Shown here: positions 1 through 59,746 of the stretch, one piece after another
Numbering within the stretch: position 1 is the stretch's first letter
How the letters are laid out: every line of letters starts with the position of its first letter
Virus record (IMG/VR): IMGVR_UViG_3300030060_003581
Coordinates: 1 to 59,746 of that record
Direction: 5' to 3' (one strand)
Length of the DNA: 59,746 nucleotides
From: a virus
Lineage: Duplodnaviria > Caudoviricetes
The notes under the pieces: generated by a model
The model's database searches: none
The model's input: only the letters and a program-made list of their open reading frames with translations
Told to the model about the DNA's origin: nothing
Position numbers and translations under genes: made by a program

Positions 1-141
1 CTCTAGGTGAGTAGCCTGTTTGCTATGCAAGTGTTCGTTAGCGATAAGGATGCCGTGTAAGTCCCTTTGCACCGAATCGAACATTTCCATACCAACGGCT
101 AAGGTTTGAATACCAAGACCAAACTTTAGGAATCCGCCCAT
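1..141. repeat. Terminal direct repeat, copy 1 (circular assembly overlap with 59606-59746)
   Basis: 1-141 matches 59606-59746 except at window positions 6 (G vs A) and 64 (C vs T). Confidence 0.97.
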
Positions 142-1395
142 ATACTGAAACATTCCAATCATTCGACCGATACCTTCGCTCACTTCTGCACCGAACATAC
201 CGGTGAACATATTTTGCATTTCAAGTATATCGTTTCGTGCCTTTTGTGCGCCTATTTGGAATGGCAACAAAGCCTCGCCAAGCGTTGCCTTTAGGTTTTC
301 GGCTTCTGCTTCTGCCGCCTCCATCTGATAAGCAAGAGCCTCCATAGCGTCTTCTGCTTGTGTTGTTGCAGAATCATAGCCTTCTAAACCATCTGCCGCT
401 AAGGTCACAACTCGGCTTTGGTTTTCCATTAACTTGATGAAACGGACATAGTGCCTGTTACCAGCAATAGTCTGTGCTATATTCTGCTTCATAGCGGAGG
501 ACATATTATGCCAGCCCTTGTCAACCAAGTCCTGTATAATTTCCTTCATCGTTAACATTTCGCCGTCAGCATCTCTAATGGTAACTCCCATTTGCTCTAA
601 CTGAGTTCTTGCGCCGTTAATGTCACCACCCATACGAGCGTAAATCATACGCAAGGCACGACCAGCCGCCCCCGCTTCTTCACCGGATTCGAGCAGAACC
701 GCAGACATAGCGGCCATATCGTGAAATGTTTCGCCTACCAACGCACCCTGCGCCGAGAAGTTAGTCATAACTTCAACCAATTCACCTTCAACCGCTACCG
801 ACCGGTTAGCAATTGTGTTAAGTGCGTCAAGAGCATAAGCGGCATTCTCAGTCAATACTGCTTCTTTTTCTAATTGACTTAGCCTTTGGAACTGACTAGC
901 GTTTAAGTCGCCATACAACACGCCTGTTTGTTGTTGCAGTTTGATGATACCCTTCATGGCTTCTTCTGATGTAAGGTCAGATATGTTAGATAGGATTTCA
1001 GCCTGTCTAACTAAGAACGGGATATTTTCATTACCTACAATTTGACCTACCTGTGCGGCTCTTGAACCTGCGGCCAACGCCTCAGTTCCAACTTTAGCGA
1101 ACTCTAAACCTACTTGTTTAAGTTCATCAGACATGCCTTCAATGTCATCACCGGAATAGAACTTAGCAAACTCAACTTCGGCTTTGCCCATTTCAATAGT
1201 AATCTGCCTAATTTCATTTAGAAATACACCGATAGCCATTGTCACATCTTCAACCGGCTTTATCATGGCCTCGAAAGAGTCGAGAGTAACCGCCCTCATA
1301 ACATTCATTACTGTTCTGTGGTCGTGAATTAACTTACGAGCGTTAAATCCAGCGACTACATTGAAGAATACTTGGGATGCACCTACTCTTGTCAT
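1..1395 (-). CDS. Tail tape measure protein, N-terminal part (continues across the junction into 59605-57056; about 1314 aa in total)
   Basis: Not in the ORF track. ATG at 1395 after GAGTGA RBS. Open frame MTRVGASQVFFNVVAG...AGAAGRALRMIYARM...GVTIRDADGEMLTMKEII, a TP901-type tape-measure domain. In frame with the ATG at 141 (= 59746). Confidence 0.9.
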   Translation of the reverse strand, partial: MTRVGASQVFFNVVAGFNARKLIHDHRTVMNVMRAVTLDSFEAMIKPVEDVTMAIGVFLNEIRQITIEMGKAEVEFAKFYSGDDIEGMSDELKQVGLEFAKVGTEALAAGSRAAQVGQIVGNENIPFLVRQAEILSNISDLTSEEAMKGIIKLQQQTGVLYGDLNASQFQRLSQLEKEAVLTENAAYALDALNTIANRSVAVEGELVEVMTNFSAQGALVGETFHDMAAMSAVLLESGEEAGAAGRALRMIYARMGGDINGARTQLEQMGVTIRDADGEMLTMKEIIQDLVDKGWHNMSSAMKQNIAQTIAGNRHYVRFIKLMENQSRVVTLAADGLEGYDSATTQAEDAMEALAYQMEAAEAEAENLKATLGEALLPFQIGAQKARNDILEMQNMFTGMFGAEVSEGIGRMIGMFQYMGGFLKFGLGIQTLAVGMEMFDSVQRDLHGILIANEHLHSKQATHLE

Positions 1396-1399
1396 GTTA

Positions 1400-1708
1400 T
1401 CACTCTCCCGTAGTATGAACAGGTATGCCCCGTTGTTTTAATAATTCGACTACTTCGCTATCAGAAGCAGTAGTAGTTTGGCCTTTTTGCCTTCTTTGTC
1501 TGACACGCTCCATCATGGCTTTGCCGTCTTTATCGGCTTTGCCTGTGGCGTCTTTAACTTGGTCGTGCATATCGTTTAACACGGCAAGGTCATACTCGAA
1601 CTTTAGCATCCCGCCCTCTCCTGTATATTTCATCAATAAATCGCTGGGAACAGCGCCTTTGTATGACGAACATAAGGCAGGGGCTACCTTGCCTAAGAGT
1701 CCAAAGGG
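1400..1708 (-). CDS. Tail assembly chaperone, frameshifted C-terminal extension (gpT-like)
   Basis: The -1 frame is open from the slippery site CCCTTTG (1708-1702) through ORF 1400..1636. Lies directly upstream of the tape measure gene. Confidence 0.7.
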   Translation of the reverse strand, partial: PFGLLGKVAPALCSSYKGAVPSDLLMKYTGEGGMLKFEYDLAVLNDMHDQVKDATGKADKDGKAMMERVRQRRQKGQTTTASDSEVVELLKQRGIPVHTTGE

Positions 1709-2040
1709 ATTGCACCCTCCGGTTCGTCAATACCCCGCACAAAGTTAAATACACTAAGTAGTTCATCTTTGTCGAGCATATTTACATCGAAATCATCGGG
1801 TAGGCAAGGTGGAATCATTTCTCTCATCTGAGAGTTAACATCACCGCCAGCATCTTCAAGAGCGGTCATAAACTCCTCTTGTTGTTCGTCAGTCCATTCT
1901 TCTTGGTCTAAGCCAAAGTGCTTAAACTTTCTAAATGTTTTGGCTAATAAGGTTTCAAACTTGAGGCGTTCCATACCGGAGGCTTGGCGCACCCAAATCT
2001 TCTTTGTTCCAATTTCAAACTCTTTCTTTAGTATCGGCAT
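1693..2040 (-). CDS. Tail assembly chaperone (gpG-like)
   Basis: Lies between tail tube and tape measure genes. Probable start MPILKKEF at 2040. Ends with an XXXYYYZ heptamer. Confidence 0.7.
   Translation of the reverse strand: MPILKKEFEIGTKKIWVRQASGMERLKFETLLAKTFRKFKHFGLDQEEWTDEQQEEFMTALEDAGGDVNSQMREMIPPCLPDDFDVNMLDKDELLSVFNFVRGIDEPEGAIPLDS
1702..1708 (-). other. Programmed -1 ribosomal frameshift site (C CCT TTG)
   Basis: X XXY YYZ in the correct phase (ATC CCT TTG). The -1 frame joins the downstream ORF. Confidence 0.7.
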
Positions 2041-2233
2041 CTTTATCACTTTTCTTTACTTTACTTTTCTTTGCTGGCTTTTTTGCCTTTGTTGTCTTTT
2101 TCTTTACTTCGACAACAGGTTCTTCAACGACTACCGGTTCTTCAACTACCGGCTCGTCGTCTTGAATAGAGAGTCCTTTTGTTAGGACTACTGATTTTAC
2201 TTTTCCAATTATTTTTCCTACTGATTTTCGCAT
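2015..2233 (-). CDS. Small protein with EPVV repeats and Lys-rich tail
   Basis: ORF with GGTGA RBS before MRKS; low-complexity composition. Confidence 0.6.
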   Translation of the reverse strand: MRKSVGKIIGKVKSVVLTKGLSIQDDEPVVEEPVVVEEPVVEVKKKTTKAKKPAKKSKVKKSDKDADTKERV

Positions 2234-2243
2234 CTTAATCACC

Positions 2244-2438
2244 TTATTGGTCTTCATACATTATGTAGCAGACTACTCTATTATCATGTATGTTTCTAAC
2301 AATGTTTAATTCATACAAAGTATCGTTACCTGCGAGATTAGCCCTTAGATAAGTTTGAACTGAGGTATGAATATCTGCCATAGTGCCTTCAATCGCAACA
2401 ACAGTTATTTTGCTTGGGTCTTGAACAGGGCTTGCCAT
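2244..2438 (-). CDS. Hypothetical tail-region protein
   Basis: 64-aa ORF with GGTGG RBS, packed in the tail operon. Confidence 0.6.
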   Translation of the reverse strand: MASPVQDPSKITVVAIEGTMADIHTSVQTYLRANLAGNDTLYELNIVRNIHDNRVVCYIMYEDQ

Positions 2439-2448
2439 CTAAACCACC

Positions 2449-3549
2449 TTAGATTTCAGAATACTTTACACCGGTAGCAAGGTTACTTGAATCCGCAGTT
2501 TGGGTCAAGATTACTCTTGACATATTATCGAAATTATCAACAAGAGCCACGAAGTTTAGACTCAGTGTTTGTGTGTCACGACCGCTTACATTTGAGGTAG
2601 GTGCTTCCCAGCGAACCTTACGAATGTCTACGCTAAGGCTTTGTGTGCCGTTAGTAAAGTCAAGGCTCATGGCTGGTAGGAATGAAGCAGCAGAACTGCC
2701 GTCATACAACTTACCACCGGTTGTTAGAAGCATATCATAGCCCGGCACATTTGTTGCGCTTGTTGTTGAAGCGTCTGAGAACTCAACTGTTCCTGTGATT
2801 TCACGCATCTGTGGTTCGGGTTGACGAATGTAAGTTCTGTCACCGATTGAGCAAGCCGCATCAGTGTCAAGGTTCATGTTGAAATCAATACTGATAGACT
2901 TAATCTTGGTTGATGAAACTTCTGCCGAACCTGTTTCGGAGAAGTTAACTGTTCCGTCTGCGAAGTGGAATCCATCAACTGCCGCACCACTAAAGGTAAC
3001 TGAGGACTCTAGTGTAGCAACGCCGGATTCTCTCTTGCCGCTGAAGTCAGCACTTACTGTGACATATTCTCCGTGAGCCGCAGATATACCGAGCCTGTTA
3101 ATACACATACCTGTGTAGGTGTGTTCTTTTTCCTCACGACCTACTTCAATAGTGAAAGAAGGTAGGACATTTGTTTTATCCTCAGTCCATGTGTGGACAA
3201 AGTTGCTAATTGTGTAACCGCCGCCGGAAGGAGGCTCGTTTGCAGTGGAGTCGCCGTAAATACCATAAAAACACAGTCCGAGCAAGTCGTCCGGTTGCGC
3301 TACGAAGTTTATTCCACCTTCTGAGTATTCCTTTCCATTAACAGATTTTTTTGCACCGTATCGGCTCATATCGCTTCTTGTCATTAAGTCAAATCTATAT
3401 TGTATGCTTTCGTCATCAACTTCGCCGTATATCTTATTAGTTCCACTACCGCCGCTTAGAGCCGAAGCAGTTCCGTAAGTTCTAACACCGGTGCTTGTAG
3501 TATGTTCCGGTGTGATTGCGAGGTATCTATATGTAAAATTAGAGGTCAT
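2449..3549 (-). CDS. Major tail (tube) protein
   Basis: 366 aa, beta-rich; PSFTIEVG, YTGMCINRLGIS and REITGTVEF segments typical of siphovirus tail tube proteins; position before the chaperones. Confidence 0.8.
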   Translation of the reverse strand: MTSNFTYRYLAITPEHTTSTGVRTYGTASALSGGSGTNKIYGEVDDESIQYRFDLMTRSDMSRYGAKKSVNGKEYSEGGINFVAQPDDLLGLCFYGIYGDSTANEPPSGGGYTISNFVHTWTEDKTNVLPSFTIEVGREEKEHTYTGMCINRLGISAAHGEYVTVSADFSGKRESGVATLESSVTFSGAAVDGFHFADGTVNFSETGSAEVSSTKIKSISIDFNMNLDTDAACSIGDRTYIRQPEPQMREITGTVEFSDASTTSATNVPGYDMLLTTGGKLYDGSSAASFLPAMSLDFTNGTQSLSVDIRKVRWEAPTSNVSGRDTQTLSLNFVALVDNFDNMSRVILTQTADSSNLATGVKYSEI

Positions 3550-3565
3550 TTACCTTCACCTGTCT

Positions 3566-3597
3566 AACGCTACTAACGGTTTGTTATTTGAAGGTTT
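3566..3597 (-). promoter_or_regulatory. Putative late promoter for tail tube operon
   Basis: Minus-strand AAACCTTCAAATAACAAACCGTTAGTAGCGT, closely similar to the motif at 12111-12140. Confidence 0.55.
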
Positions 3598-4721
3598 CAT
3601 CTGTGCAGCATGTTCAGACGCCTCATATAAGTTAGTTCCATGCGGTGAACACAGATAACTTCATCATCGTCAGTTTTAGTGTCAAAATTAATTGTGTAGT
3701 CAATTAGACTGTCGGTAGTTCCTTGCAGACCGGTGTTAGTGTATAACTCATCAAATGCGTCACCTGCTATCTCCATAGCAGTTCTGTATGAGTTTTCATA
3801 ATCAGTTCCTCTTGTAGTTATGAATAGGATTACTTGATAGTTTTGTGTTATTCGAGTTCCGCCTAGCGTGTCAAACTCGGGCGACTCTAGTGATTGTAAG
3901 ATTACATGGATTGTTGGCGGGGCTAATCGTGATACCATCTGAGAGGATATGTCGTAACCATACACAATAGATGAGTTATTCACCATGTTTTTAAGGAAGA
4001 ATCTTTTACTGTCTTTTAGTCTTTCGACTAGAGAAAGACCCATACGAAGCAAAGAGTCAGATACAAAGGAACTTGTGGATAATTCATCAGGACTGAACGC
4101 ACCCATGTTGGTAACATAGACATTATTCCATAGAATCGTTCCATCGGTGTTGCCCCACTGTATTGTCTTGCTACTACCGGTGCTTCCGGTGACTTCTAAA
4201 TAATTCGTTTGAGCGTCAGAATCCTCAATAATCTCACGCATATACAGTCTTGCTTTGCCTGTGGAATCAAGAGTTAGCCTTAGAATAATAGGCACTGCGT
4301 CAAAACTGTCTGCTTGTGACAAATCTAATTCTCTCGATGTAACAGTCGAAGTTCCTACCAACTTTACTTTGTTTGCGTCAGAAGTCGCTTGGACTTCTGC
4401 TTTGTGTGTCCCATTATCTAATTTTAATAATACTGTCCCGTCTGCTGGCGTAGCAGTATATTTGAAGCATACAATAATACTGTATTCGTTTGTAGTAGGA
4501 GTTACCGACCATAGTTGACCACTACCTGCGCTGGCAATCTGCCAAGAGTCACCAACGGCTGAACCATCACTGCCTGTTCCTGTTAAGGTAAAGGACTCGT
4601 TATCTTGCCCAAACTCAGTCAAACTTGCAGGGTTGCCCCCGTTCATACGAGAAGTCCAATACTGATTAGTAGTTGCTATTGCCACCAGCACCACCCCCGT
4701 ATGCTTTGTTAAATGCGTCAA
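3597..4721 (-). CDS. Tail completion/terminator-like protein with N-terminal beta-sandwich domain
   Basis: Position before the tail tube gene. C-terminal ~130 aa resemble tail terminators; N-terminal part is beta-rich. The true start may be slightly downstream (MAIATTNQYW). Confidence 0.55.
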   Translation of the reverse strand: MTHLTKHTGVVLVAIATTNQYWTSRMNGGNPASLTEFGQDNESFTLTGTGSDGSAVGDSWQIASAGSGQLWSVTPTTNEYSIIVCFKYTATPADGTVLLKLDNGTHKAEVQATSDANKVKLVGTSTVTSRELDLSQADSFDAVPIILRLTLDSTGKARLYMREIIEDSDAQTNYLEVTGSTGSSKTIQWGNTDGTILWNNVYVTNMGAFSPDELSTSSFVSDSLLRMGLSLVERLKDSKRFFLKNMVNNSSIVYGYDISSQMVSRLAPPTIHVILQSLESPEFDTLGGTRITQNYQVILFITTRGTDYENSYRTAMEIAGDAFDELYTNTGLQGTTDSLIDYTINFDTKTDDDEVICVHRMELTYMRRLNMLHR

Positions 4722-5262
4722 CTATTGCTGCCCCTATTTTTGGCTTTGCTCTATCTCTAGCAAAACTCAAGAAGTCAACAGGTTTGTAACCGGGGTGAAC
4801 CATATTCTTACCGGTCTTTGCGTTAATAAATCCTGTCGAACCACTGCCGCCGCCAAAGGTAGCACTGTTTTCTATGGTCTTAAATGTGAATGGATATGCG
4901 AAAGGAGTTGCACCGTATTCTAGTAGTTGCGCTAATTTACCGCCACGACTACCACTAACTCCACCTTCGTCAATAGGATGAGAACCAAAACGAACCATAG
5001 CCTGTTGATTTTGGTCTTCTCCTATCTCAACTATTAATGAGTCTGCCACTTTGTTAGCCATGTTTTGTTGTCTAACTGACGATTGTTGCTTTAGGTGTCC
5101 TTGAGTTGGCCCGATTTCTCCTTTGAGAACATCGTATATTGCCTGTGCCATAATCTGCCCGGCAGTTCTCTCCATCTCCTTGATAGCCGCCTTTGTCTGA
5201 CGAGTATCAATAGTTAGGTCGAAACCCATGTATCGGTCTTTTCCAGCAGAACCCCTTAACAT
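4666..5262 (-). CDS. Neck/tail completion protein (HK97 gp10-like)
   Basis: LAQLLEYGA...VHPGYKPVDFL motif and position. Confidence 0.65.
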   Translation of the reverse strand: MLRGSAGKDRYMGFDLTIDTRQTKAAIKEMERTAGQIMAQAIYDVLKGEIGPTQGHLKQQSSVRQQNMANKVADSLIVEIGEDQNQQAMVRFGSHPIDEGGVSGSRGGKLAQLLEYGATPFAYPFTFKTIENSATFGGGSGSTGFINAKTGKNMVHPGYKPVDFLSFARDRAKPKIGAAIVDAFNKAYGGGAGGNSNY

Positions 5263-5263
5263 A

Positions 5264-5803
5264 TCAATCCACCGAACCTAAGTGAGCCAGCCTTGTCAAG
5301 TTCATAGTCGCTCGCTGGCGAAGGACATTAGACCTAACAGGGTCAGCACCCGAGGTGTGGAACGCTGATTCGTCTTCAAGATAAATAGAAGCCGCTAAGT
5401 CAGCGCATATCTCCTTTATGACATGAGCCATCTCGCCTTCTATCACCTTAGTTGCGGTATTATGGTCGTATGAAACTCCTGTCACTCCTGTTAGGTCATT
5501 ACTACTTTTTCCCGACCACTTAAACGAATCGCCATCAATGCTGCCGTTGCCAGCAGTTGAGAATGAAGAAGCGTCAGCAAGTGTAATTGTAGTTGCGCCT
5601 GTTGTAATAGCGCCGTTTAGAGTTGATTCTGCTATATCTGAGGATGGGGCGCTGCGACCATAGTTTCTAAACTCTTGGTCTATTGATATACTTGCCCTTC
5701 TAATCGCACTTGAAATGCGAGTAGCGGCTCTATCACGCTGACCGGAATCAAGTCCTAGCCTAATAGAAACATCAGAAGCCTCACAGTATCCCATCTTAAC
5801 CAC
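5264..5803 (-). CDS. Head-tail connector protein with inserted beta-domain
   Basis: YCEASDVSIRLG N-terminus and IKEICADLAASI helix typical of gp6/gp15-like adaptors. Confidence 0.6.
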   Translation of the reverse strand: MVKMGYCEASDVSIRLGLDSGQRDRAATRISSAIRRASISIDQEFRNYGRSAPSSDIAESTLNGAITTGATTITLADASSFSTAGNGSIDGDSFKWSGKSSNDLTGVTGVSYDHNTATKVIEGEMAHVIKEICADLAASIYLEDESAFHTSGADPVRSNVLRQRATMNLTRLAHLGSVD

Positions 5804-5804
5804 C

Positions 5805-6011
5805 TTACAAAATTAAACTACCTACATCAACACCGAAGGATGCCGCAATAAAGATAATTAGGATTCGCACACTACCATGTAGTTTAGCAAGCGATACCAT
5901 CATCTCCGTTTGAGCCTCCCCCATCTTTTCTAATAATTCCTCATGCTTGTCTATGCGCTTTTCAATATTATCGAGGCGCACTCCATGAGTAGTTCTTGAC
6001 ATACCAATCAC
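5805..6011 (-). CDS. Coiled-coil plus C-terminal TM protein (XhlA/holin-like)
   Basis: RLDNIEKRIDKHEE coiled coil followed by a hydrophobic C-terminus. Confidence 0.55.
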   Translation of the reverse strand: MIGMSRTTHGVRLDNIEKRIDKHEELLEKMGEAQTEMMVSLAKLHGSVRILIIFIAASFGVDVGSLIL

Positions 6012-6184
6012 TCCAACTTTTCAGTAACTTCATCAACAACTTCTTTAATGTCGTCAACTATGTCATCTAGTTCGTCAAGAGTTATCTTGCCATCGTCAAG
6101 ATAGTATTTTTTGTATAGTCTGTATGCCGCAGTAGCGACTATTCCCGCTACACCAACATATAATGCCACTGTTGTTATATCCAT
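6008..6184 (-). CDS. Small N-terminal TM protein (58 aa), holin-like
   Basis: Not in track; translated by eye MDITTVALYVGVAGIVATAAYRLYKKYYLDDGKITLDE...; GGTGA RBS. Confidence 0.6.
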   Translation of the reverse strand: MDITTVALYVGVAGIVATAAYRLYKKYYLDDGKITLDELDDIVDDIKEVVDEVTEKLE

Positions 6185-6352
6185 TTATTCATCACCTTTG
6201 TATTCTATTTGTTTTACTGCCGAGGTCGGTATAAAAGTAAAGGGCTTGCTCTCGCCTACCCTATATACTGCGTAACCATAGTCTGTCTTTTCAATGTTCA
6301 CATTGGTATAACACCTTTCGGGAGGAATATATACTATTTTTCCTAAGCGCAT
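6185..6352 (-). CDS. Hypothetical 55-aa protein
   Basis: Not in track; MRLGKIVYIPPERCYTNVNIEKTDYG...; abuts the next gene. Confidence 0.5.
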   Translation of the reverse strand: MRLGKIVYIPPERCYTNVNIEKTDYGYAVYRVGESKPFTFIPTSAVKQIEYKGDE

Positions 6353-6457
6353 TTTTTAGCCCCCGTAATTAAATCCTTCTTTTGTTTTTTTTCGGCCTTA
6401 TCCAAGTCTTTTGACTTTGCATCAAACCACGCATCTAACATCTTACATCTTGTCACT

Positions 6458-6625
6458 TTACTCACTCCTTAGAGATTCTATATGCTCAGCCGTAGGACAT
6501 GGGCATATATCCGTAGGCCATAAATCTAATCGTAGGTAATCTTCTCCGCCGTCATTGTGTAATACATGACCGTTCTTGAGAACTTCACGGTAGTTTTCCA
6601 ATAATACTTCATAATAACTTTTCAT
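6458..6625 (-). CDS. Small fibre-associated protein (XkdW-like, 55 aa)
   Basis: Not in track; MKSYYEVLL...LHNDGGEDYLRLDLWPTDICPCPTAEHIE; ATGA overlap with the fibre stop. Confidence 0.5.
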   Translation of the reverse strand: MKSYYEVLLENYREVLKNGHVLHNDGGEDYLRLDLWPTDICPCPTAEHIESLRSE

Positions 6626-9492
6626 GCTAATTTCACCATAATAATTGCGTTTGCGGGATTTCCACCGCCATTTTTTATTCTATACTTTCTTCCGTTGTGT
6701 GCATGGTCATTAATTTTGTGTTTTATCTGCAAAGTATCACCATCTGCTAAAGTAATAATTGAAGTGCAATCAAAATGGTCGTCTACCCAAAAACCATTCT
6801 TTTGTATTCTGCCAAAACCTTCCATAGTTAAACCATGATACATAAGTATTTGGAGTGTTATTTTCTCACCACTTACTTCTGCAATAGAAGTGCCGGTTGT
6901 CGAATCCCCAAAGTGCAATCTTGCATATACAAGATAAGTGCCAGCAGTTGAAGCAGTAGCAGTAAATGTGCCACTACTAAATCCGGTTAATGTTCCCGTT
7001 CTTGTAAATCCGCTTGAATCATCAACGGCAAGTATATTGTCTGTTGATTCTGCTAAACCATTAACAGCAGTTGTCAATTCCCATCTGCCCCATACAGAAG
7101 TAGCGTCAGCAGTTAAATAACCTGCATCATTAGCAAAAGCACTAACAGCACCGCCAGCCGGAATAAAGTTGGCTATGGCCGGTGGCTCTAAAAAACCTAA
7201 ATCATTAGTCAAAGCACTTACGGGGTCGTTGGGTTGTAATGCAGAAGCGGCCAAAGAACCTTGAGCCGCAGTAGCAAAGTCAGAAGCACTTTTAGCACTA
7301 TCTTTGACTAATTTACCTGTCGTGCCATCAAAAGCAACAAAGTTGTTGTTAGTAGCGGAGGAAGGCCCGACTACATCACCACTACCACCACCACTTGCTG
7401 CCGCCCATTTAACACCGGATGCCTCGCTACTATCGGCAGTTAGGACATGATTGTTACTCCCTACTGCCAAGCGTGTAACAGTATTGTCAGCAGTTGCTAC
7501 AAAAATATCTCCTTTTGCATCAACATCGGTTTCCATTACCGCACCTGCGGCATCAACATTAGTTGCGTCGGTTACATCTGCGTTTGGTTCAATGTTGTCT
7601 AACTTTGCCCCATCAACTGACAAGTCCCTACCATCAACGGTTTGACTACCGGACATAGTAATGTTGCCTGTCATCTGACCGCCTGCTTTTGGCAAAGCCG
7701 CATCAGCAGTTGCCCCTTGTGCCGCAGTAGCGTAATCGGCTGAATCAAATGCTTTGACTTGAGCAAGATTTGTAACTTCACTATCCATTAGTGCGCCAGC
7801 CGCAGTTACATTTGTCGTGTTTGTAGGAGTTGCGCCATCAGTAACATTCAGATGGGATAGCATATTTGTTTTATTGACACCGAGAGCGATTGTTCCGCTT
7901 GTTGTAATAGGAGAACCCGAATCAACTTCTATACCATCTGAGCCTGTTACGGCAACGCTTGTAACTGTTCCGCTACCACCGCCGCCACCACCTACGGCAC
8001 TTGCGCCAAACATTAGTGAGCCGGAACTGTTAACCCATATTGTATCGGCAGTTCCGGGGTTTGCGCCCACTCTCGTAAATTGCATACCTGTTGGGTCAAT
8101 AAGACCGGTTACTGTTAACTTACCATCAACAGTTAATGTGGAAGATGATGTAGTCCATGTTAACTTAGCGTCACTTATGAATTGACCTGCATAATCAGCA
8201 AGTTGAACCCTACCTGCATCTCCATGAGAAGGAGTGAAAGGATAAGTGTCAGTTACTATTGATGTATAGACTCCTTCTGCTACTTGTGAAAAGTTCCAAG
8301 CACCATTAATAGTCGGTCTATTTATACATATTATTGTTGATGTATTTCCTCCGCCTTTTGTATCAGCACCTATTAACTGTGCGCCACTTTCAACAGTTAA
8401 AGAATTAACATTTAGTGTTCTGCCTAAAGGAATGCTACAAATACGCCCTGCGCTATCGGGTTCATCAAGAACTACATTATACCAAGCAGCAGTAAAAGTT
8501 CCGTCGCCAGCACCGTAAGAAGGGCTGCCTGTAATTGGAAATGCAAACGCACTATTCATTTTGAAATGCCAAGTGGAAAAGCCAGCGTCAAATCTTGATG
8601 GTGTAAAAGTAAAACCGGTAGTTAATAATTTGAATACTTTTTTGAAGTCGTTTCTAGGGTCGCTTAAAGTGCCTGCGGCAGTAGCACTGCTGTTTGAAAC
8701 ATTTAGTGAATAAAATGATACTGCTTCGTGAACAGGAGAAGTAGGGGCGGCTTTGTAATCCCACTGTAAAGTAGCCGCCGCAGTGACAGTAGTTTTGGGA
8801 TAAGGCCCGTCATCAAAGGATATAGTTTGTGCGCTATTAAAATTGTAAGTTAAGTCGTCTTGATTCAAAACCTGTGCGTTATCGCCATTAGTAATATACC
8901 AATTATTAGTTCCGGGTGTGCCTTCAAATCGTAAGGTTTTATTACTGCCTGTGCTATTTTTGATAGTTCCGTCTAAAGATAGACTATTTAGTGTAAGAGT
9001 AGCGGCCTGCATATCAATAGAGGATTCTGATACTATTGAGACTGTTGCACTTTTTGCTTCATCAGTCAAAGTGCCTAAAATAGTAATAATGTTTTCTGAT
9101 ACATTTACTATATGGTAAGTCCCGTTATTTGAAGTGCTACCCGTAACTGTTATCCACATACCTGTTACAAAACCAAGTCTTTCAAAGTTTTGGCTATCAT
9201 GTTTTATTTCCTTTGAAGATGCAGTAAATGATATTTCATTAGAAGTTTCAGCAGTTTGGTATTTATATCCATCGTGAACAGTTATACTATTTACCTGTGC
9301 AATATCCCAAACGCATTCAGCAAAACCAAGTTGACCCCCTACTGAATCGGGGTGTCCAAAAACACAATCGTCACTTGGGCCCGGAACGGTTGTCACGCTC
9401 ATACTGCCCGCCGAAACACTCCAATTAGAAGCAGTGTTGGCATTAGGAACGCTTGCACTCCCTTGAAGTGCAACCCAATATTTAGTAGCCAT
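6622..9492 (-). CDS. Virion fibre/adhesin protein (956 aa)
   Basis: Gly/Ser/Thr/Ala-rich, poly-Gly hinges, GTVTSV and ALPKAGGQMTG fibre motifs, C1q/TNF-like C-terminal domain (AGTYLVYA...LADGDTLQI). Confidence 0.8.
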   Translation of the reverse strand: MATKYWVALQGSASVPNANTASNWSVSAGSMSVTTVPGPSDDCVFGHPDSVGGQLGFAECVWDIAQVNSITVHDGYKYQTAETSNEISFTASSKEIKHDSQNFERLGFVTGMWITVTGSTSNNGTYHIVNVSENIITILGTLTDEAKSATVSIVSESSIDMQAATLTLNSLSLDGTIKNSTGSNKTLRFEGTPGTNNWYITNGDNAQVLNQDDLTYNFNSAQTISFDDGPYPKTTVTAAATLQWDYKAAPTSPVHEAVSFYSLNVSNSSATAAGTLSDPRNDFKKVFKLLTTGFTFTPSRFDAGFSTWHFKMNSAFAFPITGSPSYGAGDGTFTAAWYNVVLDEPDSAGRICSIPLGRTLNVNSLTVESGAQLIGADTKGGGNTSTIICINRPTINGAWNFSQVAEGVYTSIVTDTYPFTPSHGDAGRVQLADYAGQFISDAKLTWTTSSSTLTVDGKLTVTGLIDPTGMQFTRVGANPGTADTIWVNSSGSLMFGASAVGGGGGGSGTVTSVAVTGSDGIEVDSGSPITTSGTIALGVNKTNMLSHLNVTDGATPTNTTNVTAAGALMDSEVTNLAQVKAFDSADYATAAQGATADAALPKAGGQMTGNITMSGSQTVDGRDLSVDGAKLDNIEPNADVTDATNVDAAGAVMETDVDAKGDIFVATADNTVTRLAVGSNNHVLTADSSEASGVKWAAASGGGSGDVVGPSSATNNNFVAFDGTTGKLVKDSAKSASDFATAAQGSLAASALQPNDPVSALTNDLGFLEPPAIANFIPAGGAVSAFANDAGYLTADATSVWGRWELTTAVNGLAESTDNILAVDDSSGFTRTGTLTGFSSGTFTATASTAGTYLVYARLHFGDSTTGTSIAEVSGEKITLQILMYHGLTMEGFGRIQKNGFWVDDHFDCTSIITLADGDTLQIKHKINDHAHNGRKYRIKNGGGNPANAIIMVKLA

Positions 9493-9498
9493 TTAACA

Positions 9499-9891
9499 TC
9501 AACTCGTTGATAGACGAGTTTTTGTTTTACCACTTGCGTAGGCTGAACCTTCACCTTCTGCCACTAACTTTAGAGCATCTGCGGCTCTTTTTTCATATAC
9601 TTTTATTTGTTCAGCAAACCTACGGTCATATACACTGCGCTCATCTTCGCTATAATATGTAGGAACGGTATTAATAAGAATGTTAAGACAGTCAAGAGCA
9701 ACCAGCATTTTAATTGCACCTTCTTTGAGGTCAGTAGTCACTTGGTTATCCGCCTGCACTCCATACTTAGAGCCTCTAGCGACTTTATTGACTTCGTTAG
9801 TTCTAATACTAATCATTTCAGTGATAGTTCCTTCTGTCAAACCCTTTGGCCTGTTAAGAAGGTCACGAATATTATCAGTTGTTACTGCCAT
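9499..9891 (-). CDS. Head-tail adaptor-like protein
   Basis: Helical 130-aa protein two genes after the MCP; VTTDNIRDLL N-terminus. Confidence 0.5.
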   Translation of the reverse strand: MAVTTDNIRDLLNRPKGLTEGTITEMISIRTNEVNKVARGSKYGVQADNQVTTDLKEGAIKMLVALDCLNILINTVPTYYSEDERSVYDRRFAEQIKVYEKRAADALKLVAEGEGSAYASGKTKTRLSTS

Positions 9892-10231
9892 CAGTCACAC
9901 CTACGCCCCATCTGTCGTTAAAGTCTTTTGGAACATCAAGCACTACTGAGCCTTCGGGTGGCTGGTCTGCCCTTCCCATAATTAATACTAACTGTGATTC
10001 AGCAATAAGCCTACCAAAACGGCTATCGGGAATCCAATATAGCGTATCAAACTGCATTAAGTTTGCTGGGTTATCCGGCTTACGGCTTGGTGGCAGGGCT
10101 AGTCTAAGAAGGAAGCCACTACCACTAAGCCAATGCTCAACCATATGCTTTAGGTCATTGACCTTAGCACCTTTAGGTGCTACTATACCACGACTTTTTA
10201 GTGTCTTGAGTAGTTTTATCTTGTCAGACAA
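9875..10231 (-). CDS. Hypothetical protein after MCP (N-terminal HeH/LEM-like segment)
   Basis: LKSRGIVAPKGAKVNDLKHMV segment; start uncertain. Confidence 0.5.
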   Translation of the reverse strand: MSDKIKLLKTLKSRGIVAPKGAKVNDLKHMVEHWLSGSGFLLRLALPPSRKPDNPANLMQFDTLYWIPDSRFGRLIAESQLVLIMGRADQPPEGSVVLDVPKDFNDRWGVGVTDGSNN

Positions 10232-10244
10232 GTATAACCCTCAA

Positions 10245-11171
10245 TCACAAGCAACCGGTGATAGTGCATATTCGCATGGTCTTGCCAGCAGCAGCACCGT
10301 CTTGGTGTTCGTGGATAACGCTTCCCATGTAGGAAGTTAGCAACCATGAGAACCCGACACCCTCGATACGAGTTAGTTCAGTCTCTTGGAATCCAGCACC
10401 GTTGTATTGGAATAGTTCAGCAGTTTCAGCGCCCGGAACCATCAAGATAGCACCGACTGTTCCAGCACCAGCAGCAGGGATAGCGTTTGTGCCACCGTAG
10501 TCACGGGTGTAGTATACATCAAGTCCGATTTGAGAGTTTAGTCTCTCTTGTAGGGACATTAATACATTTGTGTAAAGACGGGTGTTTAGCATATCTCCAC
10601 GAAGTTCAGCAGGTAGGACTAATGCTAGTCTCTCGTTACCGGAAACTCTTGCGTTCTTGAAAATCAAGTCCATAGCGTTTAGAACATCTGCTTCGGGGTC
10701 TGCACCACCAGCACTCCAAAGAGCAGTAGCCGCTTGGGACTGACCTGCGCCAGCAACCAACTTTGTTAGAACATGGTTGTCGATTAGGTCTGCTCTTGCT
10801 TGGATGATAGCCAACTGTTGCCTGTTCATGTTGTCCCATGTCTCTCCACGAAGTAGTGTTGAGTCTAGGAAAACACATCGGCCTTGTCCCTTCTCAAGTT
10901 TGACTGAGTAGTTCTCAGTTCCAATCTTGGTTGGGTCAACAACTGCGTTGTCATCTAGTGGGTATGTGAATGTTCCACTTGCACCTGTATACCAAGTGAA
11001 AGTAAGCCAATTTACATTTCGTGTTCCAACTAGGTTAGTAGCAATCGCAATTGTAGTGGATTGCAGTTGGATAAAGTCTCTCAGTGTTTGCTCTAGCACT
11101 GCGTCACCCTTGCCGAAAGGCCCGGTTGCAGCAGATACATTTAGTATTTTTTCTAATGATTCGTTTGCCAT
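10245..11171 (-). CDS. Major capsid protein (HK97 fold)
   Basis: About 308 aa from MANESLEK with GGAGATGA RBS. Position after protease/decoration genes; W..GGADPEADV motif. Confidence 0.8.
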   Translation of the reverse strand: MANESLEKILNVSAATGPFGKGDAVLEQTLRDFIQLQSTTIAIATNLVGTRNVNWLTFTWYTGASGTFTYPLDDNAVVDPTKIGTENYSVKLEKGQGRCVFLDSTLLRGETWDNMNRQQLAIIQARADLIDNHVLTKLVAGAGQSQAATALWSAGGADPEADVLNAMDLIFKNARVSGNERLALVLPAELRGDMLNTRLYTNVLMSLQERLNSQIGLDVYYTRDYGGTNAIPAAGAGTVGAILMVPGAETAELFQYNGAGFQETELTRIEGVGFSWLLTSYMGSVIHEHQDGAAAGKTMRICTITGCL

Positions 11172-11188
11172 TTTCTCATCTCCTTTAA

Positions 11189-11599
11189 TTAAGCCGCCCT
11201 GCAAAGGACAGGAATCAAATCTCCGCTAGCAGGGGTTATTCCGTCTTCACCCATGTAGTAGCCCACAAACTTTGCCCCGGAGGCAGTAGTGTGAACAAAT
11301 CCATCATTGTTGTCATCAACATACAATGATTCTCCGGTCTTTAGCGCACCGCCGCCGACACACTTAATCATTTGAACGCCGGTCAAAGGAACAATACTTA
11401 CTGTTCCTGTTCCAGCGGCTTCTAGTGCGCCTGCTGCATCTCTGCTTGATTCGTCTATTGTTACACCGATTGGCACATCTGCTTTCGCAGTTGTAATCAT
11501 AATACCAGCAGCATTATACTTGACTAGCAAGCCCATGCTTGAAAAGGTATTCTGAATGTCCGCACAGTTAACAGGGTCAATTCCGCTATACATACTCAT
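11189..11599 (-). CDS. Capsid decoration/cement protein
   Basis: 136 aa, GLLVK...PIGVT...GDLIPV beta-tulip-like pattern, immediately upstream of the MCP. Confidence 0.65.
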   Translation of the reverse strand: MSMYSGIDPVNCADIQNTFSSMGLLVKYNAAGIMITTAKADVPIGVTIDESSRDAAGALEAAGTGTVSIVPLTGVQMIKCVGGGALKTGESLYVDDNNDGFVHTTASGAKFVGYYMGEDGITPASGDLIPVLCRAA

Positions 11600-11614
11600 T
11601 TTTCATCATCTCCA

Positions 11615-12088
11615 TTATTGTTTTAGTTCCTCATAGGTTTTCGCAGGTGTTTCATCAGATGCGATAAAGCCGTTGTAGGCATTTACCCATGAATTGTAAC
11701 ACCTTGAATACAAGGATTCTTTTGACTCAACGAGTGTTCCGTTGAGGTAGTTTGCGACAACAGGTTCTTCTGTTACGCTTTCTTCGACAGGTGCTTCCGG
11801 TGAAACACTTGCTTCGACAGGTGACATTTCGACCGCAGGTTCTTCAACTGCTGGTCGGGATGCTTCCCAAGAAGCAATCATGCTTTCTAGGGTTTCCATT
11901 GTAAAGTCATCATGGCCGCTAAGTCCTAAGTCGGATGCTTTGCGAACCAATTCCATTCTATCTTCTTCGGCTCTTGCAGTTTCAGCAGCCTCGAACTCAG
12001 CGATTCGAGCCTTCTCCAAAACAAGTGAAGCCTTTAGTGCTTCAATCTCGGAAGCCATATTATCAATCTCGTTATTATCATCGGTCAT
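11615..12088 (-). CDS. Nested in-frame scaffolding protein (157 aa)
   Basis: Internal ATG (MTDDNNEID) with GAAGGTGA RBS and an upstream late-promoter-like motif; acidic coiled coil. Confidence 0.6.
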   Translation of the reverse strand: MTDDNNEIDNMASEIEALKASLVLEKARIAEFEAAETARAEEDRMELVRKASDLGLSGHDDFTMETLESMIASWEASRPAVEEPAVEMSPVEASVSPEAPVEESVTEEPVVANYLNGTLVESKESLYSRCYNSWVNAYNGFIASDETPAKTYEELKQ

Positions 12089-13891
12089 TTCATTCACCTT
12101 CGATTGGTTCACGCTACTATTGGTTTGATACTTAAAGTTTTCATTGGCTTCAACCCTTTCGACCCTTTCTATATTGGCATCCTTATATGCCGGTCGATGG
12201 ACTATTGCTAAGTGGTCGAACTTAAAATCGTCTGCGAACCACATAGTTGGGCGACCACCTTCAACTTCTGCTTCGATAACTTCCGAAGGAACTCCTGTGC
12301 CACCAATAGATACTCCATAATCAGTCTTCATCCATAGACCGGACTCAAGAGCCTCGAATAGTTCGGGTCTGCGAACTTCTGCTACATACTTTACTACATA
12401 GCCTCCGTTCCTTTCGTGATAAGAACCCTTAGTAACTGTTCCTACCACTGCTTCATCAACTCCACCACTCATGTTGCGGGTAAATCTGCCACCTTTTGCT
12501 TTAGGATGATTTAATGTTACATCAGCACCTACCATATCATCAGCAAGTCTTTTAGCCAACTGTGGTCTAATACCCCATGAGTTCTTGTTAACTCCTTCGT
12601 GGAATGCAATACCGCTAATTCTTACAATAGTTTCTCCGGTAGTAGCAACAATAGAAGTCTCGACTTCAAGAATATCAATGTCTAAAGTAACTGCTACTCT
12701 AACACATTTACCATTACGCATTTCCTTACCGGGTGGACAAGTATCGCCATTATGATAATTACTCATGTAATCATCATCTTTGTCTTTGTATCCTTCAACT
12801 TCTTCACGCTTTGGTGGAATGTCCTTGCCTTTATTCTTTTCCATGTATTCTTCATGGGTCTTGCCGGGCATATATACCTTCATTCCATCTTCCTCATGCG
12901 TATGAATACCATCAAGCCCCATTTCCTTAGCCCTATCCATAGCCTCGCCCGGATTGTCAAATACATCTTTGCGAATCATCTTGGATATAAACTCCTCAAA
13001 CATCTGTTCCTCAGATGCTTTTCGTGGGTGTCCCTTTGGCAGCAAGTCGTTATCCTGTGTGTATTTAGGATTGGATGGCTTGCCACTTCTAACTAACTTT
13101 AGGAATGCGTTAACTCTAGCCATAGACCATGCGGCTCTTGAAACTCCGGGTCTGTGGGAAGTCGAGTATGCGCCTGCGCCCCTACGATAAACTGCCTTGA
13201 GCATACCAAGTGTTACTTTGCGGTCAGACTTTTCATTGTGTTCTGATACCTTCTTTTTTAGTGAGTTAGTAACTGATTCTGAAAAAGTAACCTTGCCCTT
13301 TGAATCTTTAGCAGAATCCTTTTTGTTTTTTGGAGAACCTTTGATTCTATCTTTTTTAGGTGCTGGTGTTGAGCGAGGGTCGTCATTTGCTTCGACCGGC
13401 TCATCATCACAACAGTCGCTACCGCAACCGCAATCTTCATCGGCCTTTACCTTAGCGCCACTGCGCCATTGATAACAAGACCAATATCGGGCTTTCCATT
13501 TTGGCCCCGGACTATCGCAGTTGTGACGAGAACGGAAGTTTTTACGCCTCTCGGGGTCGTCACGCTTGATTTCCATATTAGGGTCTCCAAAGCGAACTAT
13601 GACTACTTTGCCGGACTCATTCTTTGTGTATACTGCAAACTTTTTGCTTTCGCCCGGTGTGCGGAATGGCTTGTTAAGTGTTACTTTACGACCTTGATAT
13701 TCAGCCGCCGTTACATCTTCTGCGCCCCAATCTTCATATTCTTCTGTGGCGGTTTTGTCTTTATCCTCAAAGTAAGAACTGCACACTGCTGCTCTTTGCT
13801 GAGGGTTGCCGAACTCGTCAAGCATTTTATCATCTCCCATACAACGGGACATGAACTCGTCTTTGCTTTCTCCTTCTTTTGGTGTAGGCAT
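11615..13891 (-). CDS. Prohead protease-scaffold polyprotein with N-terminal accessory modules
   Basis: Protease-like core (GIAFHEGVNKN, TLNHP, GVSIGG, DHLAIVHRPAY), C-terminal coiled-coil scaffold, several small N-terminal domains. Confidence 0.8.
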   Translation of the reverse strand: MPTPKEGESKDEFMSRCMGDDKMLDEFGNPQQRAAVCSSYFEDKDKTATEEYEDWGAEDVTAAEYQGRKVTLNKPFRTPGESKKFAVYTKNESGKVVIVRFGDPNMEIKRDDPERRKNFRSRHNCDSPGPKWKARYWSCYQWRSGAKVKADEDCGCGSDCCDDEPVEANDDPRSTPAPKKDRIKGSPKNKKDSAKDSKGKVTFSESVTNSLKKKVSEHNEKSDRKVTLGMLKAVYRRGAGAYSTSHRPGVSRAAWSMARVNAFLKLVRSGKPSNPKYTQDNDLLPKGHPRKASEEQMFEEFISKMIRKDVFDNPGEAMDRAKEMGLDGIHTHEEDGMKVYMPGKTHEEYMEKNKGKDIPPKREEVEGYKDKDDDYMSNYHNGDTCPPGKEMRNGKCVRVAVTLDIDILEVETSIVATTGETIVRISGIAFHEGVNKNSWGIRPQLAKRLADDMVGADVTLNHPKAKGGRFTRNMSGGVDEAVVGTVTKGSYHERNGGYVVKYVAEVRRPELFEALESGLWMKTDYGVSIGGTGVPSEVIEAEVEGGRPTMWFADDFKFDHLAIVHRPAYKDANIERVERVEANENFKYQTNSSVNQSKVNEMTDDNNEIDNMASEIEALKASLVLEKARIAEFEAAETARAEEDRMELVRKASDLGLSGHDDFTMETLESMIASWEASRPAVEEPAVEMSPVEASVSPEAPVEESVTEEPVVANYLNGTLVESKESLYSRCYNSWVNAYNGFIASDETPAKTYEELKQ
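12111..12140 (-). promoter_or_regulatory. Putative internal late promoter
   Basis: Minus-strand AAACTTTAAGTATCAAACCAATAGTAGCGT, similar to 3566-3597. Confidence 0.5.
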
Positions 13892-13895
13892 AATA

Positions 13896-14330
13896 TCACT
13901 TCTTCTTCTTAGGGACTAGTGTTTTAACATCTAATGGCATTCTTAATTTATCCATTTCCTGTGAGTGTTCTTGAGCCATTTGTTGTAGCAGTTGCTCATG
14001 TTTTTGAGCCAACTTTTCTAATTCAATTACATGCTCTTTGTGTGCAGCATCACGGTCACGGTCATGCTTTAGTTCAGTAGGAATATTATCAACTTCTTGA
14101 GTTTGTTCGGACTCCCACATACGCAACACAGTCTGTAATGCTGGCGCAGCAGTTCCGCCGATAATTGCTATTAGTGCGATAAATCCGTCAAGATTCAGCA
14201 ATACAACATCGGGCTTCCATATACCCATAGCAACTACTGAACCACAAGCCATAAGCCACAAATAAATCGCAGGTATAACTGTGCGTTTTACCATCTTATC
14301 GTTAAACGATTGGTTTTTGTTATTCTTCAT
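13896..14330 (-). CDS. Two-TM membrane protein with C-terminal coiled coil
   Basis: Two hydrophobic helices, then a His/Glu/Gln-rich helix. Confidence 0.65.
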   Translation of the reverse strand: MKNNKNQSFNDKMVKRTVIPAIYLWLMACGSVVAMGIWKPDVVLLNLDGFIALIAIIGGTAAPALQTVLRMWESEQTQEVDNIPTELKHDRDRDAAHKEHVIELEKLAQKHEQLLQQMAQEHSQEMDKLRMPLDVKTLVPKKKK

Positions 14331-14790
14331 TGTCTAACCTCCATATTTGTTTGCCGGTGTCTGATATACTATGGTATAACCACTCCGGCATTAAATCTGA
14401 AACATCGTGTATGCTTTGAACCTTTGTGTAACCTAATTTACTTATTACTGAAATTAGGTTTTGCATTTTAGCATTTTCTATTGGATTTACAACTGTTACC
14501 TTACTTCTATTTTTCATATGCGGTGCGTTGTTTCTATACTCTAATAACAAACTATGTAGTCCTTTTCCTCTCCAACCTTCTCTAACATATGTGTTGCCTA
14601 CAAACGCATAATCACCACTCATCGTCAAAGATGATGTGTATGCAATTGCTTTGTTATTATCAAACAAAACCCAATGACACATTTTATCGAAAATCTGAGG
14701 ATAGCCTTTTTCACTTGCTCTTGGTAATGAAGAACCCCAAACACGCTCTAGTTCTTCATGTGTTAGTGCAAAATCAAACCTAAGATTCAT
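14320..14790 (-). CDS. GNAT-family acetyltransferase
   Basis: Motif A YVREGWRGKGLHSLL and KLGY motif B. Confidence 0.75.
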   Translation of the reverse strand: MNLRFDFALTHEELERVWGSSLPRASEKGYPQIFDKMCHWVLFDNNKAIAYTSSLTMSGDYAFVGNTYVREGWRGKGLHSLLLEYRNNAPHMKNRSKVTVVNPIENAKMQNLISVISKLGYTKVQSIHDVSDLMPEWLYHSISDTGKQIWRLDNEE

Positions 14791-14798
14791 ACAATCAC

Positions 14799-16181
14799 CT
14801 ACTGAATATCATTTGGTTTGTTTTCATTTTGTCTAGGTAAATCACCCATTCCTGTTTTAGTAGGCGCTTTGTATCTTTGACTACCTAGTTCCGCTGATTC
14901 TCTAGGCAAACTTAGTTCTTCCCTTGCCTCATTGAGCGTAGTGATACCTGCTTCATAAGCCAATACGACCCTACGGGTAGTATCAAACTCGGATTCTTCA
15001 TCTAGTGGGTCAAACATAATTACAGGAATGTCTGCATTTTTATGTTCTATTCCCAATAACTCTAAGTGCTTTGAAAATAAACTGCTTATTGACTGTGCTA
15101 ATACATTCTGTAATCTGCGGATAGATTGCACCGACCACTGAGAAGCGTTAAATGTTGCCGCAAAGGTTGAACCACGCTCTTGACCCATAGAAACTCTTGG
15201 GACATGAAGCACTGCTGAAATGTCAGCATTTACATTGTCAAGGAATGACGAGTTATCGGGGATTGTATTTTTCAAATCCACGAACTTCATATCAACATAG
15301 TGTGGTAGGATAGGCACTTGGTCTGAGCGTAGCCCATCAAGAAGTGAACCTACACTATCCATAATGTTTTCAAGGCGCTCAGAAGCCTCATCCGGGTCTT
15401 GTATATTTGCGATTGCTTCCGGCCCAATTGTGACATACTGCTTGGTTAGGCTATCTTCTAAAGCAATACGATTATTCATGCTGTTATACTTAGCACGAAT
15501 CGCTTGTTTTAGTGCGGAGAATCGGGACGCACCCCAAATACCGTAAGTCCAGCGTCCCATGCTATCAATATACCAATTAGAACGGTAGTCTATTTTAATG
15601 TGCAGTATTTCATTTGCTGGATACTTTGCACTATTCATAGCATTTTCCTTGTAAAGATAAAACTTAGGTTCCATGATAGCATATTCTTTTGTAGCCGAAA
15701 ACGGTATCTTTCTATCATCAACTATGGTAATGTAACTTATTGGCAAAGATTGTAGTCTTGTTATACCAACTCCTGTTTTACCTACTAGTTTGCTAATATC
15801 ATTTCCATAAACCATTAAGTTTCTCATAGCGTTGATTAGAAAATCATCAAAATCAAGAGTATTTTCTGTCAAATCTTTGATTGCGTTTCTAATCTGTGCG
15901 TTTCTGCCACCAACTATTGTGTATTTATTAGCAGTTAAAGCAATAGTTCTAACTGCTCCGTTTAGTTCGGGGTCAAAATTAAGCATATCGTCATACAAAT
16001 CAAACTCATTTGTATTATTAAATGTGCTTTGGGTCATATCCTCAGTATCTTTTACGATATTACTAATACCAGCAGACATAACTTCAAACGGGCTTTTTAC
16101 ATTTGCTCCAACAGTAGTTCTAAGAGGAACTGATTCTGATGCCTCGGTCTTAGCAGTTTTCCAAAAGTTATACCACGCCAT
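14799..16181 (-). CDS. Portal protein
   Basis: 460 aa after TerL; NLMVYGN, EILHIK, YGIWGAS, GITTLNEAREELSL motifs. Confidence 0.9.
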   Translation of the reverse strand: MAWYNFWKTAKTEASESVPLRTTVGANVKSPFEVMSAGISNIVKDTEDMTQSTFNNTNEFDLYDDMLNFDPELNGAVRTIALTANKYTIVGGRNAQIRNAIKDLTENTLDFDDFLINAMRNLMVYGNDISKLVGKTGVGITRLQSLPISYITIVDDRKIPFSATKEYAIMEPKFYLYKENAMNSAKYPANEILHIKIDYRSNWYIDSMGRWTYGIWGASRFSALKQAIRAKYNSMNNRIALEDSLTKQYVTIGPEAIANIQDPDEASERLENIMDSVGSLLDGLRSDQVPILPHYVDMKFVDLKNTIPDNSSFLDNVNADISAVLHVPRVSMGQERGSTFAATFNASQWSVQSIRRLQNVLAQSISSLFSKHLELLGIEHKNADIPVIMFDPLDEESEFDTTRRVVLAYEAGITTLNEAREELSLPRESAELGSQRYKAPTKTGMGDLPRQNENKPNDIQ

Positions 16182-16208
16182 GAAAAAACCTACTTATTGT
16201 GTGCTATT

Positions 16209-16331
16209 TCAAGGTTCTTCATGCCAAATAGACTTTTTTGGCTTTTTTCGTTTATAAATTAATATAGAAACACCAAGCCAAAACAAAACTTCGAGAATTA
16301 AAAGTCCTATTCCTATCCCAAATAACTCCAT
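16209..16331 (-). CDS. Small single-TM protein (40 aa)
   Basis: Not in track; MELFGIGIGLLILEVLFWLGVSILIYKRKKPKK... Confidence 0.5.
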   Translation of the reverse strand: MELFGIGIGLLILEVLFWLGVSILIYKRKKPKKSIWHEEP

Positions 16332-16335
16332 GTTA

Positions 16336-17853
16336 TCATAACCTTACATATTTGCCTTTGGTTGGTCTGCGGTTTATACCTTTTGGTTTTTTGTTTCCTT
16401 TAGTTCCCCACCCACCCATGCTAGTTTTTTTAGAAATCATAGGCATTAGGTCATTTGTTTTTGATTTGAATTGGTCTATTGCGTGTGCAAAAGCCATAAC
16501 TGTATCGTTATGCTTGCCCACATCAACAATATCACCGTTTTTCCAAACATGCGCTTCTAATTCATCAAGAATAATGTTGACTTTTTTTCGTGTAGCGTCA
16601 TCTCCATATGGAAATACTACTAATTCTCTCTCAAACCAAACTCGCAACCTATTCATTAATCCTTGCTTGAGTCCTTTGTTGGATGCTTTAGATGGCTTGT
16701 AATCAACAATTGCGCCTTTTTGCTGAATAACTGTTTCGTAAAGTCGCTGAAAACCTACATCTTCTGCTGCTACTGAACATTTGTATAACTTTGCCCACTC
16801 AATAATAACATCTGCTTGTCTATCCGGCGGGAAATCATTTTTGCGCCACATATCAACAAAATGCACATACCCCTGTTCATCTTGGCGCAAACATATTAAG
16901 ACGGAGTAATCTTTGCCTATACCATGAGCGGGGTCGAATCCGAGGATGAAGGCACTATTGTCCAATTGACTGTTGAAACCACCAACGGCAGTTATGTCTA
17001 TGTTTTTTCTGATGAGATGCCTATTGAACACTTGGGAATCATCGTCCACGACCTTACACAAATACTCCTGTGCGAAAGCGAGGTCGTCGTCTATGCTGAT
17101 TTTCTGTTCCAGCAAAAACTCGGTGGGTCTGAACTCGGCCCACAATGGCAATAAAGGAATATTATCGGGGTCTGCTCTATGCTCATCCCAATTGGGAAAT
17201 GCAGACCAAACTCCCGATTTCCAAACTGCTTTTGCTTTTTCAGATAACATTTCAGTATGATAAAGGTCAGTATGAGACATAGGTGTGCCTACGCAAAATA
17301 ATGATGTGCCGGGGTCTAACATAGGTGTGATTACCTTCTTGAACCACTCAGCAACAGTCTCCATAGTCATGTCACCCATCTCAGCAAGCACATCATCAAG
17401 TGCTACTACCGCAGGGTGTTCACCACGAATAGCAGAACCTACACCGGTTGCTTGAATCCAAGCCCCATTTGTAAATTGTATTCTATTTTTATTTGACTTT
17501 TTTTCATCAAGATACTTTCGTAGTTCGGGATGCCTACGCATATCCGTTTTGATTTCCTCAAGACGATTTGTAGCCTGCCGTATGCTTGCTGAAAATAACC
17601 ATACTTCCATAGGCTGACCGTTGCGCCTTTCAAACAAACACATATGCAGTAGTTTAACTCGAAGTGTAGCAGACTTACTGTGAGAACGGGGGGCAATAAT
17701 ACAGACACGGTGGACTTGAGCGCCCTTTCTATTACCGTATAGTTCCATCCATTCCCCTATATGGTCTGCCCATTTATATTCGGGAGACAACCATTCGTAA
17801 AAATGTCTTATGTCGTGGCGTGAACGCTCGAAGTTAAAGTTAGGCATTACCAT
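16336..17853 (-). CDS. terL: Terminase large subunit
   Basis: Walker A APRSHSKS, Walker B VALDD, GTP coupling motif, nuclease GFDPA and KHNDTVMA motifs. Confidence 0.95.
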   Translation of the reverse strand: MVMPNFNFERSRHDIRHFYEWLSPEYKWADHIGEWMELYGNRKGAQVHRVCIIAPRSHSKSATLRVKLLHMCLFERRNGQPMEVWLFSASIRQATNRLEEIKTDMRRHPELRKYLDEKKSNKNRIQFTNGAWIQATGVGSAIRGEHPAVVALDDVLAEMGDMTMETVAEWFKKVITPMLDPGTSLFCVGTPMSHTDLYHTEMLSEKAKAVWKSGVWSAFPNWDEHRADPDNIPLLPLWAEFRPTEFLLEQKISIDDDLAFAQEYLCKVVDDDSQVFNRHLIRKNIDITAVGGFNSQLDNSAFILGFDPAHGIGKDYSVLICLRQDEQGYVHFVDMWRKNDFPPDRQADVIIEWAKLYKCSVAAEDVGFQRLYETVIQQKGAIVDYKPSKASNKGLKQGLMNRLRVWFERELVVFPYGDDATRKKVNIILDELEAHVWKNGDIVDVGKHNDTVMAFAHAIDQFKSKTNDLMPMISKKTSMGGWGTKGNKKPKGINRRPTKGKYVRL

Positions 17854-17999
17854 TATCTCACCACTCTCATGTTACCACAGTAAATACTTCGCTTTTGTTT
17901 GGGACACCATTTGGTGCATGAAGTGTAACAAGCGTTTGCTTCACGACCACAGTTGTTACATTTGCGTAACTTTCTATGGAATCTGTGTCCTCCGGCCAT
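17853..17999 (-). CDS. Small basic Cys-rich protein (48 aa)
   Basis: Not in track; MAGGHRFHRKLRKCNNCGREANAC...CGNMRVVR; TAATG overlap with terL. Confidence 0.5.
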   Translation of the reverse strand: MAGGHRFHRKLRKCNNCGREANACYTSCTKWCPKQKRSIYCGNMRVVR

Positions 18000-18001
18000 G
18001 A

Positions 18002-19369
18002 TTAACCCTCATGCACTACCGGTGCGAATAGAGAACCTATGTATCCTTCCTTCTTGTCAATCAAGTAAGCAGCCAAACCTGCGGTGCTTGTAGTGTAGCC
18101 GCTTCTTGCATGGTATCTATCGTGACCTGCAAGGGATGGCATTTGCACAATAAGGCATCCGTCTTTTTCAGTTAGGCGTTGATGATGAAGGTGTCCGTGA
18201 AACCATACTCTATGCTCAGTGTCGCCCCATTCCTTCTTTGCTTCATTAGCCATTAGGCCAGCAAGACTAATTGAACGCTTTAGTCCGTCACCATGAGTGA
18301 ACCCAAGTAAGGTTGAGCCATATGTTAGATAGCGCCTGTTCATAGAGGATATTGTGATTGTTACATCTTCAATGTCCTCATATGCTGCTGATAGATACAT
18401 CATAAGTCCAATAGTCGAATGACGGTCGTGGTTGCCCGGCATCATTACTACTTCAACAGGTGCAATCTGTCGCATTAAGTCAATGTGTTCTCGGGCTAAC
18501 TTGCATCCTGTGATAAGGATTTGAGCCGGAGTAGCACACATATCTTGCGGAGTTCCCTTTGTAGTAGCACCATAATCATTATCAACATGGAACCAATCAG
18601 AACCAGCACCAACATAGATTTTGTCGGGCGCAGATGGTAGTCTGCTAACAAGGCTTTCGGTCTTTTCCATAAGGCGCTTTCGTGCCTCATCAAAGTCGTA
18701 AGTCTCTCCTACTTCATCCTCCCAGCCGTATTTGCCCCAATGGAAATCAGTAGGGCAGACTACAAGAGCATATGGTGTTGGTGCAACAGGTAACTTTAGT
18801 TTTGGAACCGAGTTACTTGCTTTCGGTAGGTCTTTTAGGTAGTTTAGTTTGTAATTTAAGTCACGCCACTTGACGGCATCTTCCTCAATGGCCTTACGCT
18901 CACGCTTGTATATTTGCTGAGCAGCGTTATGTTTGCGAGCCGCAAGCAGTTCGTCAATATGTTTTTCTGAATCGCCTAGCAGTTGCTCGTTTGTTAGTGG
19001 GACAGTATTATGTGTAAAGCCGTGAACTCGCTTGTAAGCCATAAAGTGTTCAACCGGCATATCGTATTTTAGTGCAATTTCAGCACCGGTCATTTCGCTA
19101 CCACCGTGACTAGAATAATCTTTGAGCATGGCTCGGTGTTGCTCACCGGACATGACTATTTCACCCGTTGCTATATGTGTTGTATAGGTGTCGGAAGACT
19201 CGTCATACTCGTATGATTCGTTTTGACAAGATGCCTCATGCCTAATCAGCCTTGCTTCCCAAGCCTTTACTGTAAGTTCGGGATATAGTTTGTTTAGGTG
19301 TCGGGCATAACCAAGTCTTGTTCCGGGGTGTTCGTCTAAGTGCTTTTCGATGGTTATTGTATAGTCCAT
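18002..19369 (-). CDS. Calcineurin-like metallophosphoesterase with N-terminal HTH-like region
   Basis: TDFHWG, GSDWFH, PGNHD, THGD, GHLHH motifs; probable start MDYTIT at 19369. Confidence 0.85.
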   Translation of the reverse strand: MDYTITIEKHLDEHPGTRLGYARHLNKLYPELTVKAWEARLIRHEASCQNESYEYDESSDTYTTHIATGEIVMSGEQHRAMLKDYSSHGGSEMTGAEIALKYDMPVEHFMAYKRVHGFTHNTVPLTNEQLLGDSEKHIDELLAARKHNAAQQIYKRERKAIEEDAVKWRDLNYKLNYLKDLPKASNSVPKLKLPVAPTPYALVVCPTDFHWGKYGWEDEVGETYDFDEARKRLMEKTESLVSRLPSAPDKIYVGAGSDWFHVDNDYGATTKGTPQDMCATPAQILITGCKLAREHIDLMRQIAPVEVVMMPGNHDRHSTIGLMMYLSAAYEDIEDVTITISSMNRRYLTYGSTLLGFTHGDGLKRSISLAGLMANEAKKEWGDTEHRVWFHGHLHHQRLTEKDGCLIVQMPSLAGHDRYHARSGYTTSTAGLAAYLIDKKEGYIGSLFAPVVHEG

Positions 19370-19491
19370 TAATATACGGGTGTTCACGCCACCTTATCAA
19401 TGTTTTCCAAAAAAATATTAAAAAAAACGCATGGTGCTTGGCTGTCGCTATATGTGCCATAGATGTGATTTTTGGCGGATGCTAACGCAGT

Positions 19492-19522
19492 AAAAAAGGT
19501 GGGCAGTTTCGAGTGATGCCCA
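19492..19522 (-). terminator. Hairpin plus U-tract terminator
   Basis: TGGGCA...TGCCCA followed by CCTTTTTT on the minus strand. Confidence 0.6.
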
Positions 19523-19536
19523 GCACTTTCCAGACC

Positions 19537-19962
19537 TCAAAGGTGGAACTCGTTCATTACCTCCTTCATCATGTTCAAGAGTTGTCCGTGTGTTCCCTGT
19601 TGGGTCACGAAATCAGCCAATTCGCTCTTGGTGTTGTTTATCTTCTCATCCAACTCGCTGATTGAGTTGTATATCTCCTTCTCAATGTTGATGTTAGCCA
19701 ATGCTTCACTCAGTTGTTCGTGTGTTACAGATGTTGTTTCTGCTTCAACTGCCGTGTCTTCCACATCATCCAATCTGCTGAACATACTGTCCACCTTTTC
19801 CCAAAGTGCATCTAATCTTGCCAATATGGCTTGTTGCACCTTGATACTTTGTTCCATCTTCACTTGCACAGTTCTCTCGATGTTAGGTTGTATCATGGTT
19901 ATTATCCATGCCAACATCGTATCGAGAACCGCTCTCTCGGTTGTTGTCGTCTTGTCGCTCAT
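19537..19962 (-). CDS. Coiled-coil hypothetical protein (cassette 1)
   Basis: MSDKTTTTER start with GGAGA RBS; upstream TATATAAG box and a 5' hairpin. Confidence 0.65.
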   Translation of the reverse strand: MSDKTTTTERAVLDTMLAWIITMIQPNIERTVQVKMEQSIKVQQAILARLDALWEKVDSMFSRLDDVEDTAVEAETTSVTHEQLSEALANINIEKEIYNSISELDEKINNTKSELADFVTQQGTHGQLLNMMKEVMNEFHL

Positions 19963-20124
19963 GCTTCTCAATCTCCAATTATTTCTTCGCCCTGCTTCGG
20001 GCATTTGGGACACGGGGGAGTTTGCTTATATATCCTCCCTCGATTTGCATTAGATTTTGCTTGTTTTACAGACATTTTTGATTCGCCGAGCAACAAATCA
20101 ACAGTATGTAAATAATGTATAAAC

Positions 20125-20144
20125 AGTCTTATACAATAATAAGG
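20125..20144. repeat. 20-bp inter-cassette repeat AGTCTTATACAATAATAAGG, copy 1
   Basis: Exact copies at 20518 and 21041; internal inverted repeat CTTAT-N6-ATAAG. Confidence 0.9.
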
Positions 20145-20159
20145 CATCTATACCCACAT

Positions 20160-20207
20160 AAAAAAAGAGAGAAAAAAAGAGAGAAGCGGGAGGCCGAAGC
20201 CCCCCGC
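20160..20207 (-). terminator. GC hairpin (UUCG loop) plus TCTCTCTTTTTTTCTCTCT tract
   Basis: Directly downstream of ORF 20224..20451. Confidence 0.7.
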
Positions 20208-20223
20208 CCCTCAAAGTCCCTGC

Positions 20224-20451
20224 TCAAGCAGGTCTGTTTAGGTAATATTCACTACCGTTGTCGGATTGCTCAATTTCCATGATTATATCATCAATCATGT
20301 TATCTTTCAATTCCTTGTATGACATGGTTGGATATTCCAACAATTGCCACCTTACGCTCTTTCTTAGGATTTCGCCTAAGTCACTGTCGCTCATGCTCTT
20401 AACAATCTCAACGATTGCTAATGCGTCTTTGTCTATTTTCTGTTCGCCCAC
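20224..20451 (-). CDS. Hypothetical protein (cassette 2)
   Basis: 75-aa ORF with its own TATATA box and terminator. Confidence 0.6.
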   Translation of the reverse strand: MGEQKIDKDALAIVEIVKSMSDSDLGEILRKSVRWQLLEYPTMSYKELKDNMIDDIIMEIEQSDNGSEYYLNRPA

Positions 20452-20517
20452 TTTGGTCGCCTCAATTTACCCGACAGGGTTTCCACATATATACCCTTCG
20501 ATTCTGATAATCTATAT

Positions 20518-20537
20518 AGTCTTATACAATAATAAGG
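20518..20537. repeat. 20-bp inter-cassette repeat, copy 2
   Basis: Identical to 20125-20144. Confidence 0.9.
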
Positions 20538-20582
20538 CTCGCTGTCCCACGAAAGGGAGAGAGAAAAAAAGAGAGAGAAAGG

Positions 20583-20665
20583 GGGGGCGTTTTGGCCTCA
20601 GTCGCCCCCGTGACCGCCTCCATCGGTCAACTGCGGAATCATTCCGGTGATTCGTTCCTCGCTTC
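20583..20665 (-). ncRNA. Unrecognised three-hairpin RNA motif, copy A
   Basis: GAATCA/TGATTC, then CGCAGT, then TGACCG/CGGTCA, then GGGGGCG-ACTGAGGCCAAAA-CGCCCCC; same architecture as 25187-25266. Confidence 0.6.
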
Positions 20666-20682
20666 TTAACATCAGTATGAAA

Positions 20683-20955
20683 TCAATTTTGTTGATTTCT
20701 GATAACTTCGGTTAAAGTGTCTCTAATTGCACACAGACTCAAGTCTGCTTCCTTCTTAGTCATACCTAAATAACGCCCTAGGTATAGTTGGTTGTGCCTG
20801 CGCTCTTTGGTGATAACCCATAACTTGAATGAAATCCCGTTATATTTTGAACCAATCTCCAAATGCAGTTCGTCCGTGCTTTCAATTATACCTAATACTG
20901 TGAGTTTATCCTCAATGATTGAAGTAGTCGCTTTTAACACTCTTTCAGTTGCCAT
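20683..20955 (-). CDS. Hypothetical protein (cassette 3)
   Basis: Start MATERVLK after a GGAGGTGA RBS. Confidence 0.65.
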   Translation of the reverse strand: MATERVLKATTSIIEDKLTVLGIIESTDELHLEIGSKYNGISFKLWVITKERRHNQLYLGRYLGMTKKEADLSLCAIRDTLTEVIRNQQN

Positions 20956-21040
20956 ATTCTTTCTCACCTCCCCGCCTGTGTCTCGTCGGATATTATGAAC
21001 AGCCAAGCCATAGTATATGAAGCCAGCGACTCTAACATAT

Positions 21041-21060
21041 AGTCTTATACAATAATAAGG
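21041..21060. repeat. 20-bp inter-cassette repeat, copy 3
   Basis: Identical to 20125-20144. Confidence 0.9.
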
Positions 21061-21076
21061 ATATTTGCACTCCACA

Positions 21077-21134
21077 AAGGAGAGAGAAAAAAAGAGAGAG
21101 AAGCCCCCCACCCCGCCGAAGTGGGATGAGGGGC
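21077..21134 (-). terminator. GC hairpin plus polypyrimidine tract
   Basis: Same TCTCTCTCTTTTTTTCTCTCTCC tract as at 20160 and 20556. Confidence 0.65.
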
Positions 21135-21179
21135 GAAATCGACAATTTTGTCGTATACAATACTACTACCTACCAAGAA

Positions 21180-21518
21180 TCAAATCTTGTATAGGGATAG
21201 GTTCCAAGCGTTACCTAGTTCGTAATAGTAGCCTTCTTTTTCTAGTATGTCACTGAACTCTAACTGAAGTTTAGCATCGTGTTCGCTAAACCAAGCATCG
21301 TTCATTACTGCATACAGTCCACCTTCAAAGGACATGCTGATGGTGTCATCATTAGCATACTCGAAATAATCACTGCCCTTAATGTCGGTTAGGACAGTAT
21401 AGTTACCGTCGCTATTGTAATCCCAGCATCTATTATTCCAATATATCCTTGTATCGTGATAGATTTCATGTCTCTTTAGGAAACGATGAATCTTCATTAC
21501 TAACGCATATTTTCTCAT
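21180..21518 (-). CDS. Hypothetical protein (cassette 4)
   Basis: 112-aa ORF with a CAGGAGGT RBS. Confidence 0.7.
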   Translation of the reverse strand: MRKYALVMKIHRFLKRHEIYHDTRIYWNNRCWDYNSDGNYTVLTDIKGSDYFEYANDDTISMSFEGGLYAVMNDAWFSEHDAKLQLEFSDILEKEGYYYELGNAWNLSLYKI

Positions 21519-21845
21519 TTGTTATACCTCCTGTTGTTTGCTCCAACAATACACCCGAGGAGGCTCTTGCATATAATATGTCCGTCAAGTATAGTTGCGC
21601 TATAACGCACCATAGTAGTATGTGTATGTATAGGGAGAGAGAGTTTTCTATATATCTTATAGTAGTAAGTCTTATGTGGCAAATTGCCGTTGGGAGAGAG
21701 AAAAAGAGAGAGAAAAGTTGGTTGAAATCGGCTATTTTGTTATTTTTTGTTATCTTTTTTTTACCACCAAAACCGTTGCACTGCATAATTGTCTATTGAA
21801 TCTATATAGATGAAGTTTATACCAAATCGTGTATTCGCTTACATT

Positions 21846-22183
21846 GTCGGGGGCGACCCCGACCGAAGCAACTTGCGGCATCATCGGGTTCACTCCGAGA
21901 AGGCCACTCGATTGGGGGTTCGCTCTCAACACAAGTCCTTGGGCTGGATACCCAAGGCACTCTAGGTATCGCCACAGGCCACAGTCGCTAGAGGGGAGTG
22001 ACACCACTCAATGTGAGGGTATGCAAATCAGCATATGTCGAACACTGATTAACACAGTGTTACACTACGAATATTCTCAGTGGACTGAGCCGTAGTGATT
22101 TGTGACAAACCAAGACCAAGTGGGGAATCACTCCCACCTATTCATTCAATCCTATTCCTTTGATTGAGGAGATTCCTCAATCG
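21846..22183 (+). ncRNA. Highly structured ~340-nt leader or ncRNA
   Basis: At least 10 consecutive hairpins, including GCGA (GNRA) and UUCG tetraloops with G-U pairs favouring the + strand; TTTATA box at 21816. Confidence 0.6.
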
Positions 22184-22200
22184 TTTATCACAGTCCAACT

Positions 22201-24753
22201 ATGGACAAGGAGATGCAAAATATGTATGCAGCAAACGGAACAGGCGACAGTGTGGTAGGACTACTTCCACTTCTATGGGTATTCATGCTCATGGCAGCGG
22301 TAGTCATTACCATCACTAGAAACAGAATGAATAGACAGATGACAAAGCGTATCGGCTTAGAACTTGAAGTTATCAAGCAAGCACATGCCCGAGAAAGCCC
22401 AAATCAAAAACTTGCTACTTGGCTTGAAATCAAGGGCAAGGAATGGCGACAAATGCAAAAGGAATCATCCTTATTGCATAAACTCAAAGTTCGCTTCATG
22501 GGATACACCCATGAGGTAATTAGTGGCACTAAAATCGTCACTGATTCGTCACTAAATAGTGGCGGCATTGAGATAGTATCACCACCTTTGGAGGGCAATA
22601 ATGCTGATGAATGGATAGACCAAATAGCCTACGGGCTGAAAGGTGTTGCCAATGTTGACTCGTCAACGGGACTTCACCTTCATATTGGACTTAGAGCCCC
22701 GAGTAATAATTGGAGTTCGCATGAATCAGATATTCTAGGGTTAACGGAAGGTAGCGAATACCGTCATGGCTTTTACTTAGCCAAAGCGGTTCTAGGTGCG
22801 ACATTGTTGACCGTTGCTCTATGGCAGCCGGTCTATAACCGAATGGTGGCTAAGTCACGACGAAACGGTCAGTGGAGTCGTGATGTATCCTTCATCCTAG
22901 GCAAATCATTTGTCTCAAGATACTTCCATGAACACAAGGAAAACGGCTACGATGCGGATAAACATGTTCGCTTCCTAAACAAAGTCGCAGACTACTTCAT
23001 TGGAAATGGAGATAGATATTATTGCGTTAATTCGCAAGCCTTTGAGCGATATGGAACCATTGAGTTCCGCAGCCATCAAGGCACAACCAATGCTCGCAAA
23101 ATCAAGGGCTGGGTTGATATGCACTATTTGTTAGTTCAACGATGCACAAATGAGTCGTGGTTAGACATTTTAGACTATAACCATGAATCAATCACAGACT
23201 TCTTTGGGTTCTTAGGAGTGTCACCATCAGACGACCTGTTTAGGCAGCAAGTCAGAAGGATTCGCAAACTAAACCCAAACAATCTCAATACAGTGTTTCA
23301 GCATGACCCACAACTAGGACTAGAACATCTATTCCAACACAGTGATTCATGCTCGGTATGCAAGTCAACAACTTGCGACCACGATGATGAATGCGGTTCT
23401 AAACCAAGTGTCAAACTTGGCAATCAAATCGCAAGGCATTTCGTCCAAAGTCGTCACATGAACTGTGATAACTGTGGTGAATACTCACTGCGAGATATAG
23501 AGCGAGGCGGATATGACATAGATTGGTATGACAATCATGCCGATGCTTACTGTCCGTCGTGTGATACTATACGGTCATTCTCAATGTCAACTACTTGGCT
23601 TGGTGGACTGTTCTTGTCACTAATGTTTGGTATCAGCCCAATGCTACTACTTACGGTAGGGTGTGGGATTGGTGCTATTCATGTAGCAAGGCGAAAGTTC
23701 CGAGAGCGAAACCTAGCAACCAAGTTGCTTAGGGCACTTCAAGTGAGAGGCGGCCAAGCCGCTGGATATGCCTTCAACAAAGGCAAGCAAGTCTTCTATC
23801 TGAAAATGGCAAGACCTGCTTCCTATGTAGCAAACAAAATCCGAAAGGACATTACTCCCAAGGAAACAAATTGGTGGCTCGGTCACACAAGGTTCGCTAC
23901 TCATGGAGCAAACAATGACAAGAATGCACACCCACATTTTAGTCGTGAAGTGGATATAACCCTAGTTCACAACGGGGTAGTTCACAACCACGACGATGTG
24001 TGGAAGGCACTCGGCCAAGAGCCAACCGGCGAGGTTGATTCACAGGCCGTAGCACAGTGCTTACAGGTCGGTGGCATCGAGGAAGTTGTCAAACACTGCG
24101 AAGGGTCAATGTCACTCATATGGCATGACAAACGCAGCGGAGAAGGCACTCTGAAATGTTGGACTAACGGTGGAAATCCATTAGTCATGGGTCGAATAGA
24201 CGATAGCAAGACGGGTGCGGTAGTAATCGCATCAACTGAGGCTATACTCAAGCAAGCCGTCGGCAAGCGACTCAAGACCTCATGGGATGCTACCATAGGC
24301 CGTGAATACACAATCCAAGCAGATGGAACGATAACCAAGCGTGACATTGAGGGTAGTGAAGCAACGGCTGGTATCACATACGATTGGAGGACATACACAT
24401 ATCTCCCCAAGAAGACAGTTACCAAAGGTGGCAAGCAAACTCCCGTCAAGAAGCAATCAAAACCGAAGCCGGTTAGGAAATACAAGCCTAGGCCGCCAAG
24501 GTGGGTTGTTGACCAAGCCAAGTCCGACTTAGAACTTGGCGAAATGGGCTTCCCAAGCCGAGCCGGTTATCACGGCTATGACGCCAAGAAGCACATGGGA
24601 GTTCGTCCCGATGGTGGCATGTATGACCTACCACAATATCTGAACCCATACGCATATGCGGATGACCTAGTGGAAGTCCTTCGGGGCGACCATGAGGGAT
24701 TCGTAGCGACCAATTGGGATTCATGCGAGTGGCGTGACTACTACATCAACTGA
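22201..24753 (+). CDS. Membrane-anchored amidoligase (COOH-NH2 ligase type) fused to class II glutamine amidotransferase
   Basis: IGLELE, DSSL, EIVSPPL, GLHLHIG, RYYCVN, TIEFRSHQGT amidoligase motifs; Zn-finger Cys pairs; TM segments; CGIG, RG..AAG, GHTRFATHG, NAHPH, HNG, DS GATase-II motifs. Confidence 0.85.
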   Translation: MDKEMQNMYAANGTGDSVVGLLPLLWVFMLMAAVVITITRNRMNRQMTKRIGLELEVIKQAHARESPNQKLATWLEIKGKEWRQMQKESSLLHKLKVRFMGYTHEVISGTKIVTDSSLNSGGIEIVSPPLEGNNADEWIDQIAYGLKGVANVDSSTGLHLHIGLRAPSNNWSSHESDILGLTEGSEYRHGFYLAKAVLGATLLTVALWQPVYNRMVAKSRRNGQWSRDVSFILGKSFVSRYFHEHKENGYDADKHVRFLNKVADYFIGNGDRYYCVNSQAFERYGTIEFRSHQGTTNARKIKGWVDMHYLLVQRCTNESWLDILDYNHESITDFFGFLGVSPSDDLFRQQVRRIRKLNPNNLNTVFQHDPQLGLEHLFQHSDSCSVCKSTTCDHDDECGSKPSVKLGNQIARHFVQSRHMNCDNCGEYSLRDIERGGYDIDWYDNHADAYCPSCDTIRSFSMSTTWLGGLFLSLMFGISPMLLLTVGCGIGAIHVARRKFRERNLATKLLRALQVRGGQAAGYAFNKGKQVFYLKMARPASYVANKIRKDITPKETNWWLGHTRFATHGANNDKNAHPHFSREVDITLVHNGVVHNHDDVWKALGQEPTGEVDSQAVAQCLQVGGIEEVVKHCEGSMSLIWHDKRSGEGTLKCWTNGGNPLVMGRIDDSKTGAVVIASTEAILKQAVGKRLKTSWDATIGREYTIQADGTITKRDIEGSEATAGITYDWRTYTYLPKKTVTKGGKQTPVKKQSKPKPVRKYKPRPPRWVVDQAKSDLELGEMGFPSRAGYHGYDAKKHMGVRPDGGMYDLPQYLNPYAYADDLVEVLRGDHEGFVATNWDSCEWRDYYIN

Positions 24754-24806
24754 GCATCTGTCTATCACTAATGCCTAGCAAGATAAACCGCAAATGCGGT
24801 CTTTCG

Positions 24807-24836
24807 GATGGTGGGGGTGTTCGCACCCCCATCATC
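24807..24836 (+). other. 13-bp UUCG hairpin after the amidoligase gene
   Basis: GATGGTGGGGGTG-TTCG-CACCCCCATCATC. Confidence 0.65.
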
Positions 24837-24883
24837 CTCCCAACCAACTCCTTGTCTGAATATCCTTTATCCAACTCCCTACG

Positions 24884-25165
24884 GTGAGCATTATGGTAAA
24901 ACGAAACATAACCATGAAGTTCTGCCCGATGGTCGAGTGTGCCAAGATAACGCCACACTCATATGACGACGGTAGCAAGCAAGTCGAATGCGACGGTGCT
25001 TGTTCAGTCAGACGCCAAGAACAATGGCGACTATCAGTGCAGAAGCAAGAGCAACCAAAGCCGAAACCTAAGCCGGAATACAAGTTGGTTATACCACCCG
25101 AGTATAGCCACATGACGGCTGAGGAATACGAGGAATACCTACGCAGTTATCTGTGGGAAGGTTGA
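24884..25165 (+). CDS. Zn-ribbon-like hypothetical protein
   Basis: CPMVEC...CDGAC; GGTGA RBS suggests a start at the nearby ATG (MVKRN). Confidence 0.55.
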   Translation: MSIMVKRNITMKFCPMVECAKITPHSYDDGSKQVECDGACSVRRQEQWRLSVQKQEQPKPKPKPEYKLVIPPEYSHMTAEEYEEYLRSYLWEG

Positions 25166-25186
25166 ATCGTAACTTCGGTAATTTGA

Positions 25187-25266
25187 GAGGAAATGGAACT
25201 ACCCCTGCCTTATGGGGTCGCAGTTGGCTTTGAGGTAGCCAAGGCCGGACTGAGGACAAAACCGGC
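25187..25266 (+). ncRNA. Unrecognised three-hairpin RNA motif, copy B
   Basis: ACCCC/GGGGT, then CGCAGT, then TGGCT/AGCCA, then GCCGG-ACTGAGGACAAAA-CCGGC. Confidence 0.6.
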
Positions 25267-25312
25267 ATCCAATTCACAATTTCCTACTCCCTAACGGGAG
25301 GGTGAACATAAC

Positions 25313-25480
25313 ATGGGGCGAAAGCAAGTTAACCCGCAAGCGAGAGCAAAACAAGTGTCGGTATCACTACCGACATTCATCATTGAAATGATGGATGAAC
25401 AGTGTGCTAAGACCGGAATAAAACGGTCAACGATTATGCTACATGCACTTGAATTGTATCTTGGCATCGGTCAAAACTGA
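25313..25480 (+). CDS. Ribbon-helix-helix (CopG/Arc-like) DNA-binding protein, 55 aa
   Basis: Not in track; MGRKQVNPQARAKQVSVSLPTFIIEMMDEQCAKTGIKRSTIMLHALELYL; GGAGGGTGA RBS. Confidence 0.8.
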   Translation: MGRKQVNPQARAKQVSVSLPTFIIEMMDEQCAKTGIKRSTIMLHALELYLGIGQN

Positions 25481-25510
25481 AACCAACCATTGAACACACC
25501 CCCAACAAAC

Positions 25511-25722
25511 CCACTGATAGTGGTCTCCTCCAAGGAGGAAGATAATCCACACAGATGTGTGGCCGAGAATGGGCGTAATCTCGGACATCAACCGCCCCAT
25601 CACATTCACAATAGATTAGCAGGGATTTTTTCTGTTTTCTGTTACCCTGCGAATCTAGTCGAGAGGGGTCGAGGGGACTATTCACCCCCTCGGCCTCTCA
25701 CCATTTTACTGTTATTTTTTTT
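25511..25722 (+). ncRNA. Structured 3' RNA ending in a U-tract
   Basis: Six hairpins (e.g. CCACAC/GTGTGG, CCGAGA/TCTCGG, GCAGGG/CCCTGC) followed by TTATTTTTTTT. Confidence 0.5.
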
Positions 25723-25757
25723 AGTAGTATATGTAAGATAGTATGAAGGGGAAAAAG

Positions 25758-26035
25758 GAGAGAGAGAGAGAGAGAGAGAGAGAAAGTTACGAGAGAGAGA
25801 GGTCTTACTTAGTAAGACTTGCAGATTTGCGCTGCCCATATACGAAAGAGAATCGGGACAGGAAAAGGGGGGAAATGGATTGGGGGCTGGCATTAAAATA
25901 AGTCTTAGTAAGACGAGAGAGAGAGCGTCCCATCCCCTTGAGAGAGCGTTTCGTTAGAGAGAGAAAGGTAAGTCTTACATAGTAAGACTGAGAGAGAGAA
26001 TATAAACTTTACGGAAAGAGTCGAATTAGAGAGAA
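25758..26035. repeat. (GA)13 microsatellite, further GA tracts and three GTCTTA..TAAGAC palindromes
   Basis: (GA)13 at 25758-25783; palindromes at 25802-25818, 25902-25914 and 25971-25989. Confidence 0.85.
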
Positions 26036-26351
26036 AACGAGGCACTGCGAGCCTATATCTGCAAGAATCTGAGCAAAAATGCAAAAAATCTCGGCAATTG
26101 TGTATGATGGAGTAGGTAAATCAGGTGTTTCTAGCAACACCTAGTATCTCCTACTACCACCTACATTGAAGTAACAACTCCCACGATTTCCGCACGAACT
26201 CGGCAAATCCGGCGACACACCCACAAGGCCAGCCGAAATCTATACATACACAACGGCGCAGTGTGCGCCCCGACCTATCAAACTTTAACTACCAACTACG
26301 CCAACAACTTGATATACCGGCAGCCCCCTAATTAGAAGCAAGGTGAGCAAG

Positions 26352-26465
26352 ATGAACCAACTAACAAACATAAAAACTAGCGAGTGCGGAATATACTGCG
26401 CTACTTGTAACTACAATGTAGCCTTTTGGTCGCACGAAACTTGCGAGAAGGAGGAATTGGCATGA
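26352..26465 (+). CDS. Small Cys-containing early protein (37 aa)
   Basis: Not in track; AGGTGAG RBS and upstream early-promoter motif. Confidence 0.45.
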   Translation: MNQLTNIKTSECGIYCATCNYNVAFWSHETCEKEELA

Positions 26466-26570
26466 TTCGAGTCAACCACAAGATTTGGGCGGTTTGGGTC
26501 GTGGTAACACTGCCAATCGCTATACTGAACCTGCTTTTGTATATCACAGGAGTAGTTCAACTAAAGTAAA

Positions 26571-26649
26571 GTATATATAGGGGCAACCCCCATATACTAA
26601 ACATGGGGCGACACCCGCCCCGACACAGAAAAAAACAGGAGGAATATAC
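26571..26649 (+). promoter_or_regulatory. Early promoter, stem-loop and RBS module
   Basis: GTATATATAGGGGCAACCCCCATAT, GGGGCG/CGCCCC hairpin, ACAGGAGGAAT; related copies at 26311, 27444, 28120, 30420 and about 31320. Confidence 0.7.
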
Positions 26650-26826
26650 ATGGAAAAAACATACACAGTAACAATAACATACGAAGCAACAATAACGACC
26701 GAACAGACCGCAGAGGACATTGAGAATGCCCTTTGGGTAGGCGACCTTGAGATAGGACGGTTAGACATTATGCCAAGCACAAGCATTCGTGGAGATGCGG
26801 TGGACTACGACATACAGGAGGAATAA
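26650..26826 (+). CDS. Hypothetical early protein (58 aa)
   Basis: Not in track; MEKTYTVTITYEAT...QEE; strong RBS. Confidence 0.6.
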   Translation: MEKTYTVTITYEATITTEQTAEDIENALWVGDLEIGRLDIMPSTSIRGDAVDYDIQEE

Positions 26827-26828
26827 AC

Positions 26829-27161
26829 ATGACACCTAGGGCAACAACAGTTACAGAACTAGAGCAGATGCTAGGAAAAGTTCAGCACGAACTAGACAAC
26901 ATAAATGAGTCTAGCATACCGCAGGGCAGCCTACTCTTTTGGAAGGTGGCTCTTGAGACACAGATACGAGACATAGGGGAATCTAAGAGTAAAATACCTT
27001 CGGACTTCACTCAGACATCGGACTTCAATGAGAACGGCTGGCTTGACGATGTGATATATGTTGAGGGTCAAGCGTATCGGGCGGGTTACGGCAGACCTAG
27101 AACTTTCAGACACAGAAGGATTCTGAGACCCATACCAAGGAATGAGGGGGACTCACAATGA
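26829..27161 (+). CDS. Hypothetical early protein
   Basis: ORF with GGAGG RBS. Confidence 0.65.
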   Translation: MTPRATTVTELEQMLGKVQHELDNINESSIPQGSLLFWKVALETQIRDIGESKSKIPSDFTQTSDFNENGWLDDVIYVEGQAYRAGYGRPRTFRHRRILRPIPRNEGDSQ

Positions 27162-27346
27162 TGACAGACATGAGAGGAATTGCTGGCGTGTGGATTGACC
27201 TACATGGCCGCAAGGTATTCAAACACAAGATTGACAACACTCAGTATGCGCCTACAAACGCTTACGGTGGCAATAGCACATGGTATCTGATGATTGAGCA
27301 AGATGGTCGGACTTGGCTTTGGGACGGCTGGATTACGGAGGGATGA
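27158..27346 (+). CDS. Hypothetical early protein
   Basis: ORF overlapping the previous stop. Confidence 0.55.
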   Translation: MMTDMRGIAGVWIDLHGRKVFKHKIDNTQYAPTNAYGGNSTWYLMIEQDGRTWLWDGWITEG

Positions 27347-27443
27347 AAAATGTCAGCGTGGTTACACATACAACAGGCTTACAAATGCCGCAACTGCGGC
27401 GAAGTCAAACTGAGGCATTCGTGGGAAAAATGCGATTGCCAAA

Positions 27444-27510
27444 GTATATATAGGGGAAGCCCCCATATTACAAATAGAGGCGGGACACCTGCCAACAAGG
27501 AGGAATGAAC
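27444..27510 (+). promoter_or_regulatory. Early promoter, stem-loop and RBS module
   Basis: GTATATATAGGGGAAGCCCCCATATT, GGCGGG/CCTGCC hairpin, AAGGAGGAAT. Confidence 0.7.
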
Positions 27511-27696
27511 ATGACAAAAAATAAAATGATTTTAGCGCAGATGAAAAGACAACTGAACATACTCGAAGGAGTTAGCACAGATTTGCTTTCATTGAAGAAC
27601 ATAGGAATGATAGATAGTGACGACTATTCAGCAATAGACCACCACATTTGGTCAATAGAATCGCTGATAAAACACAATATGGAACAGGAGGAATAA
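27505..27696 (+). CDS. Hypothetical early protein
   Basis: ORF after the promoter module. Confidence 0.6.
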   Translation: MNMTKNKMILAQMKRQLNILEGVSTDLLSLKNIGMIDSDDYSAIDHHIWSIESLIKHNMEQEE

Positions 27697-27698
27697 AC

Positions 27699-28199
27699 AT
27701 GAGAACAGAACGAGAATACGGACTAGAAGCAAGAATAATACTGAAAAAACTACAAGACGCAGGGTGCGAGTTAATCAAGACAGGCGACTCATATGGGGAT
27801 GAATACTACGACATACCATGTAAGGGACTGAGTATTGGTAAAATCGCATACAACCTATGGAATCTTGAGGACTCAATGCTGCTTGTCAGAAACCCCGAAG
27901 GGCATTTGGCATGGGCAAGATTCATCTTCGGCAACGGCTGGGGTGAATTGGTTGGTGACTACTCAACCAACCTGCTAGGCAAATCTTTGCCTTGGGAAGA
28001 ATCACGAAAGCGTGAGCAAGAAGTAGGGATATGGGACTACCAAGATTGGAGAATCAACGATGTTCTCGACTTCTTTGGAATCAAAAAGAAGTTCACAGAC
28101 ATAATTGATGAGGCGACAAGTATATATACCGATGACCCCCATATTAGTAATGAGGGCGGCGACTCAGACAACGCCGACACAAAAACACAGGAGGAATAA
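27699..28199 (+). CDS. Hypothetical early protein
   Basis: Start MRTERE after ACAGGAGGAATAAAC; 3' end overlaps the next promoter module. Confidence 0.65.
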   Translation: MRTEREYGLEARIILKKLQDAGCELIKTGDSYGDEYYDIPCKGLSIGKIAYNLWNLEDSMLLVRNPEGHLAWARFIFGNGWGELVGDYSTNLLGKSLPWEESRKREQEVGIWDYQDWRINDVLDFFGIKKKFTDIIDEATSIYTDDPHISNEGGDSDNADTKTQEE

Positions 28200-28201
28200 A
28201 C
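28120..28201 (+). promoter_or_regulatory. Early promoter, stem-loop and RBS module embedded in a CDS end
   Basis: GTATATATACCGATGACCCCCATATT...CGCCGACACAAAAACACAGGAGGAATAAAC. Confidence 0.65.
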
Positions 28202-29458
28202 ATGAACAAAAAAGCAACAACAATAAGAATGACGAAGAACGAAAAGGACAATATGCAACTGCATCTTGCCGCCCGAGGGCTAGGAGAAGTGCAAGCGGCA
28301 ATCGCCAATGAGTTCAACAGACAACACGCCGACTTCGACTGCAACGCTGAGTTTGATGGCAATTGGCCTAACAAGACGCTGAAAAAGGGTCTCAAAATGG
28401 AATCATATAGTATCGGAAGGGGCTCATTTCCACAAATCTCGGTCAACTTCGCTTGGACACCGGAGTATGTCAAGAAGCAGACCGAAGATGCCAAGAGGCT
28501 GAATCGCAGGCCGTATCTATACGGTGCAGGTCAATACCGACCACACAACCCAGCGATTACTGACAAGGCTGGCAAACCAACCAACCATGATGACGGCACA
28601 CCTAAGCACCGCTGGGAGTGGACGCCATACATCGAAGCAGGTATCGAAACCCACATGGACAACTGCTTGAAGGCGGCAATTGCAGCCACAAAGCGTGACT
28701 TGACCGAGAGCGAAGTAAAATACGGTCGTGACGGGAGAGCGCAAGAGGTATACAATATCGTGCAAAAACTACAAAGATTTCAAGCCTACATCGAGTTGGA
28801 CAATAGATACTACGGACACCCAGCAAGAACCCTTGTATCAAAGCGAGCAAACCCATACTCAAACCAGCACTATGTCTTGCGTGGAGAGGGCTGGAACTCA
28901 AGCGATAGCGACTACTACACATACCGCCTACTCGGGCTTGGTTTGAAGTGGTCTGTAATCAACAAGGGCAAACAGATTCTCGAAGCATTAAACAATATGC
29001 ACACTGCTTACAACAGATACCTTAGTAAGAAAAGTAATCAGAAATACACTCAGACCAATGTAGGTAACTACGAGAAGAATGTGGGACTCAACGAGCAAGC
29101 CTACGAGGACTTAATCAAGAGGGTCACTAACGATGGCGAAATCACAGTGGAGAATGCTATCCAAAACGACAACACAAAGAGGAATGCGGTCACTGAATAC
29201 TTCAAGAACATACCACACCCTGATATGCTTCACGGAGGCACAGTGACACCTTCATTCTGCATGATTTCGGTTAGCGAGCGTATCACCGCCGCCAAGAACC
29301 GCATCGTGCAAAGCAAGGCTATATTAGCCCGTGAGCAAGGTCGTCTGAGTGAAGAAACATCAGACCTACCTAAGTTGGAGTGGCAAATCGCACTGATGAA
29401 AGTCGAAAAAGTAGCCACACAATACGGACTACTAAACAACGGAGGGGAGGAAGAATGA
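28202..29458 (+). CDS. Hypothetical early protein (418 aa)
   Basis: Long ORF with a strong RBS; no family recognised. Confidence 0.8.
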   Translation: MNKKATTIRMTKNEKDNMQLHLAARGLGEVQAAIANEFNRQHADFDCNAEFDGNWPNKTLKKGLKMESYSIGRGSFPQISVNFAWTPEYVKKQTEDAKRLNRRPYLYGAGQYRPHNPAITDKAGKPTNHDDGTPKHRWEWTPYIEAGIETHMDNCLKAAIAATKRDLTESEVKYGRDGRAQEVYNIVQKLQRFQAYIELDNRYYGHPARTLVSKRANPYSNQHYVLRGEGWNSSDSDYYTYRLLGLGLKWSVINKGKQILEALNNMHTAYNRYLSKKSNQKYTQTNVGNYEKNVGLNEQAYEDLIKRVTNDGEITVENAIQNDNTKRNAVTEYFKNIPHPDMLHGGTVTPSFCMISVSERITAAKNRIVQSKAILAREQGRLSEETSDLPKLEWQIALMKVEKVATQYGLLNNGGEEE

Positions 29459-29622
29459 ACACGCACTGCTCGTATAACCAATATCAGAAAATCGAGTGGG
29501 TGCATTGGGCATTACAAGAGGCCATCAATGGTAATACTGATGAGGCTATGTTGACACAGGCGTTGGAGTTGGTCGAGGATATTAGGGAAATTGTGGTAAC
29601 GGAGGTGATGAAGAATGATTGA
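29455..29622 (+). CDS. Hypothetical early protein
   Basis: MNTHCSY start overlapping the previous stop; GGAGG RBS. Confidence 0.55.
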   Translation: MNTHCSYNQYQKIEWVHWALQEAINGNTDEAMLTQALELVEDIREIVVTEVMKND

Positions 29623-29790
29623 CGAAGGACAGACCTGTGCTTACTGCGAAGAAGCAATTGAAGGGGAAGTAACAATGACTACCTACGGAACACCGTATCA
29701 TCATTACTGCGCTGACAAATTGATTACCATGAAGCATCAAGGCTACGATGGTCTTGACGAAGAAGATATTGCATATTGGGGTGAGGAAAA

Positions 29791-30075
29791 ATGAAACTGA
29801 GCGAAAGCCGAATGTGGTGGAGTAAAGAGCATAAGGAATGGTATGTGCAGGTTGCATCAGACCATGAGCGAGCCATGTTCCGCCCCGATTGGTGGGAGGG
29901 AACTGAAAAAGTTCTCAGCAAAGGCTACGATTACAGTAACAAGTATGGTTGGTTCATCATTGTCGGTGTGCCACTCAAGCAATACTTGAAGCACCACCCC
30001 GAAGATGTGTATTTAGCACAGGGCGTGTTAGATGACATCAAAAAGCGTGACGATAGGAGGCTTAACAATGTCTAA
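29791..30075 (+). CDS. Hypothetical early protein
   Basis: GGTGAGG RBS; Trp-rich. Confidence 0.6.
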   Translation: MKLSESRMWWSKEHKEWYVQVASDHERAMFRPDWWEGTEKVLSKGYDYSNKYGWFIIVGVPLKQYLKHHPEDVYLAQGVLDDIKKRDDRRLNNV

Positions 30076-30174
30076 CGATACAGGCTATGTAATAGTGATT
30101 GAGGAACTGATAAAGCAACTCGTAAAAACGAGAGGACAGTTGGCAGAAGCCCTTGAAAAATTGGAGGCGTTAGA

Positions 30175-30411
30175 ATGATGAGCGACCACCAAGATTCAGA
30201 ACACTTCATGGGAGTGCGTAGCGAAAGCGAGTTGCTCGACATGCTTGACCGAGCCGAGCGCAAACAAAATGAACATTACGCATACATACATATCGTGAGT
30301 AAAAAGGCTCGAAAGATGTATCACATGAGGAATTACAAAGCACTTGAGGGCGTGGTAAAGACACTGCGCTGGTGCTTGGGTGACAAGGAGGTTGAACACC
30401 CATTAGAGTGA
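30175..30411 (+). CDS. Hypothetical early protein
   Basis: GGAGG RBS; ALEGVVKTLRWCLG motif. Confidence 0.6.
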   Translation: MMSDHQDSEHFMGVRSESELLDMLDRAERKQNEHYAYIHIVSKKARKMYHMRNYKALEGVVKTLRWCLGDKEVEHPLE

Positions 30412-30464
30412 CCGGTGACTATATATACCGGAAGCCCCAATATAGAAACAAGGAGAGGAATGAT

Positions 30465-31037
30465 ATGAACATATTTGTATTACACGAAAACCCAATACTA
30501 GCAGCAACAATGATAGACGACAATAGGCTGCCTAAAATGGTAACTGAAAGCGCACAGATGCTTGCATCGGCGCTGATTAGACACGGTGCTACACCGGACT
30601 CTATGCCACTTACCAAGGCAGGGACACCATACAAGGGAGGTTATCACAATCACCCTTGCACAGTATGGGCTGGTGATTCGCTAGGCAACTTCGCTTGGCT
30701 GATGACTCACGGCCTGTCGTTGGCACATCAATACGAGCGATTGTTTGGCAGGCAGCATGCTTGTGACAAGGCTATGAGGGAGATGGTAAAAAACCCTGCG
30801 ATTGAGAACATGGGCAGTGACGAACTGACTCCATTCGCAAGAGCATTTGACAGGGAAAACAAAGACCTTGACGAACTGTATGACGAGGAAAAATATACTG
30901 CGGTCGAAGCGTATCGCATATACTACAAGACCAAAGCAGACAGTCCGGCAGGTATCAAATACGAGCGTGTCGCTATGCCGGAGTGGTATAATGACAGTAA
31001 GTATATTTACGGAGTAAATTACGAGGTGAGAACATGA
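30465..31037 (+). CDS. Pyrimidine-dimer DNA glycosylase / endonuclease V-like family protein
   Basis: MNIFVL...KMVTESAQML...HNHPCTVW...AVEAYRIYY, a widespread marine-virus DenV-like pattern. Confidence 0.65.
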   Translation: MNIFVLHENPILAATMIDDNRLPKMVTESAQMLASALIRHGATPDSMPLTKAGTPYKGGYHNHPCTVWAGDSLGNFAWLMTHGLSLAHQYERLFGRQHACDKAMREMVKNPAIENMGSDELTPFARAFDRENKDLDELYDEEKYTAVEAYRIYYKTKADSPAGIKYERVAMPEWYNDSKYIYGVNYEVRT

Positions 31038-31330
31038 GAGTAATGGTAGTCATACCAAGCGGATTGGAAATGCAACCATCTCCAAAATTACTCAATGACG
31101 GAGTAAGTGCGGTTGAGGCCGCACAGTATATACTAAACACTGACACAGTGGAAACGCATAAGATTGCTGAGCATGTGTATGCCTACACACATGAACAGGA
31201 TGGAACATACGAATACAATGGGCGAGTAGCCTATGTAATCAAACAAGTATTTGGAATACTGACGGCACTTGAGGGTGAAGTCTGTATTCTATTAGAAGAA
31301 GGCGCAGGGGAGGAACACTTATTAGGGTGA
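31034..31330 (+). CDS. Hypothetical protein
   Basis: GAGGTGA RBS; overlaps the previous stop. Confidence 0.6.
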   Translation: MRVMVVIPSGLEMQPSPKLLNDGVSAVEAAQYILNTDTVETHKIAEHVYAYTHEQDGTYEYNGRVAYVIKQVFGILTALEGEVCILLEEGAGEEHLLG

Positions 31331-31360
31331 AGCCCCCATAGTAAAAAACAGGTGAGGAAC

Positions 31361-31768
31361 ATGAACGAAGATATTATGATAACCGATATAGGGCGAGCGA
31401 GAGCGATATATGACGAACTAAATGACCGATGGGAAGTGGAAATCTTATCAGAAAACCGTAGCGGCTTACGCAAGGTTCACGGTGAGGTGGCTATATTCTG
31501 TAAGAGTAATGATATGAGACTTGGCATACTGCAACAAAAGACTGTCAAATACGACAAGATTGAACAAGTGAGGGTTGACAACCCCGAGTATCAATCAGAT
31601 GAACTAGCAGCAAAGTTTCGTTGGTTTGATGAACAAGCGGAACTTACAGATGAAGATAAGGCGGAGAAACAAAAGGCGCTTGACAGTTTTATGAGAAGAT
31701 ACAATTACCATGAAAGAGCAGTTCCCGAGTGGTCTGCAAAATGCCTAGTATGGAGAGGGTCACAGTGA
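31361..31768 (+). CDS. Hypothetical protein
   Basis: GGTGAGG RBS and upstream early motif. Confidence 0.6.
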   Translation: MNEDIMITDIGRARAIYDELNDRWEVEILSENRSGLRKVHGEVAIFCKSNDMRLGILQQKTVKYDKIEQVRVDNPEYQSDELAAKFRWFDEQAELTDEDKAEKQKALDSFMRRYNYHERAVPEWSAKCLVWRGSQ

Positions 31769-31880
31769 CTAGAAAGATTATGATGTGTGGTCAGTGTAAC
31801 CAACCAATGATATTACATGAGCATGAGGGCGTGACTAGAATCTTTGCCCCTTGCGATTGCCACAAAAGAGGTGACGGACA

Positions 31881-32147
31881 ATGAAAAAGTATAGTGAATA
31901 TTTAGCAGAACAGTATGAACCACTAACTGCCGAAGAATGGAAGTTTTGGTTTGAAGCATCGGAACATGGCATGGATGCAACTAACGAAGGATTGAATCAA
32001 CTTGTTGACGAAATCGCATACCTACGAAGCGTATTGGCCGAGTGCTATATGTGGATGGGGCGAAAGGTTCATAGTGGTTCAGTTACTAAGAAGTATCAGT
32101 GGGCTATGCGTGAGGCTTACAGAATTAGACAGGAGGATAAAGAATGA
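31881..32147 (+). CDS. Hypothetical protein
   Basis: GAGGTGA RBS. Confidence 0.6.
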   Translation: MKKYSEYLAEQYEPLTAEEWKFWFEASEHGMDATNEGLNQLVDEIAYLRSVLAECYMWMGRKVHSGSVTKKYQWAMREAYRIRQEDKE

Positions 32148-32422
32148 GAATAGATATAGACAAAGGAAAAAAACCAACAACAATAGAAGCGACATACTCG
32201 GCTTGGGCTGAGTGGGACTTGACTGAACTAGAAGGCTACGATGACATAGTGTGGCAAGATGTGGAGGCTATTTGGATAAAATACACAATGGCTGAGATAC
32301 ACATGAAAGACGGCACTGTGCATCATTTAGGCATGAGTGAAGTCAAGGCTGACGAGAAGTGGCCTATCGCCATAGATGTGTATGACGAGAACTACAATCA
32401 GTTAGGAGGGGGAGTCGAATGA
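32144..32422 (+). CDS. Hypothetical protein
   Basis: GGAGG RBS; ATGA overlap. Confidence 0.6.
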   Translation: MRIDIDKGKKPTTIEATYSAWAEWDLTELEGYDDIVWQDVEAIWIKYTMAEIHMKDGTVHHLGMSEVKADEKWPIAIDVYDENYNQLGGGVE

Positions 32423-32528
32423 ACATCAACAACATTGTCAGACAGACCATCGTGTTTGCTGACGGCAGTATGTGTATCATGGTGCGTCAGCCTAACGGCA
32501 CGATGACAACAGAATGGAGGAATAGAAA

Positions 32529-32744
32529 ATGAGACAGTTAGTTGAAGCGTCAAGGAGATTGCTCAAGTATGTCCGTGTAACCAACAACGGCATGATACCG
32601 ATTGATATTTGGAATGATGCTAAGGTAATCTTTGACTACGCCACTGAGGCTGAGTTAGAGGACAGTTATTGGGACATACAGATGGCCGAGGCTGAGAAGT
32701 ATGAAGAAGATAGAATGAGAATCGAGATGGGTGATAACCTATGA
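32529..32744 (+). CDS. Hypothetical protein
   Basis: GGAGG RBS. Confidence 0.55.
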   Translation: MRQLVEASRRLLKYVRVTNNGMIPIDIWNDAKVIFDYATEAELEDSYWDIQMAEAEKYEEDRMRIEMGDNL

Positions 32745-33019
32745 GGGTTAGAAAACTCAAGGGAGGCTACGCATCACCGACCGGCAAACTCTATGAGTTT
32801 GTTGAGGCCGAGTGTGAGTGTTGTAATGTGCAAGGTATGTTAACCGAATCACTGAAAAGAACTGATACCCATATGGGTGTCAAAAAGGTTTATGACATAC
32901 GCCCTCCTACCATCTATTACAAGGTGGATGAGGAAGGGTTTCAATACGATGCCATGTGTGGCTTCTGTATCGAGGAACTAGATGACACGGATACCAAGGA
33001 GGCTCTTGGGCAATCTTGA
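32741..33019 (+). CDS. Zn-finger-like hypothetical protein
   Basis: CECC...CGFC; GGTGA RBS. Confidence 0.55.
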   Translation: MRVRKLKGGYASPTGKLYEFVEAECECCNVQGMLTESLKRTDTHMGVKKVYDIRPPTIYYKVDEEGFQYDAMCGFCIEELDDTDTKEALGQS

Positions 33020-33045
33020 TATAGTGGCGTGACCAAAGTTTGTAT

Positions 33046-33124
33046 TGGGGAGGGGGTTAGAACTTCTATGTTCTATTTCCTCAAACTTGGTTGCTTGCTT
33101 CGTTCCTCGCTTGCCCCCTCCCCA
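33046..33124 (+). ncRNA. Structured leader/sRNA closed by an 11-bp stem and exposing two TTCCTC sites
   Basis: TGGGGAGGGGG (33046-56) pairs with CCCCCTCCCCA (33114-24); upstream GATATAGTGGCG promoter-like motif. Confidence 0.55.
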
Positions 33125-33143
33125 CCAACTTTGAGGTGATATT

Positions 33144-33425
33144 ATGAGAAGAAGTAGTAAGTTTATTTTTGCAGATGAAGTAGCACGAATGTTGATTGAA
33201 AACCCGAAGGGTATGTCGTCATACGAGATATACAATAAACTCGTTGATGACAACTTCAAGTGGTTGCCGTCACGGAACACCATTGGCTCTAGGCTGAGCG
33301 CAATAGGTGGCTTCGAGGCAATAGGAGTAACCACAGGGTATTCTCTAAGAACAACAAGAGAGGTAACGATGTGGACTCTTGACTTGAAAAAGTTTAATGC
33401 TTGGAGGTATAAGGATGCTCGGTGA
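33144..33425 (+). CDS. Winged-HTH DNA-binding protein
   Basis: GMSSYEIYNKL...PSRNTIGSRLS...W wing pattern; GAGGTGA RBS. Confidence 0.65.
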   Translation: MRRSSKFIFADEVARMLIENPKGMSSYEIYNKLVDDNFKWLPSRNTIGSRLSAIGGFEAIGVTTGYSLRTTREVTMWTLDLKKFNAWRYKDAR

Positions 33426-34179
33426 ACCGGCCATCATACCTTTGAAGCACATTGAATACACCATCACACACCCATACACCCGCAATCATAGAGGGGAGTG
33501 GGTGCAAAAGCCTTACATTGTAATAAAAGGTAGGTATAAAACCTACACTTTGTTAGGAAAAAAGGTGATGTGGTCGTATTTTGATGCACTTTTCAGTAAA
33601 GAACCGCTGCCAAGGCAGGCCGTCAATGACGACATATTCTCTCCCGAGATTGACTCTCCATCGTTGTTTAGTTTGCTAGACGACTTTACAAGCGAGAGCA
33701 TATCCGAAGGGACTGAATACTTGATAGCATACCATGTTGATGGTGACATTACTTATGTCGAGCCATTTGACCAAGGGCTTGTGACCGATATAGAAATGAT
33801 GTATCATTATCTAAAGAGTGAGGGATTGACTCCCGAGAAAAAACCATTCTTGTATAGGGGCAACAATGCGTCTATCAGACCATCAGTTTGTTTTCAATAC
33901 AATGATTGGGACATTTACTTTGTTGACATAGGCACTCGCTGGTATATACGAGGCGAAGGCTTGGCGTCAACAGGCAGAAGAATAGGGCTAACTATGCCCG
34001 AGAGTATTCTCAAGTCAAAGAAGAATGATGTAGCGAATGCTTTCAAAAGATTATTGTCTTATGCTGATAGCGTCAGACCAAATAAATTACATTGGCCTGC
34101 GACCGCACCACGATTACCAAGTGGACTCAAGACGCATGAGCAAGACCGATTATTAGTAAATAGGAGGTCGAATATATAA
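33397..34179 (+). CDS. Hypothetical protein (260 aa)
   Basis: Long ORF; the likely start is MLGEPA after GGAGG. Confidence 0.7.
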   Translation: MLGGIRMLGEPAIIPLKHIEYTITHPYTRNHRGEWVQKPYIVIKGRYKTYTLLGKKVMWSYFDALFSKEPLPRQAVNDDIFSPEIDSPSLFSLLDDFTSESISEGTEYLIAYHVDGDITYVEPFDQGLVTDIEMMYHYLKSEGLTPEKKPFLYRGNNASIRPSVCFQYNDWDIYFVDIGTRWYIRGEGLASTGRRIGLTMPESILKSKKNDVANAFKRLLSYADSVRPNKLHWPATAPRLPSGLKTHEQDRLLVNRRSNI

Positions 34180-34184
34180 TACTT

Positions 34185-34430
34185 ATCGTATTAAGTTAAT
34201 TAAGTTTAGAACTTCAAACTTAAAAAAAAGCAATACGGAATGCTACAACCGCTAATTAAGTTATTATGTCTAATATGTTTATCATTAGGCCACTAATACT
34301 ACTTAGTTATATTATAGTTATATTATTAAATTAATAACTTAATAGACTAAAAAACTTAATTCAGCATATCGGGATTCAGTAAAGCGTTTATTTAAGTTAC
34401 AGAATCTAAACTTAATGAACTTAATTCGGT
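34185..34430. other. Candidate replication origin
   Basis: AT-rich intergenic region with 9 TTAAGTT/AACTTAA heptamers, upstream of the replication cluster. Confidence 0.6.
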
Positions 34431-34435
34431 AACTG

Positions 34436-34450
34436 TTAAATACTGACGAG
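34436..34450 (+). promoter_or_regulatory. Middle promoter motif (TATA plus CTGACGAG)
   Basis: TTAAATACTGACGAG; copies at 39548, 44220 and 46502. Confidence 0.7.
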
Positions 34451-34467
34451 GGATTGGTGATAATTAC

Positions 34468-35280
34468 ATGAGAACAAACAAAGGAACAATTGACCTATAT
34501 CATGCTGAACCGCTACCAAGTGTTGACAAAGTAATCGTATTCGCAGAAAACGAGTTCGGTCTTGCATCACTGATGGCAGTTAGGACTGTTATAGGAGAGC
34601 GAGAGCCGGATGCAATAGCATTGAGTCATCTATTACCTGAAATGGGATTCAATTCAGCACCCGACATGAAACCTATTGGCTGGGAAATACACTTTGAAAA
34701 GACCAATGACGAAACCATAGCATATGTTACGGTTACTAATTGGCCTACGATACAGTTATTCCCACCGGAACAAACCAAAAATACATGGATATACACATAT
34801 CCGCCTGTTAGAGATTTTGTTGAGTTGATGAAAGACAATGGTGCAAAGGAGTTACTATACATCTCAAGCACTACTATACATGAGGCGTTGAACCCCGAAG
34901 TGTTTGAGTTGCTTTCTCCAAAAAAGGTAAAGAGTTATGTGTTTGGTAGCGATAAAAACACTAAGCATAATCTATTCTTTACTCCGCCAACATGGTTATT
35001 CCCATACTTGGCACACTGTATGAACTATGAACACAGTGAGATTATACTATCGGGTTGTGAGAATGGTGCTGAAATAGACGAACAGGCAGGCTGGACTTTG
35101 ACTAAGTATCTGTCATCAGTGATTGGTGAAAAAATCAAGAAGCCTCTATACAATAGAGTCGTAAAACAATTACGCAAGGAGGCTGAAAGAATTGCTGAAC
35201 TAGAGTCCGAAGTAACCGAGGCTCTAAAGAAGCACGAAGAACGGGCAGGTAGCAAGCCAGCAGAACATATGTGGGGCTGA
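34468..35280 (+). CDS. PAC2/PbaB-like proteasome assembly chaperone/activator (candidate)
   Basis: Size, GLASLMAVRTV helix, GAKELLYISS, EIDEQAG..L..VIG, C-terminal coiled coil ending in MWG (HbYX-like). Confidence 0.5.
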   Translation: MRTNKGTIDLYHAEPLPSVDKVIVFAENEFGLASLMAVRTVIGEREPDAIALSHLLPEMGFNSAPDMKPIGWEIHFEKTNDETIAYVTVTNWPTIQLFPPEQTKNTWIYTYPPVRDFVELMKDNGAKELLYISSTTIHEALNPEVFELLSPKKVKSYVFGSDKNTKHNLFFTPPTWLFPYLAHCMNYEHSEIILSGCENGAEIDEQAGWTLTKYLSSVIGEKIKKPLYNRVVKQLRKEAERIAELESEVTEALKKHEERAGSKPAEHMWG

Positions 35281-35284
35281 TAAA

Positions 35285-36571
35285 ATGAATATCTTTGAAA
35301 CTATGAGAACTTATGTGAACAGAAATCACTATGTTGATGTTGATGATAAGATACCTGTGTTCCTATGCTCAATAGGCACACACATTTTCAACGGCCTAAA
35401 CAAGTGCGGAACTTGTCCTTTCATACCGACGGGAGAAGAAGGTGCGTTTGCCATAGACTCTTGTATTCTAAGGCACGATAAAGCGCCTCTATACACCCCT
35501 ATGAGCCACATAGCAGACACTAGGCTACATATCCTCATGCGAGGTATGAAAGGCTCGGGAAAGTCCGTTCTAATCAATTTATTTTTAGCGCCCGGAACGG
35601 GGTTACTAAACAATCCATTGAATGCTGACATAGGTATGGCTTTTAGAACTGACATTGGCGCTAACTCTATTACAGAAGCAGGTATGTTTGGGTCTGTAAA
35701 TGAAGAAGGTGAAATCATGGGCAGACCTTTAGCAAGGGAAATGTGTGGTGGCTTCTTGGGCTTCGAGGAGTTTTCATCACTTGTTGATGCTGGCAGAAAA
35801 GACCACAGTATAGACATGACTAATCAACTTCTAACAAGCACAGATAATGGTCGAGTTAGAAAGGCTATGAGAGCAGGTTGGGTTCAATACACAACACGCT
35901 TTACTCTATGGGCTGGGACTCAGCCCGGTCGTTTCGAGATGGAGTCCGGTATGGATAGAAGGTTCTTCATTATTGATATTAACATGAACCCCAAGAAGGA
36001 GATGCAATTTAAGAAGGCACAGGCTAAACAGGCTAGCATGACTAACGCTGAAAGGGCTGAGTTGGCTGGGCTGGCTATTGAGATTAAAGACTTCTTTACC
36101 GAGAGGACTATGGAAGTTATTATGAATCCGCCAACCGGAGTTAGATTTGACGAGGCACTAAACGAGTGGCTTTACAAGCCCGAAGTTCGTAGTCACGAAG
36201 CCGACCTGTTCCGAAGGTTGGCTTTGGGATATACAATTATGTCGCCCGACTACGAAGGAGGCGACTTATTGTTTGTCAAAATGACTGATGAACTACGCCA
36301 AATCTTAGACTCTAGTTTGGAAATGAGGCGTGGTGTGATGGAGTCTGACATAAACCTAATCAAGACTGCGTTTTGGAACACTGAACTAACACGCACTGCT
36401 CTTATCAAAGAAGTAGCAAGGATGATTACTCCCGGAGACTACCAAGCGGCTAAGCGTTGGGTTGAAGATAATCTTTTAATACAGGCGTGGTATAGTGAAG
36501 AACGCAGTAGCGCAAGCGGTCGAGGCCGCAGGGGCGTTAAGGTATTTATCGGATATAAGGAGGATGATTAA
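35285..36571 (+). CDS. mcm: MCM-family AAA+ helicase lacking the N-terminal domain
   Basis: HILMRGMKGSGKS Walker A, SITEAGMFGSV, GGFLGFEEF Walker B, AGTQP sensor, SGMDRRF Arg finger. Confidence 0.75.
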   Translation: MNIFETMRTYVNRNHYVDVDDKIPVFLCSIGTHIFNGLNKCGTCPFIPTGEEGAFAIDSCILRHDKAPLYTPMSHIADTRLHILMRGMKGSGKSVLINLFLAPGTGLLNNPLNADIGMAFRTDIGANSITEAGMFGSVNEEGEIMGRPLAREMCGGFLGFEEFSSLVDAGRKDHSIDMTNQLLTSTDNGRVRKAMRAGWVQYTTRFTLWAGTQPGRFEMESGMDRRFFIIDINMNPKKEMQFKKAQAKQASMTNAERAELAGLAIEIKDFFTERTMEVIMNPPTGVRFDEALNEWLYKPEVRSHEADLFRRLALGYTIMSPDYEGGDLLFVKMTDELRQILDSSLEMRRGVMESDINLIKTAFWNTELTRTALIKEVARMITPGDYQAAKRWVEDNLLIQAWYSEERSSASGRGRRGVKVFIGYKEDD

Positions 36572-36914
36572 AATGAAAAGACGAAAAAAAGCGTGGCGTA
36601 ACGCCGCATACGAATACATCAAGAAGAATGGCGCATCAACTTCTGAGAGGTTGATTTCGGATATGAAAACCAAAAGAGGTAAATTATGGTCTGAAAGTAA
36701 CAAGGGGGCAGCACACGCTAATGGTGCATCTCAGTTATTGAAATCAGACCCACGATTTACATGCACTTGGGTTAAAAGAACAGTTTGCACAGGTGTGGTC
36801 GGTGCCAATATGGGCGGTCGTGGGAGTCGAAGCAGACAATATTCTAATTACAAGGTAAGGGAATGGAGGATTATTGATGAAGAGTCGCAGGCAGATTCAG
36901 AACAGATTGAATGA
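36572..36914 (+). CDS. Basic wHTH-like protein
   Basis: Likely start MKRRKK after GGAGG; YIKKNGASTSERLI...LLKSDPRF pattern. Confidence 0.55.
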
Positions 36915-37521
36915 TGAAGCCGATAACACGGACTTCTTAGCCGCCCTTGAGTGGGTGCTTGAGCCTATCGGTTGCCCTATGTGTAATGTAGGAAACCGCA
37001 GGGACTTAGAAGTAAAGGTTCACAGGGGAGAAGTTACTCCTACATTCCTTGAAACTAAGAACCAATGGCCGGTAGGAACGGTAATGTCTCACATGGATGA
37101 ACACCTTGAGTATGACCCTGCTGAAGCGGCGCACATGGAAAAAATGCGTGGCGAATCTATATCCACGCTCAATGTAGCCGAGGACTTAGCACAAAGGCTT
37201 GTGTCTTGGGTAGGAGAACTAGAGGCTCGCAAGATAGAAGAAGGACTTACTTCTGAGTGGATTGGTGACGCAACTAAACTGCTGAATCAAGGTCAAGGTT
37301 TCCTAAAACTAATAGGTCAACTCAAGAAGGAGATTGGTGTTGATTCCCAATTGTTACTTGCTGACCGCAAGGTTGAGAACATGATGGGGATACTTGTTGA
37401 TGTTCTGAAAAACGAACCAATTTATTTAGACCAAATACAGTTACGCTTGGCTACACTAACTGCGCCAACAAACCACATACAGGAGGCTGACTTCGAGGTG
37501 GTGGAGGATGGCGAAAGTTAG
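36874..37521 (+). CDS. Zn-finger/HTH plus coiled-coil protein (possible terminase small subunit)
   Basis: CPMC...SHMDEH followed by long helices. Confidence 0.45.
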   Translation: MMKSRRQIQNRLNDEADNTDFLAALEWVLEPIGCPMCNVGNRRDLEVKVHRGEVTPTFLETKNQWPVGTVMSHMDEHLEYDPAEAAHMEKMRGESISTLNVAEDLAQRLVSWVGELEARKIEEGLTSEWIGDATKLLNQGQGFLKLIGQLKKEIGVDSQLLLADRKVENMMGILVDVLKNEPIYLDQIQLRLATLTAPTNHIQEADFEVVEDGES

Positions 37522-37699
37522 ATGCAAGATGGCGGGTTGTAAATCAGAATTAACTGACCCAACCAAGGGCTATTGTAGCCGACACATTTATCATGTGGAG
37601 AGGTTAAAGGACACTGTGGAATGGTTAACATGGAGGTATGAAATTGAAAAGTTGGAGAACCAAATCGAGGAATATGTTGAACACTCGACCGATATATGA
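37508..37699 (+). CDS. Small CCCH-type Zn-finger protein
   Basis: C.MAGC...GYCSRH. Confidence 0.5.
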   Translation: MAKVRCKMAGCKSELTDPTKGYCSRHIYHVERLKDTVEWLTWRYEIEKLENQIEEYVEHSTDI

Positions 37700-37913
37700 G
37701 GCCGAGTTTCCGGCGTTAGCAAAGGCTATGGTCGAAGACGGACTAACCTTTAGAATTGTTTCTAAAGGTAATGGTTATCAGTGGCTTGTTGCTGATTATG
37801 AAATCCCGGCAAAGAGTGTTCGTCAAGTTTGGGGCTTAACGGCTCATCAAATGAGAAGACTCATTGATTGGCTGCTCGCTGGGAGTTACACGGAGTTGAT
37901 AGAATGGGAGTAA
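37674..37913 (+). CDS. Hypothetical protein
   Basis: Start MLNTRP after GAGG. Confidence 0.5.
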   Translation: MLNTRPIYEAEFPALAKAMVEDGLTFRIVSKGNGYQWLVADYEIPAKSVRQVWGLTAHQMRRLIDWLLAGSYTELIEWE

Positions 37914-38572
37914 TTATATTCACTAATGATGACAAGAATTATAGAAAGGGTAATTTCATTACTATGTATGGTGACATAACAGTGTCGCCGTCAGCACCCG
38001 ACACTACATTTATCTTACACAACATGAAGTTTAGTGAGGCAGATGTTTTGTATTGGTCTCCAATAGTAGCATACCGCATGGTAGTAGTTGTTGATAAGCC
38101 ACCTAAACTGAGCAGTAAGGTTGATGACTGTGTAATCATAGACCAAAACCTAAAGGTCGCTGACACTGATTATTCTAGGGCTATTCGTGCTGCTCTATGC
38201 TGGGCTGACAGGGATAGGGCATACAATGTCCTAAAACCCATACCGCTACCGCTAATGAATGCGTTTGTTAAAGTCAATGTGGACTCTATGAGGATAGGTA
38301 AGTTGCTGGCACAGTGCCGATACACTCTCCACGATGACTACACAAGGGCGGTTTTAGCCTACGGTATTAATCCTGTTTCTAATTTTAAGTGGCCTAAGAA
38401 GTCAAATAAAAACGACTATATACTGCCGAGCAACATGAGGAAATCAGACAAGCACCTAGAGGTGATACTCAGCAACGATACTATTGTATCTAACGCTATC
38501 CGCAGGGATAACCCCGAGTCATTACCGAAGGGCTTGCCTAAACGAAAACAAGAGGCGATAGAATGGCTATGA
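37868..38572 (+). CDS. Hypothetical protein, possibly a degenerate RFC large-subunit-like protein
   Basis: IIFTND and DRDRAY..L segments loosely resemble RFC-L; no Walker A. Confidence 0.35.
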   Translation: MAARWELHGVDRMGVIIFTNDDKNYRKGNFITMYGDITVSPSAPDTTFILHNMKFSEADVLYWSPIVAYRMVVVVDKPPKLSSKVDDCVIIDQNLKVADTDYSRAIRAALCWADRDRAYNVLKPIPLPLMNAFVKVNVDSMRIGKLLAQCRYTLHDDYTRAVLAYGINPVSNFKWPKKSNKNDYILPSNMRKSDKHLEVILSNDTIVSNAIRRDNPESLPKGLPKRKQEAIEWL

Positions 38573-38925
38573 ATGAATTATTTGTGTATGGAACACTAAA
38601 GCGAGGCTACCACAATAACGACCTGTTGGGGGATTCCCAACTACTAGGAGACTACGAAACACTACCCCGTTGGGGTTTGGTTTCATTAGGTTCCTTTCCC
38701 GGCATGGTTGCTGGGAATAAAGCAGTAAAGGGTGAAGTGTATTTGGTGGATGATGAAACACTAGCAGCAGTTGATTTACTAGAGGGCGTTGCTCATGGTT
38801 TATATCAGCGTAGGAAAATATGGATTAAAAGTCCTGTTACCTTAGTTAAGCGTGAAGTATATGCTTACATTTACAATGACATTGTGTTTAACTCGGCAGC
38901 AAGTATGATGGATTCGTGGGACTAA
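38563..38925 (+). CDS. Gamma-glutamylcyclotransferase (AIG2/YtfP-like)
   Basis: LFVYGTLKRG, VKGEVY, VDLLEG, YQRR motifs. Confidence 0.9.
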   Translation: MAMNELFVYGTLKRGYHNNDLLGDSQLLGDYETLPRWGLVSLGSFPGMVAGNKAVKGEVYLVDDETLAAVDLLEGVAHGLYQRRKIWIKSPVTLVKREVYAYIYNDIVFNSAASMMDSWD

Positions 38926-39110
38926 TGAGTTTTGCAGTATTTGGACTGTGGTTTATACTAATTTACTACACAGTCTTTTTATTCTTTGACCCCGAGTATA
39001 ACCAACCGGTTGACATGGGAACTTTGAAGTCTGAGGCATATGCTTTTGATGATGACTCGGATAATTTAGATATGGCACAAGCGGCCTTATTTATGAGCGT
39101 CAACGAATGA
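38916..39110 (+). CDS. Small TM protein
   Basis: N-terminal hydrophobic helix. Confidence 0.5.
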   Translation: MGLMSFAVFGLWFILIYYTVFLFFDPEYNQPVDMGTLKSEAYAFDDDSDNLDMAQAALFMSVNE

Positions 39111-39547
39111 GGGTAATATACCAAACACTCATAAGTCACTTCATGTCGGCCAACAATAACAACAAGCGTGTCCGACGGGCGATAGTCGAAATACTATTCA
39201 ATCACGGGGCATGCACAAGAGAACAGGTAGCAGAGCATCTGCAAACTTACAAAGGTGTTAAGAATGTTCCTTCCGGTAATTCTATATCGGCTCTTATGTC
39301 GAAAAATCCGCAGTGCGTTATTGTCGGTCGTCAAAAGGTTGAGATGACTAATGGTATTAATACTCATCATATGATGTTTGATGTTGACCGTAAAGTAATC
39401 AAGACCAAGGATGATTTAATTTTCACAAGACCAATATCGGTTATGACTCCTAGCGAAAAGCAAAAGGCAGTGCAGTGCAAGTGTTGTGGTAGGACTAGAA
39501 TAATGCCTACTGATGAGGCCAAGTGTTTGTCTTGTATTCGTAAGTAA
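39107..39547 (+). CDS. wHTH plus C-terminal Zn-ribbon protein
   Basis: GACTREQVAEHL...PSGNSISALMS; CKCC...CLSC. Confidence 0.6.
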   Translation: MRVIYQTLISHFMSANNNNKRVRRAIVEILFNHGACTREQVAEHLQTYKGVKNVPSGNSISALMSKNPQCVIVGRQKVEMTNGINTHHMMFDVDRKVIKTKDDLIFTRPISVMTPSEKQKAVQCKCCGRTRIMPTDEAKCLSCIRK

Positions 39548-39561
39548 TATATACTGACGAG
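39548..39561 (+). promoter_or_regulatory. Middle promoter TATATACTGACGAG
   Basis: 14 nt before the RFC ATG (leaderless spacing). Confidence 0.75.
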
Positions 39562-39575
39562 TCCAAGTATAAACC

Positions 39576-40475
39576 ATGAACCAAATATGGGCAACGAAGC
39601 ACAGGCCAATACACCTTGATGATTTCAAGGGACAGGAACACATTGTAAAGGAAATGAAATACATATTGTATGGCACTGCTAAAATGCAGCACTACATTTT
39701 CTTTTCCCCCGAACCGGGGACAGGTAAGACTACAATGGCTCATATTCTAGCAAAGCAGTTGGGATATGAAATACATCAATACAATGCTTCATCTAAGCGT
39801 CAGCGTGGCATAGAGTTTATCGAGGAGGAGTTAGCACCTATGACTCGGCTCGGTCAGTATGAAACAATTTATTTCTTGGACGAAGCAGACCAACTAACGC
39901 CTGCCGCACAGTCGGCACTCAAGGGTGTGATTGAGGATGCACAGGGCTTTTTTATTCTTACTTGTAATGACCTAAGCAAAGTCAGCCCTTGGCTTCAATC
40001 CCGTTGTCAAGTGCGAACCTTTGTTCCTATACTAGATAGTGATATGCGAAAGCGCCTATCTAGTATTGATGGGACAGAAGGTTTCCAAACTCCTATTGAG
40101 GATATTAATGCGATAGCAAAGGCTAACAAGGGTGACTTGCGTAACGCAATAAATACACTACAAGCCTACCATTCTATCCCCGAAGCAGACAGGCAATCAT
40201 TTTTATCAAGGATAGGTGAGCCTCCTGTTGATGCACAGAAGATACTTACGCTTTGTATGAAGGAGCAGAATGTTGAAGATGCCGTCAAGTTGATGGGTTC
40301 TTCTAACCTTAGAAAGACAATAGACGCCGTGTTTAGATACGGTATTGATTCTCCCGCTAAGCCAACCAGCAAACTAAAGTTGGTTGAGGCAGCCACCCAA
40401 GCGCACCGTGATTTACTCATGGGCGTTGAGTCCCACTATGTAGTGTGGGATTTTTGTAGGAGGCTAGCGTCATAA
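39576..40475 (+). CDS. rfcS: Replication factor C small subunit (clamp loader)
   Basis: WATKHRP, PGTGKTT, NAS, LDEADQLT..AQSAL, SRC and GDLRNAIN motifs. Confidence 0.92.
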   Translation: MNQIWATKHRPIHLDDFKGQEHIVKEMKYILYGTAKMQHYIFFSPEPGTGKTTMAHILAKQLGYEIHQYNASSKRQRGIEFIEEELAPMTRLGQYETIYFLDEADQLTPAAQSALKGVIEDAQGFFILTCNDLSKVSPWLQSRCQVRTFVPILDSDMRKRLSSIDGTEGFQTPIEDINAIAKANKGDLRNAINTLQAYHSIPEADRQSFLSRIGEPPVDAQKILTLCMKEQNVEDAVKLMGSSNLRKTIDAVFRYGIDSPAKPTSKLKLVEAATQAHRDLLMGVESHYVVWDFCRRLAS

Positions 40476-40510
40476 AGCATATATAGTGGCGAGGATAAAG
40501 GATAAGATAG

Positions 40511-41725
40511 GTGAGAAAAATGGATTTAGACCAAATGATAACCCGTATAAGCAAGAATGTAGGAACGACAGAAGAAGCACTACGCTCTCGTATGGAGACT
40601 GTGTTAGCGGAGAACCGCAACACATGGCTAGATGCTGGTAAAAGTGAGGATGATTGTAACTTAAATGCACTCAGAATCTCCGGCAGACAGATTAAGAGCG
40701 AAGGCGAAAGACTAAAGCGAAGTGGCGCTACACTGTATGAAGGAATGTTCGTAAGTGTCCCGAGATACAAAGATTGGGCAGACCTAGCATACAAAAAAGC
40801 CGCTGGCACTATTAGTCAAGGTAACGAAACTGTTATCGAAACACTGATTGAAGAAGGTAATGTAATTCTTTATGAGGATAATAACGATGGCACTTTTACC
40901 AAGAAGTATAATCCTTCATTGGCACAGAAGGCTGATTTCCAAAGTGGAATGGCCGAGACTGAAATCAGTGAACTACCAAAGCACACATATGATGCTGGCA
41001 ACGGCATTCACTTCCACTTGGTATGGGATAAGAACAACCCTAAGTTCCCGTCGGGGGATGACAATTGGAAATATGGTAAGCCACGACCACTGAGCGAAAA
41101 GGACAGGACTTGTATGTTCTTAGGCAGAACACAGGGCAGCAAAGATGACATGAGAGTTATTTCTATGAGGTTCAATGGTGCGCTAGCGGAGACACAATTC
41201 CCTGCTTTCGTAGCCGGAACTATACCTATGAGACCAGCAAGGAACGCTGACTTAGCATATGGTAAGGCTGGCGTGTCTGTGTTCAACCGTGACGATACTG
41301 TTCAAAGTTCTTTCAGTAGTGCGCCCGATGCACTAATCGCTGGACTAGACCAAATCAAGACTCTTGAGAATGGATTACAAGACATTGAAGCGTATGTAGG
41401 CTCACTGTCTGACAAGGAACGCTGGGATGCTTTGGCTGCTGCAATAGTCGAGGTAATTCACATAGACCCTAGAGACAATGGTGGTTATATCATTACCACA
41501 GGCGACCTAGATATTATGTCAACTGCTGGCACTGTTGACATTTATGTTCCGGCTCAACAAGAATCACTTGTTGACTTCTCAGTTGGTAGCACACTAATGC
41601 TAGTAGGCTCTCCATACATGAGTCGTGACGGTGAGGCAAAACTAGCAGTAACAGGCTGGTGGTGCGCTGAATCTTTAGTTGCATCAGCACCGGAGACTTC
41701 TAACGACGACGGAGGGTGGGACTGA
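40511..41725 (+). CDS. RPA-like single-stranded DNA-binding protein (OB folds)
   Basis: N-terminal helical domain as in archaeal RPA, C-terminal OB-like strands, acidic tail; replication context. Confidence 0.5.
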   Translation: MRKMDLDQMITRISKNVGTTEEALRSRMETVLAENRNTWLDAGKSEDDCNLNALRISGRQIKSEGERLKRSGATLYEGMFVSVPRYKDWADLAYKKAAGTISQGNETVIETLIEEGNVILYEDNNDGTFTKKYNPSLAQKADFQSGMAETEISELPKHTYDAGNGIHFHLVWDKNNPKFPSGDDNWKYGKPRPLSEKDRTCMFLGRTQGSKDDMRVISMRFNGALAETQFPAFVAGTIPMRPARNADLAYGKAGVSVFNRDDTVQSSFSSAPDALIAGLDQIKTLENGLQDIEAYVGSLSDKERWDALAAAIVEVIHIDPRDNGGYIITTGDLDIMSTAGTVDIYVPAQQESLVDFSVGSTLMLVGSPYMSRDGEAKLAVTGWWCAESLVASAPETSNDDGGWD

Positions 41726-42651
41726 TGAGTTGGGCTACTACTTCCGCTAAAACCGAGGCTGCACCTAGAAAGACATTCGGTGTCGAGCATTACCGTAACC
41801 TATACGCTCAAAAGCGTGAGGCTCTTGCGCCTATTAGAATGGCGCTTGTTGGTAAGGAAAACACTGCGAAAACAGGTTTGGCTACTGAACTAGCCCTTGC
41901 TCATACTGACAAGGATATAGTTATCATTGACTGTGATAACTCAGCACAGAACACTGTTGATTACCTAGTCTCAGAAGGCAAGGTCGAAGCAGGTCGCATT
42001 AGAATTATCCCAATTATTGATGAGTTGGATGATGCTATGTGGAATGAAGACAACACTACAAATTGGATGGCAGTAGTTGACAAGATTGAGTGGTTCGCAT
42101 CCTTCTTGGGTGAAGATAAAGATGTGGGCGCAGTTATCTTTGATGGCGGCTCAACATTCCTCAAGTGGTGTGAGTTTGTAATGACAGACAGACTACTAAG
42201 GCGTGGTGTTATCAATGACAGTGGTGACGGATTCAATCAGAAGGAATGGCGTGAGCGTAACAGTGTATTCAAGGGTGTCCTTGACAGACTTACTGCGCTA
42301 CCAATCCCATACATCTTCTATACTTTCCACTTGAAAGACCAAAAGCAATACATGGATATTGGCGACGGAACTAAGGCGCTAATGAAAGTGGGCGAAAAGG
42401 TTGATTGGGTTGACGGCACACAACGCTTCGTGTCCCAACAGGTATGGCTAAAGCGATACACAAAAAAGGGTGACAAGGCGGCTGGTGTTGAGGCAGACAA
42501 GACACTAGGAGTTAATGAGTTTGCTATTCGTGCCAAGATTGAAGAAATGAAAGGCCGTAACATGGAACACTTGGGTAAGACCTATGAAGTTCTAAATGTT
42601 AAAGATAGCAAAGTCACTTGGAATGGACTACCTTTGGAGTGGAAAACATGA
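41716..42651 (+). CDS. P-loop ATPase (RecA/Sak4-like recombinase)
   Basis: GKENTAKT Walker A, IIDCD, VIFDGGS Walker B, YTFH. Confidence 0.7.
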   Translation: MGLMSWATTSAKTEAAPRKTFGVEHYRNLYAQKREALAPIRMALVGKENTAKTGLATELALAHTDKDIVIIDCDNSAQNTVDYLVSEGKVEAGRIRIIPIIDELDDAMWNEDNTTNWMAVVDKIEWFASFLGEDKDVGAVIFDGGSTFLKWCEFVMTDRLLRRGVINDSGDGFNQKEWRERNSVFKGVLDRLTALPIPYIFYTFHLKDQKQYMDIGDGTKALMKVGEKVDWVDGTQRFVSQQVWLKRYTKKGDKAAGVEADKTLGVNEFAIRAKIEEMKGRNMEHLGKTYEVLNVKDSKVTWNGLPLEWKT

Positions 42652-42836
42652 GTAAAGATGACGAAATCAAGGCTCTCAAGCAAAAGATTTCTCGCTTAGA
42701 GCGTGATATTGACGACATGATGGGTAGGTTCTCTATGGTCGGTAAAGTTTGGGAGGCCGTCAAAGAGTTACAAGACCACGCCAATAGAAAGGGCGACTTC
42801 TTGGCACACACCCTGTTATACAGGGAGGTTAGATAG
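42648..42836 (+). CDS. Small coiled-coil protein
   Basis: MSKDDEIKALKQKISRLE. Confidence 0.55.
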   Translation: MSKDDEIKALKQKISRLERDIDDMMGRFSMVGKVWEAVKELQDHANRKGDFLAHTLLYREVR

Positions 42837-43649
42837 ATGAAAGCGCCTCGGGATTTGCTATTACAGTTGCTAAGTGTCACTAAGCGTGAGCAGGCCATCA
42901 ACGGCAAGACTCAACCGCAAGTGACAGGTTGTGTGTTGGTTTTGGCTGACAACAGGGTTTCGACTACTAGCATTGTAAAGGATGGGAAAACAAGTCTCTC
43001 GAGGTTCTCTTTTGTTCGGGAACAAGACGGTGAAGAATTAATTCCTGTGCCGGATATTGACAGACTACTTGGTGTGTTAAAATACCATGCTGATGTGGTA
43101 ACTCTAACTCACAGTAAAGAGTCGGGTAAGGTTCTTATAAAATCTAAAAACAAGCAGACTACTTTGGTGGGTGGGCTTGACTCTAAGGCTTTCCCCAACA
43201 GTCAGCAGACGCTACTCGAATGGCATAAGACTTCTGTTGAAAGAGCAAAGCAGATAGATGCTGCAAAAAGGTCTTACAAGTTACAGACGGGCGCTATCCG
43301 CAAACCATTTTATTCAATAACAATGCCAGCAACAGAAGTGTATGATGCTCTTAGATGTGACGGCATAAACGGACAGAAACTAAACCGATACACATTTACT
43401 GTTAAGAATGAGTTACTGTCGGTATCTGTGGGCGACCACTTCAAAGGACTTACTGAGAGTGAGTTAGGCAAATGTCCCGGTGTTAAGGACTTTACTGCTA
43501 CTTTTGAGGGTGGTCTTGAGAATATACTCAAACACTATACCGGCGACATGATGCTATCCTTCATAGACTTTAGAGAAGAAGGGCAGGGAATTAGGCTTAT
43601 GCTTTCATTTGCTAATGGGGATTGGGTTTTCCAAGCGGGTGTATTGTAA
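42837..43649 (+). CDS. Sliding clamp (PCNA/gp45-like)
   Basis: 270 aa with an alternating alpha/beta two-domain pattern, between RFC and PolB. Confidence 0.5.
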   Translation: MKAPRDLLLQLLSVTKREQAINGKTQPQVTGCVLVLADNRVSTTSIVKDGKTSLSRFSFVREQDGEELIPVPDIDRLLGVLKYHADVVTLTHSKESGKVLIKSKNKQTTLVGGLDSKAFPNSQQTLLEWHKTSVERAKQIDAAKRSYKLQTGAIRKPFYSITMPATEVYDALRCDGINGQKLNRYTFTVKNELLSVSVGDHFKGLTESELGKCPGVKDFTATFEGGLENILKHYTGDMMLSFIDFREEGQGIRLMLSFANGDWVFQAGVL

Positions 43650-43984
43650 TGGCTAGATACACCACTCCTAAAGGGATTACATTCAAGCAATTCGAGGAAG
43701 TCTTGTCCGTTCCAATACTAAAGGAATATATGTATTCGAGAAAGCGCAAAAGAAGGGTTAGGTATCTGTATGCTTGTTTAGTTTATTTTGATATGAAACA
43801 CGGTGAGTATTACACTAGCCAAAACATATCTGAAATGGGTTTGAAATACAATCCTTTAGGGGCAAGTGCGCTATCATTATCCACACAAAGCATAGGTCAG
43901 CATATGGCAACTATGTGTAGGTTGGGGATAGTTAATTTTATTACAATAAAGAGTAAAAGACATTATTATAAGGTGATAGAATGA
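43649..43984 (+). CDS. wHTH protein
   Basis: YTSQNISE...STQSIGQHMATMCRLGIV...YYK. Confidence 0.55.
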   Translation: MARYTTPKGITFKQFEEVLSVPILKEYMYSRKRKRRVRYLYACLVYFDMKHGEYYTSQNISEMGLKYNPLGASALSLSTQSIGQHMATMCRLGIVNFITIKSKRHYYKVIE

Positions 43985-44202
43985 GAAAATGCAGTAAATG
44001 TGGACATATAGAAACTAGCGAAAGAACTACCCAATACCAAAACAAAGATTGGCTATACGAGCAGTATGTTACTAAGCGTAGGTCTATGAAAGACATAGCA
44101 GACCAATGTGGAGTATCCTCTATGGCTATCAATAATTGGCTAAAGCGGTTTGATATAAAAACTAGAGGTCGTGGTGTCCGTTCCGGCTTGTTTGATATAT
44201 GA
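43981..44202 (+). CDS. Zn-finger plus HTH protein
   Basis: CSKC and DWLYEQY..KRRSMKDIADQCGVS..AINNWLKRFDI. Confidence 0.7.
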   Translation: MRKCSKCGHIETSERTTQYQNKDWLYEQYVTKRRSMKDIADQCGVSSMAINNWLKRFDIKTRGRGVRSGLFDI

Positions 44203-44219
44203 AACATTGTAAGAACTAC

Positions 44220-44233
44220 TATATACTGACGAG
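44220..44233 (+). promoter_or_regulatory. Middle promoter TATATACTGACGAG
   Basis: 14 nt before the PolB ATG. Confidence 0.75.
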
Positions 44234-44247
44234 ACCTATTTAACGGT

Positions 44248-46494
44248 ATGCAAGTAACACATACAAGCGGAAGAAAAGTAACTATCAGAAGGCGTGACCC
44301 CGACACTCTTGAGCGCATTCAAGAAGTGATAGAGGCTTACCCCTACTGCTTTGTTCCTACTGAAAAGTTAACTGATACTTACGGTTTGGTAAGGGTCGAA
44401 GAAGGATTTGAAGGAGTATATGGCACTAAGTTATCTAAGGTGTATTTTAGAAACGAATACGACCGTAGGGATTGGGCTAGGGCTAACCACACTTGGGAAG
44501 GCAGTATGCCTTTTACTAACCAAGTTCTTATTGACAGGTTGAAGGACAATGAACCATACCCTAATTACGAACACAGGATATGGTATATTGACGGTGAGTG
44601 GAAAAAAGAGTCTGAGGAAATAACTATCCTCAGTGCTTACGATTCCTACACCGGTAAAATGTTCACATGGGTTCAGCACCCCGATATTGAGCCGGGATAC
44701 CATAGTAGTTTGCCCTGTAAGAATCACCCCGATGGTTTGAAAGAAATCCATTTCGATACAAAACTGAAAGCGTTTGCTAATGAGCGTCAACTGCTGGCTG
44801 ACTTTGCAGCACATATGGCTAAACATGACCCCGATGTGTTGACCGGTTGGTATTTTGTTGACGCTGATGTATCAACAATCAGCACTCGTATGCGTAGGCT
44901 TGGGCTTGACCCACGCAGATTATCGCCGCACAATCAGCATAACTACAAATACAGTGCTACTGAAAAGCGTTGGACTCAGCCCATTCCCGGTCGCATGTGT
45001 ATTGACTTGATGATTGCATTCAAGAAGTTATGGACTATCAAAAACGGTCAATTAGCAGGGCAAAAGTTAGATGATGTTGCGGAGTTTGTATTAGGTGAGC
45101 GCAAGGTCGAGTTAGAAGATGGGCATGATACCTATTATACCGACATAGGCACATACATTGACTACAATAGACAAGATGTGCGTCTTTTACCTAGACTAGA
45201 TGAGGAAATAAATGCTATCAATTACTACACTTCACTGCAACACTTAGTTCAGTGCGACATAGAGACTACTCCTTTGACCACGCTGCCCTCGTCATGCCTA
45301 TTCTTACAGGATGAACAGTTCGATGGTCGCATTCCCGATAACCCAAGGTTCAACAAGATTGACTACGAGGGCGCTGACATACAAGAGCCTGTTCCGGGTC
45401 GTTATGAGAACATGGCAATCATGGACATTAAGGCCATGTATCACTCTAATGTAAAGTTGCATAACATATGCTGGACTACTCTTAGTGACGACGGAAAAGA
45501 CTGTGGTAATGGCAGTAAGTTCTCACAGGAAAAGTCGGGATTGTTAGGTAGGACTATGGATAAATTGACAGTCAAGCGTAATGAATACAAGGCTTTGATG
45601 AAACAGGCCACCACTGCTGCTGAGAAGCGCAAGTGGGATGCTATGCAGTTTGCTACCAAATCAATGGTTGCGTCCCTATATGGTGTATCCGGTGACTCAA
45701 AATACGGCATGTATCACCCCGATATAGCGTCTGCTATTACATACACAAGCAGGCAGACTTTATTCCGCTTGCGTGATGAGTGTAATGAGCGTGGTTATCC
45801 TGTTAGATACGGACATACCGACTCTATCTTTTGCGAAGTTCCTAGTCCCGAAGAAGGCATGGGACTTGTTGCTAAAATTAACAAGGCTATGCACCCAATA
45901 GAAACTGAGTTCGAGAAGTGGTGTGCTACTATGATACTAAAACGCAAGAATCGTTACGCTGGTAAGGTCACATGGACTGATGGACAGTATCACGACCCGC
46001 AGTATTATTACAAAGGTCTTGAGTTAAAACAAGCCCGTATGCCGAAGGCTATGAAACAGGCTATGGATAAGACCTTGCGTGGTATTCTTGATGGGGCAGA
46101 CCGTCAGCAGGTTGACTCCGAACTTATTTCCCTTATAATGAAAGGAAATGAAGGTCAACTCGGTGAGGACTTGTTGCAGATTGGCAAACTCAAGATGCCT
46201 CTATCCCGTTACAAAAGTATCAGTGGCGCAGCCGCAGGTGCGCTTTGGGCTAAACAATACTTAGATAAGCGATACGAACCGGGCGAGACCTTTTTGACAG
46301 CGATTGGGGCTGGTGGGCAATACTATGCGTTTGACAAACTAAAGGACTTAGAGGGCGTCGCTAAGATTGATTGGTCGGAGATGACTGAGCGATTCATTGT
46401 CAACAAGGCTTGTGACATTTATGACTTGGTTGAATGGGACACTCAGCCGCTATGGAACGCTCATAGAGGCATTGGTAATGTCGAATGGTTATAA
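44248..46494 (+). CDS. polB: Family B DNA polymerase
   Basis: ExoI IDGE, ExoIII YNRQD, motif A DIKAMYHS, motif B KSMVASLYG, motif C YGHTDS, KNRYAG, KGLE. Confidence 0.95.
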   Translation: MQVTHTSGRKVTIRRRDPDTLERIQEVIEAYPYCFVPTEKLTDTYGLVRVEEGFEGVYGTKLSKVYFRNEYDRRDWARANHTWEGSMPFTNQVLIDRLKDNEPYPNYEHRIWYIDGEWKKESEEITILSAYDSYTGKMFTWVQHPDIEPGYHSSLPCKNHPDGLKEIHFDTKLKAFANERQLLADFAAHMAKHDPDVLTGWYFVDADVSTISTRMRRLGLDPRRLSPHNQHNYKYSATEKRWTQPIPGRMCIDLMIAFKKLWTIKNGQLAGQKLDDVAEFVLGERKVELEDGHDTYYTDIGTYIDYNRQDVRLLPRLDEEINAINYYTSLQHLVQCDIETTPLTTLPSSCLFLQDEQFDGRIPDNPRFNKIDYEGADIQEPVPGRYENMAIMDIKAMYHSNVKLHNICWTTLSDDGKDCGNGSKFSQEKSGLLGRTMDKLTVKRNEYKALMKQATTAAEKRKWDAMQFATKSMVASLYGVSGDSKYGMYHPDIASAITYTSRQTLFRLRDECNERGYPVRYGHTDSIFCEVPSPEEGMGLVAKINKAMHPIETEFEKWCATMILKRKNRYAGKVTWTDGQYHDPQYYYKGLELKQARMPKAMKQAMDKTLRGILDGADRQQVDSELISLIMKGNEGQLGEDLLQIGKLKMPLSRYKSISGAAAGALWAKQYLDKRYEPGETFLTAIGAGGQYYAFDKLKDLEGVAKIDWSEMTERFIVNKACDIYDLVEWDTQPLWNAHRGIGNVEWL

Positions 46495-46501
46495 TAACAC
46501 A

Positions 46502-46515
46502 TATATACTGACGAG
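46502..46515 (+). promoter_or_regulatory. Middle promoter TATATACTGACGAG
   Basis: 15 nt before the ATG at 46531. Confidence 0.75.
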
Positions 46516-46530
46516 ACCAAAGGTGATAGT

Positions 46531-46827
46531 ATGGCAGAGAATACAGAGAGAAAGCCGAAGAAGATGACAACACAACAACTAACCTACGCAGTTAATTCGC
46601 TTGAGCAAGCGTTTAACAATATAGCGGCTGCTATTGGCAACGATATGCAGCAAGTAATGTCTATATTGGGTGGGCTATTGCGACATTTCGACCTAATTTG
46701 GGACATTAAATGCCCTTCATGTGGCGTTGACCTGTCTCATCCAAAACTAGAAGGTGTTCCCGAACCGGACACCTGCCCTGCATGTAATAGTAGTTTGAAG
46801 TTAGAAGATGCGCTAGAAGAAGAATGA
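46531..46827 (+). CDS. Zn-ribbon protein
   Basis: CPSC...CPAC. Confidence 0.65.
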   Translation: MAENTERKPKKMTTQQLTYAVNSLEQAFNNIAAAIGNDMQQVMSILGGLLRHFDLIWDIKCPSCGVDLSHPKLEGVPEPDTCPACNSSLKLEDALEEE

Positions 46828-46857
46828 TTATTAAACAAACGGTAGGTGGGGTAAAAC

Positions 46858-47172
46858 ATGGCACGAATACTTATTACATGCTTTTGCGAGGATTCTGAGG
46901 TAATTTCAGAAGCACTGAGCAAATATGGCAGAAGAGATGTATACTTGGCAATTGACAACACACCAGCGAATCGCTATAAGGCAGAAGCGTTGGGAATTGA
47001 CAGTGGCCTAAACCTTGTTGGGCTCGATGCAGACCATGACTTATATGATGAAGTATTGGAATGTAAAAAGGTCTCTAAGACTACCCCTAAACCTAAAAAA
47101 GAGAAAAGGCCAAAGAAGCCTGCTCCTCTTGACAAGGAAATAGAGGCGGTAGTTGATGAAGAAACCGAGTAA
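46858..47172 (+). CDS. Hypothetical protein
   Basis: ORF with AGGTGG RBS. Confidence 0.6.
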   Translation: MARILITCFCEDSEVISEALSKYGRRDVYLAIDNTPANRYKAEALGIDSGLNLVGLDADHDLYDEVLECKKVSKTTPKPKKEKRPKKPAPLDKEIEAVVDEETE

Positions 47173-48118
47173 ATACTCAAAGGAATGGTATGCACAGGAG
47201 GGGGCTAATCACGGCCACCCTAACCCGATAAAGGCAGCAAATGGCAAATGGCCTGTTCGTTTATCTAAGTCGGCATTTATGACTTACTTATCCTGTCCTC
47301 GCAAGTATTGGTGGAACAATGTTGCGGAGATAAGAGCGCCTAGGAATCACTTTATGGTTCACGGAACTGCGGTTCATACTGCGCTAGAAAATCTGTATGG
47401 TAATTGGAAAGACGAAGATGGCGAGTGGTTTGAAGACTTGGCTTTGTGGGATTGGGAAGACAATACTAAAATACACAGGCCGTATTTAGAATGGAACCAA
47501 GACCAACAAAATATTTACTTTGATTCTGTCGAGGCACTGATGCAGTTAGAGGCTGAGCGTCTAAATCGTTGGGGCAAAGAGCATTTTGCCCCTGTTGAGT
47601 TTGAAGTCAAACATACTGTCCGTCATCCCGACTCTAACTTCTTGTTAGTAGGTATGATTGATGGCGTCCACAGACACCCCGACGGCGGCCTTGTTATCAC
47701 TGAATTGAAGACAGGTAAGGCTACCAAAGGTAAGTTGACTAAAACACGCAAGGAACTGTGTTTCTATCGCCATATGCTATCGTTATTGGGTCAAGACGAA
47801 GCACTATACTTTTACTACTTGTTCCCCGAATGCAGTAATACTGATTTATACTTAGAATTAGAAGGCAAAAAGGATACTGAGGTTTGGCTTGGTGATAAGC
47901 AAGGTATGGCGGTGCTTGAGAAGGTATCTAAGCGTTCAGTTAGTGCCATGCACAAGTCCTTAGACAAGGCTATTGACGGTATTAACGACAGTCTTTGGAA
48001 TATGAAGTGGAATGATTGGTTTTGTAATGAATGGTGTGAGTTCAATATGTCTTGTGAAGGAGAACTCATAGGTCTTGATTCTGACCCAACACATTCATAT
48101 ACTGAAGTGTGGAAGTGA
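47153..48118 (+). CDS. Cas4-like PD-(D/E)XK exonuclease with Fe-S cysteines
   Basis: SCPRKYW, GTAVH, GMIDG, ELKTG, C..WC...SC. Confidence 0.85.
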   Translation: MMKKPSKYSKEWYAQEGANHGHPNPIKAANGKWPVRLSKSAFMTYLSCPRKYWWNNVAEIRAPRNHFMVHGTAVHTALENLYGNWKDEDGEWFEDLALWDWEDNTKIHRPYLEWNQDQQNIYFDSVEALMQLEAERLNRWGKEHFAPVEFEVKHTVRHPDSNFLLVGMIDGVHRHPDGGLVITELKTGKATKGKLTKTRKELCFYRHMLSLLGQDEALYFYYLFPECSNTDLYLELEGKKDTEVWLGDKQGMAVLEKVSKRSVSAMHKSLDKAIDGINDSLWNMKWNDWFCNEWCEFNMSCEGELIGLDSDPTHSYTEVWK

Positions 48119-48318
48119 CAAATATGACAACATATTGTAAGCATTGTGAGGCTAAGATGATAGAAGAAGTAGCGTTCTTGGTAACAGGACAGGTAAATGG
48201 GCCGAGACAGTCTATTACCTTGCTGGTGTGCGAAGAATGCGGATATACTGTAAAGGAGGCAAGCGAAGATGATAACATTTCCGAGGGAAATAGGACTGAA
48301 AAGGGCAGTGGTGAGTAG
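48109..48318 (+). CDS. Zn-ribbon protein
   Basis: CKHC...CEECGY. Confidence 0.55.
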   Translation: MEVTNMTTYCKHCEAKMIEEVAFLVTGQVNGPRQSITLLVCEECGYTVKEASEDDNISEGNRTEKGSGE

Positions 48319-49288
48319 TCATAGAGACTATATATCCTATGTTAAAAAAATGAGGACTAAAACTTCTTGTTACACAAGCCTGTATTCTTTTTCTGAGATG
48401 GATAATAACTATAAACCGGACTACCGATATGCAGTGATAGACCGAGCATGGTGGGATTTTGATGCGGGAGAAAAAGGAGGAATTGAACAGGTCAAGCAAG
48501 ATGTCGCTAAACTCATCTCTAGGTTGGAGGGCGACATTCGGCTTGTGGCAACAGGTCGAGGCTTCCATGTCCACCAGATTTTCAATAGACCGGTCATTGG
48601 GGCGCAATATAGGCTACCGCTGGAACACTACCAAAGACGAAAAGCAAGAGGACTAGTTACGCTTGACGGCGTAGGCTTTCCCGAAAAACTTACTCGCATT
48701 CCTAACACATACAATCCCAAGCGTGGGCGTTGGTGTGTAGTTATTCCTACACATGAGTTTATTAACAACCCTATGGACTACGATATTCCAAAGCAGCCGT
48801 ATGCTTTTGATAGAAAATATCATCCGTTTGGCGAAATTGATTTTAATATTGAAAGATTTGATTTCGAGTCATGGTGTAGCAACTATCAACCGATTGATGA
48901 TGACTACTGCACCGATAGTATAGAGTTAGATGAGTCAATGCTAACTGCTGGCACAGTTCCTATTATGCCTTGCTTGGCTAAAGCAATACACCAAGACAAG
49001 CCTAATCATCATGTTAGGGTTGCGTTAGTTCAGCATATGGCTGATACGCTAAGAGACTTTGCAGACCCCGAGGCAATCAGCATAGAGCAAAGGAGACAGA
49101 TTGAGGATGAGATATTCAACTTTGTCAAGGGTCTTAATTGGTCTAATTGGAATGCCACTGCTTCACGCAAAGGGATTAAAAGCACTATGAAGTATAGACG
49201 AGTGCCGTCGTGTTCATGGTTTGCTGCTAGAGGTATGTGTGGTGGAAAATGCTGGCGATATGACGGAACTGTGGACTTTTCTGAATGA
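48269..49288 (+). CDS. Archaeo-eukaryotic primase, PriS catalytic domain fused to PriL C-terminal Fe-S domain
   Basis: WDFD, TGRGFH, TRIPNT; C-terminal PCL..NHHVR..PSC..MCGGKC. Confidence 0.85.
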   Translation: MITFPREIGLKRAVVSSHRDYISYVKKMRTKTSCYTSLYSFSEMDNNYKPDYRYAVIDRAWWDFDAGEKGGIEQVKQDVAKLISRLEGDIRLVATGRGFHVHQIFNRPVIGAQYRLPLEHYQRRKARGLVTLDGVGFPEKLTRIPNTYNPKRGRWCVVIPTHEFINNPMDYDIPKQPYAFDRKYHPFGEIDFNIERFDFESWCSNYQPIDDDYCTDSIELDESMLTAGTVPIMPCLAKAIHQDKPNHHVRVALVQHMADTLRDFADPEAISIEQRRQIEDEIFNFVKGLNWSNWNATASRKGIKSTMKYRRVPSCSWFAARGMCGGKCWRYDGTVDFSE

Positions 49289-49321
49289 TGTTAAAAAACA
49301 ACACGGTGCTACGCTTACATA

Positions 49322-50050
49322 ATGCTAGTAGTTGATGACCGAGAGAACGACCTTTTGATTCACAAACTCTATGCTTCTATGGGCAATCACGATGATGGCG
49401 GCCATGTTAAAGTAAAGCGGCTACAATCCGCAGATTACATCATAGGTAACATAGGAATAGAGGCCAAAGAGATAAATGACTTGTATCACTCTATTATGGG
49501 TCACGGTCGCTCTCGGACTATTGTAGGGCAACTGATGGACTTACAGGAAAACTTTGAGCGACCTATGCTTGTAGTTTATGGAACTCAATTAAAACCTTAC
49601 ATTCCCGGGGGCAGACCTAACCGACAACAAATGGCGAGAGAGATAAAGAAGATGAACGCAGTAATCAAAAAGTTCAAGCAGAATCTAATTATACAATTCC
49701 CAAATATACAATACATGGAACTGTCAAGCATGGATGACATGGTTGATTGGCTTTCGTCTGTGCATCACAATTTAAGAATCCGAAGGATGCCTGTCGCAGA
49801 ACCGAGAGAGAAGACAAAAAGTTCCAATAGGAAAATTGATTTGCGAGTTAGAGTCTTGTCATCCATAGAAGGAATATCCGAGAGAGCCGCACATGACTTG
49901 TTAACCGAGTTTGGCTCAATTCCACGCTTGTTGCGCTCTCGCACAAGCCAGCGAAAACTCATGGAGATAGACGGCATAGGGCGCAAAAGAGCCAAGGCTA
50001 TTCTATCCCTGCGTGAACGCTATCCCGACCAGCCCGAACCAAAAGACTAA
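49322..50050 (+). CDS. ERCC4/XPF-family nuclease with C-terminal HhH repeats
   Basis: VDDRE, ADY, IEAKE, IEGISE and IDGIGRKRA. Confidence 0.85.
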   Translation: MLVVDDRENDLLIHKLYASMGNHDDGGHVKVKRLQSADYIIGNIGIEAKEINDLYHSIMGHGRSRTIVGQLMDLQENFERPMLVVYGTQLKPYIPGGRPNRQQMAREIKKMNAVIKKFKQNLIIQFPNIQYMELSSMDDMVDWLSSVHHNLRIRRMPVAEPREKTKSSNRKIDLRVRVLSSIEGISERAAHDLLTEFGSIPRLLRSRTSQRKLMEIDGIGRKRAKAILSLRERYPDQPEPKD

Positions 50051-53000
50051 CGCCCATAGGTCATACTGCCCGATTGACTTGAACCCGATACGGATTGGGT
50101 GTCAAATGCTATTTCTATCGTGTGTAATGTAAGCGCAGTGTATTGAGCAGTGTCGGGTGAAACACCTGCGGCACGACCAAAAGACACTTGTATGGTGTTG
50201 CCGGTGTTGTTAGCGCCGATAATAGGCTCAGCAAACAATATGGCTTGCACATTAGTTCCTTCTGCCAAAGTAACTGTTTTCGTTATTGAATGACCGGTTT
50301 CACGGCAACTTACTGTTACATCTAACGATGCCACTTGTCCCGACGGGCAAGGCAAAGAGTATAGACTTGACACAGTTACCTTTCTCCCTCTTGGGTTAGA
50401 AGGAACTCTAATGCTTGTAGTGGACTCGTTGTATGCGTTTGTTGCGTCAGTAGCGCCAGCAAACGACACACCTGTTGTTGAGAACATACAGTCACCGGAC
50501 GAAGTAGTAGTAAAGGTATCAGTTCCCGATTCGGGGTCATCGTTTGTTGGTGCATCTGACGGCTTCTTTTGACCTAAAACATTGAACCCTCCGCCTGTAA
50601 CGCTATCATTGTTAAAGTCCATCGAACCCTTTATTCTTTTAGTAAAGTTACTATTGAGGATATTGCTACCTAAAGCAAAGGCAGAACTGTCGTTAAGAGC
50701 AGTTCCTCCAACCTTAAATGCCCCGCTTGTTACGGGGTCGTATCTGCTACCTGCGGTTGTGCCGCTATTTATGGAGGCCACACCGGCTACTCGACCAAAG
50801 CCACCGTTAGAAGGATTACCACCATATTTGTCATTGTTATATCCCTGTGCCCCCTGTTCACCGGGTTTGAAGTTACCGCCTCCGGGGAATGTCTTGCCAC
50901 CGCTACCAGCGTTAGGCGGTAGGAACAGTGCGGCAAAGTGTTGAATATTTCTATTTACATCACGCTCAAGAGTAAATGATACTTGCTCATTTTGTCTTGC
51001 ACTTTGAGACCATTTGATAGATTTTATGAACATAGGTTCTCGAGTCAAACCCATTGAAAGGTCACTGTAACTTACCTGCGTAGCAGGCACGAAGTTTATG
51101 TCATCACAAATATGCAAACGAGGCGCATACCATTCTGCTCTTGTGTTAAAATAAGATGGCTGAGCGCCTTCCGAGTATGGGAATGCCGTTTGGTTTTTGG
51201 GAGTAAAGTCACCAACACCTAACGGGAATAAACTCTCGGACTGAACAACGCTGTAACCGGAATCACCTACATAGTTGCACCTATTCCTTAAATTATTAGT
51301 GCCACATCTATTCTTTGCTACTGCTAACAAATAGTCGTAATTTACAGACAGAATAATTCTTTCACTACCGTCCCTAAGCGACCAATAAGAACTAGGTATG
51401 TCTATCTCATAGAATCCGTTAGCATCCACCGTTACTTTAGTTGAACTTACCGCACTATGAGGAACTCGTCCTTCGGCGTTAGGGTTGCCTTTCCATAGAT
51501 AATCTATTAGTTTAATAGTAAAAACAGGGTTAATTGCATTAGCAGGGTATTCCTCAATACTATCACCATCTCCTACTTCTATTACCATTCTTAAATTGCC
51601 ATCAAAAACATAACCTGTGCCGCTTGCGTTGTCTGCGCCGGATTGAGGATTGTCAGTTATTTTAGGCATATTTCGTGGTATGTGGACTACTTGCACTGCA
51701 TATGATAGTGACCGAGAGCCATACCAATAATAACCCTCATCATAATCGTCAGACCCGCCCCCTAAATATGCGGCGGTCTTTGTTGATTGTCCCGAGCCTT
51801 TTACATCTAAAGCAGACACCATTCCGGGGAATGGGTTGCCCCCAAACAAAGAAGCCCAAGCCCACCCTTTGTCGGTAACATCTGACCCAACCCCACTGTT
51901 AGAATATGGTATAGTTTGTGACCCGTCAGCGACATATCCAAATCTTGCACCTTCGAGCATAAGAGTCTTGTCGCCATACAGATTGTTGGCGCTTTGATTG
52001 TCACTAAATCTTGTTATTTGAGCCTCGACTTGCAGTGGCGCTTGTTTGGTCTTTTCGTATTCTGCCTTAGCGATTGCTAAAGCCTCGGCTTTAGTTCCTA
52101 CTTCGGGCATACTAAGTATATTCCATTTAGGAGTTGAGTTTAATGAAGGGGTAGGGTAGTCAATAAATAGACCAGCCCCGCCATAAAATACTCTAACATT
52201 GGTAAATTGTTTTACTGCTTGTGTCTTAATAGAAGATACTCTTAGATTACCTTCATCAAACATAGTGTTTATATCATATGTGGGTCTAAACGATGGACGA
52301 CCATCCCTGCCCATAATCCAACAGAACATTTGACGCTGACCGTATTTATCACTTGTTCCAGCCAAACCTTGTGTGCTTGAGTATATTGCCCCAAGTGTGC
52401 TATTCCTACAATCATTTACACCACCAAAGTCGTCAACAGTCTGCGCTTCTCTCCACCTACCAAAAATACCACTACTACCCGTAGGAGTGATTGCGTTTAG
52501 TGCAGTAAATGTGCTACTTGTTTTAGCAGTAACAGTAAAGTCCTTAGTTTTGCCCATAAGACCTAACTCATCACAATCTATCACTGTTACTATGTCGCCT
52601 ACCACTAAGTTATGTGGCTTATTAGAACTAAATACTGAACTGCCTCCGCTTGGAGTAGTTATGCCTGTAATAAGACCACTGTATGTCAACGCATCTTTTT
52701 GCGTAGTAGTCATGTTTTTGCTAACAGGTATTGTTGCTATATTTGGAATACCGTAGGCTTTTGCTTGCTTTAACCAAGTCTCGGCTAGTATGTCGGAATA
52801 AGCGCATCTAAACTTATCACTATCATACCAAGTGCCGCTTGCTTTATTTTCAATAAACCCGTTCAAAGACATAATTAATCTCATAGGGAATATATTAGCA
52901 AGACCGCCATAAACTATGGCATCAGAATAACTATTCTCAGCATCCGGGTCTATTTCAATATTAATATGTGATTTATTGTCGTATGCAGGTATAGTTCCCC

Positions 53001-56000
53001 TGCCGCCAAAGTATGTCAAGAACCAAGCGTCGTATCTATTTGGTGTGCTTGATGTAATAGAAGTGCTTGGTGGAGTTGCCCCATAACCTGTTCCATCCCA
53101 CTGCCCATCAGTAGTAGTTGCAGGCACAGGAACACCTAAATTAACTGCGTTTCTAAGGTATAGCGTTCCCGGTGCTTTTACAGTGCAAGTTCCCGAACCA
53201 ATTGTAGTGGCTGGGTTATCTAAAACAATATCCAAAGTAGTAGTTTGAGCATAAGGAGTGGCGAGGCTCGCAGGGTTTTGACTTGCTATCCTATACACAC
53301 CGTCAATCGAAGGGGTAGTAGTTGAGCCACTAATTTCTATCATGTGGCCTGTCCTATATAGCATTCCTATACTTGCCGCCCCTCCCGAACTCTCACTTAA
53401 AGTAACTCGACCAGCACCATTAGCAACGGCTGAAACTCCTGTTCGGCCTGTGGTTTGCAGGGTTGCTTGTTGGGTGGGTGACGCATACGCCGCATAGTGA
53501 AATACAGTTTTTTGTGACTCGGATATTATTTGACCTACATGAAGGTCAGTAGTTTGCAGAACTGCCGGATTATCAAACTGTATAACCCTATCATCAACTT
53601 TTAAGTCCGTAACCAAAACAGTTGTGTCATTAATAAAATACCAAAAGTTAGCGTTCCAACTTGCCTCATCGTCTAAGTTTCTATATGTTGCTGGGGCTTT
53701 AGTCCAATAATTATCAATCATAACAGGGAATCCTTCGGTTTCAACTAAATAGTCTCCTATTTCCCTTCGCCCTCCCGAGGATTGGAATGTCCTACCGCCA
53801 TTAGTCGCAGTGTTCAGATTAAAGAACTTAGATGTGTCAACAATAACAAACGACCCTGCTTTATCCTCCCAATTATGATACTTGTTATTGGATTCACTGT
53901 TAGACCCACCCGAAACCGCAGACCAAGCAACTCCTGTGATTGGGTCAACTTCTGCATCAATCTCCCAAAGGTCAACTTCTTCTCCTATATTCAAATCCGT
54001 AAAGGTGCTTCTTTCGTTAACCGTTGAAATTGCATCATCAGCAATTCCTAAAGACATTTGATAGTTGCCGGAGTATGGTGTCATTAGACCAAACTTATTC
54101 TTTCTAAGCCCAGCATCAGCATCAGCATTACCATCGTTACGCATATCAGCCCAAAGAATCCATATATGCTTGTAGTCCTCGGTGTCTAAATCTCTAAGCC
54201 TAAACTTACTACCGCTTGCGTGGTTGCGTTGGAAAAAGTTAGTTTCGGGTATTGTTAAAACAGTGTTGCCTGCTTTCAAAGTAACATTACTGTAATGGTC
54301 TTGTATAGCATAGTCGGTAGGGACATTAGCATAACTCGAGTTATTGTATAATTCGTGGTAAGTAGCGAAAGGCGTTTCAATTAATGTGGGCTGACTTGTC
54401 TGTGTGACCGCAGTTGACCCCCAAAGAGTAGGCGTGTCCCACCATGCTCTATAACTAGCCATCCCAAAGGCTCCGGTAGCCCCCTTATACTTGATTAGGG
54501 TATACACCCAATAATCAACTCCATTTATATTTTCCTCTTGTGCGGTTTTGGTTCGAGTAGCGCCTATATAGCCGTTGTTTATCAACGCCCATCTGCCATT
54601 TGTAAAGTAACTTGGCAAACCGCCGCCGCTAAGACCAACAAGATTCTCTCCATTCAAAGAAGTTACTAATAAATCTGTATAGTTAGCAGAAGCAGATTTA
54701 GGAACATAGAACTGCATCAAATAAAACATACTTCCCCTACTGAGACCATGAGAAGGGTTAAAGTTAGCAACCGTTCCGTAGTTTGAAGCATTTTTGCCCC
54801 CTCCCGCCAACATTCGACACTGATGAACTCTTAACAAACAAGTGCTACCTATGCTAGTTGATGTGCTTATTCCATCATACACTCCCGCATCAACAAATCC
54901 GTCATCATCAACAAACTCAATGACTCCCTCCCCTTGGGTATCAAAGTCGGGAAAGTAACTATTTAGGCTCATAGTAGTGTCGCCTATGTCAAAATCTGAG
55001 TTTATTTCACACTTATTAGTTTTGTAGCGACTATTAAGTTCCGTAACGCTTAGTGGCGATGATTTTATTTTTGAGAATAAGAACTTAAACCACAGGGACT
55101 TTGAAATATCCTTTATCCATCTGCTATGAATAGCCCTGTGTGCCGCATCTGCGGTAGCGTGACCTGCGGTTATAGCATCATCCCAATCATCATAGGCGTC
55201 ATTTGGCCCCACATCGTCTTCTCCTAAATACATTTGAATAGGATGAGCAGACCTGTTACGCATTCTGCTATCTAAGTGATTTTTGAATACACCCGAGCCA
55301 TCTTCAACTTCGTTAAAGCCTAATCCTTGATTAGCACTCGTTAGAATACTTGCTCCGAAGTTATACATATTTAGTTCGTTTTGTGCCTCGCTTCTGTCAT
55401 ACGCTACTCGCTCAGTAGCGTCTCCCTCTCCATTTTGCCCAAACTCCCAAACAGGCATTTGATTATCTATTTCACTGAAAAAGTCAGATGCACTTAACTT
55501 AATAGTGGGTGTTCTCGATGAAGATTGATTGACATAAGACATAGAATCAATCATCCCTCGCCATATTGGTCTATCAATACTGTTTCTAAACATTAACAAA
55601 CTCCAATCAGCATATGCACTGCCATTAAATAATGACATTATTTTTACATAAGCATTTAACTCGCTATCGTCATCTATTATGGTAAGGTCAACTTTTGAGG
55701 GAGTATTTACTGACGCAGAATATGAAAAGTCTAATGTAGGTGGCATATCGGTAACTGACGGGGAGGGATGGTCGTTTAGAGGCTTAATTAGACCTACTCT
55801 ATCAATTAATACTGATGCCTTGGCTCCGTGCGCCTTTACAGATATAGCCCAACCATACATGTCAGCCGCAGTGAATTGAGTTCCGTCTGCTTTGTTACCT
55901 ATGGCGTTGCTTGTTGATACTGTCGCCCCATTTTTTATTATATCATACACTCCCGCAGTGTAGTTGAAAATAAAATCATAATCATCCCACATATCGTATG

Positions 56001-57045
56001 CTGATTGGTCACTCCAACTTATAGCGGTAGTTGCCGCAGTAGGGTATGCAGATGGAGTTATTTCGTATTCTGCGGCAAAATTAGCATAAGTCGAGTCTGT
56101 GGTATCTGTGCTACTCCAAGCCGTTCCCTCGCCACCAATTGATAACTTTACTCTCCCGTTAGTATTGTCAATTGCTAACGGACATATTCTTATTGTAAAA
56201 ACATCTAAATCGCTTTTGCTATTTAGTGCGCCATCATAAACAAGAGTTGGTCTGTAAGTAGTGCCGCTATCAAATACTTCTTGTATTAAGAAGGGCTTGC
56301 CGGAGGGTGACTTTATTTCCTTCATCCAAGCATAAGGGACATTATCTAAGTCGGTAGTATCAGTTATCTCTCCTGTATAAAATCCAGCCAAATTAGTCCT
56401 TATTGTGTATGCGGGAGTTGATAAAATATTACTGCTTGCATCAAGAGGTAGCCCAGCCTTATTGTATATTGATGCCGAAGTGGGTTGAAGCCTACTGTTG
56501 ACACCTATCTTAGCCCTACCAAAAGAGCCGTCATTTATGCCTATTCCGGCATAATATTTACCCCCTGTGTTGTAACCGTTACAAAACAACATATATCCTT
56601 CTTTTGGCGCATAGTCGCTATCCGTAGTAGTAGTTTTATACGCTTGACCTAACAAACCCAATCCTGTATCGTAGCGTTGCCTGTTAGCGTTCATTAGTGA
56701 GTCGGGGTAGGATAATTGAGCCAACCCATTCCACTTACCGACATAATCTCTGTTTTCGTCAAGGGATGCCCATTCGCTAATACCTTTGTTGAATATGTGT
56801 TGTATGTCAGAAGATACTGAGGAATTGTTAAATCTGCCCGATGCACCGTTACCACGCTCAACCCATGCGTATTTGTAACGGGGATTGAGTGGCGCTAAAC
56901 CTGTAAAGGGGTTGCCATGATGAGTGCTTGATGAGAGCCAAAATCCTCCCGGTGTATTTTTGTCGTCTGCGAGCGTAGTAGCGCCCATGAAGTCGTCATA
57001 ATATCCGGCTAACCAAAAGGTATATTTTCTATCAACTTGTCTCAT
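50047..57045 (-). CDS. Giant tail tip/baseplate-adhesin protein (2332 aa)
   Basis: Directly downstream of the tape measure gene; beta-rich; hub-like segments (IWRGMID, FTNVRVFYG). Confidence 0.7.
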   Translation of the reverse strand: MRQVDRKYTFWLAGYYDDFMGATTLADDKNTPGGFWLSSSTHHGNPFTGLAPLNPRYKYAWVERGNGASGRFNNSSVSSDIQHIFNKGISEWASLDENRDYVGKWNGLAQLSYPDSLMNANRQRYDTGLGLLGQAYKTTTTDSDYAPKEGYMLFCNGYNTGGKYYAGIGINDGSFGRAKIGVNSRLQPTSASIYNKAGLPLDASSNILSTPAYTIRTNLAGFYTGEITDTTDLDNVPYAWMKEIKSPSGKPFLIQEVFDSGTTYRPTLVYDGALNSKSDLDVFTIRICPLAIDNTNGRVKLSIGGEGTAWSSTDTTDSTYANFAAEYEITPSAYPTAATTAISWSDQSAYDMWDDYDFIFNYTAGVYDIIKNGATVSTSNAIGNKADGTQFTAADMYGWAISVKAHGAKASVLIDRVGLIKPLNDHPSPSVTDMPPTLDFSYSASVNTPSKVDLTIIDDDSELNAYVKIMSLFNGSAYADWSLLMFRNSIDRPIWRGMIDSMSYVNQSSSRTPTIKLSASDFFSEIDNQMPVWEFGQNGEGDATERVAYDRSEAQNELNMYNFGASILTSANQGLGFNEVEDGSGVFKNHLDSRMRNRSAHPIQMYLGEDDVGPNDAYDDWDDAITAGHATADAAHRAIHSRWIKDISKSLWFKFLFSKIKSSPLSVTELNSRYKTNKCEINSDFDIGDTTMSLNSYFPDFDTQGEGVIEFVDDDGFVDAGVYDGISTSTSIGSTCLLRVHQCRMLAGGGKNASNYGTVANFNPSHGLSRGSMFYLMQFYVPKSASANYTDLLVTSLNGENLVGLSGGGLPSYFTNGRWALINNGYIGATRTKTAQEENINGVDYWVYTLIKYKGATGAFGMASYRAWWDTPTLWGSTAVTQTSQPTLIETPFATYHELYNNSSYANVPTDYAIQDHYSNVTLKAGNTVLTIPETNFFQRNHASGSKFRLRDLDTEDYKHIWILWADMRNDGNADADAGLRKNKFGLMTPYSGNYQMSLGIADDAISTVNERSTFTDLNIGEEVDLWEIDAEVDPITGVAWSAVSGGSNSESNNKYHNWEDKAGSFVIVDTSKFFNLNTATNGGRTFQSSGGRREIGDYLVETEGFPVMIDNYWTKAPATYRNLDDEASWNANFWYFINDTTVLVTDLKVDDRVIQFDNPAVLQTTDLHVGQIISESQKTVFHYAAYASPTQQATLQTTGRTGVSAVANGAGRVTLSESSGGAASIGMLYRTGHMIEISGSTTTPSIDGVYRIASQNPASLATPYAQTTTLDIVLDNPATTIGSGTCTVKAPGTLYLRNAVNLGVPVPATTTDGQWDGTGYGATPPSTSITSSTPNRYDAWFLTYFGGRGTIPAYDNKSHINIEIDPDAENSYSDAIVYGGLANIFPMRLIMSLNGFIENKASGTWYDSDKFRCAYSDILAETWLKQAKAYGIPNIATIPVSKNMTTTQKDALTYSGLITGITTPSGGSSVFSSNKPHNLVVGDIVTVIDCDELGLMGKTKDFTVTAKTSSTFTALNAITPTGSSGIFGRWREAQTVDDFGGVNDCRNSTLGAIYSSTQGLAGTSDKYGQRQMFCWIMGRDGRPSFRPTYDINTMFDEGNLRVSSIKTQAVKQFTNVRVFYGGAGLFIDYPTPSLNSTPKWNILSMPEVGTKAEALAIAKAEYEKTKQAPLQVEAQITRFSDNQSANNLYGDKTLMLEGARFGYVADGSQTIPYSNSGVGSDVTDKGWAWASLFGGNPFPGMVSALDVKGSGQSTKTAAYLGGGSDDYDEGYYWYGSRSLSYAVQVVHIPRNMPKITDNPQSGADNASGTGYVFDGNLRMVIEVGDGDSIEEYPANAINPVFTIKLIDYLWKGNPNAEGRVPHSAVSSTKVTVDANGFYEIDIPSSYWSLRDGSERIILSVNYDYLLAVAKNRCGTNNLRNRCNYVGDSGYSVVQSESLFPLGVGDFTPKNQTAFPYSEGAQPSYFNTRAEWYAPRLHICDDINFVPATQVSYSDLSMGLTREPMFIKSIKWSQSARQNEQVSFTLERDVNRNIQHFAALFLPPNAGSGGKTFPGGGNFKPGEQGAQGYNNDKYGGNPSNGGFGRVAGVASINSGTTAGSRYDPVTSGAFKVGGTALNDSSAFALGSNILNSNFTKRIKGSMDFNNDSVTGGGFNVLGQKKPSDAPTNDDPESGTDTFTTTSSGDCMFSTTGVSFAGATDATNAYNESTTSIRVPSNPRGRKVTVSSLYSLPCPSGQVASLDVTVSCRETGHSITKTVTLAEGTNVQAILFAEPIIGANNTGNTIQVSFGRAAGVSPDTAQYTALTLHTIEIAFDTQSVSGSSQSGSMTYGR

Positions 57046-57055
57046 CTATTCTCAC

Positions 57056-59746
57056 CTATGCACTATTACTCGCATTTATACTTGGGGCTATATCATTCAA
57101 TATGTTTATGATTCTATCTGCGGCCTCACGCTCATTGAAGAAGCCGTTAAAGTTATTCGTCATAACAATATCCATCTTGTTGTATAGCGTTCCTACTCCT
57201 TGCTTTACCACTTGCTTATACAAAGAGCCGGTTACATTACCATACTTGCCTCCAAAGAATAACTCCTCTTTGGCATTACCAAAGTCGTAAATATCATCAG
57301 TTAGGTTTTGTAGTTCTGCGCCTATATCATTTATCAGAACCGCAGTGTCCTCCATTTCGTTACTTGCCGACATAATTTCTGCTACTGTCGCCCCTGTTAT
57401 CACCATATCGTTTAGCATCATTAAGTTGGAATAAACACTTGGGTCAAGAAGAACCTTTAGGCTTTCCTTTTGTGCCTCAGTTAATTGACGACCGGACTCG
57501 AATAAGGTTTGGGCATTTTCGACTAACTGTTCTGAGTTCACTAGATAAGAACCACCAAGGCTTAAATCAATATCAAAGCCCGAATCAGCCAATACTCCTA
57601 AAGCCTCTTGGTTTTCGGATATTCCGTCAGTGTAGTCTTGAAGGATTGGAACTTGGTCGGCTATGACTTGGGTGGTGTTAATTATAAGGTCAATGCTATT
57701 TGTAAAGTAATCTGAAATTACGCTAAAGTCACCAGCCGCTTCTTGTTGGGCGGCATAGTAAGCATCTAACTGCATCTGAGTTACTAATACCGAGTGAGTT
57801 CCGTCAACTACATCTTTTAATACATTAACTATGTTTTTTGCGTTGCCTAACTGACCTTTTTGCCTACTATCTAAGTTGTCGTAATTTGCATTTAGACTTC
57901 TAACCGCTTGGTCTAAGAGTTGCGTGTCCTCCTTCAAATCCTTCACAGTAACTCCATGCAAACCCGTCAACTCAGCCATATACTCAGCATCTTCATTAAA
58001 TAAAGCACTGTTGCTTCGTAGTGTGTCAAGCACTTGGTTATGCGCTTCTTGAGCCTTTGTCACTTCAGAAGTTATTTCAGCCTGTCTTTCCATGCGCTTA
58101 TTCATTATAAACAAAGCACCTGATACTGCTACCATAGGCCCGACAGACTTTAATAGACCTTTTGCATAACCACCTGCGGTTAAGTTACCTTTTTGGAATG
58201 ACACAAGTAGTGCTTTTTGTGTATCGAGAACCCCTGTCATGGCCGTCTTTAACTGACCGAATGCTGGTAGTAAAGAAGTAGTCATCAAAAGAGTAGCGGC
58301 TAAAGCACCGTTAGCGTTTTTGTTGAACATAGGTAACAAAGTAGCCCCGATTGTATTAACTGCCATACCAAGACGCATGAACCCTGCTTGAGAGTCGGCT
58401 ATTAACTTTTTAGTTTTGCCTGCTCTCATTTTCTCCATATCATCCTGTTCTTTTGCATTTAACTTAATTTTTTTGGCTATCTTATCCTCTAACTGTATTC
58501 TTAATTGGGTTTCCTTGTTTGCGTCATCTTGAGCATCTGCACTTCTGATATAAGCGTCAATTAGTTCTTCTTCTAAAGGCAAAATCTCTATCATTATACG
58601 CTTTAGTTCTTCCAACTCAACTCTATTATTTTTTTGTAATGCTAAGTTAGCGTCCATCAACATATTCTCTTCTGTCTTGAGAAGATTCATGGCTTCATTT
58701 CCAATAAGCATATCTGTAATATGCTGATTCTTAGCGTTACTTTCATAGTTTTCCCTACGCAAAAACGCAAGACCTTGCTTTTTCAAAACGAAAGCCTTCG
58801 AGCCGTCTTTCAAAACCTCCGCTTCAACTCTTTGTAAGTCTTTTAGGCCGGGAATCAATTTGGATAAATTGGATAATCTATCTCGGTCGGATTCGCTTAA
58901 CGCTTTATTTTCTGCTCTTAGTTCTCTCGCCTTTGCTCTTAACGCATCATACTCAGCGGTCTGTGCCGCATACTTTTCAGTTAGTTGAGGAACTATGTTC
59001 ATCAAGGCTTTGTTTGCTTCGACATTAGCCATAGCCTCAGTCTGCGTAGTTCCTCTTGTTCCTTCGATTAACTGCATTCCTCTAACTCTTTCGTTTTCCT
59101 GTATGATTGTCTGCATCAAGGTGTGTTGTTCGTGTAACTCACGCTTTTTTGCCCTAAGACTTATCAAATCTTGATTAGTAAAGTTCTGCATAGTTCTTGC
59201 TTGAATAACTACCATTTTGTTATAGGATTCTTCTTTTACGACTCTTGAGTTAAACATAGTATTGAATTGCTTTTCTAATGACAATTCATGCTCTTTCATA
59301 TTTAGATTTGCGTCTAGTGAACGGTCAATAGCAGTTTGCATATTGAGCCTCTTATCAAACATAGAGTTACGCATCAAAGTTATATTACTAAGTTGAATAC
59401 TTGAGGCTACTTCTTCATCCTTTATAGCCTCCCTTCTAGCCTCTATATCGGCTCGCCTCATTCCTATCTTTTCCAATTCCCTTTCTAATATGGTAGCCGA
59501 TAATAGCGCCGCCTGTTGCTTTTCCCTTGCGGCGTTTATCTTTTGGTATTGGTATCTAACCTTACTAAGCAAATACTCCTGTTCCTCAGTAGCCTTTTTT
59601 CCATACTCTAAGTGAGTAGCCTGTTTGCTATGCAAGTGTTCGTTAGCGATAAGGATGCCGTGTAAGTCTCTTTGCACCGAATCGAACATTTCCATACCAA
59701 CGGCTAAGGTTTGAATACCAAGACCAAACTTTAGGAATCCGCCCAT
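57056..59746 (-). CDS. Tail tape measure protein, C-terminal part (joined to 1-1395)
   Basis: Coiled-coil/helical 896 aa, in frame across the terminal overlap. Confidence 0.88.
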   Translation of the reverse strand: MGGFLKFGLGIQTLAVGMEMFDSVQRDLHGILIANEHLHSKQATHLEYGKKATEEQEYLLSKVRYQYQKINAAREKQQAALLSATILERELEKIGMRRADIEARREAIKDEEVASSIQLSNITLMRNSMFDKRLNMQTAIDRSLDANLNMKEHELSLEKQFNTMFNSRVVKEESYNKMVVIQARTMQNFTNQDLISLRAKKRELHEQHTLMQTIIQENERVRGMQLIEGTRGTTQTEAMANVEANKALMNIVPQLTEKYAAQTAEYDALRAKARELRAENKALSESDRDRLSNLSKLIPGLKDLQRVEAEVLKDGSKAFVLKKQGLAFLRRENYESNAKNQHITDMLIGNEAMNLLKTEENMLMDANLALQKNNRVELEELKRIMIEILPLEEELIDAYIRSADAQDDANKETQLRIQLEDKIAKKIKLNAKEQDDMEKMRAGKTKKLIADSQAGFMRLGMAVNTIGATLLPMFNKNANGALAATLLMTTSLLPAFGQLKTAMTGVLDTQKALLVSFQKGNLTAGGYAKGLLKSVGPMVAVSGALFIMNKRMERQAEITSEVTKAQEAHNQVLDTLRSNSALFNEDAEYMAELTGLHGVTVKDLKEDTQLLDQAVRSLNANYDNLDSRQKGQLGNAKNIVNVLKDVVDGTHSVLVTQMQLDAYYAAQQEAAGDFSVISDYFTNSIDLIINTTQVIADQVPILQDYTDGISENQEALGVLADSGFDIDLSLGGSYLVNSEQLVENAQTLFESGRQLTEAQKESLKVLLDPSVYSNLMMLNDMVITGATVAEIMSASNEMEDTAVLINDIGAELQNLTDDIYDFGNAKEELFFGGKYGNVTGSLYKQVVKQGVGTLYNKMDIVMTNNFNGFFNEREAADRIINILNDIAPSINASNSA
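59606..59746. repeat. Terminal direct repeat, copy 2
   Basis: Matches 1-141 with two mismatches. Confidence 0.97.

Follow-up and report, generated by a model that had tools for sequence, protein, structure and literature searches.

Lambdoid nut sites, which are recognised by the N protein, and the put RNAs of HK022 bring about processive antitermination, and both are short structured RNAs made from divergent early operons. They are present twice, in opposite orientations, upstream of the terminators that fence off the later genes, and their stems are variable and their loops conserved. In the case of nut, the protein that binds the RNA is small and basic, and its gene lies next to the site. 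The 3′-UTR-derived small RNAs and stabiliser hairpins of bacteria and phages lie between the last stop codon and the terminator, are co-transcribed, and can be moved to other 3′ ends; the small RNAs of this kind usually carry a linear conserved seed, and the terminator is their only strong hairpin. Exoribonuclease-resistant RNAs are known from eukaryotic RNA viruses, where they act against Xrn1.

The viral element described here appears analogous to nut and put, as judged by its two outward-pointing copies, its proximity to terminators, its variable stems and conserved loops, and its adjoining small-protein gene. However, it is built of three hairpins and a 13-nt loop, its neighbouring protein is a zinc ribbon without a known family, only a single copy is present in most of the relatives examined, and the host may not be bacterial. 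Because of this different architecture and the lack of an Rfam 15 match (Rfam 15 may not hold such models), we do not place the element in the nut or put families. Its position is like that of the 3′-UTR-derived small RNAs, whereas it contains three covarying hairpins with conserved loops, and the copy that we call B is not 3′-terminal in the DNA analysed here or in its relative L059. The exoribonuclease-resistant RNAs would resemble it in having a compact viral 3′-UTR fold, a conserved 5′ single strand that could be threaded into a knot, and occasional duplication; none of their models matches the element, and the sole related hit is a 12.6-bit flavivirus repeat on the wrong strand (E 8.8).

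The window, by which we mean the whole 59,746-nt stretch of DNA analysed, holds copy A at 20583-20665 on the minus strand and copy B at 25182-25271 (core 25187-25266) on the plus strand. The two share one layout, namely a 5′ tail with GAGGA, hairpin 1 (H1), a CAG linker, H2 with GAGG in its loop, and H3 with a loop of 13 nt. In copy A, the stop codon TGA at 20685-20683 lies 22 nt ahead of GAGGAA (20660-20655), which is followed by H1 (20653-20648 paired with 20641-20636), the linker CGCAGT, or CGCAGU in the RNA (20635-20630), H2 with the loop ATGGAGG (20629-20624 with 20616-20611), and H3 with the loop ACTGAGGCCAAAA (20609-20603 with 20589-20583). In copy B, the stop codon TGA at 25163-25165 lies 21 nt ahead of GAGGAA (25187-25192), and the same order is kept by H1 (25201-25205 with 25214-25218), the linker (25219-25223/4), H2 with the loop TTGAGGT (25224-25229 with 25237-25242), and H3 with the loop ACTGAGGACAAAA (25244-25248 with 25262-25266). 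The positions and stems that a first-pass annotation had listed, each copy following a stop codon, were all recovered. A pattern running from linker to loop matches the window exactly twice, at copies A and B, against 0.00 matches expected from 100 shuffles. The covariance model gives 83 bits for copy A (E 2e-21) and 86 bits for copy B (E 2.5e-22), and the next best match after these two in the window scan (82-86 bits) reaches 9.7 bits. Folding energy alone is unremarkable in the 111-nt windows round the copies (z = -0.42 and -0.56), so the support for the structure is comparative.

That support comes from relatives. Searches recovered 14 distinct full-length copies on 11 contigs, all from one clade of ~60-kb marine tailed viruses; homologues with conserved loops, on which the first-pass annotation had made its proposal depend, therefore exist. 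In alignment A5, 13 of the 17 pairs, distributed over all three stems, change on both sides. Paired cells amount to 89.7% in this alignment, compared with 64.2% in 500 shuffles, none of which reached the observed value, and with at most 48.6% when the partners are slid; double-change cells number 56 against 18.6 in the shuffles (0/500), all of these values being drawn from related sequences in an alignment fitted to the model. Values for a set of 11 sequences are similar. RNAalifold recovers H1 and H3 unaided, and a script located the H2 hairpin with its GAGG loop in 14 of 14 copies on 10 distinct stems. The alignment also includes nine G-U cells, which makes the fold strand-specific. Covariation of the stems over 14 distinct copies shows that the element behaves like a functional RNA with a defined structure, as the first-pass annotation had proposed.

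The B-type copy occupies the same place in the relatives: two genes, one for an amidoligase-glutamine amidotransferase and one for a small zinc-ribbon protein, precede it at 13 of 13 loci. We consider the element to be a new, evolutionarily conserved family of three-hairpin viral RNAs, because relatives carry the same RNA at the same place. The second, opposite-strand copy (A-type) has orthologues in L059, L012, L076 and L060 and is confined to the subclade of the window; two relatives, each 100% complete, carry the B-type copy only. The description of the motif as two-copy is thus accurate for this subclade and fails elsewhere. The large terminase of the lineage has 188 homologues at E<=1e-20, some of them from Tara virus-size fractions, and the affiliation with magroviruses or Poseidoniales implied by the first-pass annotation was not confirmed.

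About 25 unpaired nucleotides in the junctions and loops are near-invariant. The linker had been called an invariant CGCAGT; its CAG is invariant, and the remainder varies, with GGCAG and T/CTCAGA found in relatives. Similarly, GAGG is present in the H3 loop of both window copies, and across the family GACG, GATG and GAGTG also occur, such that the family loop reads W-CUGA-N-G-N(1-2)-CAAA(A). The H1 loop opens with a conserved CC(U) that the earlier description lacked, and GAGG is found in the 5′ tail of 13 of the 14 copies. A pseudoknot between linker and H3 loop is possible from the sequence. The linker CAG and the loop CUG are the same in all 14 copies, and since neither side varies, covariation lends the pairing no support. 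The longer complementarity of CAGT with ACTG holds in both window copies, and only CAG with CUG is universal: the loop A is replaced by U in 4 of the 10 nearer copies, and the fourth, flanking pair that is present in the window is absent in 4 copies and moved to the other side in clade 3. Beyond this putative contact, a GAGG might pair with the CC(U) at the start of the H1 loop, and through such contacts the invariant single strands might add tertiary structure to the three hairpins.

The element corresponds to no described family in Rfam 15, in agreement with the first-pass annotation. At gathering score there are 0 matches in the whole window, and at E<=10 no match within 20300-25600 overlaps copy A or B. 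Searches with either copy A or the L063 copy by itself gave chance-level matches only, with the motif at <=12.6 bits and the better matches on the adjacent terminator. ARAGORN reported 0 tRNA or tmRNA genes in the window. No conserved reading frame runs through the element; between copies A and B the invariant segments shift frame, which leaves no conserved peptide. This frame mismatch, together with the paired substitutions in the stems, speaks against a protein-coding region or a recoding signal.

Copies A and B point outward from a divergent early region and lie at the ends of its two divergent gene blocks. The operon that ends with copy B begins with the gene for an 850-aa fusion of Amidoligase_2 and a class-II glutamine amidotransferase (22201-24753, plus strand; Pfam PF12224, PF13522 and PF13537, with PHROGs matches), orthologues of which, at 43-66% identity, lie upstream of every B-type copy. 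The small zinc-ribbon protein (Cx4C...Cx3C) is encoded at 24893-25165 on the plus strand, and its stop codon is the one 21 nt before copy B. A profile search placed this gene immediately upstream of the B-type copy in all 13 cases; it is also present in L103 and L099, both without the motif. The protein has no family or fold match in Pfam, PHROGs and further family and fold searches. Alignment A6 reveals an invariant S-x-R-R-x3-W stretch (R40, R41 and W45), and the structure model (pLDDT 72) places these residues in a predicted helix of residues 39-51. The stop codon before copy A belongs to a 90-aa ORF (20683-20955, minus strand) that matches no family. Downstream of copy B, between it and the next terminator of the window, a stretch at 25280-25480 on the plus strand contains a hairpin that pairs CUCCC with a ribosome-binding site and then a 55-aa ribbon-helix-helix-like ORF (25313-25480); its family matches are weak and below the cut-off (BrnA antitoxin, E 7e-4; aCcr1, E 0.02).

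Terminator-like sites are enriched at 19-27 kb (21 found vs 5.9 expected), and the motif ends 0-60 nt before a hairpin with a U-tract or a pyrimidine/U7 tail in 10 of the 14 copies. Directly after H3 of copy A lies a pyrimidine tract with a U7 run (20551-20582, minus strand); the run begins 13 nt after the stem, and the terminator scan does not list the site. H3 of copy A fills the slot that is held in two neighbouring cassettes by plain terminator-like hairpins (21134-21103 and 20212-20181, minus strand), and the pyrimidine/U7 tail is identical. A 20-nt promoter- or operator-like box follows each terminator. It occurs on the minus strand at three places without any difference, once after copy A at 20518-20537 and otherwise at 20125-20144 and 21041-21060; the number expected is 0.01. 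The spacing to the box is similar, at 46 nt for copy A and 43 and 37 nt for the neighbours. H3 of copy A has in common with the plain terminators of the same virus a G+C-rich stem, a (CU)n-U7 tail and the 20-nt box. However, each of those terminators consists of one hairpin with a small loop, for example CTTCGG, whereas the motif has two further covarying hairpins and the conserved unpaired nucleotides. Separate canonical terminators follow the motif in L012 (copy A), L063, L065, L070, L091, L094 and L095. In the window and in L059, a ribosome-binding site and further genes intervene between copy B and the next terminator, and the terminator-like site that comes first downstream of copy B in the window is a G+C-rich hairpin followed by a T-rich run (25640-25725, plus strand; an equivalent region is found in L012).

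The reading that we tentatively favour, and which we regard as a real but far from assured possibility, is that of an RNA-level cis element coupled to the terminator, possibly bound by the zinc ribbon, that controls read-through out of the early region. The last part of the early viral transcripts would be a non-coding domain of ~80 nt in sense orientation, and the nascent RNA would fold while RNA polymerase is on its way out of the central early region. The zinc-ribbon protein, with its predicted Arg-Arg-Trp helix and its gene just upstream, perhaps joins the folded RNA. The fold would then decide whether the polymerase stops at the following terminator or reads on into the arm beyond, which on the right contains the replication genes and on the left, in two-copy genomes, the nuclease, terminase and structural genes. 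Because copy B precedes further genes in the window and in L059, an element that acts on the polymerase fits better than a bare 3′ end. However, each of the small cassettes after copy A has its own 20-nt box, and read-through may therefore not be needed there. Moreover, the two complete relatives with the right-hand copy only make a symmetric two-arm picture not general, the adjacency of the zinc-ribbon gene, which L103 and L099 have without the motif, may reflect operon order alone, and we know of no RNA-based antitermination in archaea, which bears on this reading if the host is archaeal. The pseudoknot gains no support from covariation, and inspection by eye of the flanking sequences revealed no alternative pairing of the motif with the terminator downstream. 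With similar reserve, we regard it as possible that the element is the RNA half of a hitherto unknown viral device for transcription control or catalysis, either a put- or nut-like processive antiterminator with a new RNA-binding zinc-ribbon protein, conceivably in an archaeal host, where nothing similar is known, or a new self-cleaving ribozyme; its carriers would in both cases be an abundant, uncultured lineage of tailed marine viruses.

The same proximity to terminators would also suit a stable 3′-end module or a 3′-UTR-derived small RNA, an explanation that we consider doubtful but worth weighing. Its compact fold, alone or with the terminator hairpin, would form the 3′ end of the transcript, and would either hold up exonucleases or, once clipped from the transcript, accumulate and work in trans by way of the invariant loops. 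A terminator does come straight after most copies, the gene ahead of the A-type copy is of three different kinds (one in the window and L076, one in L059 and one in L012), as expected of a self-contained portable unit, and conserved loops on variable stems suit a binding surface. However, copy B of the window and L059 is separated from the 3′ end by a ribosome-binding site and a gene, and viral targets of the H3 loop are at the level of chance (7 matches with <=1 mismatch vs 5.5 expected, two of the 7 being the motifs themselves). The size, the near-invariant unpaired nucleotides, the possible double tertiary pairing and the location in viral intergenic DNA could also indicate a new class of small self-cleaving ribozyme. 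The hammerhead, twister, twister-sister, pistol and hatchet ribozymes are alike in size, in invariant unpaired nucleotides, in possible pseudoknots and in their occurrence in phage DNA, although no Rfam model of these classes matches the motif at E<=10, and no ribozyme family is among the matches at this threshold for 20300-25600, copy A alone or the L063 copy alone. No positive evidence and no nameable cleavage-site signature speak for a ribozyme, and the fixed site after one operon beside a terminator is unlike the typically scattered distribution of small ribozymes; we consider this explanation unlikely. Somewhat less credible still is a Shine-Dalgarno mimic, in which the GAGG exposed in the 5′ tail and in the H2 loop would base-pair with the 16S rRNA 3′ end and hold or sequester small subunits. 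The near-universal GAGG and the GGAGG-type ribosome-binding sites of the virus's own genes accord with it, as do the hairpins with a AGGAGGTGA-type 13-nt loop that the distant, motif-less relatives L099, L097 and L100 have in the same place with no real ORF behind them. However, the conserved core is 4-5 nt only and usually short of a full GGAGG, and we know of no decoy of this kind that is established in phages. In clade 3, CCUC/CCUU beside H1 is a possible partner of the 5′ GAGG, and the CC(U) of the H1 loop is a further internal partner; given these partners, the GAGGs may be structural.

The layout of a compact conserved fold followed by a terminator is also that of a transcriptional riboswitch. 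A ligand-sensing aptamer might respond to a product of the amidoligase and amidotransferase and so control either the terminator or the downstream ribosome-binding site that is sequestered, and both the hairpin that sequesters such a site after copy B in the window and the constant linkage of B-type copies to one enzyme operon agree with this suggestion. However, inspection by eye of the flanking sequences of the relatives showed no conserved switching helix common to motif and terminator, the distance between them varies from 0 to about 400 nt, and no link to the enzyme operon exists for the A-type copy; an attenuator of this type is very unlikely. We attach even less weight to a DNA-level element, that is, single-stranded DNA hairpins for priming, recombination or inversion. 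Copies A and B are inverted relative to each other and flank a 4.6-kb segment within which gene strand and cumulative GC skew switch, and a repeat-rich, largely non-coding region begins 0.5 kb beyond copy B. However, all copies have the sense orientation of the genes beside them and lie between stop codon and terminator, and the G-U pairs would be A-C mismatches on the opposite strand. Furthermore, two complete relatives are single-copy, and a function of paired sites is therefore not general.

The virus lineage is common in ocean metagenomes, and its gene control could be approached concretely through a conserved RNA that lies at the border of the early region, beside a terminator and a conserved zinc-ribbon gene; the RNA is also short enough to synthesise. 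Should the element turn out to act in antitermination or as a ribozyme, a new structural class would be gained. If it serves as a 3′-end stabiliser, it is still a new RNA family, one whose covariation is good and which is ready for curation.

Copies A and B of the three-hairpin RNA motif were re-read in the sequence, and they agree exactly with the positions and stems listed in the first-pass annotation. Copy A lies on the minus strand, from GAGGAA at 20660-20655 to a 3′ end at 20583. Its stems are GAAUCA/UGAUUC in hairpin 1 (H1), UGACCG/CGGUCA in hairpin 2 (H2) and GGGGGCG/CGCCCCC in hairpin 3 (H3), with the linker CGCAGU between H1 and H2, the H2 loop AUGGAGG and the H3 loop ACUGAGGCCAAAA. 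Copy B lies on the plus strand, from GAGGAA at 25187-25192 to a 3′ end at 25266, and it combines the stems ACCCC/GGGGU, UUGGCU/AGCCAA and GCCGG/CCGGC with the linker CGCAG, the H2 loop UUGAGGU and the H3 loop ACUGAGGACAAAA. Both copies had been placed just after stop codons, and a TGA is indeed found 21-22 nt upstream of each GAGGAA. The linker had been described as an invariant CGCAGT; CGCAG is present in both copies of the window, but the part conserved across the family is CAG. The linker-to-loop pattern occurs at two places in the window, which are copies A and B, compared with 0.00 expected from 100 shuffles. The folding energies of the two copies are not significant (z = -0.42 and -0.56); therefore, the case for the motif rests on the comparison of sequences. 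Because the invariant segments lie in reading frames that differ between copies A and B, conservation of the motif is not driven by a peptide. No variants were found inside either copy among the four DNA runs compared over the region, and no RNA run was among those listed as containing it.

A covariance-model search for homologues was proposed in the first-pass annotation, and conserved copies have now been found in related marine viruses. A first exact pattern searched in IMG/VR returned nine stretches, none of which contained the hairpins, and the true copies among the 41 stretches of a looser pattern were confined to contig L012. This contig, reached via its amidoligase (65% identity), contains two copies, in positions that match those of the window. 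These four copies were used to build a first covariance model, which gave them scores of 83-91 bits; nothing else in the 86 kb searched exceeded 9.7 bits. A further loosened pattern gave three real copies among eight stretches in IMG/VR, and in the JGI/Tara metagenomes it gave 26 stretches with nine real loci and ten matches of 37.9-83.6 bits. An alignment-based amidoligase search then listed 33 loci; 22 were scanned with a second model, and the remaining 11 comprised ten weak matches to the GATase only and a second listing of the L012 contig. The second model identified four further, more divergent copies (L091, L092, L094 and L095) in viruses with 45-47% amidoligase identity. In seven loci of the clade with 33-36% amidoligase identity, a third model run without filters detected no motif, its best score being 12.5 bits (E 0.13), and none was detected in locus L102 with default filters. 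In total, 14 distinct full-length copies from 11 contigs were assembled in alignment A5; a 5′-truncated copy in L060 and several exact duplicates of the L065 sequence are additional to these. Among 185,579 species genomes, six pattern stretches were found and none was convincing; the best (L087, 19.2 bits, from a Bacteroidaceae MAG) was judged to be a pattern-forced false match, and thus that set yielded no copy from a host or a provirus.

At the motif's place in three loci of viruses with only 33-36% amidoligase identity (L097, about 10735-10830; L100, about 10450-10550; L099, 7810-7905), we observed a different multi-hairpin element, which may be analogous or very distantly related to the motif. 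One of its hairpins has a conserved 7-nt loop, one has a 13-nt loop that contains an AGGAGGTGA-type sequence with no real ORF behind it, and the third has an A-rich loop of 13 nt with a U tract after it. The stems of this element show compensating changes between L097 and L100.

The covarying stems proposed from copies A and B hold across the family. Alignment A5 contains 17 pairs in three helices, and both sides change in 13 of them. Pairing is retained in 89.7% of 214 cells compared with 64.2% (sd 2.3) in shuffled alignments, with none of 500 shuffles reaching the observed value, and the covariation score is 0.583 compared with 0.190, although these statistics come from related sequences in an alignment fitted to the model. 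When the 3′ partners are slid by 1-3 columns, pairing falls to 25-49%, and a set of 11 sequences gave values similar to those of A5. Unaided, RNAalifold recovered H1 and H3 (10 pairs, 8 doubly changed) and missed H2, where the alignment is ragged. A script that seeks the best hairpin around GAGG located H2 in 14/14 copies with 10 distinct stems, and it returned seven distinct stems for H3; H1 of two rows was read by eye instead. Compensation is evident in H1 (GAAUCA/UGAUUC, GAAUUA/UAAUUC, GGUUGA/UCAAUC, CCCCGA/UCGGGG, GGUGG/CCACC and GGUAG/CUACC), in H2 (UUGAAU/AUUCAA vs. UUGAGU/ACUCAA, and UGGCU/AGCCA vs. UGACU/AGUCA) and in H3 (CCGG/CCGG vs. CUGG/CCAG). Moreover, nine cells of A5 are G-U pairs, and the fold is therefore specific to the sense strand. 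A DNA-level site, the last and least probable of the explanations that we considered, is opposed by these G-U pairs, by the sense-strand placement of the motif and by the genomes that contain a single copy.

The conserved unpaired pieces comprise a 5′ GAGG(A) in 13 of the 14 copies, the CC(U) that opens the H1 loop, the CAG of the linker, the GAGG of the H2 loop and an H3 loop of the form W-CUGA-N-G-N(1-2)-CAAA(A). Tertiary pairing of CAG with CUG and of a GAGG with CC(U) is plausible from these sequences; covariation cannot judge these pairs because both sides are constant among the copies. A closing helix between the 5′ GAGGA and a downstream CU-rich sequence is predicted for copy A, and we rejected it as a family feature since the partner is absent in clades 2 and 3. 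A tRNA-like structure or anticodon-loop mimic was likewise rejected; ARAGORN detected no tRNA, and neither the H2 loop length nor the "anticodon" is conserved. Rfam 15 yielded nothing at the gathering score over the whole window, nothing on either copy at E<=10 within 20300-25600, and chance-level matches only when copy A or the L063 copy was searched alone, in agreement with the earlier failure to recognise a known family. No description of this RNA was found in full-text literature searches, which covered main texts. We regard the motif as a new RNA family within a known kind, the terminator-proximal structured viral RNAs.

The 59,746 bases of the window make up an entire virus record, with an estimated completeness of 99%. 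Its left arm encodes the terminase, portal, tail tube and tail proteins on the minus strand, and its right arm encodes a family-B DNA polymerase (PolB), an RFC-like AAA+ protein, a PD-(D/E)XK nuclease and an ERCC4-HhH nuclease on the plus strand; at about 22 kb, both the direction of the genes and the GC skew change over. Two very large minus-strand ORFs, of 2332 aa (50047-57045) and 896 aa (57056-59746, continuing past the end of the record), were matched by neither Pfam nor PHROGs. The lineage occurs commonly in marine data (188 terminase homologues at E<=1e-20) and has no cultured relatives. The hint of a magrovirus was not confirmed: the terminase is at most 27% identical to those of isolated phages, the best full-length matches of PolB are to haloarchaeal tailed viruses at 24%, and the Atlas neighbours are a mixture of viruses, bacteria and archaea. 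None of the terms sought occurs in the text of a magrovirus paper (PMC5434244). A Poseidoniales virus with an amidoligase and a GATase is reported to have a genome of 87 kb and possibly to use the host replisome (PMC11706807, PMC13108676). We reject identity with this virus, because the window virus, at 59.7 kb, encodes its own PolB.

Two divergent gene blocks separate copies A and B. Small minus-strand genes run from 22007 down to 20683, and the plus-strand block consists of an amidoligase/amidotransferase gene (22201-24753) and the gene of a 90-aa zinc-ribbon protein (24893-25165). The former encodes a single 850-aa fusion of Amidoligase_2 with a class-II glutamine amidotransferase, in which we observed a hydrophobic stretch at the N-terminus, a cysteine-rich central segment kept in relatives, and the class-II domain in the protein interior. 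In the phage literature, such enzymes are early or auxiliary genes of unknown role (PMC11706807, PMC10580990, PMC3890496). The zinc-ribbon protein has an invariant S-x-R-R-x3-W stretch in a predicted helix and no match in Pfam, PHROGs, NCBIfam or by PDB sequence. Foldseek found nothing at E<=0.001 for its model, the best rows being zinc-ribbon ribosomal proteins (E about 0.3, rmsd about 19). The orthologues of copy B (B-type) always follow these two genes (13/13 loci, nine from tblastn and four from the profile search), and two relatives estimated to be 100% complete (60.4 and 61.0 kb) have a B-type copy only. By eye, a possible 4-bp mini-hairpin lies in the interval that separates the GAGGA of B-type copies from the stop codon of the zinc-ribbon gene (25166-25186 in the window). 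Its stem would be AUCG/CGGU in the window, ACCG/CGGU in L059, and AGAC/GUCU in both L012 and L065. The orthologues of copy A (A-type) are restricted to the subclade of the window (window, L059, L012, L076 and L060), among whose members the preceding gene varies.

In 10 of the 14 copies, the 3′ end of the motif lies 0-60 nt upstream of a terminator-like structure. In L063, L065, L070, L091, L094, L095 and the A-type copy of L012, this structure is a long hairpin with a UUCG cap and a U8 run, and in A-type copies it is a pyrimidine tail containing a U7 run. The pattern does not hold for copy B of the window and that of L059; in the window, copy B is followed by a hairpin sequestering a ribosome-binding site and by a 55-aa gene, before a terminator-like site about 400 nt further on. 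This 55-aa ORF (25313-25480, plus strand), whose ribosome-binding site is paired in the hairpin, is ribbon-helix-helix-like and has weak, below-cut-off matches to the BrnA antitoxin (E 7e-4) and the archaeal aCcr1 cell-cycle regulator family (E 0.02). Beyond it, 25740-26010 (plus strand) is largely non-coding with long (GA)n runs, as are 9150-9400 of L012 and about 10170-10300 of L095. Inverted repeats GTCTTA-N(0-5)-TAAGAC, preceded by a T-rich tract, occur in the window stretch at 25802-25818, 25902-25914 and 25972-25988 (three vs. 0.02 expected), and the region could be a replication origin or a bank of regulated promoters.

On the side of copy A, the small early genes at 20120-21140 (minus strand) are arranged as cassettes, each consisting of a gene, a G+C-rich terminator hairpin, a (CU)n-U7-(CU)n tail and a 20-nt box. 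The hairpins are at 21134-21103 and 20212-20181, and in the middle cassette the H3 of copy A occupies the slot of the plain hairpin. The distance from hairpin to box is 46 nt for this H3 vs. 43 and 37 nt for the plain hairpins. The boxes are identical at 21060-21041, 20537-20518 and 20144-20125 (minus strand; three exact vs. 0.01 expected) and could be a promoter or operator; each contains a short inverted repeat, and the box also occurs downstream of the A-type copies in L059, L060 and L076. In one metagenome contig of run X4, 21082-21102 is joined to 21515-21688 and the 112-aa gene at 21180-21518 is skipped; this single low-depth contig suggests loss or gain of cassettes by recombination between repeated terminator/box modules.

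The conserved sense-strand fold of three hairpins has a fixed position at the outer edges of the early region and is linked both to terminators and to the zinc-ribbon gene. With less than even confidence, and inferring function throughout from sequence, we tentatively prefer to regard the motif as a terminator-coupled cis element. The nascent motif RNA, possibly in complex with the zinc-ribbon protein, would decide the fate of the polymerase at the next terminator, which would be either to stop or to read through into the arm beyond. This reading is favoured because the two copies face outward, because the motif adjoins terminators and its H3 stands in a terminator slot, and because copy B of the window and that of L059 precede further genes rather than a 3′ end. 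It is weakened because the downstream cassettes carry their own repeated boxes and because most of the relatives examined have one copy only. It is also weakened because the zinc-ribbon protein lacks a recognisable family or fold and occurs without the motif in L103 and L099.

The heaviest of the rival explanations, although we consider it unlikely, is that the motif is a stable 3′-end module or a 3′-derived small RNA. Its portability and its proximity to terminators would fit such a module, but copy B of the window and that of L059 are internal, and the H3 loop has no base-pairing targets within the virus beyond chance. Next in weight, and improbable, would be a new self-cleaving ribozyme. 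A Shine-Dalgarno mimic, for which the distant relatives offer AGGAGGTGA-type loops at the same place without an ORF behind, is slightly more doubtful still, and a riboswitch-like attenuator would rank fourth and seems very improbable, followed only by the DNA-level site.

In its logic, the motif is closest to the lambdoid nut/put sites and to 3′-UTR modules; it belongs to neither group. There is some real chance, well below even, that the motif is something more unusual, either an antitermination device or a ribozyme of a new kind. The motif family itself is solid, short and testable, and it is carried by an abundant lineage of uncultured viruses.

Follow-up and report, generated by a model that had tools for sequence, protein, structure and literature searches.

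A predicted structured RNA upstream of the amidoligase gene of a tailed virus with archaeal-type replication genes: conservation, core exchange and possible role as a leader

The window, that is, the whole stretch of DNA analysed, corresponds to the entire IMG/VR record IMGVR_UViG_3300030060_003581, with 59,746 bases and an estimated completeness of 99%. Its genes are arranged in two arms. The minus-strand arm encodes tailed-virus morphogenesis functions, including the terminase (16336-17853), the portal (14799-16181) and the tail tube (2449-3549), while the plus-strand arm carries the replication genes. These encode, at 39576-40475, a clamp loader resembling the RFC small subunit (E 2.5e-41, a match short of the curated cut-off), at 44248-46494 a family B polymerase and at 49322-50050 a nuclease of the Hef/XPF type; a PD-(D/E)XK nuclease is also present. 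The combination of the clamp loader, the Hef/XPF nuclease and the family B polymerase points to an archaeal-type virus, from which we infer an archaeal host; the terminase has distant matches to haloarchaeal viruses, among others. Both arms diverge at about 21.5-22.2 kb, the same place where the cumulative GC skew reaches its minimum. There, a gap of 682 nt separates a minus-strand ORF (21180-21518) from a plus-strand gene (22222..24753), which encodes an 843-aa fusion of an Amidoligase_2 domain and a class-II glutamine amidotransferase (Pfam, NCBIfam). The ATG at 22222-22224 is taken as the likely true start codon, since a comparison of frames with the relative L002 revealed a 1-nt indel between the homologues of positions 22201 and 22222, and only 22222 is in frame in both; a Shine-Dalgarno sequence, AAGGAG, lies ahead of it at 22207-22212. 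The fusion protein family comprises 31 clusters at 90% identity, all of them environmental. No relatives of the gene were found in 185,579 prokaryote genomes, which thus provide no clue to the host, and a phage collection gave no DNA match to the region and, by tblastn, only partial matches to the GATase domain covering at most 27% of the protein.

The subject of this work is the structured region within that gap, which is present in single copy in the genome. The original prediction had listed there a TTTATA box followed by a series of back-to-back stems. The box was confirmed at 21816-21821 and every stem was found, at most one base away from the place first assigned to it, the coordinates being re-derived here. 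All the features described below are on the plus strand. The box (21816..21821), a predicted archaeal-type promoter element according to its sequence and to 16 aligned loci, is located 24 nt ahead of P1 (21846..21863), a 5'-terminal hairpin of sequence GTCGGGG-GCGA-CCCCGAC with a GNRA loop, whose first base, G21846, is the predicted transcription start. P1 is followed by the conserved single-stranded word CGAAGCAA (21864..21871), with CGA(A/C)G right after P1 in 16 of the 18 loci. H2 (21877..21905; GGC..TCGGG-TTCAC-TCCGA..GCC) is a variable hairpin seen in the MFE fold only, other hairpins occupying its place in the relatives. Then come P2 (21912..21929; TTGGGGG-TTCG-CTCTCAA), with a UUCG loop and two G-U pairs, and H4 (21937..21957; CCTTGGG-CTGGATA-CCCAAGG). 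In H5 (21960..21993), CTCTAG and CTAGAG enclose a 22-nt loop conserved in sequence, GTATCGCCACAGGCCACAGTCG. The hairpins H6 (21996..22009; GAGTG-ACAC-CACTC), H7 (22019..22036; GTATGC-AAATCA-GCATAT) and H8 (22041..22061; AACACTG-ATTAACA-CAGTGTT) are read from the sequence only, and at the position of H8 the long-form relatives have a different hairpin, AATCG-AGAG-CGATT. H9 (22063..22097) consists of an outer stem CACTACG/CGTAGTG and an inner hairpin CTCAG-TGGA-CTGAG, and is separated by the A/C-rich single strand ACAAACCAAGACCAA (22105..22119) from H10 (22120..22137; GTGGGG-AATCA-CTCCCAC), the end of what will be described below as an exchangeable core. The constant tail starts with the pyrimidine-rich linker TATTCATTCAATCCTATTCCTTT (22139..22161) and continues with T1 (22162..22182; GATTGAGGA-GAT-TCCTCAATC) and with the stretch 22184..22206, made up of the conserved TTTATCACAGTCCA and T2 (GTCCA-ACTA-TGGAC, 22193-22206), which adjoins the ribosome-binding site.

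For the comparative analysis, searches with the amidoligase protein and with a three-sequence alignment yielded 22 loci on viral contigs and 13 on metagenome contigs. Of these, the 17 that combine a full-length orthologue with 1.7 kb of sequence ahead of it were used (L003-L016, L025, L031 and L032), which makes 18 sequences with the window. Eight distant or partial matches (L017-L024) were excluded, as well as L026, L027, L030, L034 and L037, metagenome loci which duplicate viral contigs or, by eye, nearly do so, and L028, L029, L033, L035 and L036, whose upstream sequence is incomplete; L002 and L004 are one contig. Pattern scans of the viral contigs brought no further members: the tail motif matched 33 stretches, of which only three, on contigs already known, were real; the 14-mer CCGAAGCAATCGGA matched at least 112 chance stretches, with none real among the matches listed; and the H5-loop pattern recovered only two known contigs. 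For folding, short sub-alignments were used, since MAFFT alignments of the whole region did not resolve the variable middle well enough to derive a consensus structure.

The arrangement at the 5' end is shared by most of these loci. A TATA-like hexamer, an unconserved spacer, a G...C hairpin and the word CGA(A/C)G succeed one another ahead of the gene in 16 of the 18 sequences, including the window, while L003 and L015 have, by eye, the box and the hairpin without the word. The spacer between box and hairpin measures 23-24 nt in 14 of these 16 loci; L006 also fits with an alternative hairpin register, and in L012 a different A/T-rich hexamer occupies the expected position. When the 16 loci are aligned on the first hairpin base, TTTA(A/T)(A/G) appears at about -30 to -24 and a T at -1 in all of them, the G at +1 being a consequence of the anchoring of the alignment. 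The counterparts of P1 are G...C hairpins of unrelated sequence in 16/16 loci, which end just before CGAAG, and the spacer sequences differ freely; a GNRA loop caps the first hairpin in five of the eight close loci. An archaeal-type promoter is expected to have an A/T-rich TATA box with its centre some 26-27 nt ahead of the start, a pyrimidine as base -1 and a purine as base +1; by these hallmarks, the layout fits a promoter of archaeal or eukaryal type, with its predicted start at the first base of the hairpin, G21846. No clear BRE was seen. The assignment is in keeping with the archaeal character of the replication genes, the host itself being a presumed one. A sigma-70 promoter was also considered and discarded as a poor fit to the family as a whole. 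In a search of 2.9 Mb on both strands, which included about 141 unrelated viral contigs and eight loci of distant amidoligase or GATase relatives, the strict layout pattern matched only in the upstream regions of amidoligase orthologues, and to judge from this sequence set the layout is specific to the amidoligase upstream region across a clade of marine viruses.

Downstream of this constant start, the family varies widely in size. Between CGAAG and the start codon lie 359 nt in the window, 309 nt in L004, 379-393 nt in L005, L007 and L009, 529-545 nt in L006, L008 and L025, 804 nt in L010, about 930 nt in L014 and L016, and 1126-1205 nt in L011, L012, L013, L031 and L032. The RNAs thus form a series from about 330 to about 1200 nt, in which that of the window is a short form. 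Moreover, the middle part can differ completely between closely related genomes. Comparing L008 with L009, the flanks are 71-97% and the amidoligase gene 78-98% identical per 100 columns, whereas the cores are only about 30% identical; the replaced stretch is bounded by the words CCGAAGCAATCGGA and AATCCTATTC, the latter being the 3' border. The window and L025 likewise share 89% identity along 697 nt upstream (21037-21730) and 90% from position 22139 onwards, but are unlike in between. In the case of L008 and L006, the cores are 72-80% identical, as against 43-61% for the genes and 25-51% for the upstream sequence. Since P2 occurs in both versions of the core, these are best regarded as divergent alleles of one RNA, recombined at conserved borders, and not as unrelated inserts. 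The core of the window is itself a mosaic, its H4-H5 block being 83-85% identical to those of L005 and L009 over 72-73 nt and its H8-H9 part being built as in the long forms. In nine relatives (L011, L013, L031, L032, L012, L014, L016, L007 and L003), words similar to ACAAACCAAGACCAA (CAAGACCAAAG) also precede a hairpin, about as far from the ATG as in the window. A leave-out covariance model of this 3' motif, derived from four group-C sequences, matched the window at the expected place (22096-22138) with an E of only 5.8, so homology of ACAAACCAAGACCAA/CAAGACCAAAG across groups is a candidate only.

The proposal that the region acts as RNA was best assessed by the alignment with related viruses, where pairing proved to be kept by compensatory changes in P2, H4, H5, H9 and T1. 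The seven pairs of P2 are formed in all eight close loci although three positions vary, with U-A or C-G at position 2, G-C or U-A at position 3, and G-U, A-U or G-C at position 4. Position 6 is G-U in 8/8, and a second G-U occurs in the window and in L025; the helix is closed by a tetraloop in three loci, including the window, and encloses 38-83 nt in the other five. Among five sequences, H4 has eight pairs, four of them changed on both sides, with 100% of the cells paired, and H5 six pairs, two of them changed on both sides; taken together, the H4/H5 block has 17 pairs, six changed on both sides and 97.5% of the cells paired. In the controls for this block, none of 500 column shuffles reached any of five measures, and sliding the partner by 1-3 columns left 22-57% of the cells paired and no compensatory pairs. 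The outer stem of H9 is identical in the window and L006, while it reads CATTGAG/CTCAATG in L025 (three compensatory pairs) and CACTAGG/CCTAGTG in L008 (one compensatory pair). T1, in three sequences, has nine pairs, two of them changed on both sides, L004 having GACTGAGAA/TTCTCAGTC. In addition, the tail helices that touch the Shine-Dalgarno bases covary, as CCACCC..GGGT(A)GG in L005 and L006 versus CCCACC..GGTG(A)GG in L007, and as CTTG..CAAG in L008 versus CTGT..ACAG in L009. Each helix was compared in a small sample of three to eight related sequences, so the shuffle counts are not to be read as probabilities. The wobble pair of P2 present in all eight close relatives identifies the plus strand as the RNA strand and, on the strength of these comparisons, the region is a structured RNA on the plus strand, under selection. 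Two further elements were tried and dropped: the helix TGTGA/TCACA, a long-range pairing in the window's MFE fold that by eye is not kept in L025 or L004, and kink-turn-like GAUGA words, present by eye in some relatives and absent in the window.

As regards known RNA families, no catalogued family matched in the comparison with Rfam, which the original prediction had proposed together with the alignment. Rfam 15 returned no matches at the gathering score for the whole window, none at E <= 10 for 21500-22300 and, for the related loci, none at the gathering score in 14 loci and none at E <= 1 in eight. The models that failed to match include GOLLD, ROOL, OLE, HEARO, the glutamine riboswitch, RNase P, SRP, tmRNA, 6S and the self-cleaving ribozymes, and no tRNA or tmRNA was found in the window. 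On all these sequence comparisons, the structured RNA is genuine, conserved and located on the plus strand, and its family has no entry in Rfam.

The wording first given to the region, a large ncRNA or riboregulatory leader, is thus supported by the covariation, the plus-strand G-U pairs and the presence of the layout in 16/18 sequences, together with the lack of a conserved ORF discussed below. Between the two options, our preference, held with only slightly better than even confidence, is for the 5' leader of the amidoligase mRNA, a plus-strand RNA which would be transcribed from a promoter of archaeal type and would represent an undescribed family of structured RNAs. Transcription would probably begin at G21846, the first base of P1, and the transcript would probably run without a stop into the amidoligase-glutamine amidotransferase gene, the RNA of about 376 nt being its 5' leader. 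A leader is preferred over a separate ncRNA because the window has no terminator-like T run or second promoter ahead of the gene. In fact, the sequence from P1 to the ATG has at most three T in a row, and no second TATA-like box was seen in the window at a position that would keep the Shine-Dalgarno sequence in the transcript. Runs of five or more T are also missing in 10/16 loci, among them the eight with an RNA of 0.8-1.2 kb. At the terminator-like sites belonging to small minus-strand genes of this virus, T7 runs do follow GC-rich hairpins. The RNA is, besides, co-oriented with the amidoligase gene and adjoins its Shine-Dalgarno site. Such a leader would be made up of the GNRA-capped 5' hairpin, the CGAAG word, an exchangeable core (21872-22138) with about ten hairpins, most of them local, and a constant tail with two hairpins ending at the ribosome-binding site. 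P1 might shield the 5' end from decay, the tail helices might set the translation level of the amidoligase gene, and the core could form a stable RNA domain that functions by itself, for instance by binding a factor or by being released through processing.

Leaders of 0.3-1.2 kb are very long for archaeal mRNAs, and this length counts against a leader, as do the evolution of the core apart from the gene and the ordinary accessibility of the ribosome-binding site. The unpaired probability predicted for this site has a median of 0.36 in the 18 loci versus 0.54 in 14 other genes of the window, the value of the window's own site being 0.61, so that the predicted accessibility is not distinctive. 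Complementarity between core and start region was no better than that of shuffled cores in 16/16 loci (z -1.79 to +1.33), which gives no support to the core as an antisense regulator of the translation start. A search for public RNA sequencing runs covering 21500-23000 listed none. It had further been stated that the other genes of this genome have short or no leaders, a statement which looks doubtful for the small minus-strand genes at 20.1-21.2 kb, as their promoter-like repeats are found about 60-80 nt ahead of the likely start codons.

The main rival, which we consider rather unlikely, is a separate stable ncRNA of about 290 nt (21846 to about 22138), ended or cut before the tail, with the amidoligase gene simply located downstream. 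Such an RNA would act in trans and might be a scaffold for proteins, a decoy, or an RNA that confers specificity or immunity. In its favour, the core is swapped as a unit with the same borders in two independent pairs (the window and L025 at 22139, L008 and L009 at AATCCTATTC), cores of one type are better conserved than their neighbours, as seen with L008 and L006, and a hairpin at +1 is frequent in stable RNAs. In addition, T5-T6 runs are found in the tail, after the core, in 6/16 relatives, where they could stop transcription before the gene. Nevertheless, neither a run of four T or longer nor a second TATA-like box at a fitting distance exists in the window, the eight largest members have no run of five or more T before the gene, and the RNA is found only directly upstream of the amidoligase gene, once per genome in the case of the window.

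A broader and more tentative proposal, also unlikely in our judgement, is that this RNA founds a new class of RNAs of archaeal tailed viruses, large (0.3-1.2 kb), modular and highly structured, whose core would act independently. In that case, and with the same tentativeness, the core might serve as the scaffold of a ribonucleoprotein, as a decoy or as a determinant of specificity in an immunity-like role. An independent core would explain why near-identical genomes have different cores, why the core can be better conserved than the genes, and why the protected 5' hairpin is constant.

Much less probable is that the conserved element is not a plus-strand RNA, but either a DNA-level element, such as a replication origin, a cruciform or a protein-binding array in a divergent control region, or a minus-strand RNA. 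Its position where the gene orientation changes and the cumulative GC skew is lowest would suit the former, and the minus strand folds well, with a z of -4.89 against dinucleotide shuffles for 21846-22200 and of -5.05 for 21846-22221. However, the G-U pair of P2, kept in 8/8 close relatives, becomes an A-C mismatch on the other strand, where P2 of the window is unfolded (0.0 kcal/mol). Moreover, z is lower on the plus than on the minus strand in seven of the eight close relatives, all of which have a plus-strand z <= -2.2, and the fixed spacing from TATA-like box to hairpin points to transcription of the plus strand.

A protein-coding gene or leader peptide is highly improbable. The original prediction had itself pointed to an ORF at 21829..22095 (plus strand, 88 aa, GTG start) as a possible conserved protein, and the frame is indeed open, with short tblastn matches to L005 (E 3e-7) and L004 (E 1e-4), but no conserved ORF was found. 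It has no Pfam match, it is closed in L002, and its start is upstream of the predicted start of the RNA. The tblastn matches are only pieces of 23-31 aa over the H4-H5 block, which is conserved at the nucleotide level, and pieces just as good were obtained for minus-strand ORFs; single-base indels also separate the relatives inside this block. Between the relatives of the size series no shared frame was seen by eye, the stop-free stretches being of at most 79 aa, except for one of 120 aa in L012. By these frame comparisons, the leader region is non-coding.

The folding energy, finally, was in line with what had been proposed, since 21846-22200 was more stable than all of 100 dinucleotide-shuffled controls, with an MFE of -125.8 kcal/mol on the plus strand compared with a shuffle mean of -100.8 (sd 6.1; z -4.12). 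For the 376 nt from the first hairpin to the start codon (21846-22221), the plus-strand z was -6.06, with 40 shuffles on either strand. In a GC-adjusted MFE scan of the whole plus strand, the windows starting at 21841 and 21981 ranked 31st and 6th of 849, so stability alone is not unique in the genome and the case rests on conservation. Although those ranks would allow for chance hairpins in an unconstrained spacer, such an origin is scarcely credible in view of the shuffled controls, of the compensatory changes in several helices and of a layout kept in relatives whose proteins are only about 35% identical.

Several known systems offer partial parallels. GOLLD and ROOL are large ornate RNAs of phages and prophages (10.1101/2024.12.08.627333, PMC5737381). 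As far as the available parts of those accounts describe them, they resemble the amidoligase RNA in being virus-borne, hundreds of bases long, helix-rich, non-coding and recognised by conservation and covariation, the function being unknown on both sides. By the same partial accounts, the amidoligase RNA differs from them in its lack of an Rfam match, its fourfold length variation and its mostly local hairpins, and in being the same-strand leader, on the reading preferred here, of one gene in a virus with archaeal-type replication genes. The c4 RNA of P1/P7 and the CI RNA of P4 are leader-embedded phage RNAs of about 80 nt, which are cut from the leader and pair with target sites in their own transcript, related phages carrying different versions. 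The location in an untranslated leader and the differences in version among otherwise similar genomes are common to both cases, whereas the amidoligase RNA measures 0.3-1.2 kb and its complementarity between core and start is within chance (z -1.8 to +1.3, 16 loci). The glutamine riboswitch precedes nitrogen genes, and cis-acting leader families of this kind are included in Rfam. Here too a structured RNA lies upstream of a co-oriented gene for a glutamine-using enzyme, with helices that end at the ribosome-binding site; unlike riboswitches, it lacks an Rfam match, has no evident compact and invariant pocket-like core, is far above known aptamers in size, and has its middle swapped wholesale between near-identical genomes. 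As for the ompA, ermC and aprE leaders, they carry protective 5'-terminal stem-loops of bacterial mRNAs, similar to the hairpin that begins at the predicted first transcribed base in 16/16 loci, but this parallel covers P1 only and not the other 350 nt.

In the literature on amidoligase, archaeal viruses, magrovirus and structured RNA, no account of an amidoligase leader RNA was found, although supplements may hold annotations, nor was any large conserved structured RNA found in viruses with archaeal-type replication genes. Amidoligase and GATase genes are reported in one Poseidoniales virus (PMC11706807), the available part of that account containing no mention of non-coding, ncRNA or intergenic. 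The ICTV profile of the family of that virus gives a genome of 87 kb (PMC13108676), which means that it is not obviously the same clade as the virus of 59,746 bases studied here. Tan1 is a 229-nt host ncRNA of marine group II archaea which, by the part of its description available, looks unrelated (PMC5069720).

Large conserved structured RNAs are rare finds, and the amidoligase RNA family would add a clear promoter-plus-start signature for an uncultured clade of marine viruses. The graded sizes of its natural members, between about 330 and about 1200 nt, can help to dissect which modules matter, while the near-identical genomes offer natural "allele swaps" of the core. Furthermore, the RNA hints that the amidoligase-glutamine amidotransferase fusion, a viral enzyme, has a role that is regulated or linked to RNA. 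At these loci, annotation pipelines would give false ORFs to 0.4-1.2 kb or leave them blank.

The mechanical ORF call for the amidoligase-glutamine amidotransferase fusion gene begins at ATG 22201 in the window; translation probably starts instead at ATG 22222, which lies 9 nt downstream of a Shine-Dalgarno sequence, AAGGAG (22207-22212). In one of the related loci carrying the orthologous gene, L002, a 1-nt indel places the upstream ATG out of frame. The fusion protein (22222-24753) has a hydrophobic stretch at its N-terminus and a Cys-rich middle part, and its alignment to the class-II amidotransferase domain begins at residue 481, at profile position 1-2. This residue is the Cys of CGIGAI and is directly preceded by a second hydrophobic stretch; both features lie within residues about 460-490. 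Since class-II amidotransferases require this Cys at a free N-terminus, the fusion protein may be cleaved, or the amidotransferase domain may be made separately.

Upstream of the gene, two short words recur in the control regions of the relatives, and both are candidate regulator or origin sites. The first, a CCTATCATGAACGG-like word, is present as two direct copies each in L004 (2490-2540), L005 (2420-2455) and L009 (2405-2440) and as one variant in L014 (about 1880-1960), and is absent from the control region of the window. The second, close to CG(C/A)TG(T/C)ACTGCG, is widely conserved in these regions, is repeated in L014 as an inverted copy at a distance of about 150 nt, and is retained in the window as GTTGCACTGCA (about 21776-21786). 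In the two relatives with near-identical flanks and exchanged RNA cores, a second small hairpin, adjoining the ribosome-binding site on its upstream side, has also been replaced (L008, 2925-2960; L009, 2890-2925). Its stem is preserved, as CTTG-CCCC...GGGG-CAAG in L008 versus CTGT-CCGAC...GTCGG-ACAG in L009.

Between the small minus-strand genes of the window, a repeated cassette is found at 20120-20215, 20513-20580, 21036-21135 and 21145-21165. Read on the minus strand, it consists of a GC-rich hairpin followed by TCTCTCTTTTTTTCTCTC and then TATTGTATAAGAC, the latter in four copies with 0-1 mismatch, an arrangement that resembles a terminator coupled to a promoter. Recurring GGGAGAGAGA-type runs are found in the control regions of all the relatives.

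When the whole plus strand was scanned for folding energy with adjustment for GC content, the top outlier was an AT-rich intergenic stretch (34180-34468; GC about 0.29), folding into a single long imperfect hairpin (z -4.74, with none of 100 shuffles as good). Words resembling AACTTAAT are packed into this stretch in both direct and inverted orientation, and it may represent an origin or an operator array.

Elsewhere in the window, an RFC small-subunit-like clamp loader (39576-40475), a family B polymerase (44248-46494) and a Hef/XPF-type nuclease with helix-hairpin-helix motifs (49322-50050) give this tailed virus, about 60 kb in size, a set of replication and repair genes that looks archaeal. 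Among the relatives, several are contigs of 60-62.7 kb. Two very long ORFs lie on the minus strand, one of 2332 aa (50047-57045) and the other of at least 896 aa (57056-59746), which runs past the end of the record.

Follow-up and report, generated by a model that had tools for sequence, protein, structure and literature searches.

A probable conserved, structured leader RNA in a Caudoviricetes virus and its possible pairing with two RNAs encoded in the same genome

Introduction

In the rpoS leader, an upstream pyrimidine stretch covers the ribosome-binding site, and DsrA and RprA pair with this stretch and thereby free the site, a mode of control referred to as anti-antisense activation. The leader pseudoknot of T4 gene 32 is the translational operator of a phage replication gene, and c4 RNA contains two separate complementary segments. 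The c4 RNA of phages P1 and P7 is described as a structured phage small RNA that targets the ant leader in trans, by way of short stretches of complementarity at and near the ribosome-binding site (PMC12197685). The same source describes the OOP RNA of phage lambda and the sar RNA of phage P22 as phage antisense RNAs that control phage genes by base pairing, and the trans-encoded viral RNAs that it names as pairing with genes of their own virus come from a handful of temperate coliphages and comprise c4, sar, OOP and a few others (PMC12197685). CisR is reported to be a host-encoded small RNA that is derived from a 3' end and targets the cep mRNA of CTXphi (PMC13250501).

Here, we describe a leader of about 97 nt from a virus of the Caudoviricetes (IMG/VR record IMGVR_UViG_3300030060_003581). 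The window, by which we mean the whole stretch of DNA that was analysed, is 59,746 nucleotides long. Two sites in the leader are complementary to the 5' segments of two copies, A and B, of a three-hairpin RNA motif located elsewhere in the window (Table 1). The locus resembles c4 and ant in that a structured phage RNA would act on the leader of a phage mRNA, with the pairing in our case predicted from sequence. It differs in that P1 and P7 use one RNA with both segments, in the setting of lysogenic immunity, whereas here two RNAs with separate seeds would act on a single replication-side leader; c4 and ant have no sequence or Rfam relation to the window leader. The logic proposed below for copy B and site 1 is the same as that of rpoS, but the occluding pairing is a predicted pseudoknot here and lies over the ribosome-binding site only in the group of leaders to which the window belongs. 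CisR resembles the elements described here in its placement at a transcription unit's 3' end, with a terminator hairpin; copy A also ends in a terminator-like element. CisR is encoded by the host, whereas both partners are viral here. The T4 gene 32 leader is similar in being a structured leader, with a possible pseudoknot in our case, placed before a gene for a nucleic-acid-binding protein at the head of the replication functions; there is no sequence relation between the two and the comparison is one of leader layout only. OOP and sar are encoded in cis opposite their targets and are fully complementary to them, whereas the partners considered here lie 8 and 12.5 kb away from the leader and match it over 13-14 nt. 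Control of this leader by A and B would be of a known kind, built from two RNA structures that have not been described before; the nearest known logic is that of c4 and ant together with small-RNA activation of an occluded leader as in rpoS.

Genome and relatives

The ends of the window overlap (positions 1-141 and 59606-59746; 141 nt with a 99% match), which corresponds to a genome of about 59.6 kb. The minus strand carries the structural genes, including that of the large terminase (16336-17853), and a long plus-strand block (22.2-50 kb) includes the gene of a family B DNA polymerase (44248-46494). When the polymerase and the terminase were compared with cultured viruses, the best full-length matches were weak (22-27% identity); haloarchaeal tailed viruses are among them, and an archaeal host is possible for the virus of the window. 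None of eight window proteins matched any PHROGs family. Among the candidates scored, the polymerase has 352 relatives at E <= 1e-20, many of them on contigs of 60-70 kb. Sequencing runs that contain the window sequence are labelled marine, and no RNA runs were found among them. A collection of genomes that was scanned for the leader core and for the 428-aa protein encoded nearby contained no match to either and gave no clue to the host.

The downstream proteins and the core sequence both served to find relatives of the leader, which are treated here as two groups. The window group comprises the window, L001, L033 and L002, with identical leaders in L001 and L033. The second group comprises L037, L038, L043 and L059; a comparison of L037 and L038 with the window gave 84% identity for the 428-aa neighbour protein. 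L038 lies on a contig of 24.8 kb (G001), and L043 and L059 lie on two records that are both rated 100% complete (G004 and G005, respectively). Seven leaders were compared: those of the window, L001, L002, L037, L038, L043 and L059. A metagenome scan with the winged-helix alignment yielded one locus, the leader of which is identical to that of L001, and a scan of IMG/VR with the stem pattern GGGGAGGGGG...CCCCCTCCCC matched 27 stretches, only two of which are relatives. Four DNA runs were also compared; one of these (X2) is nearly identical to the window, and two (X4 and X7) contain relatives that span copies A and B as well as the leader.

Table 1. Coordinates in the window of the leader elements, the gene that follows them and the two motif copies.
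Feature	Positions	Strand	Description or basis
Promoter-like motif ATAGTGGCGTGA	33021-33032	+	Member of the seven-copy family ATA[CG]TGNCGNG
P1 5' arm GGGGAGGGGGT	33047-33057	+	Pairs with 33113-33123; probable 5' end of the transcript
P2 hairpin (TAGAAC, loop TTCTAT, GTTCTA)	33058-33075	+	3' arm forms the left half of site 1
Site 1 GTTCTATTTCCTC	33070-33082	+	13 nt with one G.U against the copy B 5' segment GAGGAAATGGAAC (25187-25199)
Conserved single-stranded core TTCCTCAA(ACTT)GGTTGCTTGCTTCGTT	33077-33104	+	Alignment of seven leaders
Site 2 TTCGTTCCTCGCTT	33099-33112	+	Perfect 14-nt complement of the copy A 5' segment
P1 3' arm GCCCCCTCCCC	33113-33123	+	Followed by ACCAAC, not by a T run
Linker with Shine-Dalgarno-like GAGGTGA (33133-33139)	33124-33143	+	Core-linker duplex energy
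Predicted winged-helix gene (93 aa) served by the leader	33144-33425	+	ORF list, AlphaFold model
Motif copy A	20580-20677	-	Pairing segment 20664-20651; 78.7 bits with model R1 (training sequence)
Motif copy B	25176-25271	+	Pairing segment 25187-25199; 91.1 bits with model R1 (training sequence)

Promoter-like motif and downstream gene

The leader sits on the sense strand between a promoter-like motif and a start codon, upstream of GAGGTGA-N4-ATG, and shows stronger conservation than the coding sequence that directly precedes it. All seven copies of the promoter-like motif in the window are on the plus strand, are confined to 33-46.5 kb and are each located upstream of a plus-strand gene, and the motif is conserved in all relatives. 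This repetition, together with the position of the copies, suggests that the motif is a promoter. At the six other copies an ATG follows within 15-36 nt, at +25 or +26 in three of the six. At the leader, the first G of the closing stem is found 26 nt after the ATA in all seven sequences, and in the window a leader of about 97 nt then follows; the transcript probably starts at or near G33047.

The 93-aa protein encoded after the leader was modelled by AlphaFold with a pLDDT of 80.7 and has the layout H-H-H-beta-beta-H. The top rows of a Foldseek search with this model are winged-helix DNA binders, with a best E of 0.026 and none at or below 0.001, and the protein matched no Pfam and no PHROG family. 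The gene that follows (33397-34179) overlaps the winged-helix gene by 29 nt.

Structure of the leader

The segment is very probably a conserved, structured cis leader RNA. An earlier note on this DNA, made from the sequence alone, had described the leader of the first winged-helix gene of the replication region as closed by an 11-bp stem. The stem (P1) is confirmed as ten Watson-Crick pairs plus one T.G, and the reading as a structured plus-strand leader at the head of a replication-side operon is supported by the relatives, with P1, a small hairpin (P2) and the core conserved in all seven leaders. In the window group P1 consists of GGGGAGGGGGU/GCCCCCUCCCC; in the second group its 5' arm reads GGAG(T/C)AGGGTCGAGA (in RNA, GGAG(U/C)AGGGUCGAGA) and remains complementary to the 3' arm of the same leader. 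P2 is present in the MFE folds of all seven leaders and keeps its position directly 5' of an unpaired UUCCUC. The P2 stems have five different sequences (one shared by the window and L001, one each in L002, L037 and L038, and one shared by L043 and L059), and P1 has two sequence types. The conservation of P1 and P2 was read from individual MFE folds; in MAFFT alignments neither the variable hairpin nor a 1-nt bulge in P1 is placed correctly.

The core is pyrimidine-rich, has weak pairing or none in the MFE folds and is invariant in the seven leaders save for a 4-nt insert in the window group. It is unique in the window, even with three mismatches allowed. Each of the seven folds contains between one and four G.U pairs, which become A.C mismatches on the opposite strand, and this argues for an RNA of the plus strand. 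The z-scores of the fold energies against shuffled sequences are modest (-0.5 to -1.9). Applied to four sequences of the L037 group, RNAalifold gave a different consensus, in which the 5' arm pairs with the core, with no compensatory pairs.

Several other assignments were considered and rejected. No Rfam family matched the window at the gathering score, and at E <= 10 the leader and its L037 homologue gave only sub-threshold noise from miRNA, thermometer and lncRNA families. The segment does not have the form of an intrinsic terminator, as 55 nt lie within the stem and ACCAACTTTGAGG comes after it, with no U run. A leader peptide could be encoded by an ORF of 23 codons (ATG at 33069 to TGA at 33138-33140), the start of which is GTG or TTG in L001 and L002; in addition, a 4-nt indel shifts the frame with respect to L037 and L038 although the nucleotides are conserved. 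A replication origin is not indicated by a leader that is rich in G/C and in pyrimidines and has a core that is unique in the genome. A better candidate for an origin is located 1 kb downstream (34180-34467), where an AT-rich spacer of 290 nt contains 69-nt inverted repeats.

The linker between P1 and the start codon may fold back onto the core to form a pseudoknot. In the window, residues 33124-33137 can pair with residues 33078-33092 of the core at -14.5 kcal/mol, a value that is reached by a fraction of 0.008 of 500 linker shuffles. A core-linker duplex can be formed in all seven leaders, with energies of -12.5 to -15.5 kcal/mol that are equalled by fractions of 0.004-0.10 of 500 linker shuffles, the weakest support (0.10) being that of L037. 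In the window group, UCCUCAAACUUGGU pairs with ACCAACUUUGAGG(U) in a helix that takes in the GAGG of the ribosome-binding site; its single C.C mismatch becomes a pair in L002 through a C-to-G change. The helix of the second group pairs GGUUGCUUG with CAAGCAA(Y)(Y) and ends about 13 nt before the ribosome-binding site. The putative pseudoknot is modelled on few sequences, and those of the window group are the only ones in which it would cover the ribosome-binding site.

Motif copies A and B

Copies A and B each consist of a single-stranded 5' segment that contains GAGG, followed by three hairpins, the second of which has the conserved loop GAGGU. The last hairpin of copy A, together with a pyrimidine run, is terminator-like. 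RNAalifold of five motif copies showed changes on both sides in nine of 13 pairs. A covariance model of the motif identified two copies in the window, two in the related contig L004 and one each in G001, G004 and G005, all of which are training sequences except those of G004 and G005. A terminator-like hairpin with a pyrimidine or U run is present at or after the motif in five of these seven copies, a count in which the G005 copy was folded only in part; copy B of the window is without one.

L004 is the one relative with both copies, and its contig ends before the leader. In this single relative 12 of the 14 nt of the A pairing segment and ten of the 13 nt of the B pairing segment are kept; the conserved blocks of the 5' segments, AAGCGAGGAACG in A and TTGAGAGGAAATGG in B, are the pairing parts, and the flanks have diverged. 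The gene beside copy A has no relatives in IMG/VR. A scan with the A-type seed pattern matched 60 stretches, among which only the L004 contig has the motif. In a scan with the loop pattern of the motif at least 79 loci were examined, and L004 is the sole match among those listed; the known copies of G001, G004 and G005 are not among the matches listed, and the scan is no measure of how rare the motif is.

Complementarity within the genome

Both pairings that the earlier note had pointed out between the leader and the motif were reproduced: site 2 is a perfect complement of the copy A 5' segment over 14 nt, and site 1 pairs with the copy B 5' segment over 13 nt with one G.U. The 14-mer of site 2 is identical to 20651-20664 on the plus strand and so complements a minus-strand RNA from copy A. 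The first 8 nt of site 2 belong to the conserved core, and its final 6 nt (TCGCTT) are a feature of the window group alone. The duplex of site 1 and B is made of eight Watson-Crick pairs, one G.U and four further Watson-Crick pairs, and only TTCCTC(AA) of site 1 is conserved across the lineages. Both sites are largely unpaired in the MFE fold of the leader, and the 5' segments of A and B lie upstream of the first motif hairpin.

The match between leader and motif was picked out after a reading of the whole genome. The earlier note had raised the possibility that it is no better than chance for purine-rich sequences that resemble ribosome-binding sites; in four tests the matches exceed chance. 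Among 3191 pairs of GAGGAA and TTCCTC sites, counted in both mirror orientations, perfect extension to at least 14 nt was found only for site 2 and A, for one unrelated pair (3811/16129) and for the repeated family of ribosome-binding sites at 26.6-28.2 kb. With one G.U allowed, each leader site finds its best partner among 56 candidates in its motif segment, and each motif segment, again among 56, in its leader site, at 14 nt versus 10 nt for the next-best partner in the case of site 2 and A and at 13 nt versus 10 nt in the case of site 1 and B. Without the G.U, the run shared by B and site 1 is 8 nt, is not that of the best partner and is equalled by a fraction of 0.27 of the null windows. 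In a genome-wide scan of duplex energies on both strands, the leader came third among 7917 windows with the 5' part of A and first among 7916 with that of B. A perfect complement of the leader of at least 13 nt occurs in four of 2974 windows of 160 nt, all four of which cover copy A. Cofolding with the leader gains -14.3 kcal/mol for A and -6.4 kcal/mol for B, or -8.4 and -5.2 kcal/mol, respectively, with longer flanks. Judged by these sequence comparisons, the complementarity of leader and motif is greater than chance in this genome.

Complementarity in relatives

The earlier note had gone on to suggest a trans-acting RNA circuit. The predicted accessibility of the sites, the above-chance complementarity and the conserved seed blocks of L004 are in keeping with such a circuit, but the pairing segments are not conserved in the second group. 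There the TTCCTC of site 2 has been lost (TTCCTT in L037, L043 and L059; TTTCTA in L038), and copy A, the second copy of the motif, is absent from the complete genomes G004 and G005. In the three relatives that have both elements, pairing of the B-type 5' segment with the leader of the same genome extends over only 4-7 nt (7 nt in G001, 5 nt in G004 and 4-5 nt in G005). The leader ranks 173rd of 3332 windows in G001, 805th of 8088 in G004 and 1345th of 7999 in G005 for this segment, and the cofold gains are only -1.2 to -4.5 kcal/mol, none of them at the TTCCTC site; these ranks refer to the 5' part of the motif only and the first cofold ended at the last hairpin, so that the tail complement described next is outside both.

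In G001, G004 and G005 the 11 nt AAACACACAAA, located directly 3' of the last motif hairpin, are perfectly complementary to UUUGUGUGUUU in the leader. This leader sequence is inside a conserved single-stranded insert of 15 nt between P1 and P2; the window group is without the insert, and the tail of copy B in the window is without the ACACA word. The fraction of null windows that reach 11 nt is 0.020 in G001, 0.011 in G004 and 0.0066 in G005, and because the three genomes share the tail complement by descent they represent one event. Within the tail, AAACAC is predicted to take part in an extended terminator stem, which has 9 bp in G004 and 6 bp in both G001 and G005. The two RNA elements are thus complementary to each other in both lineages, through different segments, and each segment pair is present or absent together, which constitutes co-variation at the level of segments, not of nucleotides. 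Compensatory changes of single nucleotides were not seen among these relatives, none of which combines an altered seed with a sequenced leader.

Proposed mechanism and alternatives

The explanation that we favour, tentatively, is that of a structured leader of about 97 nt with docking sites for the A and B RNAs. It would be the 5' leader of the first operon under a 'middle' promoter class of the virus, in which the winged-helix gene is followed by replication genes. The RNA from about G33047 would fold into a G/C-rich P1, a small variable P2 and a large loop with the pyrimidine-rich core, and the core and the 14 nt that follow P1 would pair to place a pseudoknot over GAGG, presumably with low basal translation as the result. 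Two open segments of the loop would dock the conserved single-stranded 5' segments of the structured viral RNAs A and B, each of which is located where a small transcription unit ends, close to the strand switch. Binding of B to 33070-33082 would open P2 and draw UCCUC off the ribosome-binding site, and translation would be activated. Binding of A to 33099-33112, beside the 3' arm of P1, might either hold the loop open or create a duplex of 14 bp on which a double-strand nuclease could act. Whether A and B would raise or lower expression is a guess, and their own expression as RNAs is presumed. We consider it plausible, with some reserve, that the pairing in trans of the leader with A and B is functional.

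An extension of docking to the whole clade appears rather doubtful. It would amount to a modular RNA-RNA circuit in which the three-hairpin RNA and the leader stay paired while segments are swapped between lineages, the duplicated copy providing a two-input gate that times the switch to replication. The link would run from the 5' seed to the loop site in the lineage of the window and from the 3' tail to the loop insert in the other lineage. The three-hairpin RNA would end early transcription units, and the clade would be one of abundant uncultured marine viruses.

There is a real chance, although we would not expect it, that the leader works purely in cis, alone or bound to a protein, and that the matches to A and B are coincidences between a TTCCTC-rich loop and GAGG-rich RNAs. 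In such a case the 5' stem could protect the mRNA, and the core or the pseudoknot could be bound by the winged-helix product or by a translational repressor. A leader of this type would agree with structure, core and core-linker pairing that are kept in every leader compared next to an extended complementarity that is lineage-specific, with the lack of conservation of TTCCTC in site 2, with the unrelated GAGGAA/TTCCTC pair that also reaches 14 nt and with a B/site 1 match that is unremarkable once G.U is disallowed. However, it requires two coincidences within one 98-nt leader, both with an independently defined motif and both reciprocal best among the 56 candidates, and a further independent complement of 11 nt in the second lineage; moreover, it is in the parts that pair that the 5' segments of A and B have their conserved blocks.

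It is improbable that the relation is instead one at the level of DNA, in which the words of 13-14 nt would be operators or linkers of mosaic recombination and the hairpin a cruciform or an element of an origin. Read on the plus strand, the word shared with A recurs in direct orientation and that shared with B in inverted orientation, and a double-stranded site would tolerate both; the downstream gene encodes a predicted winged-helix protein, and the X4 and X7 contigs lose similarity exactly at 20664, the end of the 14-mer, with the neighbouring gene replaced by 499 other letters. Against this, the G.U pairs in P1 and P2 of all seven leaders fit a plus-strand RNA and not DNA or the minus strand, and the core occurs once in the genome. 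The two types of word share only GAGGAA yet match their partners at 14 of 14 or 12 of 13 positions, unlike the operators of one protein, and a far better candidate for an origin is present 1 kb downstream. The further suggestion of the earlier note, that the leader is an anti-RBS sponge, whose two TTCCTC sites would titrate early mRNAs in general at their GAGGAA ribosome-binding sites, is very improbable: TTCCTC does complement GAGGAA, and the word ACAGGAGGAATAAACATG is common to the ribosome-binding sites of four early genes, but these copies (26639, 26818, 27688 and 28191) are outside the best six of 56 partners for either site, only one TTCCTC is conserved across the lineages and a match of 6 nt is too short for specificity.

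Conclusions

If the docking of A and B on the leader is functional, RNA-RNA timing circuits exist well outside the model phages, here in a group of marine viruses with genomes of about 60 kb, two RNA copies can converge on one leader, and the partners can stay linked while they exchange their pairing segments. Even without the part played in trans, the leader and the three-hairpin motif would add two conserved structures, previously undescribed, to the known viral RNAs, and both are now amenable to modelling and to searches.

Three-hairpin RNA motif and gene cassettes

The loops GAGGU and CUGAG-N-CAAA are conserved in the three-hairpin RNA motif, and changes on both sides were found at nine of its 13 predicted pairs. 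Two copies are present in the window and L004 (a related locus) lineages and one in the other lineages. In related loci of the second leader lineage (L037, L038, L043 and L059), the structured leader RNA ahead of the winged-helix gene carries a conserved insert, CTTTTGTGTGTTTCTC, which is also similar to the 3' flank of the terminator that these genomes have behind their three-hairpin motif.

At 20–21 kb a repeated unit lies between tiny minus-strand genes, three or four in number, and this arrangement is also present in L004 and in L040, another related locus. The units resemble terminator–promoter cassettes. In contigs from two marine sequencing runs, X4 and X7, the similarity to the window ends exactly at 20664 and restarts at 21037, with 499 other letters between the breakpoints. 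The small gene 20683–21036, flanked by the three-hairpin motif and the promoter cassette, is a replaceable cassette.

Coordinates of the features described (window positions unless a related locus, contig or record is named)
Feature	Sequence	Position	Strand	Remarks
Three-hairpin motif	window	20580-20677	-	
Three-hairpin motif	window	25176-25271	+	
Three-hairpin motif	L004	7990-8085	-	
Three-hairpin motif	L004	12932-13026	+	
Three-hairpin motif	L040	3436-3528	-	
Three-hairpin motif	G004 (L043 record)	16960-17054		
Three-hairpin motif	G005 (L059 record)	50873-50966		
Leader insert CTTTTGTGTGTTTCTC	L037	3725-3740		conserved; equivalents in L043, L059
Leader insert CTTTTGTGTGTTTCTC	L038	3738-3753		
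Repeated unit	window	20120-21102	- (sense)	G/C hairpin, long CT-rich run (TTCTCTCTCTTTTTTTCTCTCTCC), word GCCTTATTATTGTATAAGACTATA
850-aa protein	window	22201-24753	+	amidoligase domain (PF12224), class-II glutamine amidotransferase domains
42-nt word AAGTATATATAGGGGnnnCCCCCATAT...	window	26306-30458	+	five copies
AT-rich 290-nt spacer	window	34180-34467		69-nt inverted repeats, 77% complementary
2332-aa ORF	window	50047-57045	-	
Second long ORF	window	57056-59746 into 1-1395	-	spans record ends, follows 2332-aa ORF

Genome form, long ORFs and candidate origin

A direct repeat of 141 nt at the window ends (1–141 versus 59606–59746, 99% identical) suggests that the genome, of ∼59.6 kb, is circular or terminally redundant, although the record is classed as linear in IMG/VR. 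The 2332-aa ORF matched no PHROG family in a PHROG search. The gene for the 850-aa protein opens the plus-strand block, and its product is conserved, with identities of 65% in L004, 49% in G001 (the contig that contains L038) and 35% in L005 (a further related locus). The AT-rich spacer, in which ACTTAAT-like words are repeated, lies immediately upstream of the next promoter-like motif and is a candidate replication origin.

Promoter-like words

Each copy of the 42-nt word is followed downstream by a small plus-strand gene, and four of these genes share the ribosome-binding-site word ACAGGAGGAATAAACATG; the 42-nt word represents a second promoter-like class in the window. The first class, ATA[CG]TGNCGNG, has plus-strand copies at 39551, 44223 and 46505 in which the distance from ATA to ATG is 25–26 nt, the same as that from ATA to the first stem base in the leader. 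If transcription starts 25–26 nt past the ATA, the mRNAs from these three sites would be leaderless.

Follow-up and report, generated by a model that had tools for sequence, protein, structure and literature searches.

A 270-residue protein encoded by a tailed virus is predicted to adopt the PAC2 fold, with the archaeal protein PbaB as its closest structural relative, and it carries a conserved Met-Trp-Gly tail that resembles the tail of a PAC2 paralogue in its probable host, a member of the Poseidoniales. The virus may thus tamper with the protein-degradation machine of the cell it infects. The gene lies in a stretch of 59,746 bases, here called the window, that spans the whole of the virus record IMGVR_UViG_3300030060_003581 and represents a complete or near-complete virus (CheckV 99%). 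Coordinates of the gene, of the parts of its protein and of the flanking features are collected in Table 1.

Table 1 Features of the PAC2-like gene and its immediate surroundings in the window
Feature	Position	Strand	Basis
AT-rich spacer, 288 nt, 26% GC, carrying AACTTAAT words in inverted orientation around a tandem repeat	34180..34467		Word counts, repeats
GGTGA Shine-Dalgarno-like word, 7 nt 5' of the ATG	34456..34460	+	Read from sequence
Gene for a protein of predicted PAC2 (PbaA/PbaB) fold, 270 aa and stop, ATG start, ending ...AEHMWG	34468..35280	+	Model, fold matches, dN/dS
Predicted alpha-beta-alpha core domain, about residues 1-220, with a beta-hairpin at residues 71-90	34468..35127	+	Secondary structure of the model; VIA-align
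Predicted long helix near the C terminus (residues 225-260), corresponding to the 'tentacle' helix alpha6 of PbaB	35140..35247	+	AlphaFold2 model; A2 profile alignment
Predicted disordered tail, residues 261-270	35248..35277	+	pLDDT <50 for residues 262-270
Met-Trp-Gly, last three codons	35269-35277	+	Sequence
428-aa P-loop protein with N-terminal Cys/His cluster, weakly MCM-like	35285..36571	+	Foldseek, synteny

Predicted structure and family assignment

The gene had been marked in a first-pass annotation of the window as encoding 270 residues ending in ...EHMWG, and it is an exact ATG-started open reading frame on the plus strand. An AlphaFold2 model of its product, built on 15 homologues (mean pLDDT 78.6, pTM 0.79), exhibits a three-layer alpha-beta-alpha core, a beta-hairpin formed by strands 71-79 and 82-90, a 36-residue terminal helix (residues 225-260) and a disordered tail. 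The coiled coil and tail described in that annotation correspond to this helix and to the segment that is disordered from residue 262 onwards, and its assignment to the PAC2 family, made by eye, is upheld by the predicted structure, for which Foldseek, VIA-align and the ESM Atlas all indicate a PAC2 fold and which is closest to PbaB. Both the long C-terminal helix and the flexible tail of PbaB-type activators are present in the model, which is that of a monomer and does not reveal whether the helix would project from an oligomer. Comparison with two relatives (loci L001 and L002) gives a dN of roughly 0.10 against a dS of 0.69-0.77 (dN/dS about 0.1-0.15), and this low dN relative to dS indicates that the protein is under purifying selection.

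In a Foldseek search of the PDB, the top match is PbaB of P. furiosus (3vr0, E 6e-9), followed by PbaA, Rv2714, Rv2125, the Streptomyces PAC2 protein 3mnf, Ta1441 and human PAC1/PAC2 in 20S assembly intermediates, such that the top matches within the PAC2 family span E values from 6e-9 to 1e-4. VIA-align, which is independent of Foldseek and covered 48,161 chains, places PAC2-family structures at ranks 1-9 with Z values of 17.6 to 11.4. The first folds outside the family, the generic MTAN, Pth and PNP folds, appear from Z 9.1. VIA-align pairs model residues 6-244 with PbaB and residues 7-242 with PbaA. ESM Atlas feature matches are PF09754 clusters in 30/30 among the matches listed, all of them archaeal, and the structure match in the same resource has a TM of 0.65.

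These comparisons bear on whether the protein is simply a generic PNP/peptidyl-tRNA-hydrolase-like sandwich, that is, a non-PAC2 enzyme or binder whose tail is coincidental. The absence of a Pfam PAC2 match would agree with such a view, as would the fact that PNP, MTAN and Pth folds also match the model at Z 7-9. However, the PAC2-family structures holding the first nine ranks score 2-8 Z units higher, the ESM Atlas feature matches point uniformly to PAC2, and the alignment with PbaB extends into the PAC2-specific C-terminal helix. Furthermore, across 56 representative homologues (set A2) the only invariant residues are W107 and Y111, and no polar residue is invariant. We regard a generic sandwich as very improbable. 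The reading of the protein as an enzyme was rejected because no polar residue is invariant across this set.

The sequence link between the viral family and PAC2 proteins is modest. The Pfam PAC2 model (PF09754) matches neither the window protein (E up to 1) nor any of its 15 nearest homologues (set A1, E up to 1) or the 56 members of A2 (E up to 0.1), and a PF09754 search of the window DNA likewise gave no match; the gathering score of this model is 25.8 bits, and it yields 54-134 bits on host PAC2 genes. Single-sequence searches of Pfam, PHROGs, NCBIfam and PDB sequences returned weak coiled-coil noise alone and no name, and a tblastn search of 50,697 GenBank phage records with the viral protein found no match. 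When cellular genome contigs were searched with A1, 64 pattern stretches arose and 0 were confirmed, and thus a search of this sensitivity revealed no close cellular copy. Homologues of the protein reach down to 17% identity, and the named ones are all 'hypothetical protein' except for one 52-aa cluster fragment that bears an unrelated label.

Profile comparisons recover more of the relationship. The A2 profile, when run against PDB sequences, ranks PbaB first (E 0.013), with PbaA at E 1.5, and aligns the C-terminal helix region to PbaB residues 212-270. An hhalign comparison of a 114-sequence viral profile with 50-odd host PAC2 proteins yields an E value of 3e-5 and a probability of 73% over 203 colinear columns at roughly 13% identity. 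Against single classes of host PAC2 proteins (described below) the E values range from 3e-4 to 7e-2: the match to class 2 is weak (E 1e-3 to 7e-3, about 100 columns), and the body of the viral protein is slightly nearer to the PbaB-like class 3 (E 3e-4 over 216 columns). The viral protein is therefore slightly closer to PbaB than to PbaA and lies outside the PAC2 proteins that Pfam recognises. Given a clear PAC2 fold and a modest sequence link, we place it in the PAC2 structural family as a member that has diverged deeply.

Among known proteins, PbaB offers the nearest parallel, being the best structural match (Z 17.6 over 209 residues), of the same length class, and sharing the layout of core, beta-hairpin, long terminal helix and disordered tail that ends in a hydrophobic residue, an aromatic residue and any residue. 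The viral protein differs from it in being only about 12% identical and unrecognised by the Pfam PAC2 model, in carrying Trp where PbaB has Tyr, and in being encoded by a virus beside an MCM-like gene. The same fold occurs in the eukaryotic PAC1-PAC2 and Pba1-Pba2 chaperones (8qyj_J, Z 12.9; 4g4s_O, Z 11.4; 7ls6_P, Z 11.4), which dock on the alpha ring. Those proteins are heterodimers acting on heteroheptameric rings, and no sign of a partner subunit was found for the viral protein.

The C-terminal tail and the host proteasome

The host of the virus is probably a member of the Poseidoniales, an abundant group of ocean archaea which, on indirect evidence, viruses of this kind infect (PMC5434244). 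PF09754 is found in 41/41 sampled Poseidoniales genomes, 39 of which have three copies, and 57 host PAC2 proteins were extracted and divided into three classes by their tails. The 29 sequences of class 1, which is PbaA-like (E 3e-21), terminate in DPSVG, DPSFG or PM[IV]x. Class 2 (16 sequences) is also PbaA-like (E 5e-25) and ends in xMYG, MLYG or AMFG in 16/16 cases. Class 3 (12 sequences) is PbaB-like (E 4e-11), and its tails are mostly the canonical DFYV, AFYA and GFYA, with one ASYM. Across the Poseidoniales genomes listed (G001-G043), the tails of the three paralogues take the forms DPSVG/PMVY, [ML][YF]G and FYx. Many of these genomes have two PAC2 paralogues about 6-16 kb apart on the same contig (loci L129-L185), as at 5583-6197 and 15506-16180 of contig C21 in genome G003.

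The tail of the viral protein is strongly conserved among its relatives. An [ML]WG ending is present in 14/15 members of A1 (35-99% identity), and the single exception looks truncated. In A2, where identities fall as low as 17%, the penultimate residue is aromatic in 48/56 members and the ending conforms to [ML][WFY][GQ] in 38/56, the commonest tails being MWG (15), MFG (12) and LWG (7). The [ML]WG tail also ends the protein in all 23 of the closest testable loci (L193-L219; 65-98% identity in the neighbouring MCM-like protein), even as the residues preceding it vary. As a chance background, we used the 110 mechanical open reading frames in the window that are 80 aa or longer, of which 3 end in hydrophobic-[FYW]-x, the PAC2-like frame included, and 13 have a penultimate aromatic residue. 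Conservation of the tail exceeds this chance expectation.

Farther afield, the ending becomes specific to each clade, with distant clades ending in FYA, MFG or non-aromatic residues. Among 70 PAC2-like frames that lie beside MCM-like genes, the penultimate residue is aromatic in 36 (including FYA in 3, FYV in 1, MFG in 2, and EWE, DWE, EWI and DWI), an aromatic residue occupies position -3 in 12, and Phe is the C-terminal residue in 1. The remaining 21/70 have no aromatic residue among the last three and end in AGE, TGE, NQQ, NLQ, EMV and others, and so a docking tail may be dispensable for whatever core function the family has conserved. The distant genes (L221-L272) have such endings as GGFYA, GGYHI, GDFIP, HTAGE and GGNQQ, in which an aromatic residue is often immediately preceded by Gly-Gly or by acidic residues. 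Within the window itself, a penultimate Trp also occurs in the frames at 40511-41725 (...DDGGWD) and 47153-48118 (a PD-(D/E)XK nuclease, ...YTEVWK), probably by chance.

A comparison of the two sets of tails reveals that the viral [ML]WG ending mirrors the [ML][YF]G ending of host class 2, with Trp in place of Tyr or Phe. The correspondence extends to subtypes, in that viral xMWG, MLWG and VMFG parallel host xMYG, MLYG and AMFG, respectively. Class 2 proteins, which are related to P. furiosus PbaA (3wz2), share with the viral protein the PAC2 fold (Z 16.0 to 3wz2) and the [ML]-aromatic-Gly tail in both its xM-aromatic-G and ML-aromatic-G subtypes; they differ in using Tyr or Phe where the viral clade of the window uses Trp. 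The viral tail therefore matches a PbaA-like paralogue of the host and not the PbaB-like one. In a Nitrosopumilus genome and three other Thermoplasmatota genomes, PAC2 proteins end in YMYA, ASFI, RIYG, GMYM, GYIG and RFKN, of which YMYA, RIYG and GMYM are HbYX-like tails from outside the Poseidoniales. Set beside these tails of other archaea, the [ML]WG ending fits a Poseidoniales host without proving one.

Tails of this kind recall the HbYX motif, for which the available part of one study gives the pattern [LVIMGAPFYW][FY]x, with Phe accepted besides Tyr (Forouzan et al., PMC3493965). The Met-Trp-Gly of the window protein falls outside this published definition, which allows Tyr or Phe alone; the A2 tails that conform are MFG (12), MYG (1), MYQ (1) and MFQ (1), and among the 70 frames beside MCM-like genes FYA (3), FYV (1) and MFG (2) conform as well. 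The same portion of that study reports HbYX-type tails in about 4% of proteins (63/1484 in T. acidophilum) and stronger activation by Tyr than by Phe at the penultimate position (PMC3493965). From this preference for Tyr, a tail with Trp might bind without having the same effect on the gate. Our literature search, within the available parts of its sources, found no test of Trp at the penultimate position of HbYX. The HbYX-like tail proposed in the first-pass annotation thus stands insofar as the ending is conserved and resembles HbYX, and needs amending insofar as Trp lies outside [FY] and the host counterpart is PbaA-like rather than PbaB-like. Inspection by eye also spoke against the tail being a PIP-box (PCNA-binding) motif, as the Q-x-x-h-x-x-a-a spacing is absent, and this reading was rejected.

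The best single explanation for these observations is that the viral protein docks on the alpha ring of the host 20S proteasome, because it unites a PAC2 fold, a PbaB-like layout and a fixed, host-like ending of three residues; we place its likelihood a little short of even. By this mechanism, the C-terminal tail would insert into the pockets between host 20S alpha subunits, in the manner of PbaB and PbaA. The docked protein could then open the gate as an activator, or could compete with the Pba proteins and the AAA ATPases of the host by occupying their sites, and in either role host proteolysis would be re-programmed during infection. The exchange of Tyr or Phe for Trp may alter what happens at the gate.

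Proteasome alpha genes were recovered by a motif scan from a wide range of archaea, three Poseidoniales genomes among them. The host alpha subunits carry invariant Y8, D9, P17, G19, Y26 and K66, among them residues of these pockets. P17 and G19 are described as conserved pocket residues of the alpha subunit in the available part of the HbYX study (PMC3493965). A complex prediction that combined two Poseidoniales alpha subunits (A3) with viral residues 215-270 (A2) returned a score of 0.00, which speaks neither for nor against binding. In the accessible portion of the PbaB report, PbaB binds and activates the 20S proteasome through its HbYX tail only, and its alpha6 helices project like tentacles (PMC3605417).

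Rather than docking on the proteasome directly, the protein might act via the host Pba proteins, as a co-oligomer, by titrating a partner or as a dominant-negative subunit, or it might serve as a general holdase for viral proteins. It has the same fold as the host proteins, including the beta-hairpin by which PbaB is described to tetramerise, and activity of PbaA reportedly requires a further partner, both points being taken from the accessible portion of the same report (PMC3605417). The three host paralogues could, in addition, form hetero-complexes. However, the hhalign identity of about 13% between the viral family and host PAC2 proteins makes it unlikely that shared oligomer interfaces have been kept, and we consider this route decidedly unlikely.

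The MCM-like neighbour and the upstream spacer

A gap of 4 nt separates the stop codon of the PAC2-like gene from the ATG of the gene for the 428-aa protein. The latter protein is highly conserved, with 332 homologues of which the best 120 of 332 are at least 58% identical, and its N-terminal Cys/His cluster is invariant. Searches of Pfam, PHROG and NCBIfam gave no match for it. Foldseek rows are almost all MCM or ChlI, at E 4e-3 or worse and none at E 1e-3 or better, for an AlphaFold model with a mean pLDDT of 62.9 and a poor ATPase core. These weak MCM-like matches agree with the label 'MCM' given in magroviruses, as seen in the available portion of that report (PMC5434244). An earlier proposal that the PAC2-like gene stands first in a helicase transcription unit is plausible given the 288-nt AT-rich spacer and the 4-nt gap, but the term 'helicase' must be softened to weakly MCM-like.

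The pairing of the two genes is widespread. Through the MCM-like protein, 80 viral loci were retrieved, 75 of which have enough upstream DNA to be tested, and a PAC2-like frame lies directly upstream of the MCM-like gene in 70/75, with gaps of -14 to +21 nt. Overlap of 4 nt with the MCM-like start is frequent, as in the distant loci L221-L272, and the five misses may reflect the rule used to call open reading frames. In a further comparison, the PAC2-like gene is directly upstream of the MCM-like gene in 7/7 loci that reach far enough. All of these loci come from related viruses, and so the synteny and tail counts do not represent independent events.

The two neighbours change at different rates. 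Identity in the MCM-like protein is 59-98%, and the PAC2-like protein evolves faster, as exemplified by 28% versus 65% in locus L008 and 55% versus 84% in locus L003. This contrast between a fast PAC2-like tail and body and a conserved MCM-like protein suggests a pattern more typical of a host-facing protein.

The 288-nt spacer that precedes the gene is also distinctive. It contains 7 copies of AACTTAAT, of which the three leftmost are on the minus strand and the four rightmost on the plus strand. All fall within an imperfect inverted repeat of 69 nt (34173-34241 and 34374-34442) that flanks a central tandem repeat, TAGTTATATTA x2, at 34304-34325. The window as a whole has 13 copies of AACTTAAT versus 3.95 expected, and 13 copies were reached in 0/100 shuffles. 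Close relatives keep AACTTAAT, and in a group at 55% identity the spacer is equally long and again AT-rich but has different repeats. This region could be a promoter/operator or a replication origin.

The genomic setting raises the main rival to proteasome docking, in which an exapted PAC2 fold would act as an assembly chaperone or loader of the viral MCM-like helicase or replisome and the proteasome would not be its target. Coupled genes would yield both proteins at once, and the PAC2-like protein would hold helicase subunits, or put them together, at the neighbouring origin-like region. We judge this somewhat unlikely. Consistent with it are the position of the PAC2-like frame directly 5' of the MCM-like gene in most testable loci, the location of the gene inside the replication module right after a spacer with inverted repeats, and the family members that have no aromatic residue in the last three positions. 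Precedents can be drawn from the available parts of two reports, in which the C-terminal segments of PbaB confer a holdase activity that is independent of ATP (PMC3605417) and chaperonins of the magrovirus replicative cluster are proposed to aid replisome assembly (PMC5434244). However, a conserved MCM-like partner accompanied by a clade-varying tail and a fast PAC2-like body is not what would be predicted for a tail that docks on that partner, and in the clade of the window the tail copies that of a host proteasome chaperone. Moreover, we know of no PAC2 protein that acts on helicases, which also counts against this function, and a search for fused PAC2-MCM proteins or longer forms found none, although this is weak evidence.

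The two functions could also coexist. In such a case, a fold known only from chaperones and activators seated on the alpha ring of the proteasome would have become a dedicated helicase loader in a large group of marine archaeal viruses, encoded together with the helicase beside the replication origin, and the tail of some clades would additionally plug the complex into the host proteasome or shield the complex from it, a combination we consider unlikely. The magrovirus chaperonins (GroEL/thermosome) provide a partial analogy, in that they too are host-type proteostasis factors within a replication cluster of marine archaeal tailed viruses, as described in the available part of the magrovirus report (PMC5434244). 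They differ from the PAC2-like protein in having an unrelated fold and mechanism and in remaining close to their cellular homologues, in contrast to the extreme divergence of the PAC2-like gene.

Significance and wider gene content of the virus

Our literature search revealed no previous description of a viral PAC2 protein or of an archaeal-virus homologue of a proteasome chaperone or activator, and nothing linking magroviruses with the proteasome or archaeal viruses with PAC2 or proteasome assembly chaperones. The main texts of papers on Poseidoniales viruses, which form the part of these sources that was available, mention no such gene, and their supplementary gene tables could hold an annotation. 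Among catalogued viral proteins with a PAC2 fold, none is named: the confident matches in BFVD are two viral models only, both of them unnamed members of the same viral family.

If the tail docks on the host 20S proteasome, this protein would offer a first handle on the interplay between viruses and the proteasome in archaea, and its use of Trp for Tyr would amount to an experiment by nature on the HbYX code. Should the viral helicase be what the protein serves, the PAC2 fold would have acquired a new role. In both cases, an unnamed family (70 PAC2-like frames, from 75 testable of 80 loci) gains a structural assignment and a testable function.

The window has the gene content of a tailed virus with archaeal-style replication. 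Its morphogenesis arm encodes a terminase, a portal and a tail tube. The replication module encodes an RFC-like AAA+ protein, a family-B DNA polymerase, a PD-(D/E)XK nuclease and an ERCC4/XPF nuclease, all from genes downstream of the PAC2-like gene. The nearest relatives of the polymerase are those of haloarchaeal tailed viruses, at roughly 24% identity. Adjoining this module on the minus strand are two giant frames, one at 50047-57045 (2332 aa) and one at 57056-59746 (at least 896 aa) that runs past the end of the record.

Elsewhere in the window, positions 22201-24753 encode an 850-aa protein, possibly linked to protein tagging and degradation, with an Amidoligase_2 domain (PF12224, E 3e-11) and class-II glutamine amidotransferase domains (E 4e-16). 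Amidoligases of this kind have been proposed to attach peptide or amino-acid tags.
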